Assembly (NCBI GenBank): GCA_964540965.1
Contig: CAZIOT010000009.1
Coordinates: 38,642-102,641, forward strand
Source of the DNA: an uncultured Rubellimicrobium sp.
GTDB lineage: Bacteria; Pseudomonadota; Alphaproteobacteria; Rhodobacterales; Rhodobacteraceae
Direction of reading: 5' to 3'
Length of the DNA stretch: 64,000 bases
Part shown: in pieces, positions 1 through 64,000 of the stretch
How the letters are laid out: every line of letters begins with the position of its first letter
Numbering within the stretch: the first letter of the stretch is position 1
Notes under the pieces: model-generated
Seen by the model: only the letters and a program-made list of their open reading frames with translations
The model's database searches: none
What the model was told of the DNA's origin: nothing
Translations under genes and position numbers: made by a program

Positions 1-1
1 C

Positions 2-589
2 CAGCTTGGGCTTGGCGTGCGGCCGACCGCGGTGTCGGTCCTGCTGGGGCAGGGGGCGCTGGCGCAGACCGGCGGCGATCTTGACATCGCCATCGAGGGG
101 CAGGGCTATATCGAGGTGACGATGCCCGATGGCCGCGCCGCCTATACCCGCGACGGCGCGCTCAAGTTGACCGGCGACGGGCTGATCGTGACCAATGACG
201 GCTATGCGGTGGCGCCGCAGATCACCGTGCCCTCGGATGCGCGCTCCATCGACATCAACCCCGATGGCGAGGTCTATGCCAATTTCGCCGACCGGGTCGA
301 ACCCGAATTCCTGGGCCAGCTTACCCTGTCGGGTTTCACCAACCCCAAGGGGCTCGAGGCCATCGGGTCGAACCTGTTTCTGGAAACCGGTGCCTCGGGG
401 CCGGCGCTGGTGTCGACGCCGGGGCTCGATGGCCTTGGCGTGGTCCGGCAGGGCTATCTCGAGGATTCCACCGTCGATCCGGTGAAGGAAGTCACCGACC
501 TGATCGAGGCGCAGCGCGGCTACGAGCTGAATTCCAAGGTGATTTCCGCGGCCGACCAGATGCTGGGCGCCATGGTGGCGATGCGATGA
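2..589 (+). CDS. flgG: Flagellar distal rod protein FlgG, C-terminal part (5' end is off the window)
   Basis: Conserved rod-protein C-terminus (DSTVDPVKEVTDLIEAQRGYELNSKVI). The ORF is open to the window edge and is followed by flgA-flgH. Confidence 0.9.
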   Translation, partial: QLGLGVRPTAVSVLLGQGALAQTGGDLDIAIEGQGYIEVTMPDGRAAYTRDGALKLTGDGLIVTNDGYAVAPQITVPSDARSIDINPDGEVYANFADRVEPEFLGQLTLSGFTNPKGLEAIGSNLFLETGASGPALVSTPGLDGLGVVRQGYLEDSTVDPVKEVTDLIEAQRGYELNSKVISAADQMLGAMVAMR

Positions 590-1002
590 TCCGGCTTGCC
601 CTCTGCCTTGCCGCGCTGGCGGCCCCTGCCGCCGCCGATGTGGTGGTCGCCGCCCGCACCATCCCGGCGCGCAGCATCATCGCGCCCGAAGATCTGCTCA
701 TCCGCGACATGGAGGTGCCCGGTGCCGTCGACGACCCGGCGCTTGTCGTCGGCATGGAGGCGCGGGTGGCGCTGTATGCCAACCGGCCGATCCGGCCCGG
801 CGATGTCGGATTCCCGGCAATCGTCGAGCGTAACCAGCTGATTCCGCTGATCTATCAGGCGGGAAGCCTGACCATCACCGCCGATGGCCGCGCGCTGGAC
901 CGCGCCGGGCCGGGCGATGCGATCCGGGTGATGAACCTGGGGTCGCGCAGCACCGTGACCGCGGTGATCGGCACCGATGGCGCCGGCCATGTGAACAACT
1001 GA
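586..1002 (+). CDS. flgA: Flagellar P-ring assembly chaperone FlgA
   Basis: 138 aa with an N-terminal signal peptide and a FlgA/SAF-like C-terminus (GDAIRVMNLGSRSTVTAVI). ATGA overlap with flgG; position between flgG and flgH. Confidence 0.8.
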   Translation: MIRLALCLAALAAPAAADVVVAARTIPARSIIAPEDLLIRDMEVPGAVDDPALVVGMEARVALYANRPIRPGDVGFPAIVERNQLIPLIYQAGSLTITADGRALDRAGPGDAIRVMNLGSRSTVTAVIGTDGAGHVNN

Positions 1003-1012
1003 AGGACCGTCG

Positions 1013-1726
1013 ATGCGCCTTGCCCCCCTTGCCCTGCCGCTGATCCTGATCGCCTGCGGCCCGACCGGCCGCCTGGGCGGCACGCCCGAATTCTCGCCGC
1101 AGGCGATGACGGACGAACACCAGGCGATGATGTCGCCCGGCATGCCCTATGACATCGACCCCCTGCCGACCCGGGCCGAGGTGCAGACCGCCTCGCTCTG
1201 GACCGGCGAGCGGGGGTCGCTTCTGGGCGACAACCGCGCCATCCGCCGTGGCGACATCCTGACCGTGGTGATCGAGATCGACGACAGCGCCTCGATTTCC
1301 AACGCGACCGACACCTCGCGCACCGGCAGCCAGGAGATGGGGGTCGAGGCCCTGTTCGGGGCGGAACTCGATGCCGGGATCCCGCTGGCGCCGGCCGTGG
1401 CGCTCGATTCGAACGGGCGATTTGCCGGCGACGGATCGGTGCAGCGCAACGAACAGCTGACATTGCGGGTCGCAGCCACGGTTGTCGATGTGCTGCCGAA
1501 CGGCGTCCTGCAGATTTCGGGCCAGCAGGAGGTGCGGGTCAACGACGAGCTGCGCGAACTTCTGGTGTCGGGCTATGTCCGGCCGGCCGACATCTCGCGC
1601 CAGAACGAGGTGAACTATGACAAGATCGCCGCCGCGCGGATTTCCTACGGCGGCCGCGGCCAGATCACCGAGGCGCAGAATGCCCGCTGGGGCCAGCAGG
1701 CGCTTGACCATGTGCTGCCGTTCTAG
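1013..1726 (+). CDS. flgH: Flagellar L-ring lipoprotein FlgH
   Basis: Lipobox LILIAC. FlgH-type motifs (SLW..GDNRA..GDILTV; ISYGGRGQ). Confidence 0.9.
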   Translation: MRLAPLALPLILIACGPTGRLGGTPEFSPQAMTDEHQAMMSPGMPYDIDPLPTRAEVQTASLWTGERGSLLGDNRAIRRGDILTVVIEIDDSASISNATDTSRTGSQEMGVEALFGAELDAGIPLAPAVALDSNGRFAGDGSVQRNEQLTLRVAATVVDVLPNGVLQISGQQEVRVNDELRELLVSGYVRPADISRQNEVNYDKIAAARISYGGRGQITEAQNARWGQQALDHVLPF

Positions 1727-1735
1727 GGGGTTGCG

Positions 1736-2293
1736 ATGAAAGCGATGATCCTGCCGCTGATCCTGTTCATCGTCGGTGCCGGCGGCGGTGTCGGTGCGGC
1801 GATGTTCCTGGCCCCGTCCCCTGCCGCGGACGAGGCCGCGGGTCACGAAACGGCGCCAGAGCAGGCCGCTGCGGCCGGAGAGGCCCACGGCGAAACCGGC
1901 GAGGCGGCGCATGAGGAGGCCGCGCCCGCTGCCGCCCCTGCTGCCGACGACCATGGCGAGTCGAGCGGCGGGCCGGAATATGCCCGGCTGAACAACCAGT
2001 TCATCGTGCCTGTCGTGCAGGGCGGCGATGTGGTGGCGATGGTGGTGCTGACCCTAAGTCTCGAGGTCGCCCCCGGGCAGCAGGAAACCGTGCTGGCGCG
2101 TGAGCCGCGGCTGCGCGATTCCTTTCTTCAGGTCCTGTTCGACCATTCCAACACCGGCGGGTTCGAAGGCATGTTCACCGCAGCCTCGAACATGCGGGTG
2201 CTGCGGAACAGCCTGCGCGCCGCGGCGCAGCAGGTGCTGGGCGGGATCGTCACCGATGTCCTGATCATCGACATCGTGCGTCAGGACGTGTGA
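1736..2293 (+). CDS. FliL-like basal-body-associated protein (paralog 1, with a His/acidic linker)
   Basis: Single N-terminal TM helix and a FliL-like C-domain (NNQFIVPVV..VVLTLSLEV..LRDSFLQVL). The position after flgH matches rhizobial flgH-fliL order. Confidence 0.65.
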   Translation: MKAMILPLILFIVGAGGGVGAAMFLAPSPAADEAAGHETAPEQAAAAGEAHGETGEAAHEEAAPAAAPAADDHGESSGGPEYARLNNQFIVPVVQGGDVVAMVVLTLSLEVAPGQQETVLAREPRLRDSFLQVLFDHSNTGGFEGMFTAASNMRVLRNSLRAAAQQVLGGIVTDVLIIDIVRQDV

Positions 2294-2686
2294 TCACCAG
2301 CCGCGCTCGGCCCGACCTTCCCGTTCCGCCGCAAGCCTGGCCCGCATCTCGCGGGCCAGTTCGCTTGCGACCTCGCTGCGGCCATGGTCGCGGGCCAGCC
2401 GGCGCCGCGCCTCGTCGATCCGGGCAAGCAGTCGGGCGAGTTCGCCGTTCAGTGCCCGCCGGCGGTTGTCGACCCAGCGTTCCCAGCGCAGGTCGGCGCC
2501 GGCGCGCAGCGCCGCATCCTCGGCGGTGACGCTGGCGGCGCGGGCGTGAACGCTGCCCTCAAGCTCGGCCAGCCGCGCGCGCAGCGTGGCTTCTTCGGCG
2601 CGCAGGGCGCCAAGCTGTGCCTCGGCCGCAGCGCGGATCGCCGCAGTCATCGCGACCAGCCCCTCCATCTCGCGTCGGCCGGTCAT
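2294..2686 (-). CDS. Coiled-coil hypothetical protein translationally coupled to flhB (possible FliJ-like export component)
   Basis: 130 aa, Ala/Arg/Glu/Leu-rich heptad-like sequence. ATGA overlap with the flhB stop (2683-2686). No recognisable motif. Confidence 0.5.
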   Translation of the reverse strand: MTGRREMEGLVAMTAAIRAAAEAQLGALRAEEATLRARLAELEGSVHARAASVTAEDAALRAGADLRWERWVDNRRRALNGELARLLARIDEARRRLARDHGRSEVASELAREMRARLAAEREGRAERGW

Positions 2687-3762
2687 GCGCGCGCCCCGTC
2701 ACGGATGCGTTCGGCAAAGCGGATGGCGGCGGCGACGGCGCGGTAATGGCGGCGGTCGATTTCCTGTCCGACCGGGACTTCGGCATGGATGGCGCGGGCG
2801 GTGGGCGGGTCGGACTGGATCGGCACGCCGTTTTCGGCCGCGATCTCGCGGATGCGGGCGGCGATCTCGTCCATGCCCTTGGCGACGCAGACCGGCGCGC
2901 GGCCGCCGGCGCGGTCCCAGGCCAGCGCCACGGCGTAATGCGTCGGGTTGACGATCACCACCTCGGCCTCGACTACGGCCTTGCGCAGGGGGGCGGTGGC
3001 GATGGCGACCGCGCGGGCGCGGCGCTGCTGCTTCAGCGCGGGATCGCCCTCGCTTTCCTTCATCTCATCGATGACTTCCTGCCGGGTCATGCGGTTGCGG
3101 CGCCGGAACGAGGCCTGCTGCCACAGCACATCCGCCACCGCAAAGATGCAGGCGACGACGATGACGCGGGTGACAAGGCCGAGGAGGAGATTGCCGAGAA
3201 CCGTCGCCCCCGGCCCCGGCTCAAGCGACGCGCTCGCCACGATCTGGTCGAGGCGGGCAAGGGTATACTGCGCCAGAACGATGCCCAGCACGGTCAGCTT
3301 GGCGAGCGATTTCAGGAACTCGACCATGCCCTGCGTGCCGAATTTCTGCTTTGCCGTCGACAGGGGCGAGATGCGCGACAGTTTCGGCGCGAGCCGCGAC
3401 GGGGTGAAGGCCGGCGCGCCCTGCGCCAGCAGGGCAAGCAGCGCGAGGGCGGCCGGAATGCCGAACCACGGCGCCATTCCGGCCGCGACCTGCATCAGCC
3501 ACGGCCCCAGCACCGGCGCCGGCGACCCGGACAGCGCGGTTTCGGCCAGCCCGTCGGCGCGCGACAGCATGCTGGTCAGCACCGCGCCGACCGAGACGAG
3601 CGCGCCGCCGCCAAGGGTCATCGCGGCAAGGCCGAAGCCCAGATAGACGGCCGCCGTGGTGGCATCGGTCGAGAGCGGCCGGTCACCGCGCTTGCGCGCC
3701 TCGTCCAGCTTGTGTTCGGTCGCTGCATGGGATTTCTCGCCGCCCTCGGCGCTGTCGCTCAT
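2683..3762 (-). CDS. flhB: Flagellar export apparatus protein FlhB
   Basis: Starts at MSDSAEGGEKSHAATEHKLDEARKRG (typical FlhB N-terminus). Has four TM segments and the NPTH autocleavage motif (IVNPTHYAVAL). The 602-aa ORF in the track is an N-terminal over-extension through fliR. Confidence 0.9.
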   Translation of the reverse strand: MSDSAEGGEKSHAATEHKLDEARKRGDRPLSTDATTAAVYLGFGLAAMTLGGGALVSVGAVLTSMLSRADGLAETALSGSPAPVLGPWLMQVAAGMAPWFGIPAALALLALLAQGAPAFTPSRLAPKLSRISPLSTAKQKFGTQGMVEFLKSLAKLTVLGIVLAQYTLARLDQIVASASLEPGPGATVLGNLLLGLVTRVIVVACIFAVADVLWQQASFRRRNRMTRQEVIDEMKESEGDPALKQQRRARAVAIATAPLRKAVVEAEVVIVNPTHYAVALAWDRAGGRAPVCVAKGMDEIAARIREIAAENGVPIQSDPPTARAIHAEVPVGQEIDRRHYRAVAAAIRFAERIRDGARA

Positions 3763-4538
3763 CGCGTGCCCCCGAACGGATCGGCCAGCACGACATCCAG
3801 CGCGCCGGTCCACAGTTGCAGCAGCACGGGCGCCGCCAGAAGCAGAAGCGCCAGCGCGCCGCCGGTCAGGGCCGGGGCGCCGATGAAGGTGACCATGAGC
3901 TGCGGCATGGCTCGGTTGATCGCGCCGAGCAGCAGGTTGTAGAGCAGCGCCGCGATGACGAAGGGCAGGGCGAACGAGAAGGCCAGCGCGAAACTGCGGG
4001 CCACGGCGCCAATCCCGGCCTGGGCCAGGGTGCCGGCATCGGGCAGGGTGCCGGCCGGGATCAGGGCATAGCCGTCGATCAGGAACAGGGCCAGCCGCAC
4101 ATGCAGCCCGCCGCTGGCAGCAAGCGCGAGGCCACCCAGCACCAGGAGATGCCCCACCGCCGGCGCCGGTTCGGCGGCAACGCCGCCACCGGCAATCTGC
4201 GCCAGCGAGATCGACTGCGCGGCGATGCTGCCGGCGGTCTGCAAGGCCATCACCATCAGGCGCAGGACTATGCCGAAGGTCAGGCCGGCAATCACCTCGG
4301 CGCCGCAGATGCGCAGGACCGCGAGCGGACCGGAGGGAGGGGGCACGAGCGGCGCCACCGCGGGCAGCACGGCCAGGGCAAAGGCCAGCGCCACCGCCAG
4401 CCGCACCCGCGCCGGCACCGTCTGTTCGCCAAAGGCCGGGGCGAGCGCCGCCACCGCGCCGACCCGCAGAAAGACGACAAGGCCGGACCACAGCCAGGGC
4501 CCGGCCAGATCTGACAGAGCCGTCAGCACCGGGATCAT
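3759..4538 (-). CDS. fliR: Flagellar export apparatus protein FliR
   Basis: 259-aa polytopic membrane protein starting MIPVLTALSDL. ATGA overlaps with the flhA stop and the flhB start. Confidence 0.85.
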   Translation of the reverse strand: MIPVLTALSDLAGPWLWSGLVVFLRVGAVAALAPAFGEQTVPARVRLAVALAFALAVLPAVAPLVPPPSGPLAVLRICGAEVIAGLTFGIVLRLMVMALQTAGSIAAQSISLAQIAGGGVAAEPAPAVGHLLVLGGLALAASGGLHVRLALFLIDGYALIPAGTLPDAGTLAQAGIGAVARSFALAFSFALPFVIAALLYNLLLGAINRAMPQLMVTFIGAPALTGGALALLLLAAPVLLQLWTGALDVVLADPFGGTR

Positions 4539-6616
4539 GCGGCGACCACGCCGACCAGCGCGGGGCGGGCGTCGATGCCGATCTCCTCGAACGACAGCAC
4601 CGGGTTCGGGATGCCCTTGGCCGCCATCACCGTGCGCAGGAACCGCCGCCGCCGGCCCGAGGTGACCACCGCCGGATAGATGCCGTTTTCCGACACGCGC
4701 GCCAGACGGTCGGCGATCGCACCGGCAAGGCGGGTGAATTCGTCGGGCGGCAGCGCGACATCGGTGCCGCCGCGGTCGCCGGCGATCTGGTAGGACTGGA
4801 AGGTTTCCTCCCATTCCGGGGCCAGCTGCACCAGCGGGATGGTGCCGTCGGGGCGCCGAAGCTCTCCGACCAGCTGGAAACCCAGGCTGCGGCGGACATG
4901 TTCGGCGATGGCATCGGCGGCATTCGACACCTGCCGCCCCTCGGCGATGGATTCGAGGATCAGCGGCAGGTTGCGGATCGACACCCGTTCCTCGAGCAAC
5001 AGCCGCAAGACCGACAGCAGCAGGTCCACCGGCACCCGGTCGGGGATCAGTTCGTCAAGCATGCGGCGGTTGACCTCGGCCCGGCTCTTGTCGGTCAGGT
5101 TCACCATCTCGTCGAGCAGGCGGCGCAGCGCCTTGAGCGTGAGCAGCCGCGGAAAGTTGCGCTTGACCACCTCGAGCAGGTGGGTGGCCAGGACCTCGGC
5201 CGGCCAGACGGTGGTCAGGCCGGACAGGGCGGCCGAATCCTGATCGGCGGGGGAAATCCAGCGGGCGTTGGCGCCATAGACGGGTTCGCGCACGTCCTCG
5301 CCCGGAGGGGCGGCGCCGTGCCCCGAAAGCAGCGTCAAAAGACGGCCGGGGCGCAGGCTGTCGCGCGCCTGTTCGACGCCATGGATGCGGATGACATAGG
5401 TTGCGGGCGGCAGGCCGGGATTGTCGGTCAGCCGGATGTCGGGCAGGAGCAGGCCATAGGCGGTCGCCACATGGTTGCGCATCGAGGCGATCCGCGCATC
5501 GAGCCCGTTGGCGGGATCCAGGACCATGTCGACCAGATCGGGCGAGAACTCGACATGGATGTCGTCGAGATCGAGCAGGTCGCCCATCGAGGCGCGGGGC
5601 GGCGGCGCGATGGGGCCGGCGGCCACGGGCGGCCTGATCGCCGCCTGCCGCCGCCGTTCCGCGAACCAGGCCGAGGCGCCCAGAACCGCAGCGCCGCTGA
5701 CGAAGGGCAGGAAGGGCAGGCCCGGCACCACGGCAAAGACCAGCATCAGGAGCGCAACGGTGGCAAGCGCGGCGGGATGGCGCGAAAGCTGTCCGACAAG
5801 GGCCGCATCCGACGATCCGCTTTGCCCGCCGCGCGACAGCAAGAGCGCGGATCCGACCGAGATGATGACGGCGGGGATCTGGCTGGTAAGGCCGTCACCC
5901 ACCGTCAGGATTGCATAGGTTTCAAAGGCTTGCGTAACCGGCAAGCCATGCACGACCGTGCCGACGATCAGCCCGACCACCAGGTTCAGCCCGGTGATGA
6001 GCAGCCCGGCGACGGCATCTCCCTTGACGAATTTCGAGGCGCCGTCGAGCGAGCCGTAGAAGGTCGTCTCGGCCTGTTCGCGTTCGCGCCGCGCCCGCGC
6101 TTCGGCATGGTCGATGGCGCCCGAGGCGAGGTCGGCGTCGATGGCCAGCTGCTTGCCCGGCATGGCGTCCAGCGCGAAACGGGCCCCGACCTCGGCCATG
6201 CGCGCGGCGCCCTTGTTGATGACGACGAAGTTGACGATCAGCAGCACGCCGAACACCACGAGCCCGATCAGCACCGACCCGCCCATGACGAAGCTGGCAA
6301 AGCCCTCGATCACCTCGCCCGCGGCATGGGTGCCGGTATGGCCCTGGCTGATGATGAGCTTGGTCGAGGATACGTTCAGCGACAGCCGCAGCATCAGCGA
6401 GGCCAGAAGCACGGTCGGGAAGGACGAGAAATCGAGCGGCCGTTCGACGAACAGCGTGACGGTGAAGATCAGGATGGCCAGCGCGAAGGAGGCGGCAAGG
6501 CCGATGTCGAGCACCACCGCCGGCATCGGCAGGATCATCATCACGATCACCGCCATGAGGGCGAGCGCGAAGATGATCGTCGGCTGGAACAGGCTGCGGA
6601 GCGACAGGGTGGGCAT
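4535..6616 (-). CDS. flhA: Flagellar export apparatus protein FlhA
   Basis: FHIPEP-family sequence throughout (GARFALDAMPGKQLAIDADL, KFVKGDAVAGL). ATG at 6616 is preferred over the in-frame TTG at 6637. Confidence 0.95.
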   Translation of the reverse strand: MPTLSLRSLFQPTIIFALALMAVIVMMILPMPAVVLDIGLAASFALAILIFTVTLFVERPLDFSSFPTVLLASLMLRLSLNVSSTKLIISQGHTGTHAAGEVIEGFASFVMGGSVLIGLVVFGVLLIVNFVVINKGAARMAEVGARFALDAMPGKQLAIDADLASGAIDHAEARARREREQAETTFYGSLDGASKFVKGDAVAGLLITGLNLVVGLIVGTVVHGLPVTQAFETYAILTVGDGLTSQIPAVIISVGSALLLSRGGQSGSSDAALVGQLSRHPAALATVALLMLVFAVVPGLPFLPFVSGAAVLGASAWFAERRRQAAIRPPVAAGPIAPPPRASMGDLLDLDDIHVEFSPDLVDMVLDPANGLDARIASMRNHVATAYGLLLPDIRLTDNPGLPPATYVIRIHGVEQARDSLRPGRLLTLLSGHGAAPPGEDVREPVYGANARWISPADQDSAALSGLTTVWPAEVLATHLLEVVKRNFPRLLTLKALRRLLDEMVNLTDKSRAEVNRRMLDELIPDRVPVDLLLSVLRLLLEERVSIRNLPLILESIAEGRQVSNAADAIAEHVRRSLGFQLVGELRRPDGTIPLVQLAPEWEETFQSYQIAGDRGGTDVALPPDEFTRLAGAIADRLARVSENGIYPAVVTSGRRRRFLRTVMAAKGIPNPVLSFEEIGIDARPALVGVVAA

Positions 6617-6620
6617 CGGG

Positions 6621-7262
6621 TCAGCCTTCGTTGCCAAGCGGCACCAGCGAGCCGATGGCGCGCGGGCCCTCGGTCGGCTGGAGCAGCGGGAATGGGTTCT
6701 CGCGGATCACCGCGACTTCGACGGGGGCCGCCGCCTCGCCCCCGGCGGCAGCGAGAAGCGCATCGAACCTTTCACGGTAGCGGTCGGCATGGACCTCGGT
6801 CCGCGAATGATAGGCGCCGGCGGCAACCGACCAGTCGCCGCTTTCGGCATGAAGCTGCGCCAGGAAACGGGCGGCATAAAGTGCGTTCTGTTCGGGGTCG
6901 AGCATGGCGTCGAGCGAAGCGAAACCCTCGCCATGCCAGCGGTAGTTCAACTGGAAACAGCCAAGGTCAAAGCTGGTGCGCCCGGCGGCCAGCGCGCCTT
7001 CGGCATACGTCTGCGCCTCGGCCCGGCTGTCGAACCAGGCGCCGTCGCCCGAATCGTTGATCGTCCAGGGCCAGGGCTGGATGCTTCCGCCGCGGTTACG
7101 GCCGGTTTCAGTCTGGCTGATGGCCAGAAGCACCGCATAGGGCACGCCGGTCCGTTCGGCGGCAAGGCGCGCGGCGTCAAGGCAAAGCGTTTCCGCCCCG
7201 GCAAGGGCAGGGCTAGCGGCGAGTGTCGCAAGGACGAGGGGAATCAGTCGGGTCATGCGCAT
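6621..7262 (-). CDS. Secreted lytic transglycosylase (SLT domain), flagellar SltF-like
   Basis: Signal peptide and an SLT catalytic region (LLAISQTETG). Embedded in the flagellar operon 4 nt upstream of flhA. Confidence 0.8.
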   Translation of the reverse strand: MRMTRLIPLVLATLAASPALAGAETLCLDAARLAAERTGVPYAVLLAISQTETGRNRGGSIQPWPWTINDSGDGAWFDSRAEAQTYAEGALAAGRTSFDLGCFQLNYRWHGEGFASLDAMLDPEQNALYAARFLAQLHAESGDWSVAAGAYHSRTEVHADRYRERFDALLAAAGGEAAAPVEVAVIRENPFPLLQPTEGPRAIGSLVPLGNEG

Positions 7263-7318
7263 TCTGCGGTTCTCTCGCCCCAGTCTGGACGGTGGCGGGT
7301 TGCGATCCGGTTAACCGG

Positions 7319-9454
7319 TCATGGTGCGGCAAAGCGCGACAGCAGATCCTGCGCCAGCGACCGGGTCCGCTCGGCTTCGTCCAGCAGGGCGGATCGGGCG
7401 GCGAGCGGCGTGGTGTCGGGCAAGGGGGCAGGCGGGGTTTCCATCGCTACCGCGGCATCCCGAAGCAGGGGGTCGGCGCTGCGTTCCAGGGCTGCCCAGT
7501 CACCCGATGCCCAGGCGGCATCGTCCGCGACCTCGGTCTCGCCGGACAGGCGCGCAAGGCCGGTCGCGGCGCGCAACGCCTCGGACCTCGGGTCCGAGAG
7601 GCCGATCAGTTCGGCCTCGACCTGATCGCTGCGGCCCAGGGCGGCGGCGGCCTCGGCCCGCAGATAGCGGCGTTCGGCAAGTGCCGGGCCGGCGGCGGTC
7701 GGGTCCAGAAGGTCAAGCGCGCGGTCGGGAAAGCCGAGGGCGATCAGCCGCGCGGCGGCCAGGTTGACGGTTTCGGGCGCCAGATCGGTGCGCAGGGGCT
7801 GATAGGCGATGTCGAGAAAGGTCGCGTCATCGCCATGATCGGTGAGTTCGGCCAGCACCTGCGACAGCGCCGGGCCCTGTCGCATCTCGGGCAGGGTCGC
7901 GGCGCTTGCCAGCGCCTCGCCATAGCGGCCAAGCGCGGCAAGCAGGCGGGTCTCGGCCCCGGCGAGATCGGCTTCCTCGGCCCGGCCGCGGTATTCGAAG
8001 CGGAGCGCCCGCAGGAGGTCGAGCGTGCCGGCATCGGGAACCTGGCCCTGGGCGAGCGCGACATCGACCATGGCGATCGCTGCAGCCGGGGAAAGCTCGG
8101 GGTCCTCGCTGGCAAGGCTTTCGAGGTGGTCGAGCGCGGCAAGCGGTTCGTTGGCGGCAAGCGCGACTTCGGTGCGGGCAAGATCGGCGGCGGCGGGCTG
8201 ATCGGTGCTGCTGGTGACGGCGTGGTCGATCAGGTCCGCAGCGCCGAGCACATCGCCAGCGGCGCCGAAGATCGGCGCAAGGCGCAGGCCGATGGCGCCG
8301 CGCAAGGAGGGTGGCAACAGGCGCCAGGCGGCCTCGATCGCGGTGCGCTCTACCTCGCCGGTGCCGTCAAGGCTGTCGCGGGCCAGCGCGCGCCACAGCG
8401 CCACGGCGCCGGTGCAACCGGCCTGATCGGCCAGCGCCGCCGGCGTCACCGGCTCGCCCTCGACCAGAAGGGCGAGCAGGCGCAGCAGGTCGCGTTCCTG
8501 GCTTTGCCCGCCGTCGAGATCAAGGACCTGCCGCGCCTCGCGACCAAAGCCGAAGGCGATCTGGACCCTTGCCAGATGTTCGACGGCGCCGGGGGCGGTA
8601 CGGTCGAGCTCGTTGGTCAGGGCCAGCCGGGCGGCGCCCAGTTCGGTGGCATAGTCGCCGGTGCCGGTCCAGCCGGCCAGATCGAACCTGTCGTCGGGCA
8701 GGCAACTGCGGCCGCTTTCGGATAGGCCAGCGGGGGCGGTCTGGTCGGCGCCGGTGCGGGTCAGGATGCCGGGGCGGCCCTCGCCGACAGGGATCGCGGC
8801 GGCGGGCGTGTCGCCGGGCACCACCGGCGGCTGCCCTGCCGCATCGTCGCGCGGATCGGTGACGGCAAGGTCGAGCAGGCCCTGCGCGGCGCCGCGGGCA
8901 ATGCCTTCGGCCATGGCGCGTTCGATGGCGGCGGCGCGGTCGCGCGGTTCGGCTTCCACCGCGGGTGGACTGTCGGCGGGCAAGGCGGGGACGGCGAAGG
9001 GCAGGGGCAGGTCGCGCGGGCGGGCCGTGAACAGCGGGATCGCGCTGTCCGCGGCGGGCGGCCGGGGCGCGTCGCCATCCAACCGCACCTCGAAGGGCGA
9101 GGCGGGGTCGGGCGGCCCTTCGATCACGTCGAGGATCAGCCAGCCGCGCTGCCAGGCAAAGGCCTGGAGATGGCAGTCGCAGCCCAGGCGGATGTCTAGC
9201 CGGCCCGGCTCTGCCGTCACCTCTGCGATGCGGCTGCGCGGGATCATCTCGAACACGCTGCCGATGGCAAAGCCGTCGTCGCGGTCGAGGATCAGCGCAT
9301 AGCCGTCGGCGGTGCGGCCGGCCCGCCAGCCGGTGCCTTCACCGGCGGCGACGGACAGCCGGCTGAAGCCGGCGTGTTCGCCCGACTGCACTGCGATCTC
9401 CTGCGCGGTCGCCGCGGTGGCAAGCAGCGACAGAAGGATGGCAAACCGGATCAT
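7319..9454 (-). CDS. Large secreted Ala/Pro-rich protein of unknown function, translationally coupled to motA (possible MotC-like stator partner)
   Basis: 711 aa with signal peptide MIRFAILLSLLATAATAQE, an N-terminal beta-rich domain, Pro-rich linkers and a long helical-repeat-like C-terminal region. ATGA overlap with the motA stop (9451-9454). Confidence 0.7.
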   Translation of the reverse strand: MIRFAILLSLLATAATAQEIAVQSGEHAGFSRLSVAAGEGTGWRAGRTADGYALILDRDDGFAIGSVFEMIPRSRIAEVTAEPGRLDIRLGCDCHLQAFAWQRGWLILDVIEGPPDPASPFEVRLDGDAPRPPAADSAIPLFTARPRDLPLPFAVPALPADSPPAVEAEPRDRAAAIERAMAEGIARGAAQGLLDLAVTDPRDDAAGQPPVVPGDTPAAAIPVGEGRPGILTRTGADQTAPAGLSESGRSCLPDDRFDLAGWTGTGDYATELGAARLALTNELDRTAPGAVEHLARVQIAFGFGREARQVLDLDGGQSQERDLLRLLALLVEGEPVTPAALADQAGCTGAVALWRALARDSLDGTGEVERTAIEAAWRLLPPSLRGAIGLRLAPIFGAAGDVLGAADLIDHAVTSSTDQPAAADLARTEVALAANEPLAALDHLESLASEDPELSPAAAIAMVDVALAQGQVPDAGTLDLLRALRFEYRGRAEEADLAGAETRLLAALGRYGEALASAATLPEMRQGPALSQVLAELTDHGDDATFLDIAYQPLRTDLAPETVNLAAARLIALGFPDRALDLLDPTAAGPALAERRYLRAEAAAALGRSDQVEAELIGLSDPRSEALRAATGLARLSGETEVADDAAWASGDWAALERSADPLLRDAAVAMETPPAPLPDTTPLAARSALLDEAERTRSLAQDLLSRFAAP

Positions 9455-10317
9455 GCCGCCTCCTTCGTCGCCTTCAACGCCTCTTCCAGTTCGGTAAAGC
9501 TTGGCCGGTTGTGGCCTGGCGTGTTCTGGCGTCCGACCTCGATGCAGATCTGCGGCGGGTGCTGGTAGAGGTTGGCGACCAGCACCTCGCGGATCAGGCG
9601 GTAGAAATGGATCTCTTCGTCCAGCACCGCTTTCAGTTTCGAGGCGAAGGGGCCGACCATGCCATAGGCCAGAAACACGCCCAGGAATGTGCCGACCAGC
9701 GCGCCACCGATCAGCTTGCCCAGCACCTCGGGCGGCTGGTCGATGGACCCCATGGTCTTGATGACGCCCAGCACGGCGGCAACGATGCCCAGGGCCGGCA
9801 GGCCGTCGGCGATGGTCTGCAGCGCATGGGGCGAATGCAGCGCGTGCTGCTGATGCGCCTCGATGCGCTTTTCCAGCACCTCCTCGACCTGATGGGGGTC
9901 GTCGTAATTCATCGAGGCCGAGCGCAGGGTGTCGCAGATCAGGTCGACCGCCTCGTGATCCTTCTGGATTTTCGGATACTTGCCGAAGATGGGCGATTCG
10001 CCCGGCTTCTCGATGTGTTCTTCAAGAGCGACGGGATTCGACCGGGCCAGCCGGATCAATTCGAACAGAAGGCACAAGAGGTCGCGATAATCGCCGTGCT
10101 TCCATTTCGCGCCCTTGAACACCTTGCCCATGTCCTTGAGCGTGTGCTTGATCGCCGCCCCGTCGTTCGAGATGACAAAGGCGCCGATGGCGGCGCCGCC
10201 GATCATCATCATCTCGAACGGCAGCGATTTCATGATGATGGTCAGCTTGCCCCCGGCAAGGATATAGCCGCCGAAAACCATCGCGAAGATGATGACGATG
10301 CCGATGATCCCGATCAT
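9451..10317 (-). CDS. motA: Flagellar stator protein MotA
   Basis: 288 aa with MotA/TolQ/ExbB channel topology and typical N-terminus MIGIIGIVIIFAMVFGGYILAGG. Confidence 0.9.
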   Translation of the reverse strand: MIGIIGIVIIFAMVFGGYILAGGKLTIIMKSLPFEMMMIGGAAIGAFVISNDGAAIKHTLKDMGKVFKGAKWKHGDYRDLLCLLFELIRLARSNPVALEEHIEKPGESPIFGKYPKIQKDHEAVDLICDTLRSASMNYDDPHQVEEVLEKRIEAHQQHALHSPHALQTIADGLPALGIVAAVLGVIKTMGSIDQPPEVLGKLIGGALVGTFLGVFLAYGMVGPFASKLKAVLDEEIHFYRLIREVLVANLYQHPPQICIEVGRQNTPGHNRPSFTELEEALKATKEAA

Positions 10318-10383
10318 GCCAGCGGTTCCTTGCCTGCGTTCATTCCGCCCCGACCCTTGCAGAGAGGGGTTAAGGTTTCGTCT

Positions 10384-10956
10384 TCATTCGGTGGGGGCAC
10401 CGGTGTTGCGGCCGGCAAGGATGACGCTGATCGAATAGGCGCGCTCGGGCGTCAGCCCGGCCATGATCGCGGCGGCGGCAGCGGGCTGCATCATGCCAAG
10501 GAATCCGGCGCTGAAGGCGGGATCCATGGTTTCGAACAGCACCGCGGCATCCTGCGGCTTCATGTTTTCATAGACCGCGGTCAGCCGGTCGAGATCGTCC
10601 TGCGCGGCGCTGTCGGCCAGTGCAATCATCTCGGCAAGGGATTGTTCGGCGCTGGCAAGTTCCGCAATCTTTTCCTCGATCTGCGCCGTGGCCACCGCGA
10701 CGGCCTGTTCTCGGTCGGCCAGGGCGCGCTCGCGCTCGGCCAGCCGCGATTCGCGGGTGCGGAACGCGTCCAGCAGGGCGCCGGTGCCCTGTTCGGCAAC
10801 GCAGGTGCCGGCGACCTCGGCCGTTTCGGCCGGCGGTTCGGTGCCGACGGCGAAGGCCATGTCGGCGTGCCCGCCCAGCCGCACCACGCCCGAGCCGAAC
10901 AGGAGGATGGCAAGCCAGCCCAACACGCCGGGCCTGCGGCGATTGCGCACGGCCAT
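10384..10956 (-). CDS. MotE/FlbB-like protein (MgtE_N-like domain)
   Basis: N-terminal anchor, a coiled coil, then the motif YENMKPQDAAVLFETMDP..AAAIMAGLTP typical of MotE/FlbB family proteins. Confidence 0.6.
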   Translation of the reverse strand: MAVRNRRRPGVLGWLAILLFGSGVVRLGGHADMAFAVGTEPPAETAEVAGTCVAEQGTGALLDAFRTRESRLAERERALADREQAVAVATAQIEEKIAELASAEQSLAEMIALADSAAQDDLDRLTAVYENMKPQDAAVLFETMDPAFSAGFLGMMQPAAAAAIMAGLTPERAYSISVILAGRNTGAPTE

Positions 10957-11303
10957 CAGCGCCGCCCCACCATTTCGGGATGGCGCACGAAGACCGAGGA
11001 GGCCGGCCGTGGCGCCGGCTCTGGCAGGTCGTGCAGCGAGGCGAGCAGCAGTTCCAGCCGGCCCGCCGCGGCCTCGGCCCGGTCGGACACGGCAGCAAGC
11101 TGCGCCGCGGCCTCGCCGGCGCGGGTTTCGGCGCCCTGCAGCATCCGCGACAGGTCGTCGACCTGGGCCGACAGGACGGCGACGGCGCCGCCGACGCCCT
11201 TCTCGAGATCGGTGAACCGCCGCAGGCGGCGGGCCAGGACGATGCAGTACAGGCCCGCGCCCATCGCGCCGGCGGCCATCAGGATATCGGCAATCGCATT
11301 CAT
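10956..11303 (-). CDS. Small membrane-anchored coiled-coil protein, unknown function
   Basis: 115 aa with one N-terminal TM helix followed by coiled coil. Its stop overlaps the next start (TGATG). Confidence 0.55.
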   Translation of the reverse strand: MNAIADILMAAGAMGAGLYCIVLARRLRRFTDLEKGVGGAVAVLSAQVDDLSRMLQGAETRAGEAAAQLAAVSDRAEAAAGRLELLLASLHDLPEPAPRPASSVFVRHPEMVGRR

Positions 11304-11312
11304 CGCGGCCCC

Positions 11313-11846
11313 TCAGTTCAGCACGAATTCGGTGACAAGCAGGTCGCGCACCCGGCCCTCGCCGGTGACGACCTGGATGCGGCGCAGAAGCTGCGACCGG
11401 ATCAGGGTCAGGATCATCTGATCCTCGAAATCCTCGGGCTCGACCGCGCGCAGATAGCTGTTCATCACATCGGCGATGCGCGGTTTCACCGCTTCGACCG
11501 CCGCTGCCTGACCCTCCACGACCTCGAGCGAGGCGGCGAATCGCAGGAACTGCCGGCCGGTCGAGCGCGGCATGTTCACGATCAGCGGGTCGAGCGCGAC
11601 ATAGCTGACCGGGGCGACGGCGGGGGCGGCATGGGCGTCGGTCGCAGTCTCGGGCGCTGATTCGTGGGTGGTGCCGCCGCCACCCAGTAGACCCAGGCGC
11701 ACAGCCATGAACCCGCCCCCCGCCCCGGCGATGGCCAGCACAAGCCCCAGGATCAGCGGCAGTTTCGAACGTTTCTTCGGTGGCACATCGGCCGGATCGG
11801 CAGTCGCGGTCATCGGGTTCATCCCTTCTGGAATTTCACCCGTCAT
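11313..11846 (-). CDS. fliL: Flagellar basal-body-associated protein FliL (paralog 2)
   Basis: 177 aa with a single TM helix and a FliL C-domain (YVALDPLIVNM..FLRFAASLEV..IADVMNSYL..VTEFVLN). Confidence 0.75.
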   Translation of the reverse strand: MTGEIPEGMNPMTATADPADVPPKKRSKLPLILGLVLAIAGAGGGFMAVRLGLLGGGGTTHESAPETATDAHAAPAVAPVSYVALDPLIVNMPRSTGRQFLRFAASLEVVEGQAAAVEAVKPRIADVMNSYLRAVEPEDFEDQMILTLIRSQLLRRIQVVTGEGRVRDLLVTEFVLN

Positions 11847-11859
11847 AGACCGGCAGGGA

Positions 11860-11874
11860 CTAACCGATTGTTAA
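11860..11874. promoter_or_regulatory. Candidate CtrA box (cTAAC-N5-GTTAA, equivalent to xTAA-N7-TTAA) in the fliL/fliF divergent promoter region
   Basis: The sequence CTAACCGATTGTTAA lies between the divergent starts at 11846 and 11934. It matches the TTAA-N7-TTAA(C) consensus except for one base. Confidence 0.45.
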
Positions 11875-11933
11875 GGCTGTCCGGTTCATGGTGCCCCCGT
11901 CGGGAGAAACCCGGCCAGCAAGGATCCTGCCAC

Positions 11934-13469
11934 ATGACCAATCTTCTGAACGTCTGGTCGACCCTTGGCGCCCGGCGGCGGCTTGTCGTCATCGGGGCGG
12001 CCCTCGCGGTCTTTGCCGCGGTGCTGGGCCTGACGCGGGGCGCCGGCGCGCGCGACATGGCGCTGCTCTATGCCGGGCTGGATCCGGGCGCCGCCGGCGG
12101 TGTCATCACCGCGCTTGACCAGCGCGGCGTGGTCTATGAGGTGCGTGGCGACGCGATCTGGGTCACCACCGCCGACCGCGATCTGCTGCGGTTGTCGCTG
12201 GCCGGCGAAGGGCTGCCGGAAAGCTCGTCGCAGGGCTATGAGCTGCTTGATTCGCTTAGCGGATTTGGCACCACATCGCAGATGTTCGACGCCGCCTACT
12301 GGCGCGCGAAGGAAGGCGAGCTGGCACGGACCATCCTGTCGGTGCCCGGGGTGCGCACCGCCCGCGTCCATATCTCGGCCGCGCCGGACCGGCCGTTTGC
12401 CCGCGACGCCCGCGCCACCGCCGCCGTCACGATCGGCACCGGCGGCACCGCGCTCAGCGCCGATCAGGCGCGGGCGCTGCGCTATCTGGTCGCCTCGGCG
12501 GTCAGCGGCCTGCGGCCCGAGGATGTGGCGGTGATCGACGCCGAAACCGGCCTGGTCCCCGCCGACGATCCGGCCGGCGCCGGCGATTCGCGGGCCGAGG
12601 AATTGCGCCATCGGGCGACCCGCCTGATCGAGGCGCGGGTCGGGCCGGGCAATGCCGTGGTCGAGGTCGCGGTCGAAACCGTCACCGAATCGGAATCCGT
12701 GGTCGAACGCCGCATCGACCCCGACAGCCGCATCGCGATTTCCACCGAGGTGCAGGAAAACGCCCGCTCGGCGCAGAATGCCGCGGCCGGTGCCGTCACC
12801 GTCGCCTCGAACCTGCCGGACGGAGAGGCGGGCGCGCAGGGCGGCGGGTCACAATCGACCGACAGCGAATCGCGGACGCTGACCAACTATGACCTGTCGG
12901 AAACCAGCCGCGAGGTGGTGCGTGCCCCCGGTGCGGTGCGGCGGCTTACCGTGGCCGTGCTGGTCAACGACCTGACGACGACCGCCGCCGACGGCAGCGT
13001 CACCACCACGCCGCGCAGCGAGGAAGAGATGACGGCCCTGCGCGATCTTGTCGCCTCGGCCGTCGGTTTCGACGCCGCCCGCGGCGACGAGATCACCATC
13101 CGCTCGATGGCGTTCGAGCCGGTGGCAGAGGGCGGCACCGAAGGCGTCGCCGGGGCCGGGTTTCTTGACGTGATGGGGCTGGTGCGGCTTGCGGTGCTGG
13201 CGGCGGTGGCGCTGATCCTTGGCCTGTTCGTGCTGCGGCCGATCCTGACCTCGCGCCGCGCCGCCCTGACCGATGACAGCACCGCCCTGCTGCCGGCCGC
13301 CCCGGTCGGCTTGCCAGCGCCGTTGCCCGACACCGCCCGCGTGATGCCCGAGGCCGAGATCATCGACCCGGTGACCCGTCTGCGCCGCCTGATCGAGGAG
13401 CGGCAGGACGAGACGATCCAGATCCTGCAGACCTGGATCGAGGAACCGGCCCGGCGTGAGCGTGCATGA
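11934..13469 (+). CDS. fliF: Flagellar MS-ring protein FliF
   Basis: Starts MTNLLNVWSTLGARRRL followed by a TM helix. YscJ/FliF family sequence with a C-terminal TM. ATG at 11934 is preferred over the TTG at 11868. Confidence 0.9.
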   Translation: MTNLLNVWSTLGARRRLVVIGAALAVFAAVLGLTRGAGARDMALLYAGLDPGAAGGVITALDQRGVVYEVRGDAIWVTTADRDLLRLSLAGEGLPESSSQGYELLDSLSGFGTTSQMFDAAYWRAKEGELARTILSVPGVRTARVHISAAPDRPFARDARATAAVTIGTGGTALSADQARALRYLVASAVSGLRPEDVAVIDAETGLVPADDPAGAGDSRAEELRHRATRLIEARVGPGNAVVEVAVETVTESESVVERRIDPDSRIAISTEVQENARSAQNAAAGAVTVASNLPDGEAGAQGGGSQSTDSESRTLTNYDLSETSREVVRAPGAVRRLTVAVLVNDLTTTAADGSVTTTPRSEEEMTALRDLVASAVGFDAARGDEITIRSMAFEPVAEGGTEGVAGAGFLDVMGLVRLAVLAAVALILGLFVLRPILTSRRAALTDDSTALLPAAPVGLPAPLPDTARVMPEAEIIDPVTRLRRLIEERQDETIQILQTWIEEPARRERA

Positions 13470-14035
13470 TGGTCCGGCTCGCCCTTCTGGAAAGTTTCGA
13501 CACCGCCACCCCGCCAGAGGCCGGCAGTCCCGGCGCCGACTGGAAGGCCGGCCATGCGGCGGGCTTTGACGAAGGCCAGGCGGCGGCACGGGCCGAGGCC
13601 ACCGCGCTCAGCGCCGAGACGGCGCAGCGCATCGCCGATCTCTGCTTTGGTTATCGCGAGGCCGAGGCGCAGATACTGGCCCGGTTGCGGCCATTGTTCC
13701 GCGCCCTGGCCGACCGCATCGTGCCGGCGGTACTGCAAGACACCCTTGGCGTCGCCCTGGCCGAGGAGCTCGACGCCGCCGTTGTCGCCGATCTGGCGCG
13801 CCCCGCCGTGCTGCGCGTCCCGCCCGAGGATCACGCCGCTGTCGACGCCGCCCTCGCCGCGCTGGCCCGCGCGCCCTTCGTCCTGCGTGCGGATCCGGCG
13901 CTCGCCCGCGGGCAGGCGCTGATCGAGACGTCGGCGCAATCGACCGCATTCGACTGCGGCCGGCTGGCCGCCGATGTCGATGCGGCACTGGCCGCACTTT
14001 GTATCGAACCCGCAAGGAACCCGTCCCATGGCTGA
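13466..14035 (+). CDS. FliH-like flagellar assembly protein (weak call)
   Basis: 189 aa, Ala/Glu-rich N-terminal half. Position fliF-X-fliN; overlaps the fliF stop (ATGA) and the fliN start. Confidence 0.5.
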   Translation: MMVRLALLESFDTATPPEAGSPGADWKAGHAAGFDEGQAAARAEATALSAETAQRIADLCFGYREAEAQILARLRPLFRALADRIVPAVLQDTLGVALAEELDAAVVADLARPAVLRVPPEDHAAVDAALAALARAPFVLRADPALARGQALIETSAQSTAFDCGRLAADVDAALAALCIEPARNPSHG

Positions 14036-14321
14036 CCAGATGATGCCCGGTATCGAAGCCGTGGCCGACAACCCGCTGCGCGACCTGCCGATCGAGATCA
14101 CGATTTCCGTCGGCCGCGCCCGCCCCGCCGTGCGCGACCTGCTGGCTTTGGGCGAAAACGCGGTGCTCGCGCTTGACCGACGCGCCGACGACCCGGTCGA
14201 ACTCTACATCGGCGACCGGCTGATCGCCCGCGGCGAGTTGCAGGAACTGGAAGGCGGCGAGCCGGGGCAACTGGCCGTCCGCCTGACCGAAGTCGCCAAT
14301 CTGGGCGGGGGACTGGGCTGA
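14028..14321 (+). CDS. fliN: Flagellar C-ring/SpoA-domain protein FliN
   Basis: 97 aa with SpoA domain motifs (LRDLPIEITISVGRA..LLALGENAVLALD..VELYIGDRLIARGEL). Confidence 0.85.
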   Translation: MADQMMPGIEAVADNPLRDLPIEITISVGRARPAVRDLLALGENAVLALDRRADDPVELYIGDRLIARGELQELEGGEPGQLAVRLTEVANLGGGLG

Positions 14322-15050
14322 ATGCGGCTTCTTGCCCTCGCCGCCCTGGCGCTTCTATTGCCCACGGCGGCTGCTGCGCAGGATTTTGACGCGCTGGGCC
14401 AGCTGGCCGGCGACGGCTCTCTGGCGGAACGGTCGATCCAGATCCTGCTGCTGGTTACAATTCTCAGCATCGTGCCGGGACTGGCCGTCACCATCACCTG
14501 CTTTCCCTTCGTCGTCACCGTGCTGTCGATCCTGCGGCAGGCCATCGGCCTGCAGCAATCGCCGCCGAACATGCTGATCGTCAGCCTCGCGTTGTTCCTG
14601 TCGTGGTTCGTGATGGAGCCGGTGCTGACCGCCGCCTGGACCGGGGGCGTTGAACCCTATGTCGAAGGCACCATGCCGCTCGAGGAGGCGGCGGGCCGCG
14701 CTGTCGAGCCATTCCGCGGCTTCATGGCGGCCCGCGTCGAGCCCGATACCTTTGCGGCGCTGGCTGAGCTGCGGCCCGGCCTTGACGCCGCGGTCACGCC
14801 CGAAGCGGCGCCGCTTTCGGTGCTGGTGCCCTCGTTCCTGCTTTCCGAGATCGAAAAGGCGTTCCGCATCGGTTTCCTCATCTACCTGCCGTTCCTCATC
14901 ATCGACCTCGTCGTCGCCGCGGTCCTGATGTCGATGGGCATGATGATGGTGCCGCCGGCCATCGTCTCTCTGCCGTTCAAGCTGGCCTTCTTCGTCGTCG
15001 CCGACGGCTGGAGCCTGATCGCCGCCAGTCTGGTGCGGAGTTACGGCTGA
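14322..15050 (+). CDS. fliP: Flagellar export apparatus protein FliP
   Basis: Signal peptide plus conserved FliP core (SIQILLLVTILSIVPGL..TCFPFVVTVLSILRQAIGLQQSPPN). Confidence 0.95.
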   Translation: MRLLALAALALLLPTAAAAQDFDALGQLAGDGSLAERSIQILLLVTILSIVPGLAVTITCFPFVVTVLSILRQAIGLQQSPPNMLIVSLALFLSWFVMEPVLTAAWTGGVEPYVEGTMPLEEAAGRAVEPFRGFMAARVEPDTFAALAELRPGLDAAVTPEAAPLSVLVPSFLLSEIEKAFRIGFLIYLPFLIIDLVVAAVLMSMGMMMVPPAIVSLPFKLAFFVVADGWSLIAASLVRSYG

Positions 15051-15649
15051 GATCGCGCGCCTGCCGCAGGGCCGGTCCTGTGTCGGTCCGGATTGAGCGA
15101 TGTCGCCGCACAGCCGGCGCGTCGGTCAGGTAGCCGAGGGTAGAGGCAGGACCGGGGCAGCGGGTAAGCTGAACCGGCCGCCGCACTTGTGGCGTCGTAA
15201 GCCCGTTGCACACACCTGCGATGTCCGACGAAAGCGCTGATGTGCATCAGCGATCTGCCCAGTCCGCTCACCGGAACCTCTATGCCCTGAGCGCGGCCGC
15301 CGGTTTGCAGCACTGCGGCCGGATGCGGGCCACCGCCCATGGTCGGGATTCGGTCGAAGGCTAACTCGAAAGCCGCCGCAAGTGGCACTGCGACCGCGTG
15401 GCACCGGCCGATTATCGCTTCGACTCGCCAGGCCGGTGGCGCGGTCAGGAGCGTCAGGTGCAACCCCTGGCTGCGAAAAAGCTCCGGCCCCGCCGGTCGT
15501 TTGCCACAGTGCCCCGCTCGCGGGGCAATCGCGGTGGCGGCAAGGAACCGTTTCGGGGAGCGGCAGGTGCGACGGCGGAAAGTCGGGTAGAAGCCGACTC
15601 GGTCCGCCGTTCATGACGCGTCCTTGTATCACGCGCCGCGCATCGCCGC

Positions 15650-16750
15650 TCAGCGCACGATGAATTCCGCATGAAGCGCCCCGGCGGCGCGGATGCTTTT
15701 CAGGATGTCGATCATGTCGGTCGGCGCCACGCCCAGTGCGTTCAGACCGGCGACCACCTCGGACAGGCTGGTCCCTTCGCCGACCTCGGCAAGGCCGCCC
15801 TGCTCGGTCGCGATGCCGACATTGCTGCGCGGCACCACCACCGTCTCGCCTTCGGAAAACGGGTTCGGCTGCACCACCAGCGGTGCTTCCTCGACGGTCA
15901 GGGTCAGGCCGCCCTGGCTGACGGCGACGCGGCTGATCCGCACGTCCTCGCCCATGACGATGGTGCCCGAGCGCTGGTCGACGACGACGCGGGCGCGGGT
16001 TTCCGGCTCGACCAGGATATTCTCGATCCGGCCCAGGGCGTGGGCGGGCGAGGGCATCCGCATGGCGCCGATGTCGAGTTCGACCGTGCCGGCATCCAGC
16101 ATGATGGCGACCTGACGGCCGAATTCTGCGTTGACGGCGCCTTCGATGCGGCCGGCGGTGGTGAAATCGGGGGTGCGCAGGGCCAGGCGGACATAGGACA
16201 GGTCCGACAGGGCAAAGGCGACCTCGCGTTCCACGGTGGCGCCGGCGGGGATCACCCCGGCGGTGGGCACGCCTTGGGTGACGGTGGCGGCTTCGCCTTC
16301 GGCGCTGACGCCGCCGGCGATGATCGTGCCCTGCGCCACGGCATAGATGTCGCCGTCCGCAGCGTTCAGCGGCGTCATGACCAGGGTGCCGCCAAGCAGG
16401 CTCGACGCGTCGCCGATGGCCGAGACCGTGACGTCGATCGGCGATCCGGCGCGGGCAAAGGGCGGCAGGGTAGCGGTGACCAGAACCGCGGCCACATTGC
16501 GCGGCCGGAACTGTTCGCCGGTGACGTTCACCCCCAGCCGTTCCAGGATATTGGCCATGATTTCTTCGGTGAACGGCGAATTCCGCAGGCCGTCGCCGGT
16601 CCCGTTCAGGCCGACGACAAGGCCATAACCGACCAGCTCGTTCGAGCGCACGCCGTCGAATTCGACCAGATCCTTGATCCTGACCGGGCTTGCCGTGACG
16701 GGCGCGGCAAAGGGCAGGGCGACCAGCGCGGCAAGAAGCAGCGCGCGCAT
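15650..16750 (-). CDS. flgI: Flagellar P-ring protein FlgI
   Basis: 366 aa, signal peptide and full-length FlgI similarity (RIKDL..VRSNELVGYGLVVGLNGTGD). Confidence 0.95.
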   Translation of the reverse strand: MRALLLAALVALPFAAPVTASPVRIKDLVEFDGVRSNELVGYGLVVGLNGTGDGLRNSPFTEEIMANILERLGVNVTGEQFRPRNVAAVLVTATLPPFARAGSPIDVTVSAIGDASSLLGGTLVMTPLNAADGDIYAVAQGTIIAGGVSAEGEAATVTQGVPTAGVIPAGATVEREVAFALSDLSYVRLALRTPDFTTAGRIEGAVNAEFGRQVAIMLDAGTVELDIGAMRMPSPAHALGRIENILVEPETRARVVVDQRSGTIVMGEDVRISRVAVSQGGLTLTVEEAPLVVQPNPFSEGETVVVPRSNVGIATEQGGLAEVGEGTSLSEVVAGLNALGVAPTDMIDILKSIRAAGALHAEFIVR

Positions 16751-17754
16751 CAGAGATAGGCCCCGAGCGACAGGCCGGCGAGCCGCGCCGTGACCGCATA
16801 TTGCGTGTCAAGGCGGGTCTGCACCTCGGTCAGGGCGGTGGCGGCTTCGTAGGGGTCGGCGGCGATCAGGTCGTTGCGCAGCATCTTTGCCGCCGACAGC
16901 GCCGCCCCCTGCCGGGCGGTGGCGGCATCGACGGCCTCTTGCGTGGCGCCCAGCCGGGCGCGGGTCGCGGTCAGGCCTTCGGCGGCGGCGACAAGGCCGG
17001 TGCCGGCGTCGCGCAGGGCGGTGGCGCGGTCATTGTCCGACAGCGTCATGCCGGGGTCGCCGGCCATGGCGGCCTTGGCCAGCGACTTCATTACCGCCTT
17101 CAGTTCGGCCGCGTCGGCGCGGGGGTCGAGCGTCACGGTCAGGTCGCCGATGCGGCGGGTGGCGGCGCTGCCGGTGTCGCCGCGGTAGACGGTGGTGGCA
17201 AAGCCGCCGGCGGGGTCGTCAAAGAAGCTGTCGATACGGGCGGTCAGGTCGGCGGCATCGGTCGCGCCGGCGACCGCGCTGCGCAGCGCGGTCATCACCG
17301 TGCCGGCGCCGGCCAGGGCCGGGCTGTCGGTGGCAGTGCCGGCGAACAGGCTTTCGCCGCCCTGCCGCCCGTTCAGCGCCGAGATCACCGTCTCGAGCCC
17401 GGCTTGCGCCTTGGCCGCGGCGCCGGCGATGACCGAGGGCGCGGCGGCGATCGGCAGGGCCAGCAAATCCGAGGACAGGGTGCTGCGCTGCGCCTCGATC
17501 GAGTCGAGCGCGACCTGCGTGGTGTCAAGGCGCGCGCCCAGCGCGGCGCTGGCCTTCTGTTCGGTGGTCCGCAGCGTGATGGTGCGGTCGAGGTCGACCA
17601 GAAGATCGGAACGCCCGTTCAGATGCGCCACCGGATCGGCGACCTGGCCCGAGGCGACCTCGGCCGAGAGTTGCGCCAGCCGTTCCTTGAGCGCGGTGGT
17701 GTTGCGCAGGCCGGCGAAATGCCGGGCCATGTCGCCGATGGACGTGAGGGCCAT
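16750..17754 (-). CDS. flgL: Hook-associated protein 3 FlgL
   Basis: 334 aa with a flagellin-like N-terminus and C-terminus. Lies directly after flgK; its stop overlaps the flgI start. Confidence 0.8.
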   Translation of the reverse strand: MALTSIGDMARHFAGLRNTTALKERLAQLSAEVASGQVADPVAHLNGRSDLLVDLDRTITLRTTEQKASAALGARLDTTQVALDSIEAQRSTLSSDLLALPIAAAPSVIAGAAAKAQAGLETVISALNGRQGGESLFAGTATDSPALAGAGTVMTALRSAVAGATDAADLTARIDSFFDDPAGGFATTVYRGDTGSAATRRIGDLTVTLDPRADAAELKAVMKSLAKAAMAGDPGMTLSDNDRATALRDAGTGLVAAAEGLTATRARLGATQEAVDAATARQGAALSAAKMLRNDLIAADPYEAATALTEVQTRLDTQYAVTARLAGLSLGAYL

Positions 17755-17757
17755 GGG

Positions 17758-19179
17758 TCAGATCTCCATCAGGGTGCGGATCATGTCGTCGATGGCCGTG
17801 AGAACCCGGGCATTGGCGGCATAGGTCTGTTCGATGCGCAGAAGCAGCGCGGTTTCGGCGTCGGAATCGACGCCGCCGGCAAGTTCGGAGTCGCGCAAGG
17901 CGGCATAGCGGCCGGTCGCATAGGACTGCGATTCTTCGGCCCGCAGGCGGGCGTTGCCGGCGCCGGCAGCAAGGCTGGCGGTGCGGTCGGCGAAACTGGC
18001 GCCCGCGGCGGTGGAATCGAGCGCGTCGGTCCAGGCGTCAAGCTGTGTCGCATTGCCGACCGGGCCGGCCGCGGTGGCGCCGACCCCATCGCGCAGCCGC
18101 CAGAGGGCCCCGCCCCGCGCCGGGTCGATGGCGGCATTGACGGCAAGGCGGCTGGCAAGGCCGGTGGTGTCGGCGGGATCGCGGCGGCCGCCGGCATCGG
18201 TGAACAGGCCGGGAGTGGTGGCGCCGAGGGTCGGGTCGACGGCGGGGTTGGTGAAGCGGTCGATCAGGTCGGCGGCAAGGGCATCAAGCTCTGCGGCCTG
18301 TCCGGGCAGCACGGTATCGCGCAGCCGGAACGCGGCGCCGAGCGAGCCGCCGTCCATCAGAGCGGTGCCGCTGATCGGCTGGCCGTCGCGGGTCAGGCCC
18401 GAAAGCGCGCCGGTCCCAAGGGTCATGTCGGCGGTCATGGTATGGACGGCGGCAAAGCCGTATTCGCGTGCGGGGCCGTCGATCAGCACCTCGCCGCCCG
18501 TGGTGACAAGGGCGATCTGCCCGGCCGACCTGTCGAGTTCGCGCACCGGGACGATGCGGGCGATGGTGTCGACGATGCCCTGTCGCTGGTCCATCAGCGC
18601 CGCGGCGTCCTGCCCGGTGTTGACCGCATTGGCGATGCCGAGGTTCACCTCTTCCAGCGCCTTGAGGCTGCGGTTGAGGGTGGCGATGTCGCTGGCGATC
18701 CGGCCGTCGGCGGCAAGCCGCTCTTTCTGGACGGCGGCGGCGGCGGCGTTGATGCCGCTGGCCAGCCCGTTCAGCCGGTCGCGCAGGGTGCCCAGCGCGA
18801 TTTCCGAGGACGGGTTCGCCGCGGCCGAGGTCAGGGAGGATTGCAGCGCGGCCAGCCGGGCGGCGATGCCGTCGCCGGCGCCGGCGGTGCCGATGGCGGT
18901 TTCGACCCGGCCGAGTGCGCCGAGGGTCAGGTCGCTGGCCGTCATCACCGACTCGGCGGCGCGGCGGTCGGACAGGATGCCGCGGTCGACGATGCGGGCG
19001 ATGCCGTCGACGCGCACGCCGCCGCCCTGTCCGCCCAGGACACGCGCCGACAGCAGGACCTCGCGCCGGCCATAGCCTTCGGTCAGGGCGTTGGCGAGGT
19101 TCGACGACACCGTTTCGGCCATGCGCGAGGTGGCGGCAAGCCCGCTCAGCGCGTTGGACAGGGAATGCGACAGGCTCAT
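17758..19179 (-). CDS. flgK: Hook-associated protein 1 FlgK
   Basis: N-terminus MSLSHSLSNALSGLAATSRMAETVSSNLANALTEGY and a conserved C-terminal rod/hook segment. Confidence 0.9.
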   Translation of the reverse strand: MSLSHSLSNALSGLAATSRMAETVSSNLANALTEGYGRREVLLSARVLGGQGGGVRVDGIARIVDRGILSDRRAAESVMTASDLTLGALGRVETAIGTAGAGDGIAARLAALQSSLTSAAANPSSEIALGTLRDRLNGLASGINAAAAAVQKERLAADGRIASDIATLNRSLKALEEVNLGIANAVNTGQDAAALMDQRQGIVDTIARIVPVRELDRSAGQIALVTTGGEVLIDGPAREYGFAAVHTMTADMTLGTGALSGLTRDGQPISGTALMDGGSLGAAFRLRDTVLPGQAAELDALAADLIDRFTNPAVDPTLGATTPGLFTDAGGRRDPADTTGLASRLAVNAAIDPARGGALWRLRDGVGATAAGPVGNATQLDAWTDALDSTAAGASFADRTASLAAGAGNARLRAEESQSYATGRYAALRDSELAGGVDSDAETALLLRIEQTYAANARVLTAIDDMIRTLMEI

Positions 19180-19191
19180 CGGCTTTGGTCC

Positions 19192-20493
19192 TTACCGCTT
19201 GATATTGGTGGTTTCCTGCAACATCTCGTCCACGGTCTGGATGACCTTGGCGTTGGAGGAATAGGCGCGTTGCGTCTGGATCAGGCTGGTCAGTTCGCCG
19301 GCGACATCGGTGGCCGATTCCTCGCGCGCGTAACCCAGGATTTCGCCGGTGGGGCCGTCGCCGGCATCCCACAGGAAGAACGAGCCGCTGTCCGAGGTGA
19401 CGCCGTAGGTCTGGTCGTCGAACACGGCCAGGCCGTTGGGGTTCGGCACGTCGACCAGCGGAATCTGGTAGATGGTCCGGGTGATGCCGGTGTCGAACAG
19501 GGCGTGGACATAGCCGTTGGCATCGACCTCGACCGAGGTCAGGTTGCCGGCGGCCGAGCCGTTCTTGCTGATGTCGACGGGGGCGAAGGAATCGGACAGC
19601 TGCGTCATGCCGCTGGGCGAGCCGAGGGCGCCGATGTTGACCTCGATCGGGCCGCCGGCGACGTTCACCGTCATCAGGCCGGTCGCCGGGTCATAGGCGC
19701 CGCCGCTGGTCGTGGTGACGGAAAGAAGCGTGCCGCCGCCGCCGCGCGAACTGTCGAATGTCAGGGTGTATTCGCCGATCACCGCCCCGCCCGAGGCGCT
19801 GTCGGTCAGGGTCATCGTCCACTGGTTCGACGATCCGGTGGCGGGCACCACCGGGCTGAAGCTGACACCGACATTGGCCGATTTGCCGAGGTTGTCGAAA
19901 TATTCGATGGAGAGTTCGCGGCTGTCGCCGGGGGCGCCCGCCGCGGATTCGGTTGCGGGCAGGTTGACGATAAGGTCGAAGGCTGTCGTCGGTTCGCCCG
20001 AAAGCTGGTTGCGGTTGATCCGCACCGGTTCAAGCCCCGCCATTGTGTCGCGCGGATAGGCCGGGATGGTGCCGTCACTGTTGGCGGGCCAGCCCAAGAG
20101 CATCAGGCCGCCGCTGGTGGTGAGATAGCCGTTCTGGTCGGTCAGGAACGATCCGGTCGTGGTCAGCAGCAGATCCTGCTGGCCATTGGCGACATTGACC
20201 GAGGATCCGGTGGTGACCGGCAGCATGCCGCGGCCGCGCACGGCAAGATCGGTGGCGCTGGCGGTCGAGATCAGCGCGCCGCGTTCGTCGATCAGCCGGG
20301 CCGAAGTGGTGCGGACGCCGCCGGCGGTGTAGCTGCCCTTGCCGGAATTGATGACCATGGCGTGGAAATCGGTCACCGCCCGCTTGTAGCCATAGGTCGA
20401 GGAATTGGCGATGTTGTCCGAAATGGTCGCCAGCCGGTTGGCGTTGGCGTTCAGACCGGCGACACCGGCGTTGAGCGAGGACGAGATCGTCAT
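19192..20493 (-). CDS. flgE: Flagellar hook protein FlgE
   Basis: N-terminus SLNAGVAGLNANANRLATISDNIANSSTYGYK and C-terminus LIQTQRAYSSNAKVIQTVDEMLQ. Confidence 0.9.
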   Translation of the reverse strand: MTISSSLNAGVAGLNANANRLATISDNIANSSTYGYKRAVTDFHAMVINSGKGSYTAGGVRTTSARLIDERGALISTASATDLAVRGRGMLPVTTGSSVNVANGQQDLLLTTTGSFLTDQNGYLTTSGGLMLLGWPANSDGTIPAYPRDTMAGLEPVRINRNQLSGEPTTAFDLIVNLPATESAAGAPGDSRELSIEYFDNLGKSANVGVSFSPVVPATGSSNQWTMTLTDSASGGAVIGEYTLTFDSSRGGGGTLLSVTTTSGGAYDPATGLMTVNVAGGPIEVNIGALGSPSGMTQLSDSFAPVDISKNGSAAGNLTSVEVDANGYVHALFDTGITRTIYQIPLVDVPNPNGLAVFDDQTYGVTSDSGSFFLWDAGDGPTGEILGYAREESATDVAGELTSLIQTQRAYSSNAKVIQTVDEMLQETTNIKR

Positions 20494-20556
20494 GGGGGGC
20501 CTTTCGGGCTGCGGATGAAGCAGCCCTCCTATAGCGCGCGGTGTCTTAAGGACGCG

Positions 20557-21411
20557 CTAACGCTGGCGCTCGGTCCGCAGGAGCGTGATCTCGAACCTGT
20601 CGTTGCGTTCGGACAGCGGGTTGTCGGTGGCCGGACTCGAGTCGCCATGCCCAGTCAGGCGGCGCAGGCGGGCAAGGTCAAACCCGCCGTCCTGCATCAG
20701 CCGCCGCAGCACCCCGGCACGGGCCGAGGACAGATCCCATACCGGGCTGTCGGCCAGCACCACCGGCTGCGAGGGCACATAGGCGTCAATGGCCAATGGG
20801 TTTGTGACGATGCTGGCCATGGTGGCAATGGTTTCGACGATTTCCCGGGTGACGGGCAGCGGTTCGGCGGTGGTTCCGTCAAAGATCGGGGCATCGGGCA
20901 GGGCAAAGACCTCGATCACCAGCCCCTCGTCCGTCAGCCGGGTGACGACATGGCGCAACGCCATGTCCGACAGCAGGCTTTCGCCGCCGCGACCCAGAAG
21001 CGCGTCCTCGACCTGTTCCAGCGTGGCGGTTTCGACCGCCGCCGCGGCGGCCGAGCCGTCGGCGTCGTCGAATTGCGGAAAGGTCGATTGACCGGCGATG
21101 CCCAGAGCCAGCCCCTCTCCGGTGTTGGCCATCGGGTCAAGAGAGGAGGGGCTGTCGCCGCCGAACATGCCGTCCGAGCCGCCCGAGGTGCGGCTGATCG
21201 GCGCCACCGGCGCAAAGTAATCGGCGATTCCCTTGCGTTGCTGTTCCGTGGTCGCGTTCAGCAGCCACATCAGCATGAAGAATGCCATCATCGCGGTCAC
21301 GAAATCGGCGTAGGCGACCTTCCATGCCCCGCCGTGGTGACCGCCGCCGGCGATCACCTTCTTGCGCTTGATGATGACAGGCGCATTTCCGGCCTGTGCC
21401 ATCTGTCCCAT
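20557..21411 (-). CDS. motB: Flagellar stator protein MotB
   Basis: The N-terminal plug/TM segment AWKVAYADFVTAMMAFFMLMWLL contains the conserved Asp. OmpA-like C-terminal region. Confidence 0.85.
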   Translation of the reverse strand: MGQMAQAGNAPVIIKRKKVIAGGGHHGGAWKVAYADFVTAMMAFFMLMWLLNATTEQQRKGIADYFAPVAPISRTSGGSDGMFGGDSPSSLDPMANTGEGLALGIAGQSTFPQFDDADGSAAAAAVETATLEQVEDALLGRGGESLLSDMALRHVVTRLTDEGLVIEVFALPDAPIFDGTTAEPLPVTREIVETIATMASIVTNPLAIDAYVPSQPVVLADSPVWDLSSARAGVLRRLMQDGGFDLARLRRLTGHGDSSPATDNPLSERNDRFEITLLRTERQR

Positions 21412-21478
21412 CCCTAACTCACCCGCAATCGGGATAAGGGGTCAGGGGTTAACCCGGCCTTGACGATTCAAATCGAGG

Positions 21479-22243
21479 TCAAAGGCCACGCCGGCGCCAT
21501 ATTTCGTCGGGGCCGCAGAATTCGACCAGATCATAGCCGGCATGGGTCATGATGCGCGCGATCTCTGGCCCGCCGGTGTTGTTCTCGATCGCCCAGACGG
21601 CGACGTTGTGGCGGTCAAAGGGAAAGGCGGACAGCGCCGCGGCCTCGCCGCCCTCGATGTCGAGCGAGATGAAGTCGGGGTCGGGGATACCGGCATCGGC
21701 CAGGATGCCGGCGATGGTGCGGGTCTGGACGCGAAAGCTGCGCTCCTTGTGCCGCGGATCGGCGCGCACCCGGTCGAGCAGGCCGGGGTCATAGCTGGCC
21801 GACAGCCCGCTCATCTGCGTGTAACCTTCGCTGATCTCGATGAAATCGGCGTCGCCGTCGACGGCGGCGACGGCAAGGCCCAGACAGGGGCAGCGGCGCA
21901 CCATCTTGGCGCGCGCCAGCTGCGCGGGAACGGGTTCGACAAGGACGCCGGTCCAGCCGCGCCAGAATTCGAAGAACAGCGTGTTCGACCCGGTGGTGCC
22001 GTCATAGCCGCCGATATCGACAAAGGTGCCGCCGCGCCTGCCGCCGAGGATACGGTCGACGACCACATCCTGACCGGCCTGGCTGGAATAGGGATAGCCC
22101 TGCGTCAGCATGTGGCGCAGTTCGTGGATGCGGCGGTTGATCTGGCCGCGGCGACGCGAACGGTCGCCCTCGAGCAGCCGCGCCTGTTCGGCCAGGATCT
22201 CCTGCGCGGTGCGGCGCAGGTCGGCGATGCGGTCATCGGCCAT
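21479..22243 (-). CDS. FkbM-family SAM-dependent methyltransferase
   Basis: Motif FVDIGGYDGTTGSNTLFFE and overall FkbM-like layout. ATG at 22243 is preferred over the upstream in-frame start at 22291. Confidence 0.75.
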   Translation of the reverse strand: MADDRIADLRRTAQEILAEQARLLEGDRSRRRGQINRRIHELRHMLTQGYPYSSQAGQDVVVDRILGGRRGGTFVDIGGYDGTTGSNTLFFEFWRGWTGVLVEPVPAQLARAKMVRRCPCLGLAVAAVDGDADFIEISEGYTQMSGLSASYDPGLLDRVRADPRHKERSFRVQTRTIAGILADAGIPDPDFISLDIEGGEAAALSAFPFDRHNVAVWAIENNTGGPEIARIMTHAGYDLVEFCGPDEIWRRRGL

Positions 22244-22649
22244 TGCCGCCCTCCTTGCCCAGATAGTCGGCGTAGGACTTTTCCTCGACAATGAGCGAGC
22301 CGAGATGCAGGTTGATCGCCTTCTTTACCGCGGCGCGTTCGTCGTTGACCCGATAGACCGCGCGGGCAAGGCCGATGAAGGCCGGGCCGAAATCGCCGGC
22401 GCGTTCGCAATCGCGGATGTCGTCCTCGATCACCCAGAGGCGGGCGTTGATCCCGTAAAGCGCGTCCCACAGTTCCGAAAGCCGGTCCGAGGGCGGCAGG
22501 TGGGCGTCGGCGGTGGCCAGCAGCACTGCCTGTTCGTGACGGACATTGGCCAGTTTTGCGGCATCGGCGATCCGTTCGGCCTTGAGCCGCAGGATCGTCA
22601 GCTTGTCGATCAGCTCGCCGGGCGAGGTCGGCACCAGAATGTCAGTCAT
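22233..22649 (-). CDS. Small helical protein, DUF6165-like (recognised from memory, unverified)
   Basis: 138 aa starting MTDILVPTSPGELIDKLTILRLK. ATGA overlap with the upstream TPR-glycosyltransferase gene. Confidence 0.6.
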   Translation of the reverse strand: MTDILVPTSPGELIDKLTILRLKAERIADAAKLANVRHEQAVLLATADAHLPPSDRLSELWDALYGINARLWVIEDDIRDCERAGDFGPAFIGLARAVYRVNDERAAVKKAINLHLGSLIVEEKSYADYLGKEGGNGR

Positions 22650-24010
22650 CTGTCCCCCTTCGGCGCCGCAAGGGCGGCAAGGTCGCTGCGCACCCGTTCC
22701 AGCACGCCCGGCCAGTCGCGCGGCCGGTCCTGCCGGTAAAGGCGCATCGAAGGATACCACGGACTGCTCTCGCGTTCGAGTTGCCAGAGCCAGAACGCAT
22801 CCCAGTGCAAGAGCGTCCAGGTCGGCCGGCCCAGCGAGCCGGCGATATGGCAGGTGGCGGTGCAGGAGGTGACGATCAGGTCCATTTCCTGCATCATCGC
22901 GGCGCAATCGGCGAAATCGCGGTCGGTCGAGGCGGCATCGACGATCAGCGCGCTGCTGCCATCGGCCTTGAAGGCCTCAAGCTCGGGCCCCTTGTACAGC
23001 GAGAACATCTGCACGCCGGGCACGTCGAGCAGGCGGTGCAGCAGCGTGTGGCTGAACGAGCGGAAGGCGTTTGCGCGGTAGGTGACAGAGCCGCACCAGA
23101 CCACGCCGACCTTGAATTTGCCCTTGTGAGGCGCAGTGATGGCGCGGGCACGGGCGCGGCTGTCCTCGGGCACGGTCAGGCGGGTGGGGGGCGGGACCGC
23201 GGCATCGGCATCGAAATGCAGCGGCGGCAGGTCCATGATGTTGGTCCAGACATCATAGGGTTCGTCGGGTTGCAGGCCGACCCAATCGGCGCCCTCGACT
23301 CCGGCCATCAGCCGCAGAAGCGGCTTTTCGCACAGAAGCAGCACCCGTTTCGGGTTGAACCGACGCAGCACCGGCAGGAAACGGGCAAAGGTGACGGCAT
23401 CGCCAAAGCCCTGTTCGGGCAGGACAAGGATGGTCTTGCCGGTCAGGTCGCCGCCGTCCCATTTCGGCGTCACCATCTGCCGCGGCTTGAGCTCTCCGGT
23501 CAGCCAGCGGGCGTCGTAGTGACGGAAACCGTCGGTATAGTTCCCGGCGGCCAGTTCCGTCAGCGCAAGCTGGATCGTCAGTTCGTGAAAGCCGGGATGG
23601 GCGGCGCCATGGCGCTTCAGGACGGCGATCGATTCGTCATGGCGGCCAAGGGCGCGCAGGCTCTTGCCCTCCATCGCCTTGGCCATCGCATCGCCGGGTT
23701 CCAGCGCGATCAGCCGGCGCCGCAATTCAAGCGAGCGTTCGTTTTCGCCCACATCGTTCAGGATATTGGCGAAATTGTTCAGCGTGCCGCGGTTGTCCGG
23801 GTCAAGGGCATAGGCGCGTTCCTGTGCGGCGATGGCAAGGTCGTGGCGCGACTGGACGCGGAACAGCACGCCAAGGTTCGACCAGATCGCCCCGTCCCCG
23901 GGCACTTCGGCCAGGTATTCGGCATAGGCCGCCAGCGCCTCGGTCAGCTTGCCGGCGCGGTGGGCGCCGGTCGCGCGGTCGCGCAGCGCGTTCAGCCGGG
24001 CAGAGGTCAT
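22646..24010 (-). CDS. TPR-repeat protein fused to a GT9/heptosyltransferase-like GT-B domain
   Basis: The N-terminal ~190 aa are TPR-like (AIWSNLGVLF.., AYALDPDN..). The C-terminal domain has the GT9-type motif ILVLPEQGFGDAVTFARFLPVL. Confidence 0.75.
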   Translation of the reverse strand: MTSARLNALRDRATGAHRAGKLTEALAAYAEYLAEVPGDGAIWSNLGVLFRVQSRHDLAIAAQERAYALDPDNRGTLNNFANILNDVGENERSLELRRRLIALEPGDAMAKAMEGKSLRALGRHDESIAVLKRHGAAHPGFHELTIQLALTELAAGNYTDGFRHYDARWLTGELKPRQMVTPKWDGGDLTGKTILVLPEQGFGDAVTFARFLPVLRRFNPKRVLLLCEKPLLRLMAGVEGADWVGLQPDEPYDVWTNIMDLPPLHFDADAAVPPPTRLTVPEDSRARARAITAPHKGKFKVGVVWCGSVTYRANAFRSFSHTLLHRLLDVPGVQMFSLYKGPELEAFKADGSSALIVDAASTDRDFADCAAMMQEMDLIVTSCTATCHIAGSLGRPTWTLLHWDAFWLWQLERESSPWYPSMRLYRQDRPRDWPGVLERVRSDLAALAAPKGDR

Positions 24011-24807
24011 CCCTGGTCCCCGCCGTGGCGGCGGACCGGACGCAGCAGTGTCTCGGGGCGGCGCGCCTCGGCCGCCTCGAACAGGGAAAAGGTCTGGTTG
24101 ACGTAGTTCACCGCGCCGGAAATCAGGTCAAAGTATTCGGCGACCTCCTTGGTGATCTCGGTTTCGACCATGGCGATGCTGCGGTCCTGCGGCGTCGTCT
24201 CGAACGTGGCGTAGAACAGCGGATCGCCGCGGTTGATGACGATGGGCTTGGTGGTGTCATGCCATTCGAAGGCCCACATCAAGGGCCGCGGCCAGACATT
24301 GATCGGAAAGCGCCCGCCAAAGATCGTGCCCGGCAGCGGGTTGCGCTGGTAGTGCATGAAGGGCGCAACCTGGCTCATGTAGCAGGGTTCGTCGGCGACG
24401 AAGATGTAGGGCAGCGCCAGCTGGATTGTCGGCACATCGGGGTGGCGCCATTCCACCTCGTTCGTGACATGCAGCTTTTCGCCCAGTTTCGAGGCGCGGA
24501 TCGTGCTTGCCTCGCCGGCCAGGTTACGAAGGCCCGGCTTGCCCTTTTCATCACGGAAAAAGCCGATGTTGAGGTCGAACGGGCAGCGGATGACGAAATA
24601 GCGCGCCTCGAGGCTGATCACCGCCGGGCAGCGGCTGGCCGATTTGGCATGGCGACGGTTCAGGTCCACCGAGCGCACCCGTTCCGGCGGGAAATAGATG
24701 ATGCCGGTCTTGGGTTCGGTCAGGCACCAGCCCACGGTCAGCGGGCCCGAAGGCGCGGCCTGCGGCCCGGTCTGTTCGAAGGTCACCTCGAATCTCATCG
24801 CTTTCAC
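24007..24807 (-). CDS. Conserved-looking hypothetical protein (266 aa), no recognisable motif
   Basis: Codon usage resembles its neighbours. ATGA overlap with the downstream gene and a 4-nt gap from the upstream gene. Confidence 0.6.
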   Translation of the reverse strand: MKAMRFEVTFEQTGPQAAPSGPLTVGWCLTEPKTGIIYFPPERVRSVDLNRRHAKSASRCPAVISLEARYFVIRCPFDLNIGFFRDEKGKPGLRNLAGEASTIRASKLGEKLHVTNEVEWRHPDVPTIQLALPYIFVADEPCYMSQVAPFMHYQRNPLPGTIFGGRFPINVWPRPLMWAFEWHDTTKPIVINRGDPLFYATFETTPQDRSIAMVETEITKEVAEYFDLISGAVNYVNQTFSLFEAAEARRPETLLRPVRRHGGDQG

Positions 24808-24811
24808 TCCC

Positions 24812-26488
24812 TCAAGGACGCGGCGGTTCGGGCGCCAGCCTAAGAATGTCGAATTTGGCCAGTTGCAGCGCGGCGGCCATCACCGCCTCGGGGCTGGCGC
24901 CGCCGGCGGCCGCCAGATCGCGCAGGCTGACCGGGCCTTTCGCCTGCACGGCTGCGGCAAGCTGCAACAGGGCGTCGGCGGTGGCGTGCTGGCGACGATA
25001 CAGCGCCTGTCCCGACAGCCGGGACAGAAGCGTGATCCGCTCTGCATCGGCGGGGCTGCCGGGGTGCAGGATGGTGTCGGGGCCGAAAACCCTTGTCGGA
25101 TAGTCGCGGTAAAGGTCGAAGGGATCGACCTCAAGCGGGCTGATCGCACCGGGGCCAAGCACCGGGGTCGAGACGGTGCTGCGCGCCCGAAGCGCGGCAA
25201 GCTCCTGCGCCAGCGCCAGATAATGCGGGATCACGGCGGCCCAGTCATAGGCGTGCCTGGCATGGCCCATCGCCGCCTGCCCCATGCGGCGGCGCAGGTC
25301 GTCATTGCCGATCAGCGCGGCAAAGGCGGCGGCATAGGCGGGCACGTCGATCTGGATCTGCGCCTGCACCAGCGTCAGATACTGGAGATAGCTGTCGGTA
25401 TCGTCGGCAAAGCGGCGGGCGAGCGTGGCGCCGCTGCCGGGCGGAGCCATGCTGGTGGCGACGCGGAGCCCGGCGGTGCCATGCGGCACGGTATCGCGAA
25501 AACCGTCCCAGTCGGGCATCACCACCGGCAGGCCGGCGGCCATCGCCTCGACCGGGACAAGGCCGAAGGTTTCCTGGATGGAGTCGGCGGGCAGGGTGAA
25601 TATGTCGGCCGCCGACCAGATGTTGCGGCGCAGGTCGGGGTCGCGGCCATCAAGCAGCGCGAATTTCACCCGCTTGCACAGGGCGGCGCCGGCCTCGCGG
25701 TGCAGCGCCTCTTCCTCGGCCCGGCTGGCCCAGCCGGCCATCCACAGATGCACGTCGCGCCCGGTCTTTTCGGCGGCCTGTTCCAGCGCCAGCATCAGGG
25801 GCACCGGATTGGCCTTTTCCACCACCGACAGCCGGCCCATGGTCAGGACCACCACCGCATCCGGGGCGACGCCCTGCGCCGCGCGCAGCCTTTCGCGGGC
25901 GCCGGGCTGGGGGGCGAAATCGGCGGTCTCGATGCCAAGCGGGATCACCGGCAGTTGCGGCAAGGGCATCCGCGTGGCGCCGAAACGGTGACGAAAGAAC
26001 TCGGTCTCAAGCTCGAACTGCCGCTTCACCACCGATTGCACCGCGCGCGAGGTGCAGATGATCGCGTCCCAGGGCTCGACCGGCTGCGACATCAGCCCGT
26101 GCAGGTTTTCGATGATGCGTTTCGTCGAGACGGTATGGGTAAGGCCGACCAGCGAACAGCGGAAAGCGCCGTATCGCAAGCGGCGCCAGGCGGCGGACTG
26201 AAAGCCGGGGGTGGGAAAGAACACCGTGCCGGCGGCGGTGAAATCGGACGATCCGCGCAATTCGGTGACGGTGATCGGACGGGTATCGCCCAATGCGCGG
26301 ACGCGCGCCTCGAATTCCTTGGCCGCGCCGGCGCTTTCCACAACGGCGCGGACGCTGTCGCCGCCGGCGTGGCGGAGGAAACCCTTGAGAAAGCTTTCCC
26401 CGGCCGAGCGTCGGCCGACCAGATCGCGGCCCTGGCCTTCTACCTGATCGGGATGGAAATAGATCGCGGGAACGGGAATATCCGGCAT
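24812..26488 (-). CDS. GT4/GT1-type glycosyltransferase with an extended N-terminal domain
   Basis: E-x7-E motif ETFGLVPVEAMAAGLPVV and a GT-B C-terminal half. ATG at 26488 (MPDIPVPAIYF) is preferred over 26545. Confidence 0.75.
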   Translation of the reverse strand: MPDIPVPAIYFHPDQVEGQGRDLVGRRSAGESFLKGFLRHAGGDSVRAVVESAGAAKEFEARVRALGDTRPITVTELRGSSDFTAAGTVFFPTPGFQSAAWRRLRYGAFRCSLVGLTHTVSTKRIIENLHGLMSQPVEPWDAIICTSRAVQSVVKRQFELETEFFRHRFGATRMPLPQLPVIPLGIETADFAPQPGARERLRAAQGVAPDAVVVLTMGRLSVVEKANPVPLMLALEQAAEKTGRDVHLWMAGWASRAEEEALHREAGAALCKRVKFALLDGRDPDLRRNIWSAADIFTLPADSIQETFGLVPVEAMAAGLPVVMPDWDGFRDTVPHGTAGLRVATSMAPPGSGATLARRFADDTDSYLQYLTLVQAQIQIDVPAYAAAFAALIGNDDLRRRMGQAAMGHARHAYDWAAVIPHYLALAQELAALRARSTVSTPVLGPGAISPLEVDPFDLYRDYPTRVFGPDTILHPGSPADAERITLLSRLSGQALYRRQHATADALLQLAAAVQAKGPVSLRDLAAAGGASPEAVMAAALQLAKFDILRLAPEPPRP

Positions 26489-26502
26489 CGTCCGGCCTGA
26501 AA

Positions 26503-26536
26503 TTGCATCTGGCGGCACTAAAGCCGCCAAATGCAG
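26503..26536 (-). terminator. Stem-loop (14-nt arms, 2 mismatches, 6-nt loop) after the Gfo oxidoreductase gene
   Basis: TTGCATCTGGCGGC-actaaa-GCCGCCAAATGCAG, followed on the minus strand by a short T-containing tract. Confidence 0.4.
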
Positions 26537-26546
26537 GGCGCGCAAG

Positions 26547-27602
26547 TCACACCGTCAGGTCGACCGAATGCGCCTTGTCCGAGGCGACGGCAAGGTCGAG
26601 CACCTTTTGCAGCGCGGCGCCGCGGGCGAAATCGGGTTTCACCTGGGCACCGGCGCGGATCGCCTCGATAAAGCGGACATAGTTGGTCTTGACCTCGGGG
26701 CAGGGCAGGTCTTTCCAGGTCGCGGACATCATGTCCGCGCCCAGGGATCCGCGCAGGGTCGAGACGTTGTTTTCCCACTTCACCTCAAGCCCGCCCTCCG
26801 TGCCGAAAATCCGCAGCGTCAGGTCGTTGAAATGGCCCGAGGCAAAGCGGGTGGCATGGATGACACCGATGGCGCCGTTGTCCAGCCGCAGGTGCAGCAC
26901 CGCGCTGTCGTTGGCGTCCAGCGTGTATTCGCCGATCTTTCCCCCCGGCGCCTTGTCGAAGGTCTGCAGCCGGCACGACACGCTGGCCGCGCCCGACCCC
27001 GCGGCAAAGGTCGCGAAATCAAGGATATGGACGCCGACATCGCCAAGAACGCCCATGGAGCCATGCGCGGTGGACAGCCGCCACAGCCACTGGCTTTCCT
27101 TGTCCCAATGCCCCCAGGCCGGCTGGGTCAGCCAGGATTGCAGATAGGACGCCTCGAAATGGCGGACGGCGCCGATGGCGCCGCCGGCGATCAGCCGCGC
27201 CGCCTCGTTCAGCGAGGCGACGTTGCGATAGGTCAGGTTCACCATGTTGATGATGCCCGACTGTTCCGCCGCCGCTGCCATTTCGGCGGCATGGGGATAG
27301 TTGGCCGCCAGCGGCTTTTCGCACATCACGTGCTTGCCCGCGGCGATCAGCGGCATCGTCGTCGGGTAATGCACGGGGTCGGGGGTGACATTCGACACCG
27401 CGTCGAATTCGCCCCAGGCAATCGCCTCGGCGACCGAGCCGAAGCCATGGCCGATGCCATGCGCGGCATTGAAGGCGGCAAGACGGTCGGCATTGGTATC
27501 GACGCCGGCCACCACGGTCACGCCCTCGATCGCCTGATAGGCCTCGACATGGGCCTTGGCCATGCCGCCGGTGCCGACGACCAGGATGCGGACGGGCTTC
27601 AC
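26547..27602 (-). CDS. Gfo/Idh/MocA-family NAD(P)-dependent oxidoreductase
   Basis: N-terminal Rossmann motif [14 protein letters not shown] and family-typical length. GTGA overlap with the thuA-like gene. Confidence 0.85.
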
Positions 27603-28396
27603 CGGAAACCCTCCTGACCCTTTTCGTGCAGCGACCCGCCGCGCGCGGTGATCGACTCGAGCGCGGTTTCCACCGGGCTGTTCGGCGCATCGGTCGGGTT
27701 GGCGATCCGCGAGGCCGGGTTATGGGCCCATTTCACCGAGTTCCTCAGCACCAGCTGCACATTGGCGTCGTGATAGGTCGGATAGGTTTCGTGGCCGGGG
27801 CGGAAGTAGAACACATTGCCGGCGCCGCGCTTGTAGGTCAGGCCCGAGCGGAACACCTCGCCGCCCTGGAACCACGACACGAATACGGTTTCCAGCGGCT
27901 CGGGCACGCCAAAGGGTTCGCCATACATTTCCTCGTTCTCAAGCTCGAAATGGTCGGGCAGGCCCTGGGCGATCGGGTGGTTGCGGCTGGTCAGCCAAAG
28001 GCGCTCGCGCTCGCCGGCCTCGCGCCAGGACAGGTTGCAGGGGGCACCCATCAGGCGCTTGAAGATCTTCGAGAAATGGCCCGAATGCAGCACGATCAGG
28101 CCCATGCCCGACCAGACGGCTTCGGCGACCCGCTCGACCACCTCGTCCTTGACATCGCCATGGGCGGCATGACCCCACCAGACCAGCACATCGGTTTCAG
28201 CGAGGCGCGCGGCGGTCAGGCCGTGTTCGGGATCCTGCAACACGGCGGTGGTGGCGGTGATCCCGGCGTCGGTGTTCAGCGCGTCGGCGATGCAGGCATG
28301 CATGCCCTTGGGATACAGGTCGGCGACGACCTTGCTTTTCTGTTCGTGGACGTTTTCGCCCCAGACGACGGTGCGGATTGCCATTGGCGCCTCCAT
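27599..28396 (-). CDS. ThuA-domain protein (trehalose-utilisation-like)
   Basis: ThuA-like sequence ([32 protein letters not shown]). An alternative start is at 28384. Confidence 0.85.
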
Positions 28397-28474
28397 GAGA
28401 TTCGCGATTCGCGCGGAACATGCGTCGGCAGGATAGCAGGTTCAATGGGCGATGTTGGCGCTAACGGGCGGGGT

Positions 28475-29245
28475 TCAGCCGGTCAGACCGGCGATGCCGT
28501 CCCAGATCAGCTTGGCGCCGACCAGCGCCACCAGCGCATAGGTGACCGGATAGAACACCTCGGCCCGCATCCGGCGGACGATCCAGGCGCCGACAAAGGT
28601 AAAGGCTACGGCGACCGGGATCAGGATGGCCGAGGACACCAGATTGTCGGCGGCGAACTGGCCAAGCATGAAATAGGGCAGCACCTTGACCAGGTTGATG
28701 ACCGTGAAGGTCAGGACATTGGTGCCGGTATAGCTGCGCGGATCAAGGCCGAGCGGCATGGTATAGACCTGATAGGGCGGCCCGCCGGCATGGGCGACGA
28801 ATGACGTATAGCCCGTCAAAGCGCCCCAGAAACTGGCCTTTGCCGGATTGTGCGGCGCCTTTTCCGCCCGGCGCGCGGCGCTTTGCGTCAGCCAGCGCAG
28901 GACGAAGGCCACGGCGATGACGCCGACGATCAGCCGCACCACATCGTCCGAGACGTAATGCGCCGTCGCCCAGCCCAGCGCGATGCCGGCGATGGCGCCG
29001 GGCATCATCAGGCGGAAGGTGCGGATGTCCCAGGTCTTCCACCAGGTATAGACCGCGACGAAATCCGAGATGATGAGGATCGGCAGCGTGATGGCCGCCG
29101 CCGTCACCGGCGATATGACCAGCGCCATCACCGGCACCGCCAGCACGCCGACCCCGGTCAGGCCGCCCTTCGCGATGCCGATGATCGCGGCCGACAGGAA
29201 TGCGGCCGCGATGGCAACGGGATCATGAAAGGCGAACTGGCCCAT
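28475..29245 (-). CDS. TauE/SafE-family (DUF81) anion exporter membrane protein
   Basis: 256-aa polytopic membrane protein with a two-repeat 4-TM layout typical of TauE. Confidence 0.8.
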   Translation of the reverse strand: MGQFAFHDPVAIAAAFLSAAIIGIAKGGLTGVGVLAVPVMALVISPVTAAAITLPILIISDFVAVYTWWKTWDIRTFRLMMPGAIAGIALGWATAHYVSDDVVRLIVGVIAVAFVLRWLTQSAARRAEKAPHNPAKASFWGALTGYTSFVAHAGGPPYQVYTMPLGLDPRSYTGTNVLTFTVINLVKVLPYFMLGQFAADNLVSSAILIPVAVAFTFVGAWIVRRMRAEVFYPVTYALVALVGAKLIWDGIAGLTG

Positions 29246-29252
29246 GGCGGTG

Positions 29253-30095
29253 TCAGTCGGCGATCACGTCCTGACGCTGCCGGCCCAGCCCTTCGATTTC
29301 CAGCTCCACCACCTCGCCGGCCTTGAGGAAGCGTTGCGGCTTCATCCCCAGCCCGACGCCCGGCGGGGTGCCGGTGGAAATCACGTCGCCCGGATGCAGG
29401 GTCATGAACTGCGACAGGTAGGACACCAGATAGGCGACGCCATAGACCATGGTCGCGGTGGTGCCGTTCTGCATGGTCTGGCCGTTGACGGTCAGCCACA
29501 TCTTGAGGTTCTGCGGATCGGCCACCTCGTCGCGCGTCACCAGCCAGGGGCCGATCTGGCCGAAATTGTCGCAGGACTTGCCCTTGGTCCATTGCCCCGA
29601 CCGTTCGGTCTGGAAGGCGCGTTCGGACACGTCATTGGTCACCGCATAGCCCGCGACATGGGACAGGGCATCCTCTTGCGAGACGTATTTGGCGGCCTTG
29701 CCGATGATGACGGCCAGCTCGACCTCCCAGTCGGTCTTGACCGAGGTGCGGGGGATGATGATCGGGTCGTTCGGGCCGCAGATGGCGCTGGTGGCCTTCA
29801 TGAAGATGATAGGCTCGGGCGGGACGGTGGCGTTGGTTTCGGCCGCGTGGTCCGAGTAGTTCAGGCCGATGCAGATGAACTTGCCGGTGCCGGCGACGCA
29901 GGCGCCAAGGCGGGTGTCGGCAGGGACCACGGGCAGGGCCGCCGGATCGACGCCGCGCAGCATGGCAAGGCCGGCATCCGACAGCACGGCGCCGCCGATG
30001 TCGGGGACCAGACCGCTCAGGTCGCGGATGGTGCCGTCGGCGGCCAGAAGCCCCGGACGTTCGGCCCCGCGGGGCCCGTGGCGCAGCAGTTTCAT
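29253..30095 (-). CDS. Fumarylacetoacetate hydrolase (FAH)-family protein
   Basis: FAH-fold motifs (ICIGLNYSDHAAE, WEVELAVIIGK, GDVISTGTPPGVG). The start is taken at MKLLRHG. Confidence 0.85.
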   Translation of the reverse strand: MKLLRHGPRGAERPGLLAADGTIRDLSGLVPDIGGAVLSDAGLAMLRGVDPAALPVVPADTRLGACVAGTGKFICIGLNYSDHAAETNATVPPEPIIFMKATSAICGPNDPIIIPRTSVKTDWEVELAVIIGKAAKYVSQEDALSHVAGYAVTNDVSERAFQTERSGQWTKGKSCDNFGQIGPWLVTRDEVADPQNLKMWLTVNGQTMQNGTTATMVYGVAYLVSYLSQFMTLHPGDVISTGTPPGVGLGMKPQRFLKAGEVVELEIEGLGRQRQDVIAD

Positions 30096-30253
30096 CGGGG
30101 GAATCCCTTGTGGCAGGTCATGTCGCGGCCGTGATAGCCGCTTTGGCACGGGGCGAAAAGCCCCAACTGGTCACTTGGCCTGACCAATTTCGCCATATTG
30201 CCGCCGCCGCCGCCGCGGTCTACGCCTGTCGCCGTCCCTGACCGAGGTCCGCA

Positions 30254-31312
30254 ATGCCCGTTCCCGTTTTCGATGGCCACAACGATTTCCTGCTGCGCCT
30301 GTGGCAGGCGCCGGCGCGGCGCGATGCGATCTGGCGCGAGGGCGACGGCACCGGCCATATCGACGCGCCGCGCGCCCGCGCCGGCGGCCTTTTCGGCGGG
30401 CTTTTCGCGATCTACATCCCCTCGCCCGCCGGCGGCGATGCGGCCGAGATGGAACGGCAGATGGACAATCCGCCCTATGCGATGCCGCTGCCGCCGCCGC
30501 TGACGCTGGCCGCGGCGCAGCCGGTGGCGCTTGCCATGGCCGGGCATCTGCGCGGACTGGCCCGCGCCTTCCCCGACTTCGCCCTGTGCCACACCGCCGG
30601 GGAAATCGAGGCGGCGATGGCCGATGGCCGCTTTGCCGCCGTCCTGCACATGGAGGGGGCCGAGCCGATCGACGAAAGCCTTGATGCCCTGCACCTGTTC
30701 CATGCGCTGGGCCTGCGCTCGCTTGGCCCGGTGTGGAGCCGGCCGACCGCCTTTGGCCATGGCGTGCCCTTCGCCTTTCCGTCCTCGCCCGATACCGGGC
30801 CGGGGTTGACCGATGCCGGCAAAAGGCTGGTGCGGGAATGCAACCGGCTGAAGATCATGATCGACCTCAGCCACATGAACGAAAAGGGGTTCGACGATGT
30901 GGCGGCGCTGTCCGACGCGCCGCTGGTCGCCACCCATTCGAACGCCCATGCCATCACCCGGTCCAGCCGCAACCTGACCGACCGCCAGCTTGACGCGATC
31001 CGCGACAGCGACGGCATGGTCGGGCTGAATTTCGCCACCGCCTTCCTGCGGCCGGACGGGCGCAAGAACCCGGCGGTGGGCTGGGGGTCGGTGCTGCGGC
31101 ATCTTGACCACCTGATCGGGCGGCTGGGCGAGGATCGGGTCGGGCTGGGGTCCGATTTCGACGGCGCGACGATCCCCGAAGGCATCGGCGATGCCGCCGG
31201 CCTGCCCAACCTGCTGCAGGCGATGCGCGACCACGGCTATGACGAGGGGCTGATCGAAAGGCTCGCGTGGAAGAACTGGCTTGCCGTGCTGCGCCGGACC
31301 TGGGGCGCATGA
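30254..31312 (+). CDS. Membrane-type dipeptidase, peptidase family M19
   Basis: N-terminal FDGHNDFLLRL motif and M19-like sequence throughout. Confidence 0.85.
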   Translation: MPVPVFDGHNDFLLRLWQAPARRDAIWREGDGTGHIDAPRARAGGLFGGLFAIYIPSPAGGDAAEMERQMDNPPYAMPLPPPLTLAAAQPVALAMAGHLRGLARAFPDFALCHTAGEIEAAMADGRFAAVLHMEGAEPIDESLDALHLFHALGLRSLGPVWSRPTAFGHGVPFAFPSSPDTGPGLTDAGKRLVRECNRLKIMIDLSHMNEKGFDDVAALSDAPLVATHSNAHAITRSSRNLTDRQLDAIRDSDGMVGLNFATAFLRPDGRKNPAVGWGSVLRHLDHLIGRLGEDRVGLGSDFDGATIPEGIGDAAGLPNLLQAMRDHGYDEGLIERLAWKNWLAVLRRTWGA

Positions 31313-31860
31313 TCGCCGGGGCTGCCGGGGCCGCGGCAGAGATCGGCCGCGCCGCCGCCGCGACCGACCCCGCCGCGTTCGAGGCGCTGGTGCAGGCCAT
31401 CGCCCGGGCAGGGCGCATCGTGCTGCATGGCGCCGGGCGCGAGGGGCTGATGATGCGGGCGCTGGCGATGCGGCTGTATCACCTTGGCTGCGATGCCCAT
31501 GTCTGGGGCGACATGGCGATGCCGCCGGTCGGGCCGGGCGATCTGGTGCTGGTTGCGGCCGGGCCGGGCGACCTGCCGACGGTGCAGGCGCTGGTCACGG
31601 TCGCCCGGGCTGCCGGCGCCGCCACCGCCTGCATCACCGCCCGGCCCGCGGGGCCGACCCCTGCCGCCTGCGACCTGATCCTGACGATTCCGGCACAGAC
31701 CATGGCCGACGACCGCGGCGCAGCGGCCTCGGTCCTGCCGATGGGATCGGTGTTCGAGGGGGCGCTGTTCCTGGTGTCCGAAATGCTGGTGCTGCGCCTG
31801 CGCGACCTGCGCGGCGAAACCGCGGCGACGATCCGCGCCCGGCACACCAATCTGGAATGA
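31309..31860 (+). CDS. SIS-domain protein, 6-phospho-3-hexuloisomerase-like
   Basis: SIS/PHI pattern (RIVLHGAGREGLMMRALAMRLYHLG..GDLVLVAAGPGD..FEGALFL). ATGA overlap with the dipeptidase stop. Confidence 0.7.
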   Translation: MIAGAAGAAAEIGRAAAATDPAAFEALVQAIARAGRIVLHGAGREGLMMRALAMRLYHLGCDAHVWGDMAMPPVGPGDLVLVAAGPGDLPTVQALVTVARAAGAATACITARPAGPTPAACDLILTIPAQTMADDRGAAASVLPMGSVFEGALFLVSEMLVLRLRDLRGETAATIRARHTNLE

Positions 31861-31863
31861 CAA

Positions 31864-31890
31864 GGGGCCGGCGCGATGAACGCCGGCCCC
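31864..31890. terminator. Bidirectional stem-loop terminator between convergent genes
   Basis: GGGGCCGGCG-cgatgaa-CGCCGGCCCC followed by CTTTTGG. Confidence 0.6.
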
Positions 31891-31912
31891 CTTTTGGCGT
31901 TGCCAGCCCGGC

Positions 31913-32341
31913 CTATTCCGCCGGCTGAAGCGATTCGAGATAGGCGAAGATGTCGTGCGCGTCCTGTTCGTCGCGGACCTGAAAGGCCATCTTCACCCGC
32001 GCCCGGTCATTGCCCAGCTGTTCGCGGACGAACCGCGTCGGGTTCATGATGTAGCCGACCAGGGTCTCCTCGTCCCAGACGGCGCCGGCGGCGCCCCAGT
32101 CGATCAGGGCATCGGAAAAGTCGAAATCCTCGACCGCGCCCGGCGCCTCTCCGACGATGCCGAAAAGGTTCGGGCCGGTGCGGGCGTTGCGGCCGGCCAG
32201 AACCTCGCCCGCGGGGGTCGCGATGACATGGCAGGCCACGCATTGACGGGCGAACTGTTCTTCCCCGGCCGCGGCATCGCCTTCGGCAAAGGCGGGGACG
32301 GCGGCAAGCGCGAGAACCGCGCCAAGCGTCAGGTGCCTCAT
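31913..32341 (-). CDS. Class I c-type cytochrome (cytochrome c2-like)
   Basis: Signal peptide and haem-binding CVACH. 142 aa from MRHLTLGAV; the longer ORF in the track is an over-extension. Confidence 0.85.
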   Translation of the reverse strand: MRHLTLGAVLALAAVPAFAEGDAAAGEEQFARQCVACHVIATPAGEVLAGRNARTGPNLFGIVGEAPGAVEDFDFSDALIDWGAAGAVWDEETLVGYIMNPTRFVREQLGNDRARVKMAFQVRDEQDAHDIFAYLESLQPAE

Positions 32342-32489
32342 GGGTTCCTCTCCTCGTGTGTGGCCGCACCGCAGTGGCGGTACAGGGCTAACCCCGGTCG
32401 CCGATGACTTAGCCAATATGTGACATTGGTCCAACCCCCGCGCGGCAAACATTTCCGCGCGCGGGGGCGGGGCGAATGGTCGCGCTCTG

Positions 32490-35400
32490 CTACTCTGCGG
32501 CCAGTTTCGGCGGATGCGCGGTGCCTTCCAGCACCGACAGTCGCCGGCGCAGACCCACCAGTTCGGCCTGCTGGCTGGCGACCGAGGCGGCGACCTCGGC
32601 CGTGGTGGTTTCGGCCGGTTCATCCTCGCGCGGGCCGATCATGCGGCCGAACAGCCACTGCGCAGCGCGTTGCACGTCGTCCATGATCAGGAAGAACGAC
32701 GGCACGATGACCAGCGACAGCACGGTCGAGGCGACGATGCCGCCAATGACCGCGGTGGCCATCGGCGCGCGGAACGACCCGCCCTCGCCCACGCCAAGGG
32801 CCGAGGGCAGCATCCCCGCCGACATCGCGATCGAGGTCATGACGATGGGCCGCGCCCGCTTGCGCCCGGCCTCGACCATTGCCTCGAACCGCGACAGGCC
32901 GCGCTTGCGCATCTCGATGGCGAAATCGACCAGCAGGATGGCGTTCTTGGTGACGATGCCCATCAGCATCAGGATGCCGATATAGACCGGCATCGACAGC
33001 GGGCTGTTGGTCAGAAGCAGGGCCGCGGCAACCCCGCCGATGGCCATCGGCAGCGACAGGACGATGGTCATCGGCTGGATGACCGAGCCGAACAGCAGGA
33101 TCAGCACGGTCAGCACCAGCATGACGCCCATGATCATCGCCGTGCCAAAGGACTGCACCATTTCCTGCTGCACCTCGGCGTCGCCCGATTCGGCGATGCG
33201 CACGCCGGGCGGCAGGTCCACGGCGCTGGCCAGTTCCATGAACCGCGCGGTGGCGGTGCCCAGCGCCACGCCGGGCGGCAGGTTGGCGCCGATGGTGGCC
33301 AACCGTTCGCGGTTCAGGCGGTTTATGGTCGACGGCCCCTCGGCCATGAAGATGTCGGCAACCGCGTTAAGGGGCACCGTGGCGCCGGTGCTGGTCGGCA
33401 CCCGCAATGCCCCCAGCCGGGCCAGATCGCTGCGCATGTCTTGCGACAGCTCGACCCGCACCGGGATCATGCGGTTGTCGATCGAGACCTTGGCAAGCGC
33501 CGCGTCGAAATCGCCGATGGTGGCGACGCGCACCGTCTGGGCGATGGCGCTGGTCGTCACCCCCAACCGGGCGGCTTCGTCGGCGCGCGGCACGATCTGC
33601 ACCTCGGGCCGCGGCAGCGCACCCGAGGAGGCGACGTTGGCCAGCAGGGGGTCGCCGCGCAGGGCCTCTTCCAGCCGGGCAACCGCCTCGTTCAGGCCCG
33701 CTTCGTCGTCCGCAAGGATCGAATAGGTGATGTCGCGCGATCCGCGGTCGTTCAGCTTGAAGGCGCGGATGTCGGGGACGGCTTCCAGCCGGGCAAAGAT
33801 CTCGGCCTCGATGTCGTGCTGGGCGATCTCGCGGCCCGCGCTTTCGGGGACCGGGATGTATTGCCCGACAAGGGGCAGGTCATGGGCGATGCTCAGCAGC
33901 TTGTGTTCCAGCGAATGGTCCAGCGGATCCAGCAGCACCGTCACCGTGCCCAGCCGGATATCCAGGTCGCCGGTGGGCGAGGATCCGCCCAGCACGAACA
34001 CGTCGCGCACGCCTTCGACCTCGAGGATGATCTGCCGCATCGCCTCGGTCGTGGCATCGGTATCGGCCAGGACCGAACCCGGCGGCAGTTCGACGGAAAT
34101 GGAAATCCGGCTCACGTCCTCGGGCGGGAGGAAACTGCCCGGCACCTTCATCATGAAATACACCGACACGGCCAGCGCGCCGATGGCGGCGACGGCGGTC
34201 AGATAGCGCACGCTCATCGTCGCCTTGACGAGAAGCGTATAGCCCTTCATCACCCAGCCTTCGCGTTCGTGGTCGTCATGCGCATCGCCGGGGCGCATCA
34301 GGTAGGCGGCCATCATCGGCGTGATGAGGCGGGCGACGGCCAGCGAGAACAGCACCGCGATGCCGACGGTCAGGCCGAATTGCATGAAATACTGGCCGGG
34401 GATGCCACCCATGAACGACACCGGCACAAAGACCGCGACGATGGTCAGGGTCGTGGTGATGACCGCCATCCCGATCTCGTCGGCGGCCTCCATCGCGGCG
34501 CGATAGGGGGTCTTGCCCATGCGGATGTGTCGGGAAATGTTCTCGATTTCCACGATGGCATCGTCGACCAGAATCCCGGTGGCCAGCGTCAGGGCAAGGA
34601 AGCTGACAAGGTTCAGCGAAAAGCCCAGCAGATCCATCAGCCAGAAGGTCGGAATCGCCGACAGGGGCAGGGCGACGGCGGCGATCAGCGTGGCGCGCCA
34701 GTTGCGCAGGAACAGAAACACCACGATGACGGCAAGGATCGCGCCCTCAAGCAGCGTCTTGATCGCCGAGTCGTAGTTTCCATAGGTGTAGCCGACAGTA
34801 TCGTCGACCTTGACGATGGACACGTCGGGATGCGCGGCGCGCAGAAGGTCAAGCTGTTCGTTGACCACCTCGGCAACCGAGACCTCGGAGGCGCCCTTGG
34901 CCCGGAACACGGCAAAGGTCACCACCTGTTCGCCGTTGTAGCGCGAGAAGGACCGCAGTTCCTCGTAGGTGTCGATGACCTGGCCAAGCTCTCCCAGCCG
35001 CACGAAACGACCCGAGGGCAAGGCGATGGTGGTGTTCGACAGATCCTCGGCGGTGGCAGCATCGCCCAGGGTGCGGATCACCTGTTCCGAACCGCCGATT
35101 TCCGAACGGCCGGCGCCAAGATCGGTGTTGGTGGCGCGCAACTGCTGGCTGACCGCGGCGGCGGTGATGCCGAAACTGTCCAGCCGGACCGAATCCAGCT
35201 CGACGCGGATTTCCCGGTCGGCGCCGCCATAGCGGTCGATCCGGCCGACGCCGGGCTTGCCCTGCAAGGCGCGCTTGATCGTGTCGTCGACGAACCAGGA
35301 CAGTTCCTCGATGGTCATGCCGGGCGAGGACACGGCGAAGGTCATGATCGCCTGCCCCTCGACGTCGATCCGGGTCACGGTCGGCGCGTCGGCATCGGCG

Positions 35401-35759
35401 GGAAGGTCGCCGATGATGCGGTCGATGGCGTCCTTGACGTCCTGCACCGCCTTGTCGGTCGGCACTTCCATGCGGAACTGGACGACGGTGGTGGAAACCC
35501 CGTCGGCGACCGAGGAGGAGACTTCCTTGACCCCGGCGATGCCGGCCACCGCATCCTCGACCTCTTTGGTCACCTGCGCCTCAAGCTCGGCCGGGGCGGC
35601 GCCCGCTTGCGTCACGGTGACGGCGACCAGGGGCAGGTCGATGTTGGGAAAGCGGGTGATCGGCAGGTTGTTGAACGACGACCAGCCAAGAAACAGGAAC
35701 ATCACGAAGGCAAGGATCGGCGCGATCGGGTTGCGGATCGACCAGGCTGAGAAGTTCAT
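32490..35759 (-). CDS. RND-family efflux transporter, inner-membrane pump (AcrB-like)
   Basis: 1089 aa with the 12-TM/two-large-loop RND layout and ACR_tran-type sequence throughout. Carries an unusual ~55-aa C-terminal tail. Confidence 0.95.
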   Translation of the reverse strand: MNFSAWSIRNPIAPILAFVMFLFLGWSSFNNLPITRFPNIDLPLVAVTVTQAGAAPAELEAQVTKEVEDAVAGIAGVKEVSSSVADGVSTTVVQFRMEVPTDKAVQDVKDAIDRIIGDLPADADAPTVTRIDVEGQAIMTFAVSSPGMTIEELSWFVDDTIKRALQGKPGVGRIDRYGGADREIRVELDSVRLDSFGITAAAVSQQLRATNTDLGAGRSEIGGSEQVIRTLGDAATAEDLSNTTIALPSGRFVRLGELGQVIDTYEELRSFSRYNGEQVVTFAVFRAKGASEVSVAEVVNEQLDLLRAAHPDVSIVKVDDTVGYTYGNYDSAIKTLLEGAILAVIVVFLFLRNWRATLIAAVALPLSAIPTFWLMDLLGFSLNLVSFLALTLATGILVDDAIVEIENISRHIRMGKTPYRAAMEAADEIGMAVITTTLTIVAVFVPVSFMGGIPGQYFMQFGLTVGIAVLFSLAVARLITPMMAAYLMRPGDAHDDHEREGWVMKGYTLLVKATMSVRYLTAVAAIGALAVSVYFMMKVPGSFLPPEDVSRISISVELPPGSVLADTDATTEAMRQIILEVEGVRDVFVLGGSSPTGDLDIRLGTVTVLLDPLDHSLEHKLLSIAHDLPLVGQYIPVPESAGREIAQHDIEAEIFARLEAVPDIRAFKLNDRGSRDITYSILADDEAGLNEAVARLEEALRGDPLLANVASSGALPRPEVQIVPRADEAARLGVTTSAIAQTVRVATIGDFDAALAKVSIDNRMIPVRVELSQDMRSDLARLGALRVPTSTGATVPLNAVADIFMAEGPSTINRLNRERLATIGANLPPGVALGTATARFMELASAVDLPPGVRIAESGDAEVQQEMVQSFGTAMIMGVMLVLTVLILLFGSVIQPMTIVLSLPMAIGGVAAALLLTNSPLSMPVYIGILMLMGIVTKNAILLVDFAIEMRKRGLSRFEAMVEAGRKRARPIVMTSIAMSAGMLPSALGVGEGGSFRAPMATAVIGGIVASTVLSLVIVPSFFLIMDDVQRAAQWLFGRMIGPREDEPAETTTAEVAASVASQQAELVGLRRRLSVLEGTAHPPKLAAE

Positions 35760-35767
35760 GGCGGGCC

Positions 35768-36937
35768 TCAGTTGGTCGGGGCGGCCGGGGCGGCCGGCAC
35801 CGGGGTGATCTGGTCGCCGGGGCGGACAAAGGCGCCGGCACGGGCAACCACCATATCGCCCTGGGCAAGGCCCGAGACGATCTCGATCAGGGCGCCGTCG
35901 CGGATGCCGGTCACCACCTCGACCTCGCTGACGATGCCTTGGGCATCGACGCGCAGCACACGGGCGGCGCCATCGGCGGGGGTCTGCACCGCGGTGACGG
36001 GCAGGGCCACGCCGCTGCGGCGGGCCAGCAGGATCTCGGCTTCGGCGAACAGGCCCGAGCGCACCTGCGTCGGATCGTCGATGGCGATGCGGACGCGGCC
36101 CAGCCGGGTCGCGGCATCGACGGTCGGGTCGACCAGCCGGACATGGCCGGGCAGCGGCGCCGTGGCGCCGACCGGGCGCAGGCTGGCATCCTGTCCGGCG
36201 ACCACGCGCAGCACGTCCTGTTCGGCGATATCGGCCTGCAATTCCAAGGCGCCGTCGCGGATCAGCACGAACATCGGCTGCCCGGCGGCGCTGGCGATGG
36301 CCCCGACCTGCGCGTTGCGGGCCGAAACAAGGCCGGCCACCGGTGCGGTGATGCGGGTGCGCTGGATGTTGATCTCGACATTTTCAAGCTGGAGCGCGGC
36401 CAGATCGACCTGCGCCCGCGCCGCGGCGATGGCCTGTTCGGTCGCCGTGACCTGCGCAAGGGCCGAGGACGCCGCCGCCCCGGCCTGATCCAGCGCCGCT
36501 TGCGACGAGGCGCCCTCGGCCCGCAGGGTCTGGGTCCGGTCGCGCACGCGTACAGCCTCGTCGGCATTGGCCTGCGCGACGGCAAGCTGCGCTTCGGCCT
36601 GGGCCAGCGCGGCAAGGGCCGATTGCTGGCTGGCCTGCAACTGGCTGCGTTGCAGGATCAGGGTTTCATCGGCAAGTTCCGCCATGACCTGCCCCTGTTC
36701 CACCCAGTCGCCCAGATCGACCAGCAGGGTTTCGATCCGCTGCCCCTCGATCTGCGGCGCGACCGCGACCTCTTCGACCGGGGCGATACGGCCCGAGGCA
36801 TAGACCCGGTCCGACAGTTCGGCGATGACGGCGCTGGCGACGGTGATCGCCGGGGCGGTCGCAGAGGGCGCCGCCTCTTGCGCAAGCAGCGGCAGGGGCA
36901 GCGACAGAAGAAGGGCGAGGGGAAGGGCACGCATCAC
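35768..36937 (-). CDS. RND efflux periplasmic adaptor (membrane fusion protein)
   Basis: Signal peptide, coiled-coil hairpin region and HlyD_D23-like barrel. Lies directly upstream of the pump gene. Confidence 0.9.
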   Translation of the reverse strand: MMRALPLALLLSLPLPLLAQEAAPSATAPAITVASAVIAELSDRVYASGRIAPVEEVAVAPQIEGQRIETLLVDLGDWVEQGQVMAELADETLILQRSQLQASQQSALAALAQAEAQLAVAQANADEAVRVRDRTQTLRAEGASSQAALDQAGAAASSALAQVTATEQAIAAARAQVDLAALQLENVEINIQRTRITAPVAGLVSARNAQVGAIASAAGQPMFVLIRDGALELQADIAEQDVLRVVAGQDASLRPVGATAPLPGHVRLVDPTVDAATRLGRVRIAIDDPTQVRSGLFAEAEILLARRSGVALPVTAVQTPADGAARVLRVDAQGIVSEVEVVTGIRDGALIEIVSGLAQGDMVVARAGAFVRPGDQITPVPAAPAAPTN

Positions 36938-37593
36938 GGGGTCACTCGGGGCGAGGAAATATCGTCAAGGATCTGGTCCACGGCGCGCATGACCAGAGAG
37001 ATCAGCCGCTGCGGATTTTCCGGGTCAAGCGGGCTGGTCACGCCGCAGCGCGTCATCATCGCGCCGCGCGACAAGAGGAAGATCATCGCCGCATGGGGGC
37101 GAAACAGATCCTCGACCTCGGCCTGCGGGCGGCCGGACATGCGGGTGAAAAGCTGCAGGATATAGGTCGTCACCGTCGCCTCCATCCGCATCATCGCCTC
37201 GGCCACCGCCGGGCGGCGGCTGGCGGCGGACTGGATTTCGGCCCAAAGCGCGCCATCGGCCTCGTTCTTTTCGCGCGACAGATAGTCGGCCAGCGTTTCC
37301 AGCAGCAGCGGGCGCAGAAGCTCGGCCTGATGCAGGTCCGAAAAGCGGCGTTCGATTTCCGCCATCTTGCGGTCGACCAGCGCGACGATGATCGCATCCT
37401 TGGACGCGAAGTAACGGTAGAAATTCGAGGCCGACATCCCGGCGGCGCGCGCCAGATCCTGCATCGAGGCTCCGTCAAAGCCCTTGAGCGCAAAGGCGGA
37501 TGTGCACTGGTCAAGGATTTCATCGGCGCGCGGCAGGACCGCGGGCGGCGCGGCGCGGCGGGCGGGGGCGGTGGTGGTGCTGGAATCGGGCAT
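36934..37593 (-). CDS. TetR-family transcriptional regulator
   Basis: HTH ASMQDLARAAGMSASNFYRYFASKDAI. ATG at 37593 is preferred, since the GTG at 37623 lies inside the palindrome. Confidence 0.85.
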   Translation of the reverse strand: MPDSSTTTAPARRAAPPAVLPRADEILDQCTSAFALKGFDGASMQDLARAAGMSASNFYRYFASKDAIIVALVDRKMAEIERRFSDLHQAELLRPLLLETLADYLSREKNEADGALWAEIQSAASRRPAVAEAMMRMEATVTTYILQLFTRMSGRPQAEVEDLFRPHAAMIFLLSRGAMMTRCGVTSPLDPENPQRLISLVMRAVDQILDDISSPRVTP

Positions 37594-37605
37594 GGTCGGG
37601 TCCGA

Positions 37606-37621
37606 GAATGAATGTTCATTC
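37606..37621. promoter_or_regulatory. Perfect 7-2-7 inverted repeat, candidate TetR operator
   Basis: GAATGAA-TG-TTCATTC lies 13 nt upstream of the tetR ATG. It is AT-rich within a GC-rich context. Confidence 0.5.
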
Positions 37622-37689
37622 ACATACCGCGAAAGATGGCCCGGTCAAGAACCATTGCGGGCATTTTCGCGGCAGTGCAGCGAAAAGTG

Positions 37690-38595
37690 TCAGGTGCGGC
37701 GCAGTTCGGCCATGGGGATCAGCGCGCCGGGTTGGGCGATGACGCGCAGCGACATCGCATGGCCGGCGCGGGCGGCGGCGACCGGATCCGCGCCGGTCAG
37801 CCGCGCCGCAAGGAAGGCACCGTTGAAGCTGTCGCCGGCGCCGGTGCTGTCGACGGGTCTTGCCCGTTCGACCGCGATCACCTCGCGCGATGAAGGCGTG
37901 GCCACCGTCATCGGCCCGCCGCCGTTCTTGACCACGACCTCGGCCGCGCCGGCGGCGATCCAGCGCGCGGCGCAGGCGTCGGGACCCGTGTCGCCAAAGG
38001 CCGCCGCCTCGTCATCGAAGCTGGGCAGGACAATGCAGGACACGGCGGCGGCGGCGGTCAGCGCCGCGCGCATTTCCGCCGCGTCCTGCCACAGCCGGGT
38101 GCGGATGTTCGGATCGAACACCGTCAGCCGCCCGGCCGCGCGCGCGGCGCCGACCGCGGACAGCAGATGCGCGCGCGCCGCGGGGGCAAGGATCGCCAGC
38201 GTGATGCCCGAGAAATAGACAGCATCGGCCCCGGCGATCACGGCCCCCAGCGCGGCGCGATCATCGGCCAGATGCCGGGCGGCGGACTGGCCGCGCCAAT
38301 AGGCAAAGCTGCGCTCGCCGTCGTGCAGTTCGATGGCGTAAAGCCCGACGCTGCGGTCTGGATCGCGGACGATACCTTCGGTGCCGATGCCGTTGTCCGC
38401 AAGGAAATCCAGCATCCGGCCCGAAAATGGATCGCCGCCCAGCCGGGTGAAATACTCTACCGACCAGCCGGCGGGCAGCAGGGCGCGGGCATACCAGGCG
38501 GTGTTCAGCGTGTCGCCGGCAAAGCCCAGCCGCCACAGCCCGCCCGTCGCCTGCGACAGTTCCACCATCGCCTCGCCGATGGACAACAGTCGCAT
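37690..38595 (-). CDS. kdgK: PfkB-family sugar kinase, 2-dehydro-3-deoxygluconokinase-like
   Basis: N-terminus LSIGEAMVEL and C-terminal motif DSTGAGDSFNGAFL. Abuts the ugd stop. Confidence 0.75.
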   Translation of the reverse strand: MRLLSIGEAMVELSQATGGLWRLGFAGDTLNTAWYARALLPAGWSVEYFTRLGGDPFSGRMLDFLADNGIGTEGIVRDPDRSVGLYAIELHDGERSFAYWRGQSAARHLADDRAALGAVIAGADAVYFSGITLAILAPAARAHLLSAVGAARAAGRLTVFDPNIRTRLWQDAAEMRAALTAAAAVSCIVLPSFDDEAAAFGDTGPDACAARWIAAGAAEVVVKNGGGPMTVATPSSREVIAVERARPVDSTGAGDSFNGAFLAARLTGADPVAAARAGHAMSLRVIAQPGALIPMAELRRT

Positions 38596-39915
38596 TCAGG
38601 CACCCAGGGCAGGCCGGCCGACGCCGGTATAGGCGACAAAGCCCGCCGCCAGAGCATCGGCGCCGGAATAGATGTTGCGCAGGTCGGCCAGCCGCGGATC
38701 GGCCATCAGCCCGGCCAGCCGGCGCAGATCCAGCGCGCGGAATTCGTTCCATTCGGTCAGGATGACCAGCGCCCCGGCGCCGGTCGCGGCGGCATAGGGA
38801 TCGGTCAGCCATTCGGCGCCGGGCAAGAGCGCCGCGCCCTCGCGCCGGCCCTGCGGATCGACGATCCGCACCCGCGCCCCGGCCCCGATCAGCGCCGGCA
38901 CCACGGTCAGTGCCGGCGCCTCGCGCATGTCGTCGGTGTTGGGCTTGAAGGTCACGCCCAGCACGGCAATGGTCCGCCCGGCGACCGATCCGCCGCACAG
39001 GTCGGTGATCTTGTCCACCATCCGCCGCCGGTGGGCGTCATTCACCGCCACCACCGTTTCGGTGATCCGCTGCGGCGCGCCATGGTCCTGCCCGATGCGG
39101 GCCAGGGCCTGCGTGTCCTTGGGAAAGCACGACCCGCCGTAACCCGGCCCGGAGTGCAGGAATTTCGATCCGATCCGCCCGTCCAGCCCCATGCCGCGGG
39201 CGACATCCTTGACATCGGCGCCGACCTTTTCGCACAAGGTGGCGATTTCGTTGATGAAAGTGATCTTGGTGGCCAGAAAGGCGTTGGCCGCGTATTTCAC
39301 CAGCTCCGCGGTTTCCAGCCCGGTATAGACCACGGGAAAGTCGCGCAGATAGAGCGGGCGATAGACCTCGGCCAGAACCGTGCGGGCGCGGTCGCTTTCG
39401 ATGCCGACGATCACCCGGTCGGGCTTCATGAAATCCTCGATCGCGGCGCCCTCGCGCAGGAATTCCGGGTTCGAGGCGACTTCGGCCGGCAGGTCGGGCC
39501 GCACCTCGCGCAGGATTTCGGCAATCCGGCGGTTGGTGCCGACCGGCACCGTCGATTTCGTCACCACCACTGTTGGCCCGGTCAGCGCCGCGGCGATTTC
39601 GCGGGCGGCGGCAAAGACATAGGTCAGGTCGGCATGGCCATCGCCGCGCCGCGCCGGGGTGCCCACGGCGATGAACACCGCCCCGGCGCCGTCGACGGCA
39701 CCCTTGAGATCGGTGGTAAAGCTCAACCGCCCCGCGGCGATGTTTCGGGCGATCAGCCCCTCGAGCCCCGGTTCATAGATCGGCACGCCGCCGGCGCGAA
39801 GCAGGTCGATCTTGGCGGCGTCGCGGTCGACGCAGACGACCTCGTGCCCGAAGTCGGAAAAGCACACGCCCGAGACCAGCCCGACATAGCCTGTGCCGAT
39901 CATCGCGATCTTCAT
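38596..39915 (-). CDS. ugd: UDP-glucose 6-dehydrogenase
   Basis: MKIAMIGTGYVGLVSG Rossmann motif and catalytic GGSCFPKD. 439 aa; the 1252-aa ORF in the track is an artefactual extension. Confidence 0.95.
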   Translation of the reverse strand: MKIAMIGTGYVGLVSGVCFSDFGHEVVCVDRDAAKIDLLRAGGVPIYEPGLEGLIARNIAAGRLSFTTDLKGAVDGAGAVFIAVGTPARRGDGHADLTYVFAAAREIAAALTGPTVVVTKSTVPVGTNRRIAEILREVRPDLPAEVASNPEFLREGAAIEDFMKPDRVIVGIESDRARTVLAEVYRPLYLRDFPVVYTGLETAELVKYAANAFLATKITFINEIATLCEKVGADVKDVARGMGLDGRIGSKFLHSGPGYGGSCFPKDTQALARIGQDHGAPQRITETVVAVNDAHRRRMVDKITDLCGGSVAGRTIAVLGVTFKPNTDDMREAPALTVVPALIGAGARVRIVDPQGRREGAALLPGAEWLTDPYAAATGAGALVILTEWNEFRALDLRRLAGLMADPRLADLRNIYSGADALAAGFVAYTGVGRPALGA

Positions 39916-40038
39916 GCACGCCTCGCCCTGTTGCCCGTCCTTGATAGCGCCCGGCCCATACGGCGCAAGGGGAAGGGGCGCAAGGCTTGCCCCGGTCGCA
40001 CCGGCATGGTCAAGCTGACCAAAACGGGGGGGGCTGCC

Positions 40039-42480
40039 ATGACCGAGACCGAGATCGCCGCGCTGGTCGATGCGATGACGCTGGACGAACAGGTGGCGCT
40101 GCTGTCGGGCGCCGATTTCTGGTCGGTGGCGGGGAACGCCCGGCTGGGCATCGGCGAGCTGCGCGTCACCGACGGCCCGAACGGCGCCCGCGGCGGCGGA
40201 TCGCTGACCGGCGGCGTCACCGCGGCGGCCTTTCCGGTCGGCATCGCGCTGGGCGCAAGCTGGGATCCGGCACTGGCCGAGGCGGTGGGCGCCGCCCTTG
40301 CGGCCGAGGTCAGGTCGAAGGGCGCGCATATGTCGCTGGCCCCGACGGTGAACATCCATCGTTCGGTGACGAACGGCCGCAATTTCGAATGCTATTCCGA
40401 GGATCCGGAACTGACCGCCGCCCTCGCCGTCGGCTATGTACGCGGCCTGCAGGGGCAGGGTGTCGGCGCGACGATCAAGCATTTCGCCGGCAACGAATCG
40501 GAAATTGAGCGCACCACCATCGATTCCGAGATCGGCGAGCGCGCCTTGCGCGAAATCTACCTGCGCCCGTTCGAGGATGCGGTGAAACTGGCCGGGACAT
40601 GGGGGGTCATGTCCTCCTACAACAAGCTGAATGGCACCTATACCGCGGAAAACCCGTGGCTTTTGACCACGGTGCTGCGCGGCGACTGGGGCTATGACGG
40701 GATCGTCATGTCCGACTGGTTCGGCTCTCGCAGCACGGCGCCGACGGTCAATGCCGGGCTGGATCTGGAAATGCCGGGGCCGACGCGCGACCGCGGCGCG
40801 AAACTGGTCGCCGCGGTGCAGGCGGGCGAGGTCGGCGCCGCTACGGTGCGCGAGCGGGTGCTGAACATGCTGCGGGTCATGGCGCGGACCGGGGCGCTGC
40901 GCGACCTGACGCCGCGGGTCGAGGTCGCCGATGACCGCCCGGAAACCCGCGCCCTGATCCGCCGCGCCGGGGCAGCGGGGACGGTGCTGCTGACAAACGA
41001 CGGGCTGCTGCCGCTGGGAGAAAACCCCGGACGCATCGCCGTCATCGGGCCGAATGCTGCGGTGGCGCAGGTGATGGGCGGCGGCTCGGCGCAGCTGAAC
41101 CCGCACTACACGGTGTCGCCGTTGCAGGGGCTGACCGCCCGCTATGGCGCCGAAAACGTCAGCCATGCGCCGGGCTGCACCAACCATCGCTGGGAACCCG
41201 TCCTGCAAGGGCCGTTGCACGCCGAATATTTCGACAACCTGCATTTCGGCGGTGCCCCGGCGCATGTCGAGGAGATGCCCGACGGCAACCAGTTCATCAT
41301 CGTGCCGGGCGGCGGCAAGGTCGCCCCGGACGGCTTCAGCCTGCGGGTCAGTGGCAGGTTCCGCCCGGCGGAGTCGGGTCTGCACCGTGTCGGCATTGCC
41401 GCCACCGGCCCGGCGCGGGTGTTCGTCGACGGCAGGCTTGTCGCCGATGCCAGCCTGTGGACCAAGGGCCGCACCTTCTTTGAAGAGGGCTGCGACGAGG
41501 TGGTGGGCGAGGTGGCGCTGACCGCCGGGCAGGATCATGCCGTGGTGCTGGAAATGACCGCGCGGCGCGGCGACAACCTGCAATTCAGCGCCTTCCGGCT
41601 GGGCATCGGCCTGCCCCTGGGCGATGCGGCGATCGCGCAGGCGGCGCAGGTGGCTGCCGGGGCCGATGTCGCCGTGGTCTGCATCGGCCGCAACGGCGAA
41701 TGGGATACCGAGGGCAGCGACCTGCAGGGCATCGCCCTGCCCGGCCGGCAGGACGAACTGGTTGCCGCCGTCATCGCCGCCAATCCGCGCACCGTTGTCG
41801 TGCTGCAAACCGGCGGGCCGGTGGAATTGCCGTGGATGGGCGATGCGGCGGCGGTGCTGCAGGCGTGGTATCCGGGGCAGGAATGCGGCAATGCCATCGC
41901 CGATGTGCTGTCGGGCGAGACCGAGCCGGGCGGCCGCCTGCCCCAGACCTTTCCCCGCCGCTGGGCCGACAATCCGGCGCAAAGCCAGGATCCCGAGGTC
42001 TATCCCGGCCTGAACGGCAAGGTGCGCTATGAGGAAGGCGTATTCATCGGCTATCGCCACTATCAGCGCCACGGCATCGCACCGATGTTCGCCTTCGGGC
42101 ATGGCCTGTCCTACACGGGGTTCGACCTGCAACTCCTGTCTGCCGAGGCCTCGGGCACCGGCGTTCGCGTCACCGCGCGGCTGACCAATACCGGCGCCCG
42201 CGCCGGGTCCAGCGTGGTGCAGCTTTATGTGGGCGAGGACCGGCCGGCCCTGCCGCGCCCGGCGATGGAGCTGAAGGCGTTCCGCAAGCTGGCGCTTGAT
42301 CCGGGCGAGGCGGCCGAGATCGGTTTCGACCTTGGCCCGCGCGCCTTTGCCCATTGGAACGAGGCCGCGCGGCAGTGGCGGGTGACGGGCGGTTCCTTCA
42401 CCCTGTCGCTGGGCCTGTCGGCCGAGGATATCCGCGGCCGGGCCGCGGTCAGGGTCGCCGACTGGACCGGCGCGCCTTGA
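40039..42480 (+). CDS. GH3 beta-glucosidase with an inserted PA14-like domain
   Basis: GH3 motifs ([16 protein letters not shown]) with a PA14-like insert. The start is at 40039, or alternatively 40006. Confidence 0.9.
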
Positions 42481-43475
42481 CCCGCGTCCTTGTCACCGGC
42501 AGCGCCGGGTTCATCGGCTTTCACCTGTGCCGGCTCTTGCTGGCCGAGGGGATGACGGTTCTTGGTCTGGACGGGATGACCGATTACTACGACGTGGCGC
42601 TGAAACGGCAGCGCCACGCGATCCTGCGGCGCGAGCCGGGTTTTGCCGCGGTCGAGGCCATGCTGGACGATCCCGCCGCCGCCGCTGCCGTCGCCGCCTT
42701 CCGGCCGGAAATCATCGTCCACCTCGCCGCGCAGGCCGGGGTGCGCTATTCGCTGGAAAACCCGCGGTCCTATGTCGACAGCAATGTCACCGGCAGTTTC
42801 CTTGTGCTCGACTGGGCGCGGGCGGCGGGGGTGCGGCATCTGCTGATGGCCTCGACATCCTCGGTCTATGGCGCCAATCCCGGCCTGCCGTTCCGCGAAG
42901 CCGACAAGGCGGCGCTGCCGCTGACGATCTATGCCGCGACCAAGTCGGCGATGGAGGCGATGGCCCATTCCTGGGCGCATGTGAATCGCGTGCCGGTGAC
43001 CCTGTTCCGCTTCTTCACCGTCTACGGGCCCTGGGGGCGGCCCGACATGGCGTTGTTCAGGTTCACCGACGCAATCCTGTCGGACCGGCCGATCGACCTT
43101 TACAACGGCGGCCGCATGGCGCGCGATTTCACCTATGTCGCCGATCTGGTGCAGGCGATCCGGCTGCTGATCGACAGGGTGCCCGGCGATGCCCCGGCGG
43201 TCGAGGGTGACAGCCTGTCGCCGGTGGCGCCCTGCCGGGTGGTCAATATCGGCAACGGCCAGCCGGTCGGGCTTGAGGATTTCGTCGCGGTGCTCGAGGA
43301 CTGCCTGGGTCGCAAGGCGCAGCGCAACCTTCTGCCGATGCAGACCGGCGATGTGCCGGCGACCTGGGCCGACGTGACCCTGCTTGAACGGCTGACCGGC
43401 GCCCGGCCGCGCACCGCGCTGCGTGACGGTGTCGCCGCCTTTGTCGACTGGTTCCGCGACTATTACCGCCGTTAG
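42477..43475 (+). CDS. NAD-dependent nucleotide-sugar epimerase (UDP-glucuronate 4-epimerase-like)
   Basis: [14 protein letters not shown] and YAATKSAME (YxxxK). The TTG start overlaps the GH3 stop (TTGA). Confidence 0.85.
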
Positions 43476-43479
43476 CGGT

Positions 43480-44172
43480 TCAGGCGCCGCGCGGGCGGGC
43501 CATGTCGCCCGACCCGTCCTCTTCGGGGCCAAGGCCATAGCTCATCCGCCGCATCTGGCCGATGACGCGCGCCATTTCGGCGTCGGACAGCACCGGCGGT
43601 TCGCCCAGGGCAAGGGCCGCGACATACATATGCGCCAGCGCCTCGACCTCGACCGCCATCCACAGGGCCGATTCCGGGGTCTTGCCCAGGGCGATCTGGC
43701 CGTGCTGGCCCAGAAGGCAGGCCATCCGCCCGTCCAGCGCGGCCAGGGCGGCGTCCGACAGCGCCTGCGTGCCGAAGGTGGCATAGGCGGCGCAGCGCAG
43801 GGTGGGGCCGCCCATCACGCCCACCATGTAGTGGAAGGCGGGAATGTCGCGGTGGTGGCAGGCGACGGCCGTGGCATGGGTCGAATGGCAATGCAGGACT
43901 GAATCGACATCCGCCCGCGCGCGCAGGATGTCGCGATGGAACCGCCATTCCGACGAGGGGCGCCTGCCGCCGGCATAGCTGCCGTCCCAGCCCATCTCCA
44001 CGATGTCGCCGGGCTGCATCGCGTCATAGGGCATCGACGACGGGGTGACGAGAAAGCCCTCGCCAAAGCGGGCCGACAGGTTGCCGGCGGTGCCCTGATT
44101 GATGCCTCTGGCGTTCATCGCGCGGCAGGTGGCGACCATGCGAGCCCGCAGGTCCCGTTCCGCTTCGGTCAT
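43480..44172 (-). CDS. Class II aldolase/adducin-family protein
   Basis: 230 aa with fuculose-phosphate-aldolase-like His ligands (HCHSTHATAV). Confidence 0.8.
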   Translation of the reverse strand: MTEAERDLRARMVATCRAMNARGINQGTAGNLSARFGEGFLVTPSSMPYDAMQPGDIVEMGWDGSYAGGRRPSSEWRFHRDILRARADVDSVLHCHSTHATAVACHHRDIPAFHYMVGVMGGPTLRCAAYATFGTQALSDAALAALDGRMACLLGQHGQIALGKTPESALWMAVEVEALAHMYVAALALGEPPVLSDAEMARVIGQMRRMSYGLGPEEDGSGDMARPRGA

Positions 44173-45437
44173 GCTGCCCCTCCGTGCCGGTATGCCTCTG
44201 CATAGCCGCTGAGGCCCGGCAGCGACAGGGGCGCCGCGTCCGTCAGGGCAAGGGGCGGCGCCTGTCCGGTGGCAAGGGCCGCGGCGCCCAGCGCGACGCC
44301 ATAGGGTTCGGCATTGACCAGCGTGCGCCGGCCGGGCCGCAGCGCGGCGACCAGCGCGGCAAAGGCGGGGTCGCGCAGGAACGATCCGTCCAGCACCACC
44401 GGCAGGCCGGAGGCCAGCGCCTCGACCAGCGCCACGGTGTCAAGCGCGACGGTCAGGACGGCAAGCGCGTGGCGTTCGGCCGCGGTCCTGGCCGCGCCGC
44501 CGGCGACCAGACGGTGCAGGGCGCGGGTATCGGCGCGGGCATCCGCCGGCTGCGGACCGGCGATGCGGGCATAGGTCCGCCCGCCCATGGCCAGCGCCCC
44601 GGCAAGAGGGTTTCCGGCGGGGTCGGCATTCAGGGTCAGCGGCTCGGCCATGGCCTGCGGGACGGCATCGGTCAGCGCGACGATCCATGTCCCGGTCGAG
44701 ACGACGACCATCCCGGCCATCCCCGCCGCCTGATAGCGGTGAAACCCGGCCGAACTGTCATGCGCCCCGGCATGGACGCGCAGCGGCGGCAGGCCGGCGC
44801 CGGGGCGCAGCGCGCCCAAGTCCGCGCCGGCATGGACCATCTCCGGCATCAGCCGCCCCCAGCCGCGCGCGGCGACGATGGGCGCCCAGCCCCGTCCCGG
44901 CGTCCACAGATGCGATTGCGCGGCAAGGGTAGAGGCCTCGCTGACCGCGGTGCCCGACAGCCGCCAGGCCCAATATTGCGGCACGCCAAGACAGTGGCGG
45001 GCGGCGACAAAATCCTGCGGCCGGGTGCGTTCGGCCAGCAGCAGCTGCCGCGCGGTATGGGTCATCCCCGGCATCACCGCACTGCCGCGGCTGGCGTAAT
45101 CGCCGGCGAGCGCGGGATAATCCGCGACCTCAGCCGGGGTTGGCTGTTCGTAGTCGGCCATCGGCAGGGCAAGGCCGTCGGCGCTGTCACCATCGCCGGT
45201 CAGCATGCCGGCGGCACCATGGCCGACGGCGATGACATGGCGCAGACCGTGGCGCCGGGCCAGCGCGGCCAGAGCGTCAGTCAGCCAGCGGTTCAGCCCG
45301 GCAAGGTCGTGATGCACCCATGGCGGGCCGGGCAGCACCGGGTTGGCGGTGGACAGCGTCTCCGCAATCCTGCCGTCGGCGGTGACGGCCGACAGTTTCA
45401 CATTGGTCTTGCCGATATCCAGCACTGCGACAGCCAT
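44169..45437 (-). CDS. ASKHA/FGGY-like carbohydrate kinase
   Basis: N-terminus MAVAVLDIGKTNVK (DxGxT phosphate-1 motif), 422 aa. ATGA-type overlap with the aldolase gene. Confidence 0.65.
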   Translation of the reverse strand: MAVAVLDIGKTNVKLSAVTADGRIAETLSTANPVLPGPPWVHHDLAGLNRWLTDALAALARRHGLRHVIAVGHGAAGMLTGDGDSADGLALPMADYEQPTPAEVADYPALAGDYASRGSAVMPGMTHTARQLLLAERTRPQDFVAARHCLGVPQYWAWRLSGTAVSEASTLAAQSHLWTPGRGWAPIVAARGWGRLMPEMVHAGADLGALRPGAGLPPLRVHAGAHDSSAGFHRYQAAGMAGMVVVSTGTWIVALTDAVPQAMAEPLTLNADPAGNPLAGALAMGGRTYARIAGPQPADARADTRALHRLVAGGAARTAAERHALAVLTVALDTVALVEALASGLPVVLDGSFLRDPAFAALVAALRPGRRTLVNAEPYGVALGAAALATGQAPPLALTDAAPLSLPGLSGYAEAYRHGGAA

Positions 45438-45551
45438 GGCGCCCCCTTGCCGCCAACCTGCCGTGGCGCCGGCTGGCCGACAAGCGCGGCGTTCCCTTTT
45501 GCCGCGCGCCGTGCCACCTTGTGCCGGCAAGCCGCCTTGAAGGGGGATCGC

Positions 45552-46097
45552 ATGGCCGAGCCGGAGTTCGAGGTCACCTCGCTGACGCCGGCGCAGCGCG
45601 ACCGGCTTTTGGGGCAGGTCTATGACGAATTGCGCGGGTTGGCGCATCGCATTCTGGCCCGCGACCGCGCCGGCGCCTTTGTCGCCCCGACCGAGCTGGT
45701 CAACGGCGCCGCGATCCGCATCATCGGCCAGCGCCGCATCTCGACCCGCGAACGCACGCATTTCTTTGCCTTTTCGGCGCATGTCATGCGGCAGGTGCTG
45801 ATCGACGAAATCCGCAAGGAACGCGCCGACAAGCGCGGCGGACCGAAAGTCACCCTCATCACCGAGATCGCCGAAAGCGCCGCGCCCGAGGACAACGGCA
45901 TCGACGCCGAGGCGATCCACGAGGCGTTGCAGAGACTGGCCGAGGTCGACTCCGATCTGGTCCGGCTGGTCGAGAAACGCTATTTCGCCGGGTTGACGCT
46001 GGAAGAGATCGCCGAGGCCGATGGGGTCTCGGTCTCGACGCTCAAGCGGCAATGGCGGGTGGCGCGGGCCTGGTTGCAGGACGCACTGTCGGGATAG
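45552..46097 (+). CDS. ECF-type sigma-70 factor (TIGR02999/Sigma70_ECF-like)
   Basis: LLGQVYDELRGLAHRILAR..PTELVNGAAIRI and a C-terminal region-4 HTH (LTLEEIAEADGVSVSTLKRQW). Confidence 0.8.
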   Translation: MAEPEFEVTSLTPAQRDRLLGQVYDELRGLAHRILARDRAGAFVAPTELVNGAAIRIIGQRRISTRERTHFFAFSAHVMRQVLIDEIRKERADKRGGPKVTLITEIAESAAPEDNGIDAEAIHEALQRLAEVDSDLVRLVEKRYFAGLTLEEIAEADGVSVSTLKRQWRVARAWLQDALSG

Positions 46098-46101
46098 GGC
46101 G

Positions 46102-47163
46102 TCACATTCCCAAGGCGACCCGCGCCCGCGGGGCATCCCCGGCGCGCGGCGCGGTCCGGCCGATCACCGCGGCCTCGGCAAAGCCGTGGCGTGCGAAGGT
46201 GGCCAGAACCTCGGCCACGGTATCCTTGGCGCAGGCGACCAGCAGCCCGCCCGAGGTCTGCGGATCGGTCAGAAGGGCGCGGGCCACGGGATCGAAATCT
46301 GCGGGCAGGTCGATCTCGCCGCCGTAGCTGGCCCAGTTGCGGCCCGAGGCGCCGGTGACATTGCCTGCCGCGGCAAGGGCGGCGGCACCGTCCAGCAGCG
46401 GCACCGCCGGCCAGTCGATCAGCACGTCCAGCCCGGCACCCCGCGCCATTTCCAGCGCATGACCGCCCAGACCAAAGCCGGTCACATCGGTCATCGCATG
46501 GACGCCGGGCAGGCGGGCAAGGTCCGGCCCCGGCGTGTTCAGCCGGGTGGTGGTGTCGATCATCCCTGCATAGCCGGCAGCATCCAGATTGCCCTTCTTC
46601 AACGCCGCCGACAGCACGCCGACGCCCAGCGGCTTGCCCAGCACCAGCACGTCGCCGGCCTGTGCCGCGGCATTGCGGCGGACCAGCGCCGGGTCGACAA
46701 GGCCCATCACGACAAGGCCATAGATCGGCTCGACCGAATCGATGGTATGGCCGCCGGCGACCGGAATGCCGGCGGCGGCGCAGACCTCGGCCCCGCCCGA
46801 CAGGATGCTGCCGATGGTTTCGACCGACAGCACGCTGACCGGCATCCCGACGATGGCCAGGGCCATGATCGGCGTGCCGCCCATGGCATAGACATCGGAA
46901 ATGGCATTGGTCGCGGCGATGCGGCCGAAATCGCGCGGGTCATCCACCACCGGCATGAAGAAATCGGTGGTGGCGACCAGCGCCTGATGGTCGTTCAGCC
47001 GCCAGACGGCGGCGTCGTCGGCGGTCTCGATCCCGACCAGCAGCGCCTCGGGCACGGGCAGGGCGGGGGTGCCGCGCAGGATGCCCGACAGCACGCCGGG
47101 CGCAATCTTGCAGCCGCAGCCGCCGCCATGGGACAGGGAGGTGAGCCTTGGTTCGGAAGTCAT
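46102..47163 (-). CDS. selD: Selenide, water dikinase SelD (Cys type)
   Basis: N-terminal SHGGGCGCKIAP motif and AIR-synthase-like fold sequence. Confidence 0.95.
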   Translation of the reverse strand: MTSEPRLTSLSHGGGCGCKIAPGVLSGILRGTPALPVPEALLVGIETADDAAVWRLNDHQALVATTDFFMPVVDDPRDFGRIAATNAISDVYAMGGTPIMALAIVGMPVSVLSVETIGSILSGGAEVCAAAGIPVAGGHTIDSVEPIYGLVVMGLVDPALVRRNAAAQAGDVLVLGKPLGVGVLSAALKKGNLDAAGYAGMIDTTTRLNTPGPDLARLPGVHAMTDVTGFGLGGHALEMARGAGLDVLIDWPAVPLLDGAAALAAAGNVTGASGRNWASYGGEIDLPADFDPVARALLTDPQTSGGLLVACAKDTVAEVLATFARHGFAEAAVIGRTAPRAGDAPRARVALGM

Positions 47164-48227
47164 GCGGGCCTCATGGTCTGGATCGTGGCGGCGATGGTGT
47201 CGGCAAGGGCTGGCAGGGTGGCCGGAGCAAGGCTGTCGGCCGCGATCTCGGTCACCAGCACGGCCCAGCGGTCGCGGTGACGGTCATAGCGTGGGTCATA
47301 GTGGTGCTGCATCAGCCCGTCGGCAAGCGCGGCGAAATCCCCGGCCTCGGCCATGGCCAGCCAGCCGTCGATCCGGTCCTTCGGCTGATAGGGGCGCAAC
47401 AGGTCGATCAGCGCCGCAAGTCGGGCGCCATCGGCGGCGACATCGGCATAGGCGCGGGTCAGGTAATCGGCCCGCGCGGCGCGCGGCACGGCAAGGGCGA
47501 TGCGCGGCGCCGCCTTCATCGCCGCCCAAAGGCGCGGCGGCAGGCGCAGGTCGCCGACCTTGGCGCTTTCGGCCTCGACCACCACCGGGCGTGCGGGGTC
47601 AAGCGCGGCAAGCCGCAGCGCCAGCGCGGTTTCAAACCCGGTCTGCGCCGGCTGCGGCCCGATGGCGCCGAACACCGATCCGCGATGGTTCGCCAGCCCC
47701 TCGAGGTCGATGACCTGCACGCCGCGGGCCGGCAGCAGGTTGAGCAGTTCGGTCTTGGCCGACCCTGTATTGCCGTCCAGAACGATCACCGGCGCCCGCA
47801 CCGGGGTCAGCGTCAGTTCGGTCAGCACCAGCTTGCGCCAGGCCTTGTAGCCGCCGGCAAGCGTTTCGACCCGCCAGCCGATCTGGCCCAGGATGGTGGC
47901 AAAGGAACCCGACCTTTGCCCGCCGCGCCAGCAATAGACCAGGGGCCGCCAACCGCCGGGCCGGTCGTAGAGCACGGTTTCGATATGCCGGGCGGCATTG
48001 CGCGCCACCAGTGCGGCGCCCAACTTGCGCGCGTCAAAGGGCGAGAGCTGCTTGTAGATCGTGCCGACCCGCGCCCGTTCCGTATCGTCCAGCACCGGCA
48101 GGCTGAGGGCGCCGGGCAGATGGTCAAGCGCAAATTCCGCCGGCGCGCGCACGTCGATGATGTCATCGAAACGATGCGCGGCCAGATCGGTGAGCGAGGA
48201 AAGAGAAACGGCCATGCCCTGCGGCAT
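47160..48227 (-). CDS. selU: tRNA 2-selenouridine synthase (SelU/MnmH)
   Basis: Rhodanese active-site CWRGGQRSG and P-loop GNTGSAKTE. Overlaps the selD start. Confidence 0.9.
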   Translation of the reverse strand: MPQGMAVSLSSLTDLAAHRFDDIIDVRAPAEFALDHLPGALSLPVLDDTERARVGTIYKQLSPFDARKLGAALVARNAARHIETVLYDRPGGWRPLVYCWRGGQRSGSFATILGQIGWRVETLAGGYKAWRKLVLTELTLTPVRAPVIVLDGNTGSAKTELLNLLPARGVQVIDLEGLANHRGSVFGAIGPQPAQTGFETALALRLAALDPARPVVVEAESAKVGDLRLPPRLWAAMKAAPRIALAVPRAARADYLTRAYADVAADGARLAALIDLLRPYQPKDRIDGWLAMAEAGDFAALADGLMQHHYDPRYDRHRDRWAVLVTEIAADSLAPATLPALADTIAATIQTMRPA

Positions 48228-48257
48228 AGCCGTTCCGGGGCGCCGCCGGAAGCGGGC

Positions 48258-48503
48258 CTAACGGCGGACGGCGCGGCCGATCCAGATCAGGATGCAGGCG
48301 CCCAGCGCGCCGACGATCAGCTGCGGCAGCCAGTCCCGTTCGGCAGTGATCCCGGCCCAGCCAAGAACGACATTCAGCACCAGCGCGCCGACGATGCCCA
48401 GAATGATGTTCACGATCAGGCCGGTATCGGCCTTCATGATCATGCTCGCGATCCAGCCCGCCAGCCCGCCGATGATGATCGACAGGACAATCCCCAAACC
48501 CAT
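48258..48503 (-). CDS. GlsB/YeaQ/YmgE-family small membrane protein
   Basis: 81 aa from MGLGIVLSIIIGGLAGWIAS, with the typical Gly-zipper TM pattern. Confidence 0.8.
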   Translation of the reverse strand: MGLGIVLSIIIGGLAGWIASMIMKADTGLIVNIILGIVGALVLNVVLGWAGITAERDWLPQLIVGALGACILIWIGRAVRR

Positions 48504-48583
48504 GGTCCCCTCCGTCAGGTCAAATGCGGGGGGCAACGCGCGGGGCGGGCGGGCGGTTCCGCGGATTGTGCGAGGCGCAGCCA

Positions 48584-48952
48584 TTACGACCAATTTGGCG
48601 TGTCGCGCAGGATCGCGAGCCCGGCAAGAAGGGGTTCGCGCAGATCGGGCGGCAGGGCGTTGAAGAACGCAGCCCCGGGATGTCGGTGCCAGCGGAGGAA
48701 CATGTAGTCGGCTCTGCCGCGGTCAAGGTCCGCAATCATCAAGAGCGCATTGGCCACGGCGATCACCCCGGGGTCACGCCCCCCCGAGCCAAAGGAGACA
48801 AGCTCGACCGGCTCGCGCGGGAACCACGTGTTGTCGGGCTGCCGGTTCAGGTTGCCGTCGAACCGGGTCACAACCTCGTCCAGCGCCCGCAGGTGCCGGT
48901 CAGCATCGCCCGGCACGGCATAGGGTTCGCTGTTGGCAATGGTCTCGAACAC
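48584..48952 (-). CDS. Hypothetical protein (122 aa)
   Basis: ORF only, with a GTG start. No motif recognised; sits between dapD and the yeaQ-like gene. Confidence 0.45.
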   Translation of the reverse strand: MFETIANSEPYAVPGDADRHLRALDEVVTRFDGNLNRQPDNTWFPREPVELVSFGSGGRDPGVIAVANALLMIADLDRGRADYMFLRWHRHPGAAFFNALPPDLREPLLAGLAILRDTPNWS

Positions 48953-49016
48953 CTCGCGCGGCGCGGCCCGGATCAGGTCCGCCAGCGCGGCGATGACGCT
49001 GCGGGTGGCCGCCGGA

Positions 49017-49844
<828 letters not shown>

Positions 49845-49900
49845 GGCGGGATCCTTTGCTGGTCGCAGGGTGCATAGCGGCGGCAGGGGTGGGACGCAAC

Positions 49901-49926
49901 GTAAGGTGGGTCTGGACCCACCTTAC
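49901..49926. repeat. REP-like perfect palindrome GTAAGGTGGGTC-TG-GACCCACCTTAC (copy 1)
   Basis: 12-nt arms. The right arm contains the TAA stop of the minus-strand dehydratase gene. A near-identical copy is at 62655-62680. Confidence 0.7.
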
Positions 49927-50849
49927 CCGAAGGGCCCCGGCGCCGGATTGGCGCCGCAGACCAGCACCGCGACCCTTTCGTCCGGCGCGGGGACATAGGC
50001 GCCGGCGGTCAGGGCGGCCAGCGCCGTCGCCCCGGCCGGTTCGACATATTGCCGGAAGCGGTCCCAGAGCAGGCGCTGCGCGGCGGCAATCGCGTCATCC
50101 GTCACCAGGATCGCCGGCACCCCGGCAGCGCGGGCCAGATCAAAGGCCATCCGGCCGATACGCTTGGCCCCCAGCGCATTGGCGGCGATGCCGCCGACGG
50201 CGACCTCGTGGCCGGGCCCGTGGATCAGCGCCTCGTGCAGGGTGGGCGCCAGCACGGGTTCGACCGCCACCACCTTGCGCCGGCCCTGCCACCAGGCCAG
50301 CGCGCCGCCGATCAGCCCGCCGCCACCGACCGCGATCAGCACCGTGTCGGCCTCGAGCCCCTGTTCGTCCCATTCGCGGAACAGGCTGCCCTGCCCGGCA
50401 AGGGTGGGCGCTGCGTCATAGGGATGCACCTGCATGGCGCCGGTCGCGTCCTCATGCGCCCGGGCGGCATCCGCGGCCTCCTGATATGTCCCCGGCACCA
50501 CGGTGAGGCCGGCGCCGGTGGCGCGAATCAGGCCGATCTTCGCCGGCCCGGCATATTCGGGGACAAAGATTTGCGCCGGATGGCCAAGGGTCACCGCCGC
50601 ATGGGCGACCGCCGCGCCATGATTGCCGCCCGAGGCCGCGACCACCCCCGCCGCCGGCACCTGCGCCGACAGGAGTGTATTGAACGCGCCGCGCGCCTTG
50701 AAACTGCCGGTGACCTGCATGTTCTCGAACTTGAACGCCAGCCTGCGGCCCTCGATCACCGAGGCCATCACCGGGGTACGGTGGATATGCGGGGCGATGC
50801 GGGCATGGGCGGCGGCAATGTCTTCGCGGCTGGGGGCAGGGGTCATCAC
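49923..50849 (-). CDS. PLP-dependent serine/threonine dehydratase-family enzyme
   Basis: PLP lysine motif TGSFKARGA. 308 aa. Confidence 0.85.
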   Translation of the reverse strand: MMTPAPSREDIAAAHARIAPHIHRTPVMASVIEGRRLAFKFENMQVTGSFKARGAFNTLLSAQVPAAGVVAASGGNHGAAVAHAAVTLGHPAQIFVPEYAGPAKIGLIRATGAGLTVVPGTYQEAADAARAHEDATGAMQVHPYDAAPTLAGQGSLFREWDEQGLEADTVLIAVGGGGLIGGALAWWQGRRKVVAVEPVLAPTLHEALIHGPGHEVAVGGIAANALGAKRIGRMAFDLARAAGVPAILVTDDAIAAAQRLLWDRFRQYVEPAGATALAALTAGAYVPAPDERVAVLVCGANPAPGPFG

Positions 50850-50896
50850 GGGGCCTTTGGTTGGACTTTCGCCGTCATCAGTGCCATGTCGCGGCC

Positions 50897-51766
50897 ATGA
50901 CCCACAAGGACCGAGCCATGAAGGACGACCGCCGCCATCCGTTGCGCGATTCCGTGCAGGATACCGTTGCCGCCGAACAGGTGCCGGCGACGCCGCAATC
51001 CTTGTCGCCGACCTACCGGCTGGCCTTTGCCGACCAGGATTTTCTGCTGCGCGAGGATCTGCGGCCCGTCCGCCTTCAGCTTGAGCTGATGAAGCCCGAG
51101 GTCGCGCTGGAAGAGGCCGGGATCCGGTCCACCATCGTCATGTTCGGCGGCGCGCGGATCCCGGCGCCCGAACACCGCGACCGCGCCCGCACGCCGATGC
51201 TGGCGGACCTGACGCGCTATTACGAGGAGGCGCGGCGCTTTGCCTTCGAGATGACGCGGCTGTCGCTGGCCGCGGGCGGCAAGGAGAACATCATCTGCAC
51301 CGGCGGCGGGCCGGGAGTCATGGAGGCGGGCAACCGCGGCGCCGCCGAGGCGGGCGGACGGTCGATCGGGCTGAACATCGTGCTGCCGCACGAACAGGTG
51401 CCGAACCCGTATGTCACGCCGGAACTGAGCTTCAATTTCCATTACTTCGCCATCCGCAAGATGCATTTCCTGATGCGGGCCAAGGCGATCTGCGTCTTTC
51501 CCGGCGGTTTCGGCACGATGGACGAGATGTTCGAATCGCTGACCCTGATCCAGACCGGGCGGATGGAACAGGTGCCGTTCCTGTTCTTCGGCCGGGCGTT
51601 CTGGGAACAGGTCATCGACTGGAACCTGCTGGTCGAGGCCGGGACCATCGCGCCGGCCGATCTTGACCTGTTTCGCTATGTCGACAGCGCGGAAGAAGCG
51701 GTGGCGATGATCCGCGACTGGAAGGGCGCCGGGAAGAAGCGCGAACACATTCCGGGGCGGACCTGA
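50897..51766 (+). CDS. LOG-family (TIGR00730) nucleotide phosphoribohydrolase-like protein
   Basis: PGGFGTMDEMFE motif and GGGPGVMEA. The start is uncertain (50861, 50897 or 50918). Confidence 0.8.
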   Translation: MTHKDRAMKDDRRHPLRDSVQDTVAAEQVPATPQSLSPTYRLAFADQDFLLREDLRPVRLQLELMKPEVALEEAGIRSTIVMFGGARIPAPEHRDRARTPMLADLTRYYEEARRFAFEMTRLSLAAGGKENIICTGGGPGVMEAGNRGAAEAGGRSIGLNIVLPHEQVPNPYVTPELSFNFHYFAIRKMHFLMRAKAICVFPGGFGTMDEMFESLTLIQTGRMEQVPFLFFGRAFWEQVIDWNLLVEAGTIAPADLDLFRYVDSAEEAVAMIRDWKGAGKKREHIPGRT

Positions 51767-51953
51767 GGGCGGCGCCGGGCTTCAGCCCGGCGAAGGAAGA
51801 AGGGGGCCTTCCGCCCCCTCTTGGCCTTCGGCCAATCATGCCGCCGCTTGCTCGGACCGATGGCGTTCGCGGCGGCAAACCCCAAGGATATTTGTGGCCC
51901 GAAGAAGCCGAATGAGGGTTTCGGGGCTTTCAGGCCGGCCCTGCCGGCCCGCC

Positions 51954-52982
51954 CTATCCTTCGCCGTCCTGCGGCACGTCCAGCCCCTGCATCGGCGGCC
52001 GTGACGGGTCGCGGATCGCCTGCATCGCGGCGCGGGCAAGGAATTCGCCGGCGGCGCGCACATCCTCGTCGATGGCGGTGATCGCCGGGCGGAAGGTCTG
52101 CAGGAACTCGACCGAGCCCTTGGCGAACACGTCGATGTCCTGGCCAAGGTGGCGGCCCTGCGCCTCGATCCCGCCGACGGCACCCATCGCGCCCGCGGTG
52201 GACGAGCAGATGATGCCGTCGACCTGCGGGTTCGCCTGCAGGAACGCGGCGACCTCCTCGCGCACCATGCCGACCGAATCGTCGCTGGTGACGCCGGGGA
52301 TGCGCATCAGCGTCAGCCCCAGATCGGCGGCGGCATGGGTGGTGCCGTCCAGCGTGTTCTGCGCATAGTTCTGCCCCGCGGGCGGGCCAAGCAGCGCCAT
52401 GTGCCGCCGCCCGCGCCGCGCCAGCCGCCGCACCCCGATCTCGCCGAAGGCGGTGTTGTCGAAGTCGAACCAGGCGTGGCGGTCGGCCCAGTCGGTGCGG
52501 CCATGGGTGGCAAAGGGGAAATTCCGCTCCATCAGATACAGGACGCGCGGATCCTGCGGCTCGGTCTGGTTGAAGATGATCGCATCGGCGGATCCGGTTT
52601 CGACGATATAGCGGATCGGCTTCATCACATCCTCGCCGGGGAAGAACGGCGTGATGATGATGTGATAGGGCGTGCCGCGCAAAGTGCCGGCAATCGAGGA
52701 AATCAGCCGCCCCGTCTGGTTGTCGTGTTCGGTCGAGATGACAAGGCTGATGACATTGGTCCGCCCGGTGCGCAGGCGGACCCCGGCGCGGTTGGGGACA
52801 TAGCCGATCTCGTCGGCGATTCGGCGCACCAGCTTTTTCGTCTCGGCGCCGATGTCGGGAGCGTCGTTCAGCGCGCGGCTGACCGTCGGCACGGCCAGCC
52901 CCGACAGCTGCGCGATGGTCTTGAGCGTGGGCTTCTCGGGCAGAGGGAACGCGTCTCTCCCGCCCTCGTCCTTCGTTGGCAC
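51954..52982 (-). CDS. LacI-family transcriptional regulator
   Basis: HTH TLKTIAQLSGLAVPTVSRALN plus a periplasmic-binding-like sugar domain. Divergent from the ABC operon. Confidence 0.9.
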   Translation of the reverse strand: MPTKDEGGRDAFPLPEKPTLKTIAQLSGLAVPTVSRALNDAPDIGAETKKLVRRIADEIGYVPNRAGVRLRTGRTNVISLVISTEHDNQTGRLISSIAGTLRGTPYHIIITPFFPGEDVMKPIRYIVETGSADAIIFNQTEPQDPRVLYLMERNFPFATHGRTDWADRHAWFDFDNTAFGEIGVRRLARRGRRHMALLGPPAGQNYAQNTLDGTTHAAADLGLTLMRIPGVTSDDSVGMVREEVAAFLQANPQVDGIICSSTAGAMGAVGGIEAQGRHLGQDIDVFAKGSVEFLQTFRPAITAIDEDVRAAGEFLARAAMQAIRDPSRPPMQGLDVPQDGEG

Positions 52983-53114
52983 TTCGGCCCTCCCGGCCAG
53001 GAATTCCTTGGTCCGCCGCAGGTTAGGCGCCGTGATCCGGGCGGCTTATCCCACCCTGCAACCCGCGGCAACATCGGCGCAGATTTTGTCTTGCCTGACC
53101 AAGCTAAAACGATA

Positions 53115-53126
53115 TAGAAATTTCTA
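53115..53126. promoter_or_regulatory. Perfect 12-bp palindrome TAGAAATTTCTA flanked by AACGAT repeats, candidate LacI operator
   Basis: An AT-rich island in the lacI/ABC divergent region. It lies ~30 nt upstream of the GTG start, which is preceded by the SD AGGGAGGAG. Confidence 0.5.
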
Positions 53127-53156
53127 CAACGATTTAGATCAGGGAGGAGAAGAATC

Positions 53157-54383
53157 GTGAAACTCACCGCCAGACTGCTTGCCGCGACGGCGATCATGGG
53201 TGCCGGGGCCGCGAGCGCGGGAGAGCTCGAGGTCACGCACTGGTGGACCTCGGGCGGCGAAGCCGCTGCCGTGGCCAAGCTGGCCGAGGCGTTCAACGCC
53301 ACCGGCGACGTGTGGGTTGACGGCGCCATCGCCGGTTCCGGCGGCACCGCCCGTCCGATCATCATCAGCCGCATCCTTGGCGGCGACCCGATGGGCGCCA
53401 CCCAGCTCAACCATGGCCGCCAGGCCGAGGAACTGATCCAGGCCGGCCTTCTGACCGACCTGACCGAACTGGCCGAAGAGCAGAACTGGCGCGAGATCAT
53501 CCGCCCGATCTCGCTTCTGGATGCCTGCACCTATGAGGGCCGCGTCTATTGCGCGCCGATCAACATCCACTCGTGGCAGTGGCTGTGGCTGTCGAACCAG
53601 GCCTTCACCGATGCCGGCGTGGCCGTGCCGACCAACTGGGACGAATTCGTCGCCGCCGCCCCCGCGCTGGAAGCGTCAGGCAAGATCCCCCTCGCTCTGG
53701 GCCAGCAGCCCTGGCAGACCTCGGGCGCCTTCGGCGTGATGGCCGTCGCCATCGCCGGCCCGGATGCCTGGCGCGCGGTGAACATCGACAAGAGCGCCGA
53801 AGTCGCCGGCGGTGCGGACTATGCCCGCGTCTTCGAAGCGGCGGTCGCCGCGCGCGAGATGGCCTCCAATTCGAACGTGCAGGACTGGAACCAGGCGACC
53901 AACCTGGTCATCACCGGCCAGGCCGGCGGCCAGATCATGGGTGACTGGGCGCAGGGCGAATTCGCCGTTGCCGGGCAGACCGCCGGCACCGACTATACCT
54001 GCCTTCCGGGCCTCGGTGTGAACCAGATCCTCGATACCGGCGGCGACGCCTTCTACTTCCCCGTCATCGACGACGAGGACACCCGCCGGATGCAGCTTGA
54101 ACTTGCCTCGCTGATCGTTTCGCCCGAAGTGCAGGTGTCGTTCAACCTGGCCAAGGGTTCGCTGCCGGTGCGCGGCGACGTCGATCTTGCCGCGGCCAAC
54201 GACTGCATGAAGAAGGGTCTCGAGATCCTTGCCGCCGGCAACATCCTGCCCTCGGGCGACATGAGCCTGTCTCCGGACACCCAGGGCCAGGTCGAAGACC
54301 TGATGGTCGAGTTCTGGAACTCGGACATGAGCGCCGCCGACGCGCAGGCGCGCTACGCGGAAATCATCGGCTCGGCCGACTGA
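53157..54383 (+). CDS. ABC sugar transporter substrate-binding protein
   Basis: Signal peptide and family-1 SBP sequence. First gene of the operon. Confidence 0.9.
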   Translation: MKLTARLLAATAIMGAGAASAGELEVTHWWTSGGEAAAVAKLAEAFNATGDVWVDGAIAGSGGTARPIIISRILGGDPMGATQLNHGRQAEELIQAGLLTDLTELAEEQNWREIIRPISLLDACTYEGRVYCAPINIHSWQWLWLSNQAFTDAGVAVPTNWDEFVAAAPALEASGKIPLALGQQPWQTSGAFGVMAVAIAGPDAWRAVNIDKSAEVAGGADYARVFEAAVAAREMASNSNVQDWNQATNLVITGQAGGQIMGDWAQGEFAVAGQTAGTDYTCLPGLGVNQILDTGGDAFYFPVIDDEDTRRMQLELASLIVSPEVQVSFNLAKGSLPVRGDVDLAAANDCMKKGLEILAAGNILPSGDMSLSPDTQGQVEDLMVEFWNSDMSAADAQARYAEIIGSAD

Positions 54384-54397
54384 TAGCAGACTGCGCG

Positions 54398-54425
54398 GGG
54401 GCCCGGCCGGAAACGGCCGGGCCCC
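54398..54425 (+). terminator. Intra-operon stem-loop (12-bp stem, GAAA loop) followed by TTT
   Basis: GGGGCCCGGCCG-GAAA-CGGCCGGGCCCC-TTT lies between the SBP and permease genes. Confidence 0.55.
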
Positions 54426-54489
54426 TTTGCATCCCTGCTTGGGCCACGCGAGGTTTCGCGCCAAGATGGCCCAAAATCCTTGAGGGAGG

Positions 54490-55434
54490 ATGACCGCGAT
54501 GGCAGTGGTGGAAGAAGCCGCGTCCGCCGGCGCCGCGACCGCAGAGGTTGCGCGCCGGCCGTCAAGGCTGTGGCGAAACCTTGCGGCCAAGACCGCCTCG
54601 ATCCCGATGATCCTGATCGCAGTGGTGGTCTTTGTCGGCTGCACCCTGTGGACGGTGGCGCATTCCTTTACCAGTTCGCGGCTTTTGCCGAAATGGGACT
54701 GGGTGGGGCTGGCGCAATATGACCGGCTGTGGGGCGACCGCCGCTGGCTGGTCGCCATCGGCAACCTTGCCACCTATGGCGTGCTGTCGCTGATCCTGAC
54801 GCTCTGCATCGGTTTCTTCCTTGCCACGCTGCTTGACCGCAAGGTGCGGGGCGAATCGATCTTCCGCACCATCTATCTCTACCCGTTCGCGCTGTCCTTC
54901 ATCGTGACGGGGCTGGTCTGGCAATGGATCCTCAACCCCGAGTTCGGGTTGCAGCATGTCATCCGTTCCTGGGGCTGGGAAAGTTTCGCCTTCGACCCGC
55001 TGAACAACCCCGATATCGTCATCTACGGTATCCTCATCGCCGGGATCTGGCAGGGCACCGGCCTTGTCATGGTCATCATGCTGGCGGGGCTGCGCGGCAT
55101 CGACGAGGAGATCTGGAAGGCCGCCCGCGTCGACGGCATCCCGACCTGGAAGACCTATACCCATGTCATCATCCCGATGATGCGGCCGGTGTTCGTCACC
55201 GCGCTGGTGCTGATCGCCTCGGGCATCGTCAAGGTCTATGACCTTGTGGTGGCGCAGACATCCGGCGGTCCGGGCATCGCCAGCCAGATGCCGGCGCTGG
55301 TGGTGATGGACCGCATGTTCAAGGACCAGAACCTGGCGCAGGGCTTTGCCGCCTCGACCATGATGCTGGTGACGGTGGCGATCATCCTGATCCCCTGGGC
55401 CTATCTCGAATTCGGGGGGAAAAAGCGTGGCTGA
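54490..55434 (+). CDS. ABC sugar transporter permease (MalF-like)
   Basis: 6-TM BPD_transp_1 layout with the EAA-like loop (AARVDGIPTWKTY). Confidence 0.9.
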   Translation: MTAMAVVEEAASAGAATAEVARRPSRLWRNLAAKTASIPMILIAVVVFVGCTLWTVAHSFTSSRLLPKWDWVGLAQYDRLWGDRRWLVAIGNLATYGVLSLILTLCIGFFLATLLDRKVRGESIFRTIYLYPFALSFIVTGLVWQWILNPEFGLQHVIRSWGWESFAFDPLNNPDIVIYGILIAGIWQGTGLVMVIMLAGLRGIDEEIWKAARVDGIPTWKTYTHVIIPMMRPVFVTALVLIASGIVKVYDLVVAQTSGGPGIASQMPALVVMDRMFKDQNLAQGFAASTMMLVTVAIILIPWAYLEFGGKKRG

Positions 55435-56389
55435 CCTGTCCGTCAATACCGCCCCCATGGGCGCCGAACCGCAGGGGCCGCGGCCGAAAAGCGCGCTTTC
55501 GGGCAAGAACATCGCGCTTTACGTCACGCTTGGCATCTTTGCGCTGTATTTCCTGCTGCCGCTCTGGGTGATGGTCGTCACCTCGCTCAAGCACATGGAC
55601 GAGATCCGGCAGGGCAATGTCTTTGGCGTGCCGCAGGAGATCACCTTTCAATACTGGGTCAAGGCCTGGGCCGAGGCCTGCACCGGCATCAACTGCGACG
55701 GCCTCAGCCGCGGCTTCTGGAACTCGGTCCGCATCCTTGTCCCCTCGGTCATCGTGTCGATCGCGGTGGCGAGCGTGTCGGGCTATGCCATCGCCAACTG
55801 GCGCTTCAAGGGCGCGGATCTGTTCTTTTCCATCCTGCTGATCGGCGCCTTCATCCCCTATCAGGTGATGCTGTATCCCATCGTCCTTCTGCTGCGGTCG
55901 ATGGGCGACGGGCTGTCGTTCTTCACGCAGCTGGTCGGGCTGGGCAAGGTGCAGATCTATGGCACTTTGGGCGGGCTGGTCATCGTCCATACCATCTTCG
56001 GCATGCCGATCCTGACGCTGCTGTTCCGCAACTATTTCGTCTCGCTGCCCGAAGAGCTTATCAAGGCGGCCCGCGTCGACGGTGCCGGGTTCTGGGGCAT
56101 CTATTTCCGCGTGCTGCTGCCGATGTCGCTGCCGATCTTCGTCGTGGCGGTGATCCTGCAAGTCACGGGAATCTGGAACGATTTCCTGTTCGGGGTGATC
56201 TATACCAAGCCCGAGATCTATCCGATGACGGTGCAGCTCAACAACATCGTCAACTCGGTGCAGGGGGTGAAGGAATACAATGTGAACATGGCCGCGACGC
56301 TGCTGACCGGCCTTGTCCCCCTCGTCATCTACTTTGTCTCCGGCAAGCTGTTCGTCCGCGGCATCGCCGCCGGTGCCGTGAAAGGCTGA
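55427..56389 (+). CDS. ABC sugar transporter permease (MalG-like)
   Basis: EAA loop AARVDGAGFWGIY. Overlaps the upstream permease gene. Confidence 0.9.
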   Translation: MADLSVNTAPMGAEPQGPRPKSALSGKNIALYVTLGIFALYFLLPLWVMVVTSLKHMDEIRQGNVFGVPQEITFQYWVKAWAEACTGINCDGLSRGFWNSVRILVPSVIVSIAVASVSGYAIANWRFKGADLFFSILLIGAFIPYQVMLYPIVLLLRSMGDGLSFFTQLVGLGKVQIYGTLGGLVIVHTIFGMPILTLLFRNYFVSLPEELIKAARVDGAGFWGIYFRVLLPMSLPIFVVAVILQVTGIWNDFLFGVIYTKPEIYPMTVQLNNIVNSVQGVKEYNVNMAATLLTGLVPLVIYFVSGKLFVRGIAAGAVKG

Positions 56390-56394
56390 CCTCC

Positions 56395-57489
56395 ATGAAC
56401 GTCCACACCACCACCCCTTCCGTCCAGATCAAGAACCTCGACCTGCATTTCGGTGCGGTCAAGGTGCTGAACTCGCTCGACCTCGACATTGCCGAGGGCG
56501 AGTTTCTGGTCCTGCTCGGGTCGTCGGGCTGCGGCAAGTCCACGCTGCTGAACTGCATCGCCGGCCTGCTTGAACCGACTGCCGGGCAGATCTGGATCAA
56601 GGGCCGCAACGTGACCTGGAAGGAACCGTCCGAACGCGGCATCGGCATGGTGTTCCAGTCCTATGCGCTTTATCCGCAGATGACGGTGCGCGGGAACATG
56701 TCGTTCGGGCTGAAGAACGCGCGCATGCCCAAGACCGAGATCGAGGCACGCGTCGCCCGCGCCGCCGGCATCCTGCAGATCGAACACCTGCTTGATCGCA
56801 AGCCCGGCGCCCTGTCGGGCGGCCAGCGGCAGCGGGTGGCGATCGGCCGCGCACTGGTGCGCGACGTCGACGTGTTCCTGTTCGACGAACCGCTGTCGAA
56901 CCTTGACGCGAAACTCCGCGCCGACCTGCGGGTGGAAATCAAGCGGCTGCATGACAGCCTTGGCAACACGATGATCTATGTGACCCACGATCAGGTCGAG
57001 GCGATGACCCTTGCCGACCGGATCGCGATCATGAAGGGCGGCAACATCCTGCAACTGGCCAGCCCGGACGAGATCTATAACCGGCCGCTGAACCGCTATG
57101 TCGCCGACTTCATCGGCTCGCCGTCGATGAATTTCATCGACGGGCATCTGGAAGGCGGGGTGTTCAAGGCGCAGGGGATGGCGCTGCCGATGACGGGCTA
57201 TGCCTTTGGCGCGCCTCAGGTGGCCGACCGGCCGGCGACCATCGGCATCCGGCCCGAACATGTGGTGACCGGCGAACTGGTCGCCCGCGCGCCGGTGCAG
57301 ATCGACACGACCGTCGACCTGGTCGAGCCGATGGGGGCCGATACGCTGGTCTGGGCCAACCTTGCCGGCAATCCGTTCCGCATCCGCATCGACGGCCAGG
57401 CCCGCGTCCACAAGGGCGAGCCGATGCGCATCGGCCTTGACCCGTCCAAGTCCAGCCTGTTCGACAAACAGACCGAGGCGCGGCTGTGA
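56395..57489 (+). CDS. ABC sugar transporter ATP-binding protein (UgpC/MalK-like)
   Basis: Walker A GSSGCGKST, signature LSGGQRQRVAIGRAL and Walker B VFLFDEP. Confidence 0.95.
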   Translation: MNVHTTTPSVQIKNLDLHFGAVKVLNSLDLDIAEGEFLVLLGSSGCGKSTLLNCIAGLLEPTAGQIWIKGRNVTWKEPSERGIGMVFQSYALYPQMTVRGNMSFGLKNARMPKTEIEARVARAAGILQIEHLLDRKPGALSGGQRQRVAIGRALVRDVDVFLFDEPLSNLDAKLRADLRVEIKRLHDSLGNTMIYVTHDQVEAMTLADRIAIMKGGNILQLASPDEIYNRPLNRYVADFIGSPSMNFIDGHLEGGVFKAQGMALPMTGYAFGAPQVADRPATIGIRPEHVVTGELVARAPVQIDTTVDLVEPMGADTLVWANLAGNPFRIRIDGQARVHKGEPMRIGLDPSKSSLFDKQTEARL

Positions 57490-59894
57490 TCCAGGTTGCA
57501 GGCGCGGCCGACCTTTCCGGCCGCTGGGAATTGCGCGACGAAACCGGAGAGTTCGCCTGCCCGGTCACCCTGCCCGGCGACGGCATCACCGCGCTGCAGG
57601 AGGCCGGGCTGATCGCCGACCCCTACTGGGGGCGCAACGAATACGACACCCGCTGGATCGCCGACCGCGACTGGACCGCGCGGCGGGTCTTCACGCTGGA
57701 CCGCACCGATGTGGAACTGGTGGTGGACGGGCTGGATTGCGTCTGCACGATCTGGGTGAACGAAAAGCTTGCCCTGACCACCCGCAACGCCTTTCGCCGG
57801 TTCCGCGCCGACCTGTCGCGGATGGCGCAGCGGGGCGAGAACGTGATCGAGATCACCTTCCATTCCGCCACCCGCGCCGCGAACGAGGCGCAGGCGGATC
57901 AGCCGTTCTTCGTGCCCTATGCCGAGCAGAACTGCCCGATCCCGAACGGCAACATGCTGCGCAAGCCCGCGTGCGATTTCGGCTGGGACTGGAATATCGC
58001 GCTGGCCCCCTTTGGCGTGACCGGCGCGCTGCGGATCGAGCCGATCGGGCCGCGGATCGGTGATATCCTCGTCCACCAGACCCATCTGGCCGACCGGATC
58101 GAGGTGGCGCTGTCGGTGTCCTGCGCCCATATCCCCGACGGTACTCTGCTGACCGCCACGCTGTGCGGCGTCACCGCGACGGCCCCGGTCGTCGCCGGTC
58201 GCGCATTCCCGGTGCTGGCGGTGCGCGGGGCGGAATTGTGGTGGCCGGCGGGGCAGGGTGCCCCCACCCTGCACGACCTGAACGTGACCTGCGCGGGCGC
58301 GACGGCCACCCGCCGCATCGGCCTGCGCGACCTGTCGCTTATCACCGAAAAGGATGCGGCGGGCCTGTCCTTTGGCTTTCGCGTCAACGGCCGCGATGTC
58401 TTTGCCAAGGGGGCGAACTGGATTCCGGCGGACGCGCTGGCCGGGCGGATCACCCCCGAAAAGACCCGCGGCCTGCTGCAATCCGCCGTCGACGCCAACA
58501 TGAACATGATCCGCGTCTGGGGCGGCGGCCGGTATGAACCGGACAGCTTTTACGACGCCTGCGACGAGCTGGGCCTGATGGTCTGGCAGGATTTCATGTT
58601 CGCCTGCAACCTCTACCCCTCTACCCCCGATTTCCTGGCCGAGATCGAGGCCGAGGTGAAGGACAACGTCGCCCGGCTTCAGCATCACGCAAGCCTTGCC
58701 CTCTGGTGCGGCGACAACGAACTGATCGGGGCGCTGACCTGGTTTCCGGAAAGCCGCAAGGACCGCGACCGCTATCTGGTGAACTACGACCGGCTGAACC
58801 GCTGCATCGAAGCCGCTCTCAAGGCGACCGATCCAGATGCGAACTGGTGGCCCTCCAGCCCCAGCCCCGGCCCGATGAATTTCGGCGACGCCTGGCACGA
58901 TGACGGATCGGGCGACATGCATTTCTGGTCGGTCTGGCACGAAGGGCGCGACTTTGACCATTACCGCGACGTAAGCCCGCGATTCTGTTCGGAATTCGGC
59001 TTCCAGTCCTATCCGTCGATGCCGGTGATCGAACGCTTTGCCGACCCCGCCGACCGCAACATCGCCGCGCCGGTGTTCGAAAGCCACCAGAAGAACAAGG
59101 GCGGCAACGCCCGGATCGCGGAAACCATGTTCCGCTATTTCCGCTGGCCCGAACGGTTCGCCGATTTCGTCTGGCTCAGCCAGATCCAGCAGGGCATGGC
59201 GATCAAGACCGCGGTGACGCATTGGCGCAGCCTCAAGCCGCATTGCATGGGCACGCTGTATTGGCAGCTCAATGACACCTGGCCGGTCTGTTCGTGGTCC
59301 TCGCTGGATTACGGCGGCGGGTGGAAGATGCTGCATTACATGGCGCAGCAGTTCTTCCAGCCGGTGATCGTGACCGCGGTGCCCCAGGGCGATGCCATCG
59401 CCCTCAGGGCGGTCAGCGACCTGCCCGAACCGCTGCGGCTGACCGTGCGCTGGCTTGCCGCGTCGGTCTCGGGTCCGGTGCGCGACCTTGGGGTGGCGAC
59501 GGTCGATGTCGGCCCCGATGCCGCGGTGACGGCCGCCATGGTGCCGCCGGATACGCTGGCCGAGGACGAGGTTCTGGCCATCATCTGGGAGGGCGGCGGT
59601 CAGGGCGGCGACGATGTCCACGCGCCGCGGCCGTGGAAAAGCTATGACCTGCGCCCCTCGGGCCTGACCCAGCGCGTCGCGCAAGAGGATGGCCGCTGGC
59701 GCGTGACGGTCGGGGCCGCGGCCCCCGCCTTTTACGTCACGGTGGAGGCCGATGTGCCCGGCCGGTTCGACATGAACGCCTTCACCCTGTTCCCCGGTTT
59801 CGACGGCACCGTGACCTTCACGCCCGACGATCCCGCCGCACAGCCCCGTTTTACCCTGCGCGACCTGTGGTCCGCGACCACCGCGCAGCCTTAG
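57486..59894 (+). CDS. GH2 beta-mannosidase
   Basis: RKPACDFGWDWNI, NMIRVWGGG and CSEFGFQSYPS motifs typical of GH2 beta-mannosidases. 802 aa. Confidence 0.85.
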   Translation: MIQVAGAADLSGRWELRDETGEFACPVTLPGDGITALQEAGLIADPYWGRNEYDTRWIADRDWTARRVFTLDRTDVELVVDGLDCVCTIWVNEKLALTTRNAFRRFRADLSRMAQRGENVIEITFHSATRAANEAQADQPFFVPYAEQNCPIPNGNMLRKPACDFGWDWNIALAPFGVTGALRIEPIGPRIGDILVHQTHLADRIEVALSVSCAHIPDGTLLTATLCGVTATAPVVAGRAFPVLAVRGAELWWPAGQGAPTLHDLNVTCAGATATRRIGLRDLSLITEKDAAGLSFGFRVNGRDVFAKGANWIPADALAGRITPEKTRGLLQSAVDANMNMIRVWGGGRYEPDSFYDACDELGLMVWQDFMFACNLYPSTPDFLAEIEAEVKDNVARLQHHASLALWCGDNELIGALTWFPESRKDRDRYLVNYDRLNRCIEAALKATDPDANWWPSSPSPGPMNFGDAWHDDGSGDMHFWSVWHEGRDFDHYRDVSPRFCSEFGFQSYPSMPVIERFADPADRNIAAPVFESHQKNKGGNARIAETMFRYFRWPERFADFVWLSQIQQGMAIKTAVTHWRSLKPHCMGTLYWQLNDTWPVCSWSSLDYGGGWKMLHYMAQQFFQPVIVTAVPQGDAIALRAVSDLPEPLRLTVRWLAASVSGPVRDLGVATVDVGPDAAVTAAMVPPDTLAEDEVLAIIWEGGGQGGDDVHAPRPWKSYDLRPSGLTQRVAQEDGRWRVTVGAAAPAFYVTVEADVPGRFDMNAFTLFPGFDGTVTFTPDDPAAQPRFTLRDLWSATTAQP

Positions 59895-59907
59895 GAAAGG
59901 ACGACCC

Positions 59908-60645
59908 ATGGCGACCATCGCCTATCAGCTTTACTGCTCGCGCAACTTCGGCCCGCTCGACAAGACGCTTTCCATGCTGGCCAAGGCCGGCTTTACCGCG
60001 ACCGAGGGGTATGGCGGGCTTTACGACCAGCTTGACGCGCTGAAGGCCGGGCTGGATGCCAACGGGCTGACCATGCCCTCGGGGCATTTCGCCATCGACA
60101 TGGTGGAAAACGACCCCGCGCGGGCAGTGCAGGTTGCCCGCACCCTGGGCATGGACAAGGTGTTCATCCCCTGGATCCATCCCGACCAGCGCCCGACCGA
60201 CAAGGCCGGCTGGGCCGCCTTCGGCGCGCGTCTGGCGCGGATCGGCAAGCCGGTGCAGGATGCCGGGTTCGCCTATGGCTGGCACAACCACGATTTCGAG
60301 CTGGTCGATCTGGGCGGCGGCGAAACCCCGCTGGACCTGATCGCCGCGGCGGGCGTGGACCTTGAGCTTGACCTGGGCTGGGTCGGCGTCGCCGGCAAGG
60401 ACCGGGTGGCCGAGCTGAGGAAATTCGGCAGCAAGGTCAAAGCCGTGCATGTCAAGGACCGCGCGCCTGCCGGCACCACGGCCGAGGACGGCTGGGCCGA
60501 TGTCGGCCACGGCACCACCGACTGGGCGCCGATCAAGGCGCAGCTTGATGCGCTGGGCGTCAGCCATTTCGTGATCGAACATGACAATCCGGCCGATGAC
60601 GCGCGCTTTGCCGCGCGGTCGCTGGCCACGGTCAAGGGCTGGTAA
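59908..60645 (+). CDS. Xylose-isomerase-like TIM-barrel protein (sugar phosphate isomerase/epimerase family)
   Basis: 245 aa with an AP_endonuc_2-like pattern (VKAVHVKD, HFVIEHDNP). Confidence 0.8.
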   Translation: MATIAYQLYCSRNFGPLDKTLSMLAKAGFTATEGYGGLYDQLDALKAGLDANGLTMPSGHFAIDMVENDPARAVQVARTLGMDKVFIPWIHPDQRPTDKAGWAAFGARLARIGKPVQDAGFAYGWHNHDFELVDLGGGETPLDLIAAAGVDLELDLGWVGVAGKDRVAELRKFGSKVKAVHVKDRAPAGTTAEDGWADVGHGTTDWAPIKAQLDALGVSHFVIEHDNPADDARFAARSLATVKGW

Positions 60646-60647
60646 TC

Positions 60648-61781
60648 ATGGCGAAACTCGGTGTCGGCATCATCGGATGCGGCAATATCTCGACCGCGTA
60701 TCTGAACCTCGCGCCGCTGTTCCGGTCGCTCGAGGTGCGGGCGGTTGCGGATATCAACCCGGCGGCTGCCAGGGCGCGGGCCGCAGAATTCGGCGTGCGC
60801 GCGGAAACGGTCGATGATCTTCTGGCCGCGGGCGATGTCGATGTGATCGTCAACCTGACGGTGCCGGCGGTGCATTACGAGGTGTCAAAGGCGATCCTGA
60901 ACGCCGGCAAGCACGCCTATTCGGAAAAGCCGTTGGTGCTGACGCTGGATGAGGGCCGCGATCTGGTCGACCTTGCCGCGAAAAAGCGCCTGCGTCTGGG
61001 GTCGGCCCCCGACACCTTTCTTGGCGGCGCGCATCAGGCGGCGCGGGCGGCCATCGACGACGGCCGCATCGGCCGGGTCGTCGCCGGATCCTGCCATGTG
61101 ATGAGCCGCGGGATGGAGGCCTGGCACCCAAACCCCGATTTCTTCTTTCAGCCCGGCGGCGGGCCGGTGCTGGACCTTGGCCCCTATTACATCACCGATC
61201 TGATCCAGTTGATCGGGCCGGTGAAATCGGTCGCGGCGCTGGCCAATGCGTCTTTCCCGACGCGGACCATCGGCAATGGCGACAGGCTGGGGCAGACGGT
61301 GCCGGTGGACACGCCGACCAATATCCACGCGCTGCTGGAATTCGCCAACGGCGCCACGGTCACTTTGTCGGCGTCCTGGGACGTGTGGAAGAACCGGCAT
61401 CCGAACATGGAGCTTTATGGCACCGACGCCTCGCTTTACGTTCCCGATCCGAATTTCTTCGGCGGCGAGGTGCAGATTGCCGGCGGCGAGGGCGATCCGG
61501 TCGACCTCGACACCGCCAGCCATCCGTTCGGCAAGCCGAACATGCAGGACGGGCAGGGGCGCGACCGGGCGAATTACCGCTGTGCCGGGCTGGCCGACAT
61601 GGCGGCGGCGATCGACGAGGGGCGGCAGCACCGCTGCAATGCCGATCTCGCGGTCCATGCCGTCGATGTGATGACCGGCATCCTGCGCGCCGGGGCGGAA
61701 CGGCGGTTCGTCGGGCTGACCACCACCTGCGAGCGCCCGGCGGCGCTGTCGGCGGCCGAGGCGCAGGCGCTGCTGGCCTGA
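60648..61781 (+). CDS. Gfo/Idh/MocA-family oxidoreductase
   Basis: Rossmann motif KLGVGIIGCGNIS. 377 aa. Confidence 0.85.
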   Translation: MAKLGVGIIGCGNISTAYLNLAPLFRSLEVRAVADINPAAARARAAEFGVRAETVDDLLAAGDVDVIVNLTVPAVHYEVSKAILNAGKHAYSEKPLVLTLDEGRDLVDLAAKKRLRLGSAPDTFLGGAHQAARAAIDDGRIGRVVAGSCHVMSRGMEAWHPNPDFFFQPGGGPVLDLGPYYITDLIQLIGPVKSVAALANASFPTRTIGNGDRLGQTVPVDTPTNIHALLEFANGATVTLSASWDVWKNRHPNMELYGTDASLYVPDPNFFGGEVQIAGGEGDPVDLDTASHPFGKPNMQDGQGRDRANYRCAGLADMAAAIDEGRQHRCNADLAVHAVDVMTGILRAGAERRFVGLTTTCERPAALSAAEAQALLA

Positions 61782-61804
61782 CGCGCGGGCCATCGCGAAA
61801 AGGG

Positions 61805-61823
61805 GGGCGGGTAAAACCCGCCC
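61805..61823. terminator. Stem-loop between convergent genes
   Basis: GGGCGGG-taaaa-CCCGCCC. Confidence 0.5.
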
Positions 61824-61828
61824 TGCCT

Positions 61829-62605
61829 TCAGTTCGTCTTCACCGGCTGCGGGTCCAGCGCCCGCCATTCGGTCGCCAGCCGCGCCGCGCGCATCTTCTG
61901 GATCGGGGTCGAGGTTTCGGGGCCGCCCTGCGCCACCAGTTCGGCCTGCAGTTCGTCGAACGCCTTGGCCAGCGCGGCGCGGCGCATGCCAAGGGTGGCG
62001 GGCGCCCTGGCCGGGACGATGAAACCGGGGCGCATGGCGTTCACATCGACCCCGGCGGCCACCGCGGCCTCATGCGCCGCGGTATCGGGGATCACGCCCA
62101 ATTCGGCGTGAAAGCCGACCTGCGCCGGCAGCAGGATATAGGCGGCAAGGTTGCGGGCGGCATTCTCGATCTTGACCGCCGAAAAGTCGGTGTACATGCG
62201 GATGCGGTAAGAGGCGGTGGCGTTCAGCGGGCGGAACTCTTCGAACGGCACCGTCTTGCGGTTCAGCTCGACCACGCGGTTCATCGCGCCCATCAATTCG
62301 TTCAGCGATTTGGCGCCCGTCGCCTTGAGGAACCGCTTCGCCATGCTGGTCGATGGCGCCTCGGCCTTGACAAGCCGGCCTTCGGCATCGGTCCTGGGCA
62401 CGAAGAAGGTCAGGCCGTTCGGCAGAACCGCGGCGCGGTTTTCGAACAGGGGGGTCAGGGCCTTGCCGGACTTCGCCACGGCGTCCCATTCCCAGATGTC
62501 GCGCAGGATCGCCTGCATCAGCACCGGGTCGGACAACAGCGCAAGGCGCACCGGCCCCGGCACCGGGGTCACCTCAAAGTCGATCTGGTTGATCTTGATC
62601 CGCAT
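61829..62605 (-). CDS. Hypothetical protein (258 aa)
   Basis: Starts at MRIKINQIDFEVTP. Protein-like composition but no motif recognised; the longer ORF in the track is an over-extension. Confidence 0.6.
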   Translation of the reverse strand: MRIKINQIDFEVTPVPGPVRLALLSDPVLMQAILRDIWEWDAVAKSGKALTPLFENRAAVLPNGLTFFVPRTDAEGRLVKAEAPSTSMAKRFLKATGAKSLNELMGAMNRVVELNRKTVPFEEFRPLNATASYRIRMYTDFSAVKIENAARNLAAYILLPAQVGFHAELGVIPDTAAHEAAVAAGVDVNAMRPGFIVPARAPATLGMRRAALAKAFDELQAELVAQGGPETSTPIQKMRAARLATEWRALDPQPVKTN

Positions 62606-62654
62606 CGCTGCCCTCCGCTTTTGCCCGCCTTCTACCGCGGGCGTGCCGGGAAGG

Positions 62655-62676
62655 GTAGGGTGGGTCTTGACCCACC

Positions 62677-62680
<4 letters not shown>
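62655..62680. repeat. REP-like palindrome GTAGGGTGGGTC-TT-GACCCACCTTAC (copy 2, one arm mismatch)
   Basis: Same element as at 49901-49926. The right arm again supplies the TAA stop of the minus-strand gene (rlmN). Confidence 0.65.
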
Positions 62681-63873
<1,193 letters not shown>

Positions 63874-64000
63874 GTCAACCTGGAGGGCGGGGGTCAGAGG
63901 CGGCACATAACACCGATGCGGCGATTTTCCAAGCCGCGCGTCAGGCCCCGGAACACAGTATCGCCGCCCGCGCCGCCGCATCGGCGAAACCCGCGAGTGC

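Follow-up and report, generated by a model that had tools for sequence, protein, structure and literature searches.

The window analysed here, a 64,000-nt stretch of contig CAZIOT010000009.1 from an uncultured Rubellimicrobium sp., has a GC content of 68% and carries a flagellar gene cluster in the order fliL, a pflI-like gene, motE, motA, a gene for a 711-aa protein, sltF, flhA, fliR and flhB, an arrangement typical of Rhodobacterales. The gene for the 711-aa protein (7319..9454, ATG start; hereafter motK-like) is the last motility-specific gene of the fliL, pflI-like, motE, motA, motK operon and, like the fliL, pflI-like, motE, motA, sltF-like and motB genes described below, is read from the minus strand. 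For comparison, we used a set of related loci, namely the best 80 of 484 genome stretches in which tblastn found a homologue at this position. The operon begins with fliL (11313..11846; Pfam FliL, E 2e-14), followed by a gene for a small membrane protein of 115 aa with an N-terminal hydrophobic helix (10956..11303), which by position is the equivalent of pflI or CP2 (PMC10954123, PMC12363192) and is conserved in 75 of the best 80 of 484 loci with a median identity of 60%. The next gene (10384..10956) encodes a MotE/FlbB/FlgY-like candidate E-ring protein that matched NCBIfam collar_FlbB (E 1.3e-5) weakly and below the cutoff, and Pfam MgtE_N weakly as well (E 0.0014), in line with the MotE/FlbB-like gene that an earlier sequence-only reading had placed here. 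[quoted passage not shown] The stator subunit gene motA (9451..10317) was identified with confidence (TIGR03818 MotA1, 374 bits against a cutoff of 303.8; Pfam MotA_N and MotA_ExbB).

Downstream of the motK-like gene lies an sltF-like gene for an SLT-domain lytic transglycosylase (6621..7262; Pfam SLT, E 8.7e-6); sltF occupies the matching position in Phaeobacter inhibens (PMC12363192). The gene for the second stator subunit and expected binding partner, motB, is found elsewhere in the window (20557..21411; Pfam MotB_plug, E 2.4e-19, plus an OmpA-like domain). A 454-aa TPR protein is also encoded in the window, among glycosyltransferase genes (22646-24010). Upstream of the operon, in the divergent intergenic region between fliL and fliF, a scan allowing one mismatch identified a CtrA-box-like sequence, CTAA-N7-TTAA (11860..11874, plus strand), one of three such sites in the window against 0.35 expected; the exact consensus TTAA-N7-TTAA has no site in the window. 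By analogy with Cereibacter sphaeroides (PMC10954123), this element may place the operon under CtrA control.

The motK-like reading frame has the properties of a genuine gene. Its GC3 of 0.84 is of coding type, and the existence of homologues, the GC3 and a confidently predicted fold together rule out an artefactual reading frame of a high-GC genome. The protein is rich in Ala (20%), Leu (13.5%) and Pro (7.5%), and its mature form has a computed mass of about 72 kDa and a pI of 4.4. On the minus strand (...AAGGAGGCGGCATGATCC...), the ATG start codon (9454-9452) is overlapped by the TGA stop codon of motA (9453-9451), forming an ATGA (9451..9454), and a Shine-Dalgarno-like GGAGG (9459..9463) lies within the 3' end of motA, 4 nt 5' of the ATG. 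Among the best 80 of 484 loci, the stop and start codons overlap by 4 nt in 65 and by 1 nt in 12, giving an overlap in 77 of 80, and the remaining three have a gap of 0-1 nt; an (A/G)GGA(G/T)G-like motif precedes the start in most of the 80. Since the same arrangement recurs across these related loci, the overlap is not a matter of chance.

The N-terminus of the protein, MIRFAILLSLLATAATA|QE, has a basic n-region, a hydrophobic core of 14 residues and an A-x-A site, from which, together with a hydrophobicity heuristic, a Sec-type signal peptide of residues 1-17 with cleavage at ATA|QE is predicted (9404..9454). The N-terminus is the sole strongly hydrophobic 19-aa window of the protein, and a simple heuristic identified a signal-peptide-like N-terminus in 78 of the best 80 of 484 homologues. 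The motK-like protein is thus predicted to be periplasmic.

The signal peptide is followed in the AlphaFold2 model (mean pLDDT 81.6 for the whole protein) by an AMIN-like beta sandwich of eight main strands (residues 19-112; 9119..9400), which was modelled with a pLDDT of 91-95 in the full protein and 95.6 as an isolated domain. A Foldseek search with this domain returned the AMIN domain of E. coli AmiC (4bin; TM 0.62, rmsd 3.5 A) at rank 1 and PilQ (4aqz/4av2), including its B2 domain, at ranks 2-3. The modelled fold is a clear match to AMIN, with TM-scores of 0.58-0.62 and an rmsd of 3.5-4.5 A to the AmiC (4BIN) and PilQ (4AQZ, 4AV2) domains, although sequence identity to them is only 12-15%. 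At the sequence level, the window protein's own N-terminal domain did not match the Pfam AMIN models (PF11741, PF24837) at E<=0.1; among 40 family N-termini, 22 matched the AMIN-like model PF24837 at that threshold (best E 2.2e-5) and three matched PF11741. Residues G25, H27, F30, R32, W43, R75, C92, C94 and D109 of the domain are invariant in the family alignment.

The remainder of the protein consists of two linkers, an isolated helix and a long helical region. Linker 1 (residues 113-169, 26% Pro; 8948..9118) and the Pro/Gly/Ala-rich linker 2 (residues 197-250, 15% Pro; 8705..8866) were assigned as disordered from composition and pLDDT, which falls below 50 at residues 128-155, 160-169 and 197-244. 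Between them lies a conserved segment (residues 170-196; 8867..8947) with the motif ...ARGAAQGLLDL, modelled as a helix at residues 170-190 and with an invariant G192 in its conserved block. A TPR-like alpha-solenoid of about 30 helices (residues 251-708; 7331..8704) completes the protein, as judged from DSSP, pLDDT and Foldseek; residues 254-708 are all-helical, with a pLDDT mostly above 90. The solenoid carries a GFGxEA motif (302-307) and invariant C251, W262, C347 and W354, and family members match TPR_19 weakly. The sole outcome of scanning the protein itself against Pfam and NCBIfam was a match to HTH_15 below the cutoff, which we rejected as spurious because it is located in one helix of the solenoid. 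Overall, the features that the sequence-only reading had described, namely a 711-aa frame starting across the motA stop codon, a cleavable-looking signal peptide, an AMIN-like N-terminal beta domain of about 110 aa, and Pro-rich linkers followed by some 450 aa of Ala/Leu-rich helical-repeat-like sequence, all agree with the sequence, the related loci and the model.

The homologue lies directly 3' of motA in all 80 of the best 80 of 484 loci, which share the order fliL, the gene for the 115-aa protein, motE, motA, the motK-like gene, in some cases slt, and flhA; an slt gene was detected 3' of the homologue in only 47 of the 80 (tblastn E<=1e-5). These loci include Paracoccaceae (Tabrizicola, Gemmobacter, Rhodobacter sp. 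SW2, Rhodovulum) and Roseobacteraceae (Octadecabacter, Sulfitobacter, Roseovarius, Sedimentitalea), and the listed homologues were found at E values of 1e-50 to 1e-118, those of Paracoccaceae, at the same position, at 1e-50 to 1e-58. No member outside a flagellar cluster or in a non-flagellated Rhodobacterales genome occurs among the 80 loci. Median identity to the window protein across these loci is 32% for the motK-like protein and 78% for MotA; the family evolves fast.

Searched with a family profile, the protein set yielded 4764 representatives of 50%-identity clusters at E<=1e-3, and nearly all of the best 150 of these matches are full-length; a profile of the N-terminal domain retrieved short fragments only. 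In a plasmid collection, a single partial match was found, in a flagellar cluster of Paroceanicella, and both this homologue and a distant one from Acetobacteraceae are encoded in flagellar operons adjoining motE; the Acetobacteraceae operons have no adjacent motA. Azospirillum also has a homologue. Family members are named 'hypothetical protein' throughout in their sources, except for one UniRef 'HEAT repeat protein', and ten family clusters looked up by name gave no informative name. Cereibacter proteins were absent from the returns of the single-sequence (23), full-length-profile (27) and N-domain-profile (15) searches, and a Cereibacter locus was absent from the best 80 of 484; the word prefilter of the protein searches copes badly with an Ala-rich, fast-evolving family.

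Comparison with the literature indicates that the 711-aa protein is very probably an orthologue of MotK (CP4 in Phaeobacter), which is accessory to the archetypal flagellum of Rhodobacterales. MotK (RSWS8N_12065 / RSP_1318, UniProt Q3IY86) was named in 2024 as a periplasmic stator partner of the Fla2 flagellum of C. sphaeroides; it is required for rotation and has MotE and MotB2 as binding partners (PMC10954123). The archetypal flagellum bears the name Fla2 in C. sphaeroides, and the roseobacter literature terms it 'fla1-type'. Published MotK has a signal peptide, eight beta strands with the AMIN domain of AmiC and then PilQ as best structural matches, disordered regions rich in Pro and a C-terminal part resembling TPR (PMC10954123), and the architecture of the window protein agrees with this description point by point. 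In addition, the two genes occupy the same operon slot (fliL, pflI, motE, motA, motK), and the MotK study itself counts proteins of Paracoccaceae and Roseobacteraceae as homologues (PMC10954123). MotK has 652 aa and the window protein 711 aa, with a longer helical region, and identity between them is probably only about 30%, as between other genera. The assignment as an orthologue is based on synteny, architecture and homology across the family, MotK having been compared by its published description; since the family evolves fast (median identity 32%), functional details may differ from those of MotK.

The same slot, between motA and sltF/flhA of a fla1-type cluster, is taken in P. inhibens by CP4 (PGA1_c35690), which lies between motA and sltF and was found in 2025 to be required for motility: six CP4 transposon mutants were immotile and still secreted FliC, FlgE and FlgK (PMC12363192). 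CP4 was reported as a conserved hypothetical protein without a link to MotK (PMC12363192), and the likeness drawn here is one of position; a homologue was found in the relative Sedimentitalea (tblastn E 1e-51). The sequence-only reading had proposed a periplasmic protein, analogous to MotC, that works with MotE and the stator, which accords with the published MotK data as well as with the operon slot and architecture. Its further suggestion of a new periplasmic stator component did not hold, given that MotK had been named in 2024 (PMC10954123) and that CP4 had proved indispensable for motility in a study of 2025 (PMC12363192); the window protein belongs to a family already known and is an ordinary representative of it. 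Reviews tie MotK to MotC, PflA and FlcB (PMC13023049, PMC12054838).

A large periplasmic protein of Caulobacter crescentus, CC_2058, which adjoins the motE homologue CC_2059, is also similar by description, having an AMIN-like N-terminus and a reported Mot- phenotype (PMC10954123, PMC13023049); BLAST from MotK does not find it (PMC10954123). Among known structures, Foldseek matches of the whole model comprised TPR/PPR superhelices and chain 9hmf_K, presumably PflA of Campylobacter jejuni (the chain has 773 residues, and PflA is modelled from residue 16 in PMC12222027). This chain ranked third (E 9e-5), and its alignment of 834 columns was the longest among the 50 matches listed; the whole-model TM-score is low (0.17), as disordered linkers connect the domains. 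PflA of C. jejuni and Helicobacter pylori shows the same order of N-terminal beta sandwich, long unstructured linker and TPR superhelix (PMC12222027, PMC12054838), and it is a periplasmic protein that works with a MotE/FlgY-type E-ring protein and is needed to hold the stators (PMC12222027, PMC12054838), as may by analogy be the case here. The PflA beta sandwich binds PflB (PMC12222027), and the genes assigned here do not include a PflB-like partner. [quoted passage not shown] Thus, of the parallel with Campylobacter that the earlier reading had drawn, the likeness to a TPR-rich stator scaffold stands, with PflA rather than PflB as the closer protein by architecture.

These likenesses are not accompanied by membership of any of the families concerned at the sequence level: the comparison with MotC, PflA/PflB and FlgT that the same reading had suggested gave no match through Pfam, NCBIfam or a profile run against the PDB. 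NCBIfam includes a MotC model. No NCBIfam or Pfam flagellar family was matched by the 711-aa protein at E<=0.01 or by 21 family members at E<=1; the single sequence found nothing meaningful in the PDB, and the family profile, searched against all PDB chain sequences, retrieved generic PPR, alpha-repeat and TPR proteins only, without PflA. Rhizobial MotC is smaller and is encoded after motB, and the gene here follows motA, so that gene context also speaks against the protein being a MotC. MotC of Sinorhizobium meliloti is a periplasmic, TPR-rich partner of MotE needed for rotation and is, for that reason, a functional analogue of the motK-like protein. Membership of the family of rhizobial MotC, a protein that MotE stabilises in Sinorhizobium, would be compatible with the MotE-like gene two genes upstream, with the mainly TPR nature of MotC and its binding of MotE, and with reviews proposing a very distant homology between MotC and MotK (PMC13023049). 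We nevertheless regard it as very unlikely, given the failure of the protein (E<=0.01) and of 21 family members (even at E<=1) to match a flagellar family, the absence from MotC of the AMIN domain present here (PMC13023049) and the reported absence of MotC from C. sphaeroides and its relatives (PMC10954123).

The neighbouring SLT-domain transglycosylase gene and the AMIN-like fold, which in the model suggests peptidoglycan binding, could instead point to an assembly factor that acts with SltF in letting the rod through the peptidoglycan, rather than to a stator partner, and the CP4 mutant does have a reduced set of secreted flagellar proteins (PMC12363192). Yet this mutant still secretes FliC, FlgE and FlgK (PMC12363192), C. 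sphaeroides motK mutants still assemble filaments and export hook protein in normal amounts, and the polar localisation of MotK-sfGFP requires MotA2 and MotB2 (PMC10954123). In addition, slt follows in only 47 of the best 80 of 484 loci (tblastn E<=1e-5), whereas motA is adjacent in all 80, and a primary role in assembly is therefore highly improbable. The constancy of motA bears equally on the least probable alternative, that this is a general cell-envelope AMIN/TPR protein, of the kind involved in cell division or type IV pili or resembling FimV, that lies in the flagellar cluster by accident. In its favour, AmiC and PilQ are the proteins for which the AMIN fold is best known, a TPR solenoid is a generic type of scaffold, and the profile gave a weak match to a FimV fragment (E 0.12). 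The sequence-only reading had likewise considered a protein lacking synteny with motA elsewhere, but among the best 80 of 484 loci the gene directly follows motA in all 80, with overlapping codons in 77; the plasmid-borne Paroceanicella and the Acetobacteraceae homologues also lie in flagellar operons beside motE, and mutation of the counterparts abolishes motility (PMC10954123, PMC12363192).

Taking the protein as a MotK orthologue, published work on MotK suggests how it might act. The motK-like protein would be exported to the periplasm, where its helical domain would bind the MotE dimer and the periplasmic part of MotB, and the AMIN-like domain would serve as a putative anchor to peptidoglycan or to another scaffold protein. 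MotA/MotB stator units would thereby be recruited around the rotor, or kept open and active, and loss of the gene would be expected to leave cells flagellated and paralysed. In Campylobacter and Helicobacter, the PflA spoke joins the FlgY E-ring and the stator ring, and by architecture the protein is its counterpart. We tentatively propose, as a possibility that we hold to be less likely than not, that the widespread Rhodobacterales fla1-type motor has a Campylobacter-like periplasmic scaffold in which MotK-type proteins form radial spokes running from a MotE E-ring to the stator ring, anchored directly to peptidoglycan through the AMIN-like domain and lacking a PflB rim. If so, the very fast divergence of the protein (median identity 32%, MotA 78%) would be a sign that stator number or radius has been tuned separately in each lineage. 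The idea of a spoke has already been put forward in published reviews; what would be new is a design anchored to peptidoglycan and free of PflB, together with the widening of the family to operons of Acetobacteraceae without an adjacent motA.

As to the biology of MotK itself, our analysis adds nothing beyond the publications of 2024-2026, and its practical value lies in annotation, no Pfam or NCBIfam model capturing the family. The name 'MotK-like' would correct many genome annotations and would mark those alphaproteobacterial motors that probably have an E-ring and a spoke-type stator scaffold.

The 711-aa protein encoded at 7319-9454 on the minus strand is very probably the orthologue, in this Rubellimicrobium-related Rhodobacterales bacterium, of MotK, the periplasmic stator partner of Cereibacter sphaeroides Fla2, and of CP4, its counterpart in Phaeobacter inhibens, because it shares operon slot, export signal, AMIN-like domain, linkers and solenoid with MotK (compared by its published description) and forms one sequence family with Paracoccaceae and Roseobacteraceae proteins encoded in the same slot. 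The gene sits within a complete flagellar cluster, whose minus-strand run reads fliL (11313-11846), a 115-aa membrane protein gene (10956-11303), a MotE/FlbB-like gene (10384-10956), motA (TIGR03818 score 374 bits, cutoff 304), the 711-aa gene, one for an SLT-domain transglycosylase (6621-7262), flhA, fliR and flhB. On the plus strand, fliF, a weak FliH-like gene, fliN and fliP are oriented away from fliL, and further along the window lie flgI, flgL, flgK, flgE and motB (20557-21411). This gene order is that of the Rhodobacterales 'fla1-type' cluster as listed for P. inhibens (CP2, CP3, motA, CP4, sltF, flhA, fliR, flhB; PMC12363192), a type named Fla2 in C. sphaeroides. A second, divergent FliL-like gene (1736-2293; Pfam FliL E 1.2e-5) follows flgH, as P. 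inhibens also has a second fliL at the corresponding position (PMC12363192), and a 130-aa ORF without a family match (2294-2686) separates it from flhB. Beyond motB, 21479-26545 encodes an FkbM-type methyltransferase, a 454-aa TPR protein (22646-24010), a 266-aa protein without a family match and a 577-aa GT4 glycosyltransferase, and may be an island for flagellin glycosylation or polysaccharides.

Three one-mismatch CtrA boxes (TTAA-N7-TTAA; 0.35 expected) occur in the window, at 11860-11874, 20546-20560 and 21449-21463, and all are in flagellar intergenic regions (fliL/fliF, motB/flgE and 5' of motB, respectively); the exact consensus is absent from the 64 kb. By analogy with C. sphaeroides Fla2, these sites are consistent with control by CtrA. 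The longest fliF ORF (11868-13469, plus strand) begins at a TTG just 21 nt away from where fliL starts, and would cover the CtrA-like box; a start at the ATG at 11935 (ATGACCAATCTT...) is more plausible.

The 711-aa ORF has an ATG start, preceded at 4 nt by GGAGG, and a coding-type GC3 of 0.84 in a window of 68% GC. Its ATG overlaps the TGA of motA in the sequence ATGA (9451-9454; minus strand ...AAGGAGGCGGCATGATCC...). The same overlap of 4 nt is found in 65 of 80 related loci, with 1 nt in another 12, indicating that coupling is a conserved property of the family and not a local accident; the overlap suggests that the two proteins are translated in a coupled way and made in balanced amounts. 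The N-terminus (MIRFAILLSLLATAATA|QE), in which charge, a hydrophobic core and an A-x-A site follow the pattern of a Sec signal peptide, is the sole strongly hydrophobic stretch of the protein, which is rich in Ala (20%), Leu (13.5%) and Pro (7.5%), the last concentrated at residues 113-169 (26%) and 197-250 (15%). All features described in the sequence-only reading were found where it had placed them. The protein contains no lysine, perhaps just a consequence of the genome's 68% GC; Arg makes up 8.4%, and the mature pI is about 4.4. Exactly four Cys are present, all invariant in the 21-sequence family alignment (the CxC pair at 92 and 94 in the beta sandwich, and C251 and C347 in the solenoid), and four is also the median count in 80 homologues; from sequence, they may form periplasmic disulfides.

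AlphaFold2 with the same alignment gave a model of mean pLDDT 81.6 in which a signal-peptide helix is followed by an eight-strand beta sandwich (residues 19-112, pLDDT 91-95), Pro-rich disorder, a conserved single helix (170-190), a second disordered stretch and an uninterrupted helical solenoid (254-708, pLDDT mostly >90). Modelled alone (pLDDT 95.6), the N-terminal domain had as its best PDB match E. coli AmiC (4BIN) via the AMIN domain (TM 0.62, rmsd 3.5 Å), followed by the PilQ B2/AMIN domain, bearing out the resemblance to AMIN-type domains noted in the sequence-only reading. The domain itself did not match the Pfam AMIN models; among 40 family N-termini, PF24837 'AMIN-like' was matched by 22, at a best E of 2.2e-5, and PF11741 by 3. 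In Foldseek searches of the PDB, the whole model resembled TPR and PPR superhelices; ranked third, and aligned over 834 columns, more than any other of the 50 matches listed, was chain K (773 residues) of 9HMF, a structure of the periplasmic scaffold in the motor of Campylobacter jejuni. We infer from PMC12222027 that this chain is PflA residues 16-788: PflA was modelled there from residue 16 and described as a beta sandwich at the N-terminus, joined through an unstructured linker to a TPR spoke.

The description of MotK by Velez-Gonzalez et al. in 2024 (PMC10954123) parallels these features. MotK is 652 aa long (the window protein 711). A signal peptide precedes eight beta strands at its N-terminus, which were best modelled structurally on the AmiC AMIN domain and then PilQ, the ranking obtained here; the rest consists of disordered regions rich in Pro and a TPR-like part. 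Its gene is the last of the fliL2, pflI, motE, motA2, motK operon, 3' of a CtrA site. Mutants in motK or motE have flagella and are paralysed; MotK and MotE are both periplasmic, MotK binds MotE and MotB2, MotE is unstable without MotK, and MotK-sfGFP foci at the flagellated pole require MotA2 and MotB2. The authors noted that Paracoccaceae and Roseobacteraceae have proteins like it, encoded in the same arrangement (PMC10954123). For CP4, six immotile, complementable transposon mutants still secrete FliC, FlgE and FlgK (PMC12363192). MotK, MotC, PflA, FlcB and CC_2058 have been proposed as related TPR partners of E-ring MotE/FlgY/FlbB (PMC12054838, PMC13023049, PMC11870540).

A word-indexed search with the 711-aa protein returned 23 full-length or partial relatives, three at 83% identity and the others at ≤43%. 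A full HMMER scan with their alignment matched, at E≤1e-3, 4764 cluster representatives (50% identity), of which 2877 reached E≤1e-30; among the best 150 listed, almost every match was full-length. In a scan of genomes, 484 stretches were found to encode a relative. Most of the best 80 carry the name Rhodobacterales, Paracoccaceae or Roseobacteraceae, with a few MAGs labelled just Alphaproteobacteria or Pseudomonadota; a Rubellimicrobium MAG is the closest. The wider order fliL > 115-aa gene > motE > motA > homologue > (slt) > flhA is retained in these loci. Across them no other protein of the operon evolves nearly as fast as the MotK-like one: its median identity to the window protein is 32%, whereas MotA stands at 78%, FlhA at 72%, the 115-aa protein at 60%, and MotE and FliL at about 49%.

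A role as a non-flagellar envelope component is contradicted by the position of the homologue, directly 3' of motA on the same strand in all 80 loci fetched. Two more loci, both in flagellar surroundings, also contradict that role. On the Paroceanicella profunda plasmid pD4M1D (NZ_CP040822.1, 5900-8551), within a flagellar cluster, an 883-aa 'hypothetical protein' gene overlaps the motA stop by 4 nt and is followed by rod genes, not sltF and flhA; its product aligns only with query residues 251-358 (41% identity). In an Acetobacteraceae MAG (DASSRN010000325.1, 3920-6955), a 1011-aa protein distantly homologous to the helical domain (349 columns aligned by hhalign at 98% probability, E 1.5e-13, GFGxEA motif included) is encoded after fliL, fliM, DUF6468, an MgtE_N/motE-like gene, cheY and cheZ, with no motA adjoining, so the range of the family exceeds Rhodobacterales. 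That motK mutants are flagellated contradicts an assembly function shared with SltF, and membership of the MotC family fails on the AMIN-like domain and on the lack of a sequence match in NCBIfam and Pfam. Comparison with NCBIfam and Pfam models, and of the family profile with PDB sequences, found no sequence-level link to MotC, PflA/B or FlgT, and the likeness to PflA is confined to architecture and fold class.

By analogy with the experimental results in C. sphaeroides and with the structure of PflA, the MotK-like protein would be exported to the periplasm, where its solenoid would bind the MotE dimer and the periplasmic region of MotB; the flexibly tethered AMIN-like domain could anchor the complex to peptidoglycan or another scaffold protein, and stator units might thereby be recruited or activated. 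The sequence-only reading, which proposed a MotC analogue or a new stator cage component, was essentially right about a stator-partner function, given the match to MotK in slot and architecture, but not about novelty: the protein is a new member, as yet without a name, of the MotK family reported in 2024. The 711-aa protein itself matches no Pfam or NCBIfam family, and the source names seen for family members are 'hypothetical protein', bar one UniRef 'HEAT repeat protein'. Since the family is large, its names are uninformative and no curated model covers it, the main value of the identification is for annotation.

Follow-up and report, generated by a model that had tools for sequence, protein, structure and literature searches.

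Gene arrangement at the junction

The window, by which we mean the whole 64-kb stretch of DNA analysed here, is a segment of a Rhodobacterales chromosome with a G+C content of 68%, lying on contig C9 of a 3.66-Mb assembly. In its flagellar cluster a plus-strand operon, fliF-fliH-fliN-fliP, faces a minus-strand operon, motB-flgE-flgK-flgL-flgI. Here fliP, at 14322-15050 on the plus strand, runs toward flgI, at 15650-16750 on the minus strand, and 599 bp separate their stop codons. An earlier note on this DNA had singled out this gap between convergent genes, and its coordinates are correct:

15051-15649, unstranded: spacer from the stop of fliP (plus strand) to the stop of flgI (minus strand), with no coding signal, homology or family match, and not conserved

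When genes are mapped by native codon usage, the other genes of the flagellar cluster overlap or stand at most 67 nt apart. A seeming 1072-nt hole at 2687-3758 is filled by a 602-aa ORF, and the map also shows a 354-nt hole at 22292-22645. The earlier statement that most junctions of the cluster are overlaps or gaps of less than 70 nt holds. Tight junctions mostly join genes on the same strand, whereas fliP and flgI mark a 3′-3′ meeting of two operons.

The window shares its gene order with the fla1-type cluster of the Rhodobacterales (Fla2 in Cereibacter sphaeroides), whose archetype is that of Phaeobacter inhibens DSM 17395 (PMC12363192). There too motB-flgE-flgK-flgL-flgI faces fliP-fliN-fliH-fliF, no gene is annotated between flgI (c35600) and fliP (c35610), which carry consecutive locus tags, and flgJ (c35890) is found elsewhere in the cluster. 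The published description of this cluster type assigns no role to the flgI/fliP spacer (PMC12363192).

Coding potential of the spacer

The G+C content of the spacer (0.69) is flat over codon positions, at about 0.7 in all three, while both neighbouring genes display a strong coding pattern; a weak pattern resembling the flgI frame is seen at 15290-15500. Codon log-likelihoods, with 1063 long high-GC3 ORFs from this genome as the training set, range from -0.36 to -0.99 per codon for the ORFs of the gap, all of them negative, against +0.33 to +0.70 for fliN, fliP, flgI and the flgL-like gene. Both results bear out the view that the gap holds no convincing ORF. The longest closed ORF in the region of the gap (168 codons) was equalled or exceeded in 11% of dinucleotide shuffles (P = 0.11). 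All six-frame stop-to-stop pieces of at least 30 aa were listed, and the nine longest were searched, together with the start-codon ORFs, against Pfam and NCBIfam, with no match at E ≤ 1. Two long frames of the gap other than the one discussed below had no match in a protein collection of 5.8 billion clusters.

One ORF requires closer discussion, since the earlier note had described it as rich in rare codons and faintly reminiscent of rod-binding proteins:

15041-15463, minus strand: ORF140, a chance ORF in the flgI frame and not a gene, judged by codon score, rare codons and the lack of any true homologue

The ORF exists as described, with 140 codons (189 from stop to stop), and 29 of the 140 are rare, that is 20.7% compared with 1.6% in native genes. 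It scores -0.60 per codon, and translation would have to begin at a TTG that has no usable Shine-Dalgarno spacing and lies a short way past a hairpin that resembles a terminator and is followed by a U5 run. When ORF140 was compared by full HMMER with 1.84 billion representative proteins, just two matched, both of them eukaryotic ankyrin-repeat proteins (E = 2e-21 and 2e-9). In each, one 47-residue stretch of ORF140 aligns to some 14 repeats in turn, with scores of roughly 25-32 bits and identities of 30-36% per repeat. Single-repeat matches of this size fall far short of significance when the library comprises 2.4e11 residues, so that the two HMMER matches are an artefact of summing over repeats. 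We therefore reject ORF140 as an ankyrin-repeat protein: its score is the sum of some 14 chance matches, and no Pfam Ank domain is found at E ≤ 10. Measured against native coding genes, ORF140 fails in codon usage, in GC3 skew, in its start codon and ribosome-binding site, and in homologues.

The rod-binding gene of the cluster

In a six-frame search of the whole genome at E ≤ 1, the rod-binding family (PF10135) matched at a single site, with 29.7 bits, on contig C9 (G000:C9:30973-31098). The site belongs to an intact gene of 87 aa (L001 1390-1653, plus strand) about 7.6 kb to the left of the window. It is flanked on one side by a divergent FliK-like ORF of 389 aa, and on the other by an ORF of 107 aa followed by the flagellin gene. 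Judged from its sequence, this is the real FlgJ/CheL-type gene of the cluster.

No frame of the gap matched PF10135, either in that search or in the Pfam scans, and ORF140 has no similarity to the rod-binding protein of its own genome (BLASTP E = 15). The supposed resemblance of ORF140 to rod-binding proteins is thus not borne out, and the idea of a decayed flgJ/cheL remnant is refuted, the sole PF10135 site of the genome being an intact gene elsewhere and the gap frames being devoid of family matches. A search for this domain that would admit a remnant had been proposed in the earlier note; the six-frame search finds nothing in the gap and leads instead to the intact gene. The likeness of the spacer to rod-binding genes (FlgJ N-terminal domain/CheL) is one of position only, downstream of flgI as in some alphaproteobacteria. 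It differs from them in having no sequence match, in a genome that possesses its own copy.

Hairpins and palindromes

Four structures had been reported in the gap, and all four are present at the positions given. They are listed here with a terminator-like site and with the larger stem to which the fourth belongs:

15235-15252, unstranded: structure 1, an 8-2-8 palindrome, CGCTGATG-TG-CATCAGCG; a weak RNA hairpin (-9.5 kcal/mol, z = -1.75)
15397-15443, unstranded: structure 2, a perfect 8-bp stem, CACCGGCC/GGCCGGTG (15402-15409 with 15431-15438), around a 21-nt loop (z = -2.25 and -1.10)
15474-15496, minus strand: GC hairpin CCGGC-GGG-GCCGG (15496-15484) followed by AGCUUUUUCG; a terminator-like site for the flgI transcript
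15510-15527, unstranded: structure 3, a 7-bp GC hairpin with the core GCCCCG-CTCG-CGGGGC (15511-15526); not individually significant
15572-15610, minus strand: compound stem-loop of 39 nt (8 + 7 bp), 40-78 nt downstream of the flgI stop; candidate 3′-end hairpin

Structure 4, AGTCGG-GTAGAAG-CCGACT at 15581-15599, is the inner part of the compound stem-loop 15572-15610, the only individually significant structure in the gap. It folds at -24.2 kcal/mol (z = -4.52) on the minus strand and just as well on the opposite one (-25.7 kcal/mol, z = -4.01), and it is not followed by a U-run. The other hairpins have z scores of -0.9 to -2.3: the stem of structure 2 (13 bp at 85%) is near chance level, and the 61-nt windows that enclose the GC hairpin at 15510-15527 give z = -1.66 and -0.85.

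Taken as a whole, the gap has folding z scores of -2.4 (plus strand) and -1.8 (minus strand). It contains four perfect 8-bp inverted repeats, compared with 0.83 ± 1.18 in dinucleotide shuffles (P ~0.03). The description of the gap as palindrome-rich is therefore right as to an excess, but this lies weakly above chance. A consensus scan for intrinsic terminators returned two sites, against 0.4 ± 0.5 in shuffles. The stem at 15496-15484 (minus strand), 5 bp of GC pairs and then AGCUUUUUCG, satisfies this consensus; on the plus strand it is preceded by A5 and followed by UCGUUUG, and could thus act in both directions.

Searches for RNA families, promoters and repeats

An Rfam scan of both strands, as suggested in the earlier note, gave noise only at E ≤ 10, the best match being mir-25 (E = 0.45), whose 22 bits fall short of the gathering score of 40.5. 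Neither a tRNA nor a tmRNA was found in the gap, and a consensus scan found no sigma-70-like promoter there. CtrA half-sites of the TTAA-N7-TTAA type are likewise lacking, as 15051-15649 contains no TTAA at all. In the 64-kb window TTAA occurs six times (7311, 10370, 11871, 20546, 21449 and 33367), where shuffles give about 20 ± 4.5. Five of the six lie in other intergenic gaps of the flagellar cluster, a distribution that fits CtrA-type half-sites marking the promoters of the cluster.

At 15383-15397 the sequence TGGCAC-TGCGA-CCGC is spaced like a sigma-54 box (GG-N10-GC), and a second TGGCAC occurs 16 nt beyond the first (within 15383-15404). This box was found post hoc and has a poor -12 element lacking the conserved T of TGC; we record it only as an observation. 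A 12-nt direct repeat, GCACTGCG(G/A)CCG, is present at 15310 and 15385. Box and repeat are probably both due to chance.

The spacer has no other copy in the genome, blastn returning the self-match and chance matches of up to 17 nt. Its palindromes are unique in the genome; that at 15235-15252 occurs exactly once, with two further copies that each have one mismatch. A 12-nt pair at 15056 and 15560 was considered as the terminal inverted repeats of a 516-bp insert and dismissed, about three such pairs being estimated by chance. A plasmid origin of the spacer was likewise rejected, as no plasmid match was found. GC-rich hairpins in a gap between convergent genes recall palindromic repeats of the REP/BIME or MITE type; the spacer differs from these in having no second genomic copy and no terminal inverted repeats beyond chance.

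Same-genus species and the closest relative

No sequence homologous to the spacer was found in 60 relatives, in 160 related loci or in the closest relative, and covariation therefore cannot exist in the data at hand. The 60 relatives, for which both a blastn search with the spacer and a protein-level search with ORF140 were negative, include three species of the same genus. An alignment with orthologous intervals, the comparison that had been recommended, accordingly reveals neither conservation nor a homologue in which covariation might be sought. Two of the observations which the earlier note had named as speaking against its own reading have thus been made, namely the lack of conservation in relatives and the intact rod-binding gene elsewhere.

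In the three same-genus species homology to the window ends exactly at the fliP stop and at the flgI stop, and the two genes lie on different contigs with unrelated neighbours. In one species fliP is followed by an EamA transporter gene, and in another an SDR and an RpiR gene come after flgI. The spacer was considered as a remnant of the genes that flank fliP or flgI in these species (EamA, periplasmic binding protein, SDR and RpiR) and showed no similarity to any of them; most of these genes are absent from the present genome. Matches by tblastx between the gap and the gaps or neighbourhoods of relatives were discarded as composition noise, being weak Arg/Pro/Gly-rich shadow frames; the best of them lay antisense to an RpiR gene. 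In the third same-genus species (L112 1-557, G003:C20) an IS66-family tnpA and the start of tnpB follow flgI directly, the element being cut off by the end of the contig.

The closest relative is a 3.1-kb metagenome contig (L114), with FlgI 97% and FliP 94% identical to those of the window. Its flanks are 79-95% identical in 150-nt windows up to both stops, with no gradient toward the gap, and we rejected the import of the junction by recombination on this ground. Between the stops lies a spacer of 519 bp and 69% G+C without a coding-like ORF, which aligns with the window spacer at the level of shuffled sequence (z = -0.05). The reverse complement does no better (z = +0.24), and an inversion was rejected accordingly. 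Four-fold degenerate sites are 62% identical in fliP and 87% identical in fliN, so that neutral drift alone should have left a detectable similarity between the spacers. From these sequences we infer that the spacer probably arose by non-homologous replacement, that is by turnover through insertion and deletion, drift beyond recognition being less likely. That the spacers of the two closest lineages are close in length (599 and 519 bp) and have the same G+C content could hint at a constraint on length or composition.

Variability of the junction in the Rhodobacterales

In a set of 160 related loci, drawn from genomes and metagenomes, flgI and fliP are commonly convergent neighbours. The length of the spacer in this cluster type differs by lineage, from 5 to about 1900 bp across relatives. 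Among the 43 spacers from the genome collection two pairs alone share any similarity, and none of the metagenome spacers matches that of the window. Spacers of 400-600 bp with a gene-like or higher G+C content and a flat codon-position profile recur in several genera.

Several of the longer junctions carry other DNA. From a reading of the translations, the 1.9-kb gap of L026 contains a fragment of an IS481-like integrase, and the gaps of about 1.6 kb in L090 and L069 hold an ORF of 511-544 aa that looks like a mannose-1-phosphate guanylyltransferase. The ORFs of these last two loci are 97% identical over a tblastx segment of 336 aa. In L077, L083, L172 and L191 (gaps of 1.28-1.42 kb) a predicted polytopic membrane protein of about 390-430 aa, likewise identified from the translations, occupies the junction and may have a role in flagellar function or in glycosylation; by eye, three of the four end in GVWPGLTALM..RIRLL/V. 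The Albidovulum-like loci L062, L070, L163 and L164 have spacers of 444-477 bp with 75-77% G+C. In L062 and L070 flgI has a G+C content of 68-69%, well below that of the spacers, and an open frame on the flgI strand spans the whole gap. The spacers of these four loci could be non-coding or could encode a small Ala/Gly/Pro-rich protein.

Folding of the junction varies as well. The first 150 nt after flgI have a mean z of -0.59 over 157 loci, compared with -3.5 in the window and +0.10 in L114, and we therefore rejected a hairpin after flgI as a general feature of the relatives. A strong hairpin at this place is thus not a conserved requirement. The z scores of the relatives' junction spacers scatter around -1.1, and given this scatter the hairpins of the window are either lineage-specific solutions or partly due to chance. 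In the Phaeovulum locus L098 a canonical terminator of A-tract, stem and T-tract (AAGAGACCGCCCCCTG / CAGGGGGCGGTTTTTT; 5068-5105), bidirectional in appearance, lies about 30 nt after flgI and illustrates what this junction requires, and its 582-bp spacer folds much more strongly than that of the window (z = -4.2 and -7.6).

Interpretation of the spacer

The spacer displays no coding signal, family membership or conservation, and homology is lost abruptly at both stops. We conclude that the 599 bp are probably a lineage-specific non-coding spacer at a 3′-3′ junction, within which the transcripts of two convergent flagellar operons would end. Accommodating these 3′ ends would likely be its sole function. 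The strong stem-loop at 15572-15610 may be the protective or terminating 3′ hairpin of the flgI operon mRNA, and the GC hairpin with its U5 run at 15484-15496, possibly bidirectional, is a second candidate transcript end. Together they would stop or stabilise both mRNAs and limit read-through into the opposite operon. We infer such a role, as terminators or stabilisers, for hairpins of which the strongest has no U-run and the one with a U-run has a stem of 5 bp. The leftover 430 bp or so may be filler from turnover, at a junction that would be a permissive site in the Rhodobacterales where DNA is inserted, lost and replaced, the spacer not being inherited as a conserved unit. Pure filler would not predict a G+C content equal to that of the genes, nor the mild excess of inverted repeats.

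The arrangement may be compared with 3′-3′ junctions served by intrinsic or bidirectional terminators. Like these, the window spacer lies between the ends of two converging operons, with a GC hairpin (15484-15496) preceded by A5 and followed by a U-rich stretch and with a strong stem-loop soon after the flgI stop, and the Phaeovulum relative has a textbook terminator at the same place. It differs in that 599 bp far exceeds what a terminator needs and that its strongest hairpin lacks a U-run.

Other readings of the same DNA deserve consideration. ORF140 would, in one of these, be a real gene, young or horizontally acquired, downstream of flgI, the FlgJ/CheL-like protein of the earlier note being a version of this. 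An open frame of 140 codons in the frame of flgI, at a place where alphaproteobacterial loci often carry cheL or flgJ, is what such a gene would occupy. Most of the tests run nevertheless contradict it: codon score and rare codons, the TTG start without usable Shine-Dalgarno spacing below a U5 hairpin, the empty PF10135 search with an intact rod-binding gene elsewhere to which ORF140 is not similar, and the lack of homologues, the ORF being absent even from L114. We regard a gene here as very improbable. The perfect 8-2-8 palindrome at 15235-15252 might instead be taken as an operator, and the spacer as a protein-binding regulatory region, an option already raised and for which we found no support. 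This is scarcely credible for a sequence that is unique in the genome apart from its two imperfect copies, that is kept in no relative, and that lies at a 3′-3′ junction where neither flanking gene needs a promoter, the more so as chance alone would produce about 0.8 perfect 8-bp inverted repeats in this much sequence. A decayed gene or mobile element other than flgJ/cheL, too eroded or too much of an orphan to be recognised, would agree with the cargo genes and IS elements in the junctions of other Rhodobacterales, with the separated operons and unrelated neighbours in the same-genus species and with the weak flgI-frame-like pattern at 15290-15500; the absence of homology to the spacer of L114 is also what insertion followed by imprecise loss would leave. 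The spacer has, however, no family match and no protein match in collections of billions of sequences, and no plasmid match, other genomic copy or convincing terminal repeats. Nor does it have the GC3 skew still to be expected of a gene inactivated only recently in a genome of 68% G+C, and such a remnant is unlikely.

A small RNA peculiar to this lineage, or a structured 3′UTR with a regulatory role, is likewise unlikely; examples would be an RNA that acts on the flagellar operons as antisense or sponge, or a processed piece of the flgI 3′UTR stabilised by 15572-15610. The folding of the whole gap, the one hairpin with z of about -4.5, the mild excess of inverted repeats and a G+C content as high as that of coding DNA would accord with such an RNA. 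An Rfam match, a promoter-like site and a CtrA half-site are all lacking in the gap, however, and the spacers of relatives fold at similar or stronger z without sharing sequence. With no homologue even at 97% FlgI identity, an RNA of this kind would have to be specific to the lineage. The earlier suggestion of a structured 3′UTR or sRNA thus survives in so far as the hairpins are plausible transcript ends, but finds no backing in RNA families, promoter-like sites or homologues; what is left of the 3′UTR reading is the ordinary one. A bolder version makes the flgI/fliP junction a dedicated turnover site, where close relatives have unrelated spacers of about 0.5 kb and equal G+C content, each lineage-specific spacer encoding its own sRNA, antisense or 3′UTR regulator. 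We think this highly unlikely; if true, it would amount to strain-specific tuning of the converging flagellar operons, anchored here by the stem-loop 15572-15610.

The reading as a lineage-specific non-coding spacer at the meeting of two operons is of small significance in itself. It removes a false lead, as the gap contains no decayed flgJ/cheL and the cluster has its true rod-binding gene, intact, at another place, and it places the long gap within the normal range of this junction in the Rhodobacterales. For annotators and comparative genomicists, the convergent flgI/fliP junction is a permissive site of fast turnover; with spacers unrelated even at 97% FlgI identity, and with IS elements and cargo genes landing there, sequence found at this junction should not be assumed to be flagellar.

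What the first reader, a model, noticed from the sequence alone, without database searches (positions are those of the whole stretch)
21479..26488. Five-gene, translationally coupled glycosyl/methyl-transfer operon joined to motB-flgE-flgK-flgL-flgI: candidate undescribed flagellar protein glycosylation system
Seen in the sequence: five minus-strand genes are tightly packed. They are a GT4-type glycosyltransferase (24812-26488, E-x7-E motif ETFGLVPVE), an unknown 266-aa protein (24007-24807), a TPR domain fused to a GT9-like GT-B domain (22646-24010, LPEQGFGDAVTFARF), a small helical DUF6165-like protein (22233-22649) and an FkbM methyltransferase (21479-22243). The packing uses ATGA start/stop overlaps at 24007-24010 and 22646-22649, an 11-nt overlap and a 4-nt gap. 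The block ends 67 nt upstream of motB on the same strand. A stem-loop (26503-26536) separates it from the upstream sugar-oxidation genes. The block contains no nucleotide-sugar synthesis, flippase, polymerase or exporter gene. Established knowledge: a TPR domain fused to a GT-B domain is the architecture of protein-directed glycosyltransferases (OGT; Caulobacter flagellin glycosyltransferase FlmG), and FkbM enzymes often methylate glycans. Inference: this is a cytoplasmic module directed at flagellin, hook or hook-associated proteins that adds and methylates a sugar, distinct from the Maf/pseudaminic-acid and FlmG systems. No flagellin gene lies in the window, so the substrate is unknown.
Basis: partly seen in the sequence, partly recalled or inferred. 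Interest (0 to 1): 0.75.

Follow-up and report, generated by a model that had tools for sequence, protein, structure and literature searches.

The report
FlmG-like glycosylation genes beside flagellar cluster
A conserved gene set at the edge of a flagellar gene cluster in Rhodobacterales encodes a distant relative of FlmG, the Caulobacter enzyme that adds sugars to flagellin, together with partner proteins not described before, so it probably decorates a flagellar protein, but neither the target nor the sugar has been shown.

Summary
They are tightly packed and end 67 nt before motB, at the edge of a flagellar cluster longer than 21 kb.

Across 80 related Rhodobacterales loci the conserved unit is B-C-D-E (58 of 67). 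The minimal core is C-D (D present in 72 of 73). A is optional (36 of 72). Every locus that could be judged abuts flagellar genes. In one Pseudoroseicyclus genome the block lies inside the cluster, directly after fliC-flaF-flbT.

Main correction: C is not distinct from FlmG. It aligns end to end with FlmG, the experimentally proven flagellin glycosyltransferase (25% identity; GT-domain profile E 6e-18).

Best reading (confidence about 0.55): a distant FlmG-type cytoplasmic O-glycosylation module for a flagellar protein. Its new accessory parts are:
- a DUF6165 partner, fused to the GT in Mesorhizobium;
- an FkbM methyltransferase;
- a highly conserved protein with a weakly dUTPase-like fold;
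- an optional GT4.

Caveats: donor and acceptor are unproven, and no nonulosonic-acid genes are linked. The GT family has more than 40,000 clusters. A C-D pair also sits on a plasmid with no flagellar genes nearby. Verdict: new variant of a known kind.

The parts
24812..26488 (-). A: GT4 (retaining GT-B) glycosyltransferase, 558 aa, with a C-terminal extension of about 130 aa that has no family match. Optional member of the block.
   Evidence: Pfam Glycos_transf_1 and Glyco_trans_1_4, E about 1e-16. The nearest solved relatives by sequence are Corynebacterium 'predicted glycosyltransferases' (3c4q/3c48, E 5.5e-12) and PimA; the best NCBIfam match is MshA, far below its cut-off. Present in 36 of 72 loci with enough upstream sequence.
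24007..24798 (-). B: highly conserved protein of unknown function, 263 aa from the ATG at 24798 (the alternative GTG at 24807 gives 266 aa).
   Evidence: No Pfam or NCBIfam hit. 1501 homologues; the best 120 are all at least 68% identical and none carries a domain. 116 invariant columns across 22 sequences. AlphaFold model pLDDT 77. Foldseek finds only weak dUTPase and dCTP-deaminase matches, E 4e-3. Present in 67 of 72 loci.
23501..24010 (-). C, N-terminal TPR domain (residues about 1-170; ten helices).
   Evidence: Pfam TPR_16 E 1.7e-11 and other TPR families. The AlphaFold model has helices H3-18 through H158-170 at pLDDT above 90. Aligns with the FlmG TPR region.
22646..23500 (-). C, C-terminal GT-B catalytic domain (residues about 171-454). 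Homologous to the FlmG GT-B domain and weakly GT9-like.
   Evidence: Profile A2 against the Brevundimonas subvibrioides FlmG GT-B domain: 70.6 bits, E 6e-18 at Z = 1e6, covering profile positions 13-291 of 298. PF01075 E 0.032. PDB 3tov, a GT9 enzyme, E 0.035. Whole-protein model pLDDT 89.5; the top Foldseek hits are SPINDLY and OGT.
22233..22649 (-). D: DUF6165 protein, 138 aa. Near-constant partner of C.
   Evidence: PF19662, 37.4 bits, above the cut-off. ATGA overlap with C. Present in 72 of 73 loci. Next to C on the Paroceanicella plasmid. Fused to the C-terminus of a TPR-GT protein in Mesorhizobium.
21479..22243 (-). E: FkbM-family SAM-dependent methyltransferase, 254 aa.
   Evidence: PF05050, 57.8 bits; TIGR01444, 38.4 bits; both above cut-off. 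Overlaps D by 11 nt, with AAGGAGG upstream of its start. Present in 68 of 73 loci.
21449..21463 (-). CtrA-like box (TCAAGGCCGGGTTAA on the minus strand) in the 67-nt E-motB spacer. Probably part of motB's own promoter.
   Evidence: It is one of only three matches with at most one mismatch to TTAA-N7-TTAA in the 64-kb window. All three lie in intergenic regions of the flagellar cluster. A similar box is present in 33 of 58 E/D-motB spacers, against a background of 0.0125 per 100 nt.
26503..26536 (-). Stem-loop with a 13-bp stem between the GFO-family oxidoreductase gene and A, ending about 15 nt before A's ATG.
   Evidence: RNA fold of 26480-26560: -44.3 kcal/mol, z = -5.9; none of 200 shuffles folds as well. 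The terminator scan did not call it, because it has no T-run.
15650..21411 (-). Context: motB, flgE, flgK, flgL and flgI directly downstream on the same strand. The flagellar cluster continues to window position 1.
   Evidence: Pfam MotB_plug, Flg_bbr_C, FlgK_D1, Flagellin_C and FlgI. Further left: flgG, flgA, flgH, fliL, flhB, flhA, motA, fliF and fliP.

Best explanation
The block is a cytoplasmic protein O-glycosylation module of the FlmG type that belongs to the alphaproteobacterial flagellar gene cluster of a subgroup of Rhodobacterales.

Shown:
- D (DUF6165) almost always accompanies C and is fused to the enzyme in another genus.
- B-C-D-E is the conserved unit, and it always lies next to flagellar genes.

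Inferred:
- The TPR domain of C binds an unfolded flagellar export substrate before type III export. Flagellin is the most likely substrate; hook or hook-associated proteins are alternatives.
- The GT-B domain, working with D as a subunit or regulator, transfers a sugar from a nucleotide-sugar onto Ser or Thr.
- E methylates that sugar.
- Where A is present, it adds a second sugar.
- B has a weakly dUTPase-like barrel and may bind or modify the nucleotide-linked donor. This is the weakest step.
- No pseudaminic- or legionaminic-acid genes are linked to the block; the donor sugar is unknown.
For: 1. C aligns with the FlmG Cc-Bs chimera from residues 29-444 to 148-594, 25% identity, E 1e-15 (FlmG sequence taken from the supplement read). 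The GT domain alone gives E 2e-11. The family profile scores 70.6 bits, E 6e-18 at Z = 1e6, over the whole GT-B domain.
2. FlmG is sufficient to glycosylate flagellin, and its TPR domain binds flagellins (PMC7591256).
3. Seventy-one of 72 loci that can be judged have flagellar genes directly downstream of the block, and the remaining one (L047) has flgJ and fliK remnants. This holds across at least 12 genera and three locus arrangements.
4. In L014 an inversion left B-E with the flagellar genes, between fliC-flaF-flbT-DUF1217 and motB, and apart from ThuA/GFO/A.
5. C and D co-occur in 72 of 73 loci, overlap by ATGA, and are fused in Mesorhizobium.
6. The block has no membrane, flippase or export genes.
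7. Nine of 73 loci have a CtrA-like box upstream of B, roughly 5-10 times the background rate.
8. The only linked flagellin seen, in L014, is 491 aa long with a Thr/Ser/Ala-rich middle region.
Against: 1. The GT domain family is very large: 41,528 clusters at 50% identity have E below 1e-3. Some replicons carry up to 12 copies. C is closer to uncharacterised Azospirillum and Burkholderia members (32-41% identity) than to FlmG (25%). Homology therefore does not fix the acceptor.
2. A C-D pair lies on a Paroceanicella plasmid with no flagellar gene in 19 kb. Azospirillum and Burkholderia plasmids carry TPR-GT genes with FkbM genes and no flagellar genes in view.
3. ThuA-GFO on the other side of the block is syntenic in many loci too. 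Adjacency could therefore be inherited gene order rather than functional linkage.
4. Most loci have a sigma-70-like promoter, not a CtrA-type one, upstream of B, and none has a CtrA-like box upstream of A.
5. No NeuB or CMP-nonulosonate synthetase gene occurs in the window or in any of 87 loci, so the FlmG donor chemistry is not evident.
6. No flagellin gene lies in the window.
Confidence: 0.55

Rival explanations
1. The block is an FlmG-family protein glycosyltransferase system whose acceptor is not flagellar, for example an adhesin, a pilin or a cytoplasmic protein. It sits at the border of the flagellar cluster only because gene order is inherited vertically in this clade.
For: The C-D pair occurs without flagellar neighbours on a Paroceanicella plasmid. 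The family is very large and has many paralogues. ThuA-GFO synteny on the other flank is also well conserved. The promoter upstream of B is sigma-70-like rather than CtrA-type. B-E stay intact and under purifying selection in loci where motB through fliC are deleted, and Wenxinia marina is reported as immotile with no flagellar gene cluster (PMC5030684).
Against: The retention argument fails its control. The true flagellar genes flgJ, flgN, fliK and flgD on the other flank of the same deletion are also retained, and flgD, the one measured, shows similarly low dN/dS. In L014, B-E moved with the flagellar genes and ended up directly behind the flagellin operon. All orthologous loci that can be judged are next to flagellar genes.
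Confidence: 0.22
2. The block modifies a cell-envelope glycan such as LPS core, capsule or EPS. In this reading C acts like a GT9 heptosyltransferase, A is a second transferase, and E methylates the glycan.
For: The GT domain shows weak GT9 similarity (PF01075 E 0.032; PDB 3tov E 0.035; some homologues are named 'glycosyltransferase family 9 protein'). GT4 and FkbM genes are common in polysaccharide loci (established knowledge). In Marivivens a PglF/WbpM-type dehydratase gene lies between E and motB.
Against: The block has no flippase, polymerase, lipid-carrier transferase or exporter, and no predicted membrane protein family. The TPR domain and the homology to FlmG point to a protein acceptor. 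The block is never seen inside a polysaccharide locus in the 80 loci.
Confidence: 0.1
3. Together with the upstream ThuA and GFO-family oxidoreductase genes, the block makes or modifies a soluble methylated glycoside or compatible solute.
For: FAH, TauE, ThuA, GFO and A-E all lie on the same strand. The nearest characterised relatives of A make small-molecule or lipid glycosides: its best NCBIfam match is MshA (far below cut-off) and its PDB relatives include PimA. In this genome A follows GFO with only a hairpin between them.
Against: ThuA and GFO are absent next to the block in many loci, for example L014, L017, L032, L033 and L044. A is optional. A TPR-bearing FlmG homologue is not expected for a small-molecule acceptor.
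Confidence: 0.06

Closest known systems
FlmG flagellin O-glycosyltransferase (Caulobacter crescentus, Brevundimonas subvibrioides)
   Same: [quoted passage not shown] The homology covers the full length. Both are soluble and cytoplasmic, and both are encoded among flagellar genes. In neither protein does a Pfam model reach its cut-off on the GT domain.
   Different: Only 25% identity. The TPR region is shorter, about 170 aa against about 300 aa. The donor-side motif differs: TS(D/C)TAT(A/C)H(L/I)AGSLG here against GPGIAGTNIAAAAG in FlmG. No linked Pse or Leg genes. It comes with DUF6165, FkbM, protein B and an optional GT4; whether FlmG has such partners could not be checked here. The literature describes FlmG as confined to Caulobacterales (bioRxiv 10.1101/2023.12.03.569772).
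Maf (MAF_flag10) flagellin glycosyltransferases
   Same: Maf enzymes also glycosylate flagellin in the cytoplasm, and some carry a TPR domain.
   Different: Maf enzymes have a GT-A fold. None of the five proteins matches a MAF_flag10 model. The block is not a member of this family.
GT41 protein O-glycosyltransferases (OGT, SPINDLY, Xanthomonas XcOGT)
   Same: These have TPR plus GT-B architecture. They are the top Foldseek hits for the whole model of C (E 1e-10 to 1e-7).
   Different: TM-scores are only 0.27-0.37, with rmsd of 14-20 Å. There is no Pfam Glyco_transf_41 hit. The catalytic domain is much smaller. The resemblance is one of architecture, not family membership.
GT9 heptosyltransferases, including the autotransporter heptosyltransferases TibC and AAH (the latter recalled from my own knowledge)
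   Same: Weak sequence similarity at the N-terminal GD motif and at the DS/T-G-x-x-H-x-A-x-x-x-G motif. TibC and AAH show that GT9-like enzymes can modify proteins in the cytoplasm (my own knowledge, not tested here).
   Different: PF01075 scores 14 bits against a cut-off of 22 for C. GT9 enzymes have no TPR domain.
FkbM-family methyltransferases in flagellin glycosylation islands
   Same: E is an FkbM-family member above the cut-off. A literature search found FkbM genes mentioned in papers on flagellin glycosylation islands of Geobacillus and Enterobacteriaceae (only titles and term counts were seen).
   Different: The substrate of E is unknown. E has an N-terminal helical extension of about 50 aa.

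Membership tests
FlmG-class flagellin glycosyltransferase | N-terminal TPR domain | tested here: met
   Pfam TPR_16 E 1.7e-11 and other TPR families. The AlphaFold model has ten helices in residues 3-170.
FlmG-class flagellin glycosyltransferase | C-terminal GT-B domain homologous to that of FlmG | tested here: met
   Profile A2 against the B. subvibrioides FlmG GT-B domain: 70.6 bits, E 6e-18 at Z = 1e6, profile positions 13-291 of 298. BLASTP of the GT domains: 25% identity over 300 columns, E 2e-11.
FlmG-class flagellin glycosyltransferase | [quoted passage not shown] | not testable with these tools
   Only genomic linkage is available: flagellar neighbours in all loci that can be judged, and a position directly after fliC-flaF-flbT in L014.
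FlmG-class flagellin glycosyltransferase | The donor is CMP-pseudaminic or CMP-legionaminic acid, so the genome has a NeuB/PseI/LegI pathway | tested here: inconclusive
   tblastn with B. subvibrioides NeuB and CMP-synthetase found nothing in the window or in 87 loci. Whole genomes could not be searched, and in Caulobacter the locus tags of flmA, flmB and neuB lie far from that of flmG.
FlmG-class flagellin glycosyltransferase | Orthology, meaning closest characterised relative and the same clade | tested here: not met
   C is 25% identical to FlmG but 32-41% identical to uncharacterised Azospirillum and Burkholderia proteins. It is a distant family member, not an orthologue.
Maf flagellin glycosyltransferase | MAF_flag10 (GT-A) domain | tested here: not met
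   None of the five proteins has such a hit at E below 0.1.
GT41 (OGT/SPINDLY) | Glyco_transf_41 catalytic domain | tested here: not met
   No Pfam hit. The Foldseek matches reflect shared architecture only, with TM about 0.3.
GT9 (heptosyltransferase) | PF01075 above the gathering score | tested here: not met
   C scores 14.0 bits against a cut-off of 22. The Mesorhizobium homologue just reaches it, at 22.5 bits. PDB 3tov gives E 0.035.
GT4 (protein A) | Glycos_transf_1 domain and an E-x7-E motif | tested here: met
   59.8 bits against a cut-off of 26.4. ETFGLVPVE is present in the translation.
DUF6165 (protein D) | PF19662 above the gathering score | tested here: met
   37.4 bits against a cut-off of 27, residues 8-127.
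FkbM methyltransferase (protein E) | PF05050 or TIGR01444 above cut-off | tested here: met
   57.8 bits against 22.7, and 38.4 bits against 37.7.
dUTPase / dCTP deaminase fold (protein B) | Significant structural or sequence match | tested here: inconclusive
   Foldseek best E 3.8e-3, with TM normalised to the target of 0.45-0.69. The model has pLDDT 77, and two of the five models were poor. There is no sequence-family hit.

The most novel reading that the evidence does not exclude
B-C-D-E is a multi-component flagellin glycosylation system outside Caulobacterales. In this reading an FlmG-like TPR-GT-B enzyme needs a DUF6165 subunit and installs a methylated sugar that is not a nonulosonic acid, and protein B supplies a new donor-processing activity. 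Because DUF6165 or FkbM genes accompany, or are fused to, members of the same GT family in Paroceanicella, Mesorhizobium, Azospirillum and Burkholderia, the mechanism could apply to a largely uncharacterised family of more than 40,000 protein clusters.
Probability: 0.3. Interest if true: 0.72.

Novelty: new variant of a known kind. Interest (0 to 1): 0.58.

Why it matters
A recent preprint describes FlmG-type flagellin glycosyltransferases as confined to Caulobacterales and tied to pseudaminic or legionaminic acid. This locus places a clear FlmG homologue inside the flagellar cluster of many roseobacter-group genera, with no linked nonulosonic-acid genes. It also brings three partners that have no assigned role: DUF6165, FkbM and a very conserved unknown protein.

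If confirmed, three things would follow:
- the known range and chemistry of cytoplasmic flagellin glycosylation would widen;
- DUF6165 would get its first functional context;
- a very large family of TPR-glycosyltransferases, some with three to six catalytic domains in one protein, would gain an experimental entry point.

Flagellar surface chemistry also matters for the swim-or-stick lifestyle and for phage and host recognition in marine Rhodobacterales.

Tried and rejected
1. Retention as evidence against a flagellar role. B-E stay intact and under purifying selection in 11-12 loci where motB through fliC are deleted, and published work reports flagellum-less relatives. I first read this as evidence against a flagellar function. 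I rejected it because flgJ, flgN, fliK and flgD on the other flank are retained as well, and flgD shows similarly low dN/dS. All these loci also share one nucleotide-identical breakpoint. Retention therefore reflects the history of a single deletion allele.

2. Fetching flmG from metagenomes. An exact 22-mer taken from a published primer gave no matches. The sequence was eventually recovered from a synthetic-gene table in a preprint supplement.

3. Walking beyond the left edge of the window with the look-up of encoding contigs. FlgH and FlgA are not on record, and the only indexed contig is 5.6 kb.

4. Foldseek with the whole model of C. The result is dominated by the TPR plus GT-B architecture, with TM about 0.3.

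5. Sequence search of PDB with the GT-domain profile. Only a marginal GT9 hit appeared.

6. Representative search with the GT-domain profile. The top 150 are mostly giant multi-domain proteins, so it did not reveal FlmG.

7. Full CtrA boxes. None occurs in the window without a mismatch.

8. Sigma-70 consensus scan around the block. Nothing was found, because in this genome A and B have no spacer.

9. Literature searches for DUF6165, DUF4254, flmE/flmF and flmQ. Nothing usable came back.

10. Flagellin next to the block. It is seen only in L014.

Full report
The junctions are two ATGA overlaps, an 11-nt overlap preceded by AAGGAGG, and a 67-nt spacer before motB.

Family scans confirm each call:
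- A is GT4.
- B matches nothing.
- C has strong TPR hits and only a weak GT9 hit (E 0.032).
- D is DUF6165.
- E is FkbM.

Homologues and an independent gene call put B's start at the ATG at 24798, giving 263 aa. The A-B gap is then 13 nt. The hairpin at 26503-26536 is strong, z = -5.9.

Downstream lie motB, flgE, flgK, flgL and flgI. The rest of the window down to position 1 is flagellar: flgG, flgA, flgH, fliL, flhB, flhA, motA, fliF and fliP. Upstream lie a GFO-family oxidoreductase, ThuA, TauE and an FAA hydrolase. The block therefore sits at the edge of a large flagellar cluster.

**What is conserved.**
A scan of one genome per species found 155 relatives of C, and 80 loci were fetched. 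All are Rhodobacterales, including Rubellimicrobium, Pseudoroseicyclus, Octadecabacter, Loktanella, Yoonia, Marivivens, Limimaricola, Wenxinia and Salibaculum.

Gene content in the 67 loci with enough flank on both sides:

| Genes present | Loci |
|---|---|
| ABCDE | 31 |
| BCDE | 27 |
| CDE | 3 |
| CD | 2 |
| BCD | 2 |
| ABCD | 1 |
| ABCE | 1 |

D accompanies C in 72 of 73 loci. A is present in 36 of 72.

In most other genomes A and B are 60-110 nt apart. Under a strict pattern, 21 of 72 loci have a sigma-70-like promoter (TTGAC(T/A), 16-17 nt, GATTCTAT or TTCAGT) 25-45 nt upstream of B. The same pattern occurs in 0.19% of control windows.

The E-motB spacer holds a CtrA-like box in the window. 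It is one of only three in 64 kb, and all three lie in flagellar intergenic regions. A similar box occurs in 33 of 58 loci. None lies upstream of A, and 9 of 73 loci have one upstream of B.

The general picture is an optional A, a B-C-D-E operon with its own promoter, and then motB with a promoter of its own. The tight five-gene packing is particular to this genome.

**C is an FlmG homologue.**
Pfam does not model the catalytic domain of C. PDB sequence search gives only a marginal GT9 hit. The full-length AlphaFold model (pLDDT 89.5) matches SPINDLY and OGT only at the level of architecture, with TM about 0.3.

I recovered a synthetic flmG chimera from a preprint supplement. It joins the C. 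crescentus TPR region to the B. subvibrioides GT-B domain. Comparison with C gave:
- End-to-end alignment, 25% identity over 462 columns, E 1e-15.
- A profile of the GT domain of C's family scores 70.6 bits on the FlmG GT-B domain. E is 6e-18 for a nominal database of one million sequences, and the match covers profile positions 13-291 of 298.
- Shared motifs include (V/L)(L/V)xEQG(F/I)(G/A)D, KVG(V/L)xW, DL(I/V)V and YP..R.

[quoted passage not shown] A recent preprint states that FlmG is confined to Caulobacterales. C is a distant member of the same family.

**Limits of that homology.**
The GT domain family is very large. It has 41,528 clusters at 50% identity with E below 1e-3, and many are proteins with three to six tandem copies of the domain. 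One example is a 3114-aa cyanobacterial protein.

On plasmids it is abundant in Azospirillum (up to 12 places per replicon), Ralstonia and Burkholderia. Identity to C there is 27-41%, higher than to FlmG.

Several contexts lack flagellar genes:
- A C-D pair with the same ATGA overlap lies on a Paroceanicella plasmid with no flagellar gene in 19 kb.
- Azospirillum and Burkholderia plasmids combine TPR-GT genes with FkbM genes.

A Mesorhizobium protein of 760 aa joins TPR, the GT domain and DUF6165 in one chain. This is a Rosetta-stone fusion, and it argues that D works physically with the enzyme.

**Linkage to flagella.**
Downstream of the block the loci fall into three arrangements:

| Arrangement | Genes after the block | Loci |
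|---|---|---|
| Type 1 | motB-flgE-flgK-flgL-flgI | 51 (plus 5 cut by contig ends) |
| Type 2 | flgN and flgJ (opposite strand), fliK, flgD, UbiB | 11, plus L047 probable |
| Type 3 | motB, flgE, then flgN, fliK, flgD, UbiB | 4 |

In Pseudoroseicyclus sp. CXY001 (L014) the order is flgD, fliK, flgJ, flgN, fliC, flaF, flbT, DUF1217, B, C, D, E, motB, flgE and onward. This fits an inversion of the segment from B to the far end of the cluster. B-E therefore stayed with the flagellar genes and not with ThuA/GFO/A. The flagellin there is 491 aa long with a Thr/Ser/Ala-rich centre.

**An argument I dropped.**
B-E remain intact in type 2 loci, with dN/dS of 0.03-0.25, similar to neighbouring housekeeping genes. 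Wenxinia marina is reported as immotile with no flagellar gene cluster. Rubellimicrobium mesophilum is reported to have no structural flagellar genes. This looked like evidence against a flagellar role.

Three findings remove that reading:
- All 11 type 2 loci share one breakpoint at nucleotide resolution. motB is cut after ...GGAWKVA (TGGAAGGTCGCC|AT) and joined to the start codon and 5' leader of the opposite-strand flagellin gene.
- These loci are scattered across the tree of B, C and D.
- flgJ, flgN, fliK and flgD on the far flank are also retained, and flgD, the one measured, has similarly low dN/dS.

Retention therefore reflects the history of one deletion allele. True flagellar genes behave the same way, so the observation says nothing about the function of B-E.

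**The other proteins.**
- A: its best NCBIfam match is MshA, far below cut-off, and its nearest solved relatives include PimA.
- B is the most conserved protein of the block. Its model is mostly beta-strand and matches dUTPase and dCTP deaminase only weakly, E 4e-3.
- D and E have no informative solved relatives.
- No NeuB or CMP-nonulosonate synthetase gene occurs in the window or in any locus.
- In three Marivivens loci, a PglF/WbpM-type 4,6-dehydratase gene of 630 aa lies between E and motB.

**Verdict.**
The most likely reading, at about 0.55, is a distant FlmG-type cytoplasmic glycosylation module for flagellin or another flagellar export substrate. D would be an enzyme partner, E a sugar methyltransferase, A an optional second transferase, and B an unknown helper.

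The rivals are:
- a non-flagellar protein acceptor (0.22);
- an envelope glycan (0.10);
- a soluble glycoside made together with ThuA and GFO (0.06).

This is a new variant of a known kind. It is of moderate to good interest, because it extends FlmG-like systems beyond Caulobacterales and gives DUF6165 a testable role.

Noticed in passing
L005, L007, L025, L031, L047, L049, L055, L057, L063, L073, L080 (for example L080:12610-12960): Eleven phylogenetically scattered loci carry the same deletion, which removes everything from motB codon 34 to the flagellin start codon. The junction is identical at nucleotide level: TGGAAGGTCGCC|AT, followed by the antisense of the flagellin Shine-Dalgarno sequence and 5' leader. 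This points to one old flagellum-loss allele spread by recombination, or to a very precise hot spot. The flagellin promoter would now read antisense into E.
   Followed up: partly
L018, L042, L052, L072: A second recurrent arrangement keeps motB and flgE but goes straight on to flgN, fliK, flgD and UbiB, with flgK and the genes after it missing. It occurs in four genera. The breakpoints were not examined.
   Followed up: no
window 11860-11874, 20546-20560, 21449-21463: These are the only three matches to TTAA-N7-TTAA with at most one mismatch in the 64-kb window. All lie in flagellar intergenic regions: fliL/fliF, upstream of flgE, and upstream of motB. Chance expectation is 0.35 matches.
   Followed up: partly
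L014:5400-5690 and the right flank of the type 2 junctions: The flagellin upstream region has conserved elements across genera: a CtrA-like box, GCATCC...GGATGGCGC, GTCAGAATGAC, and a hairpin GGCGCAAAAGCGCC just before the Shine-Dalgarno sequence. The hairpin could be the target of FlbT/FlaF translational control.
   Followed up: no
About 25-45 nt upstream of B in 21 of 72 loci (for example L044, L062, L075): A conserved sigma-70-like promoter: TTGAC(T/A), 16-17 nt, then GATTCTAT, TTCAGT or TTCAAT. It is about 150 times more frequent here than in control windows. It is absent in the window, where B follows A directly.
   Followed up: partly
L084:6005-8287 (Mesorhizobium sp. INR15 plasmid): A single 760-aa protein joins TPR repeats, the GT9-like/FlmG-like domain and DUF6165. 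It is annotated only as 'DUF6165 family protein'.
   Followed up: yes
P0241-P0389 (representative search): Many proteins of 1,300-3,140 aa carry three to six tandem copies of this GT domain. One, P0241 (3114 aa), is from an Oscillatoriales cyanobacterium. Their function is unknown.
   Followed up: partly
L068:12491-14383 (also L060 and L067): In Marivivens, a 630-aa Polysacc_synt_2 (PglF/WbpM-type UDP-GlcNAc 4,6-dehydratase) gene lies on the opposite strand between E and motB. This may hint at a 6-deoxy-HexNAc donor.
   Followed up: no
L086 (Azospirillum lipoferum 4B plasmid AZO_p6) and L082 (Burkholderia ambifaria pBMC401): Clusters of several TPR-GT paralogues lie with FkbM and other methyltransferase or glycosyltransferase genes, with no flagellar genes in view. 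Some Azospirillum replicons have up to 12 copies of the GT domain.
   Followed up: no
window 7319-9454, 10384-10956, 10956-11303, 2294-2686: Four ORFs inside the flagellar cluster have high GC3 and no significant Pfam match. The largest is 711 aa.
   Followed up: no
window 26503-26536: A strong 13-bp hairpin without a T-run ends about 15 nt before A's start codon, which leaves no room for a promoter. In this genome A-E must be transcribed through it from the GFO gene. It could act as an attenuator or an RNA-stability element.
   Followed up: partly
L083 (Ralstonia solanacearum megaplasmid): A 550-aa TPR-GT homologue (about 28% identity) lies two genes from fliI-fliJ-fliK and is flanked by diguanylate cyclase genes.
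   Followed up: no
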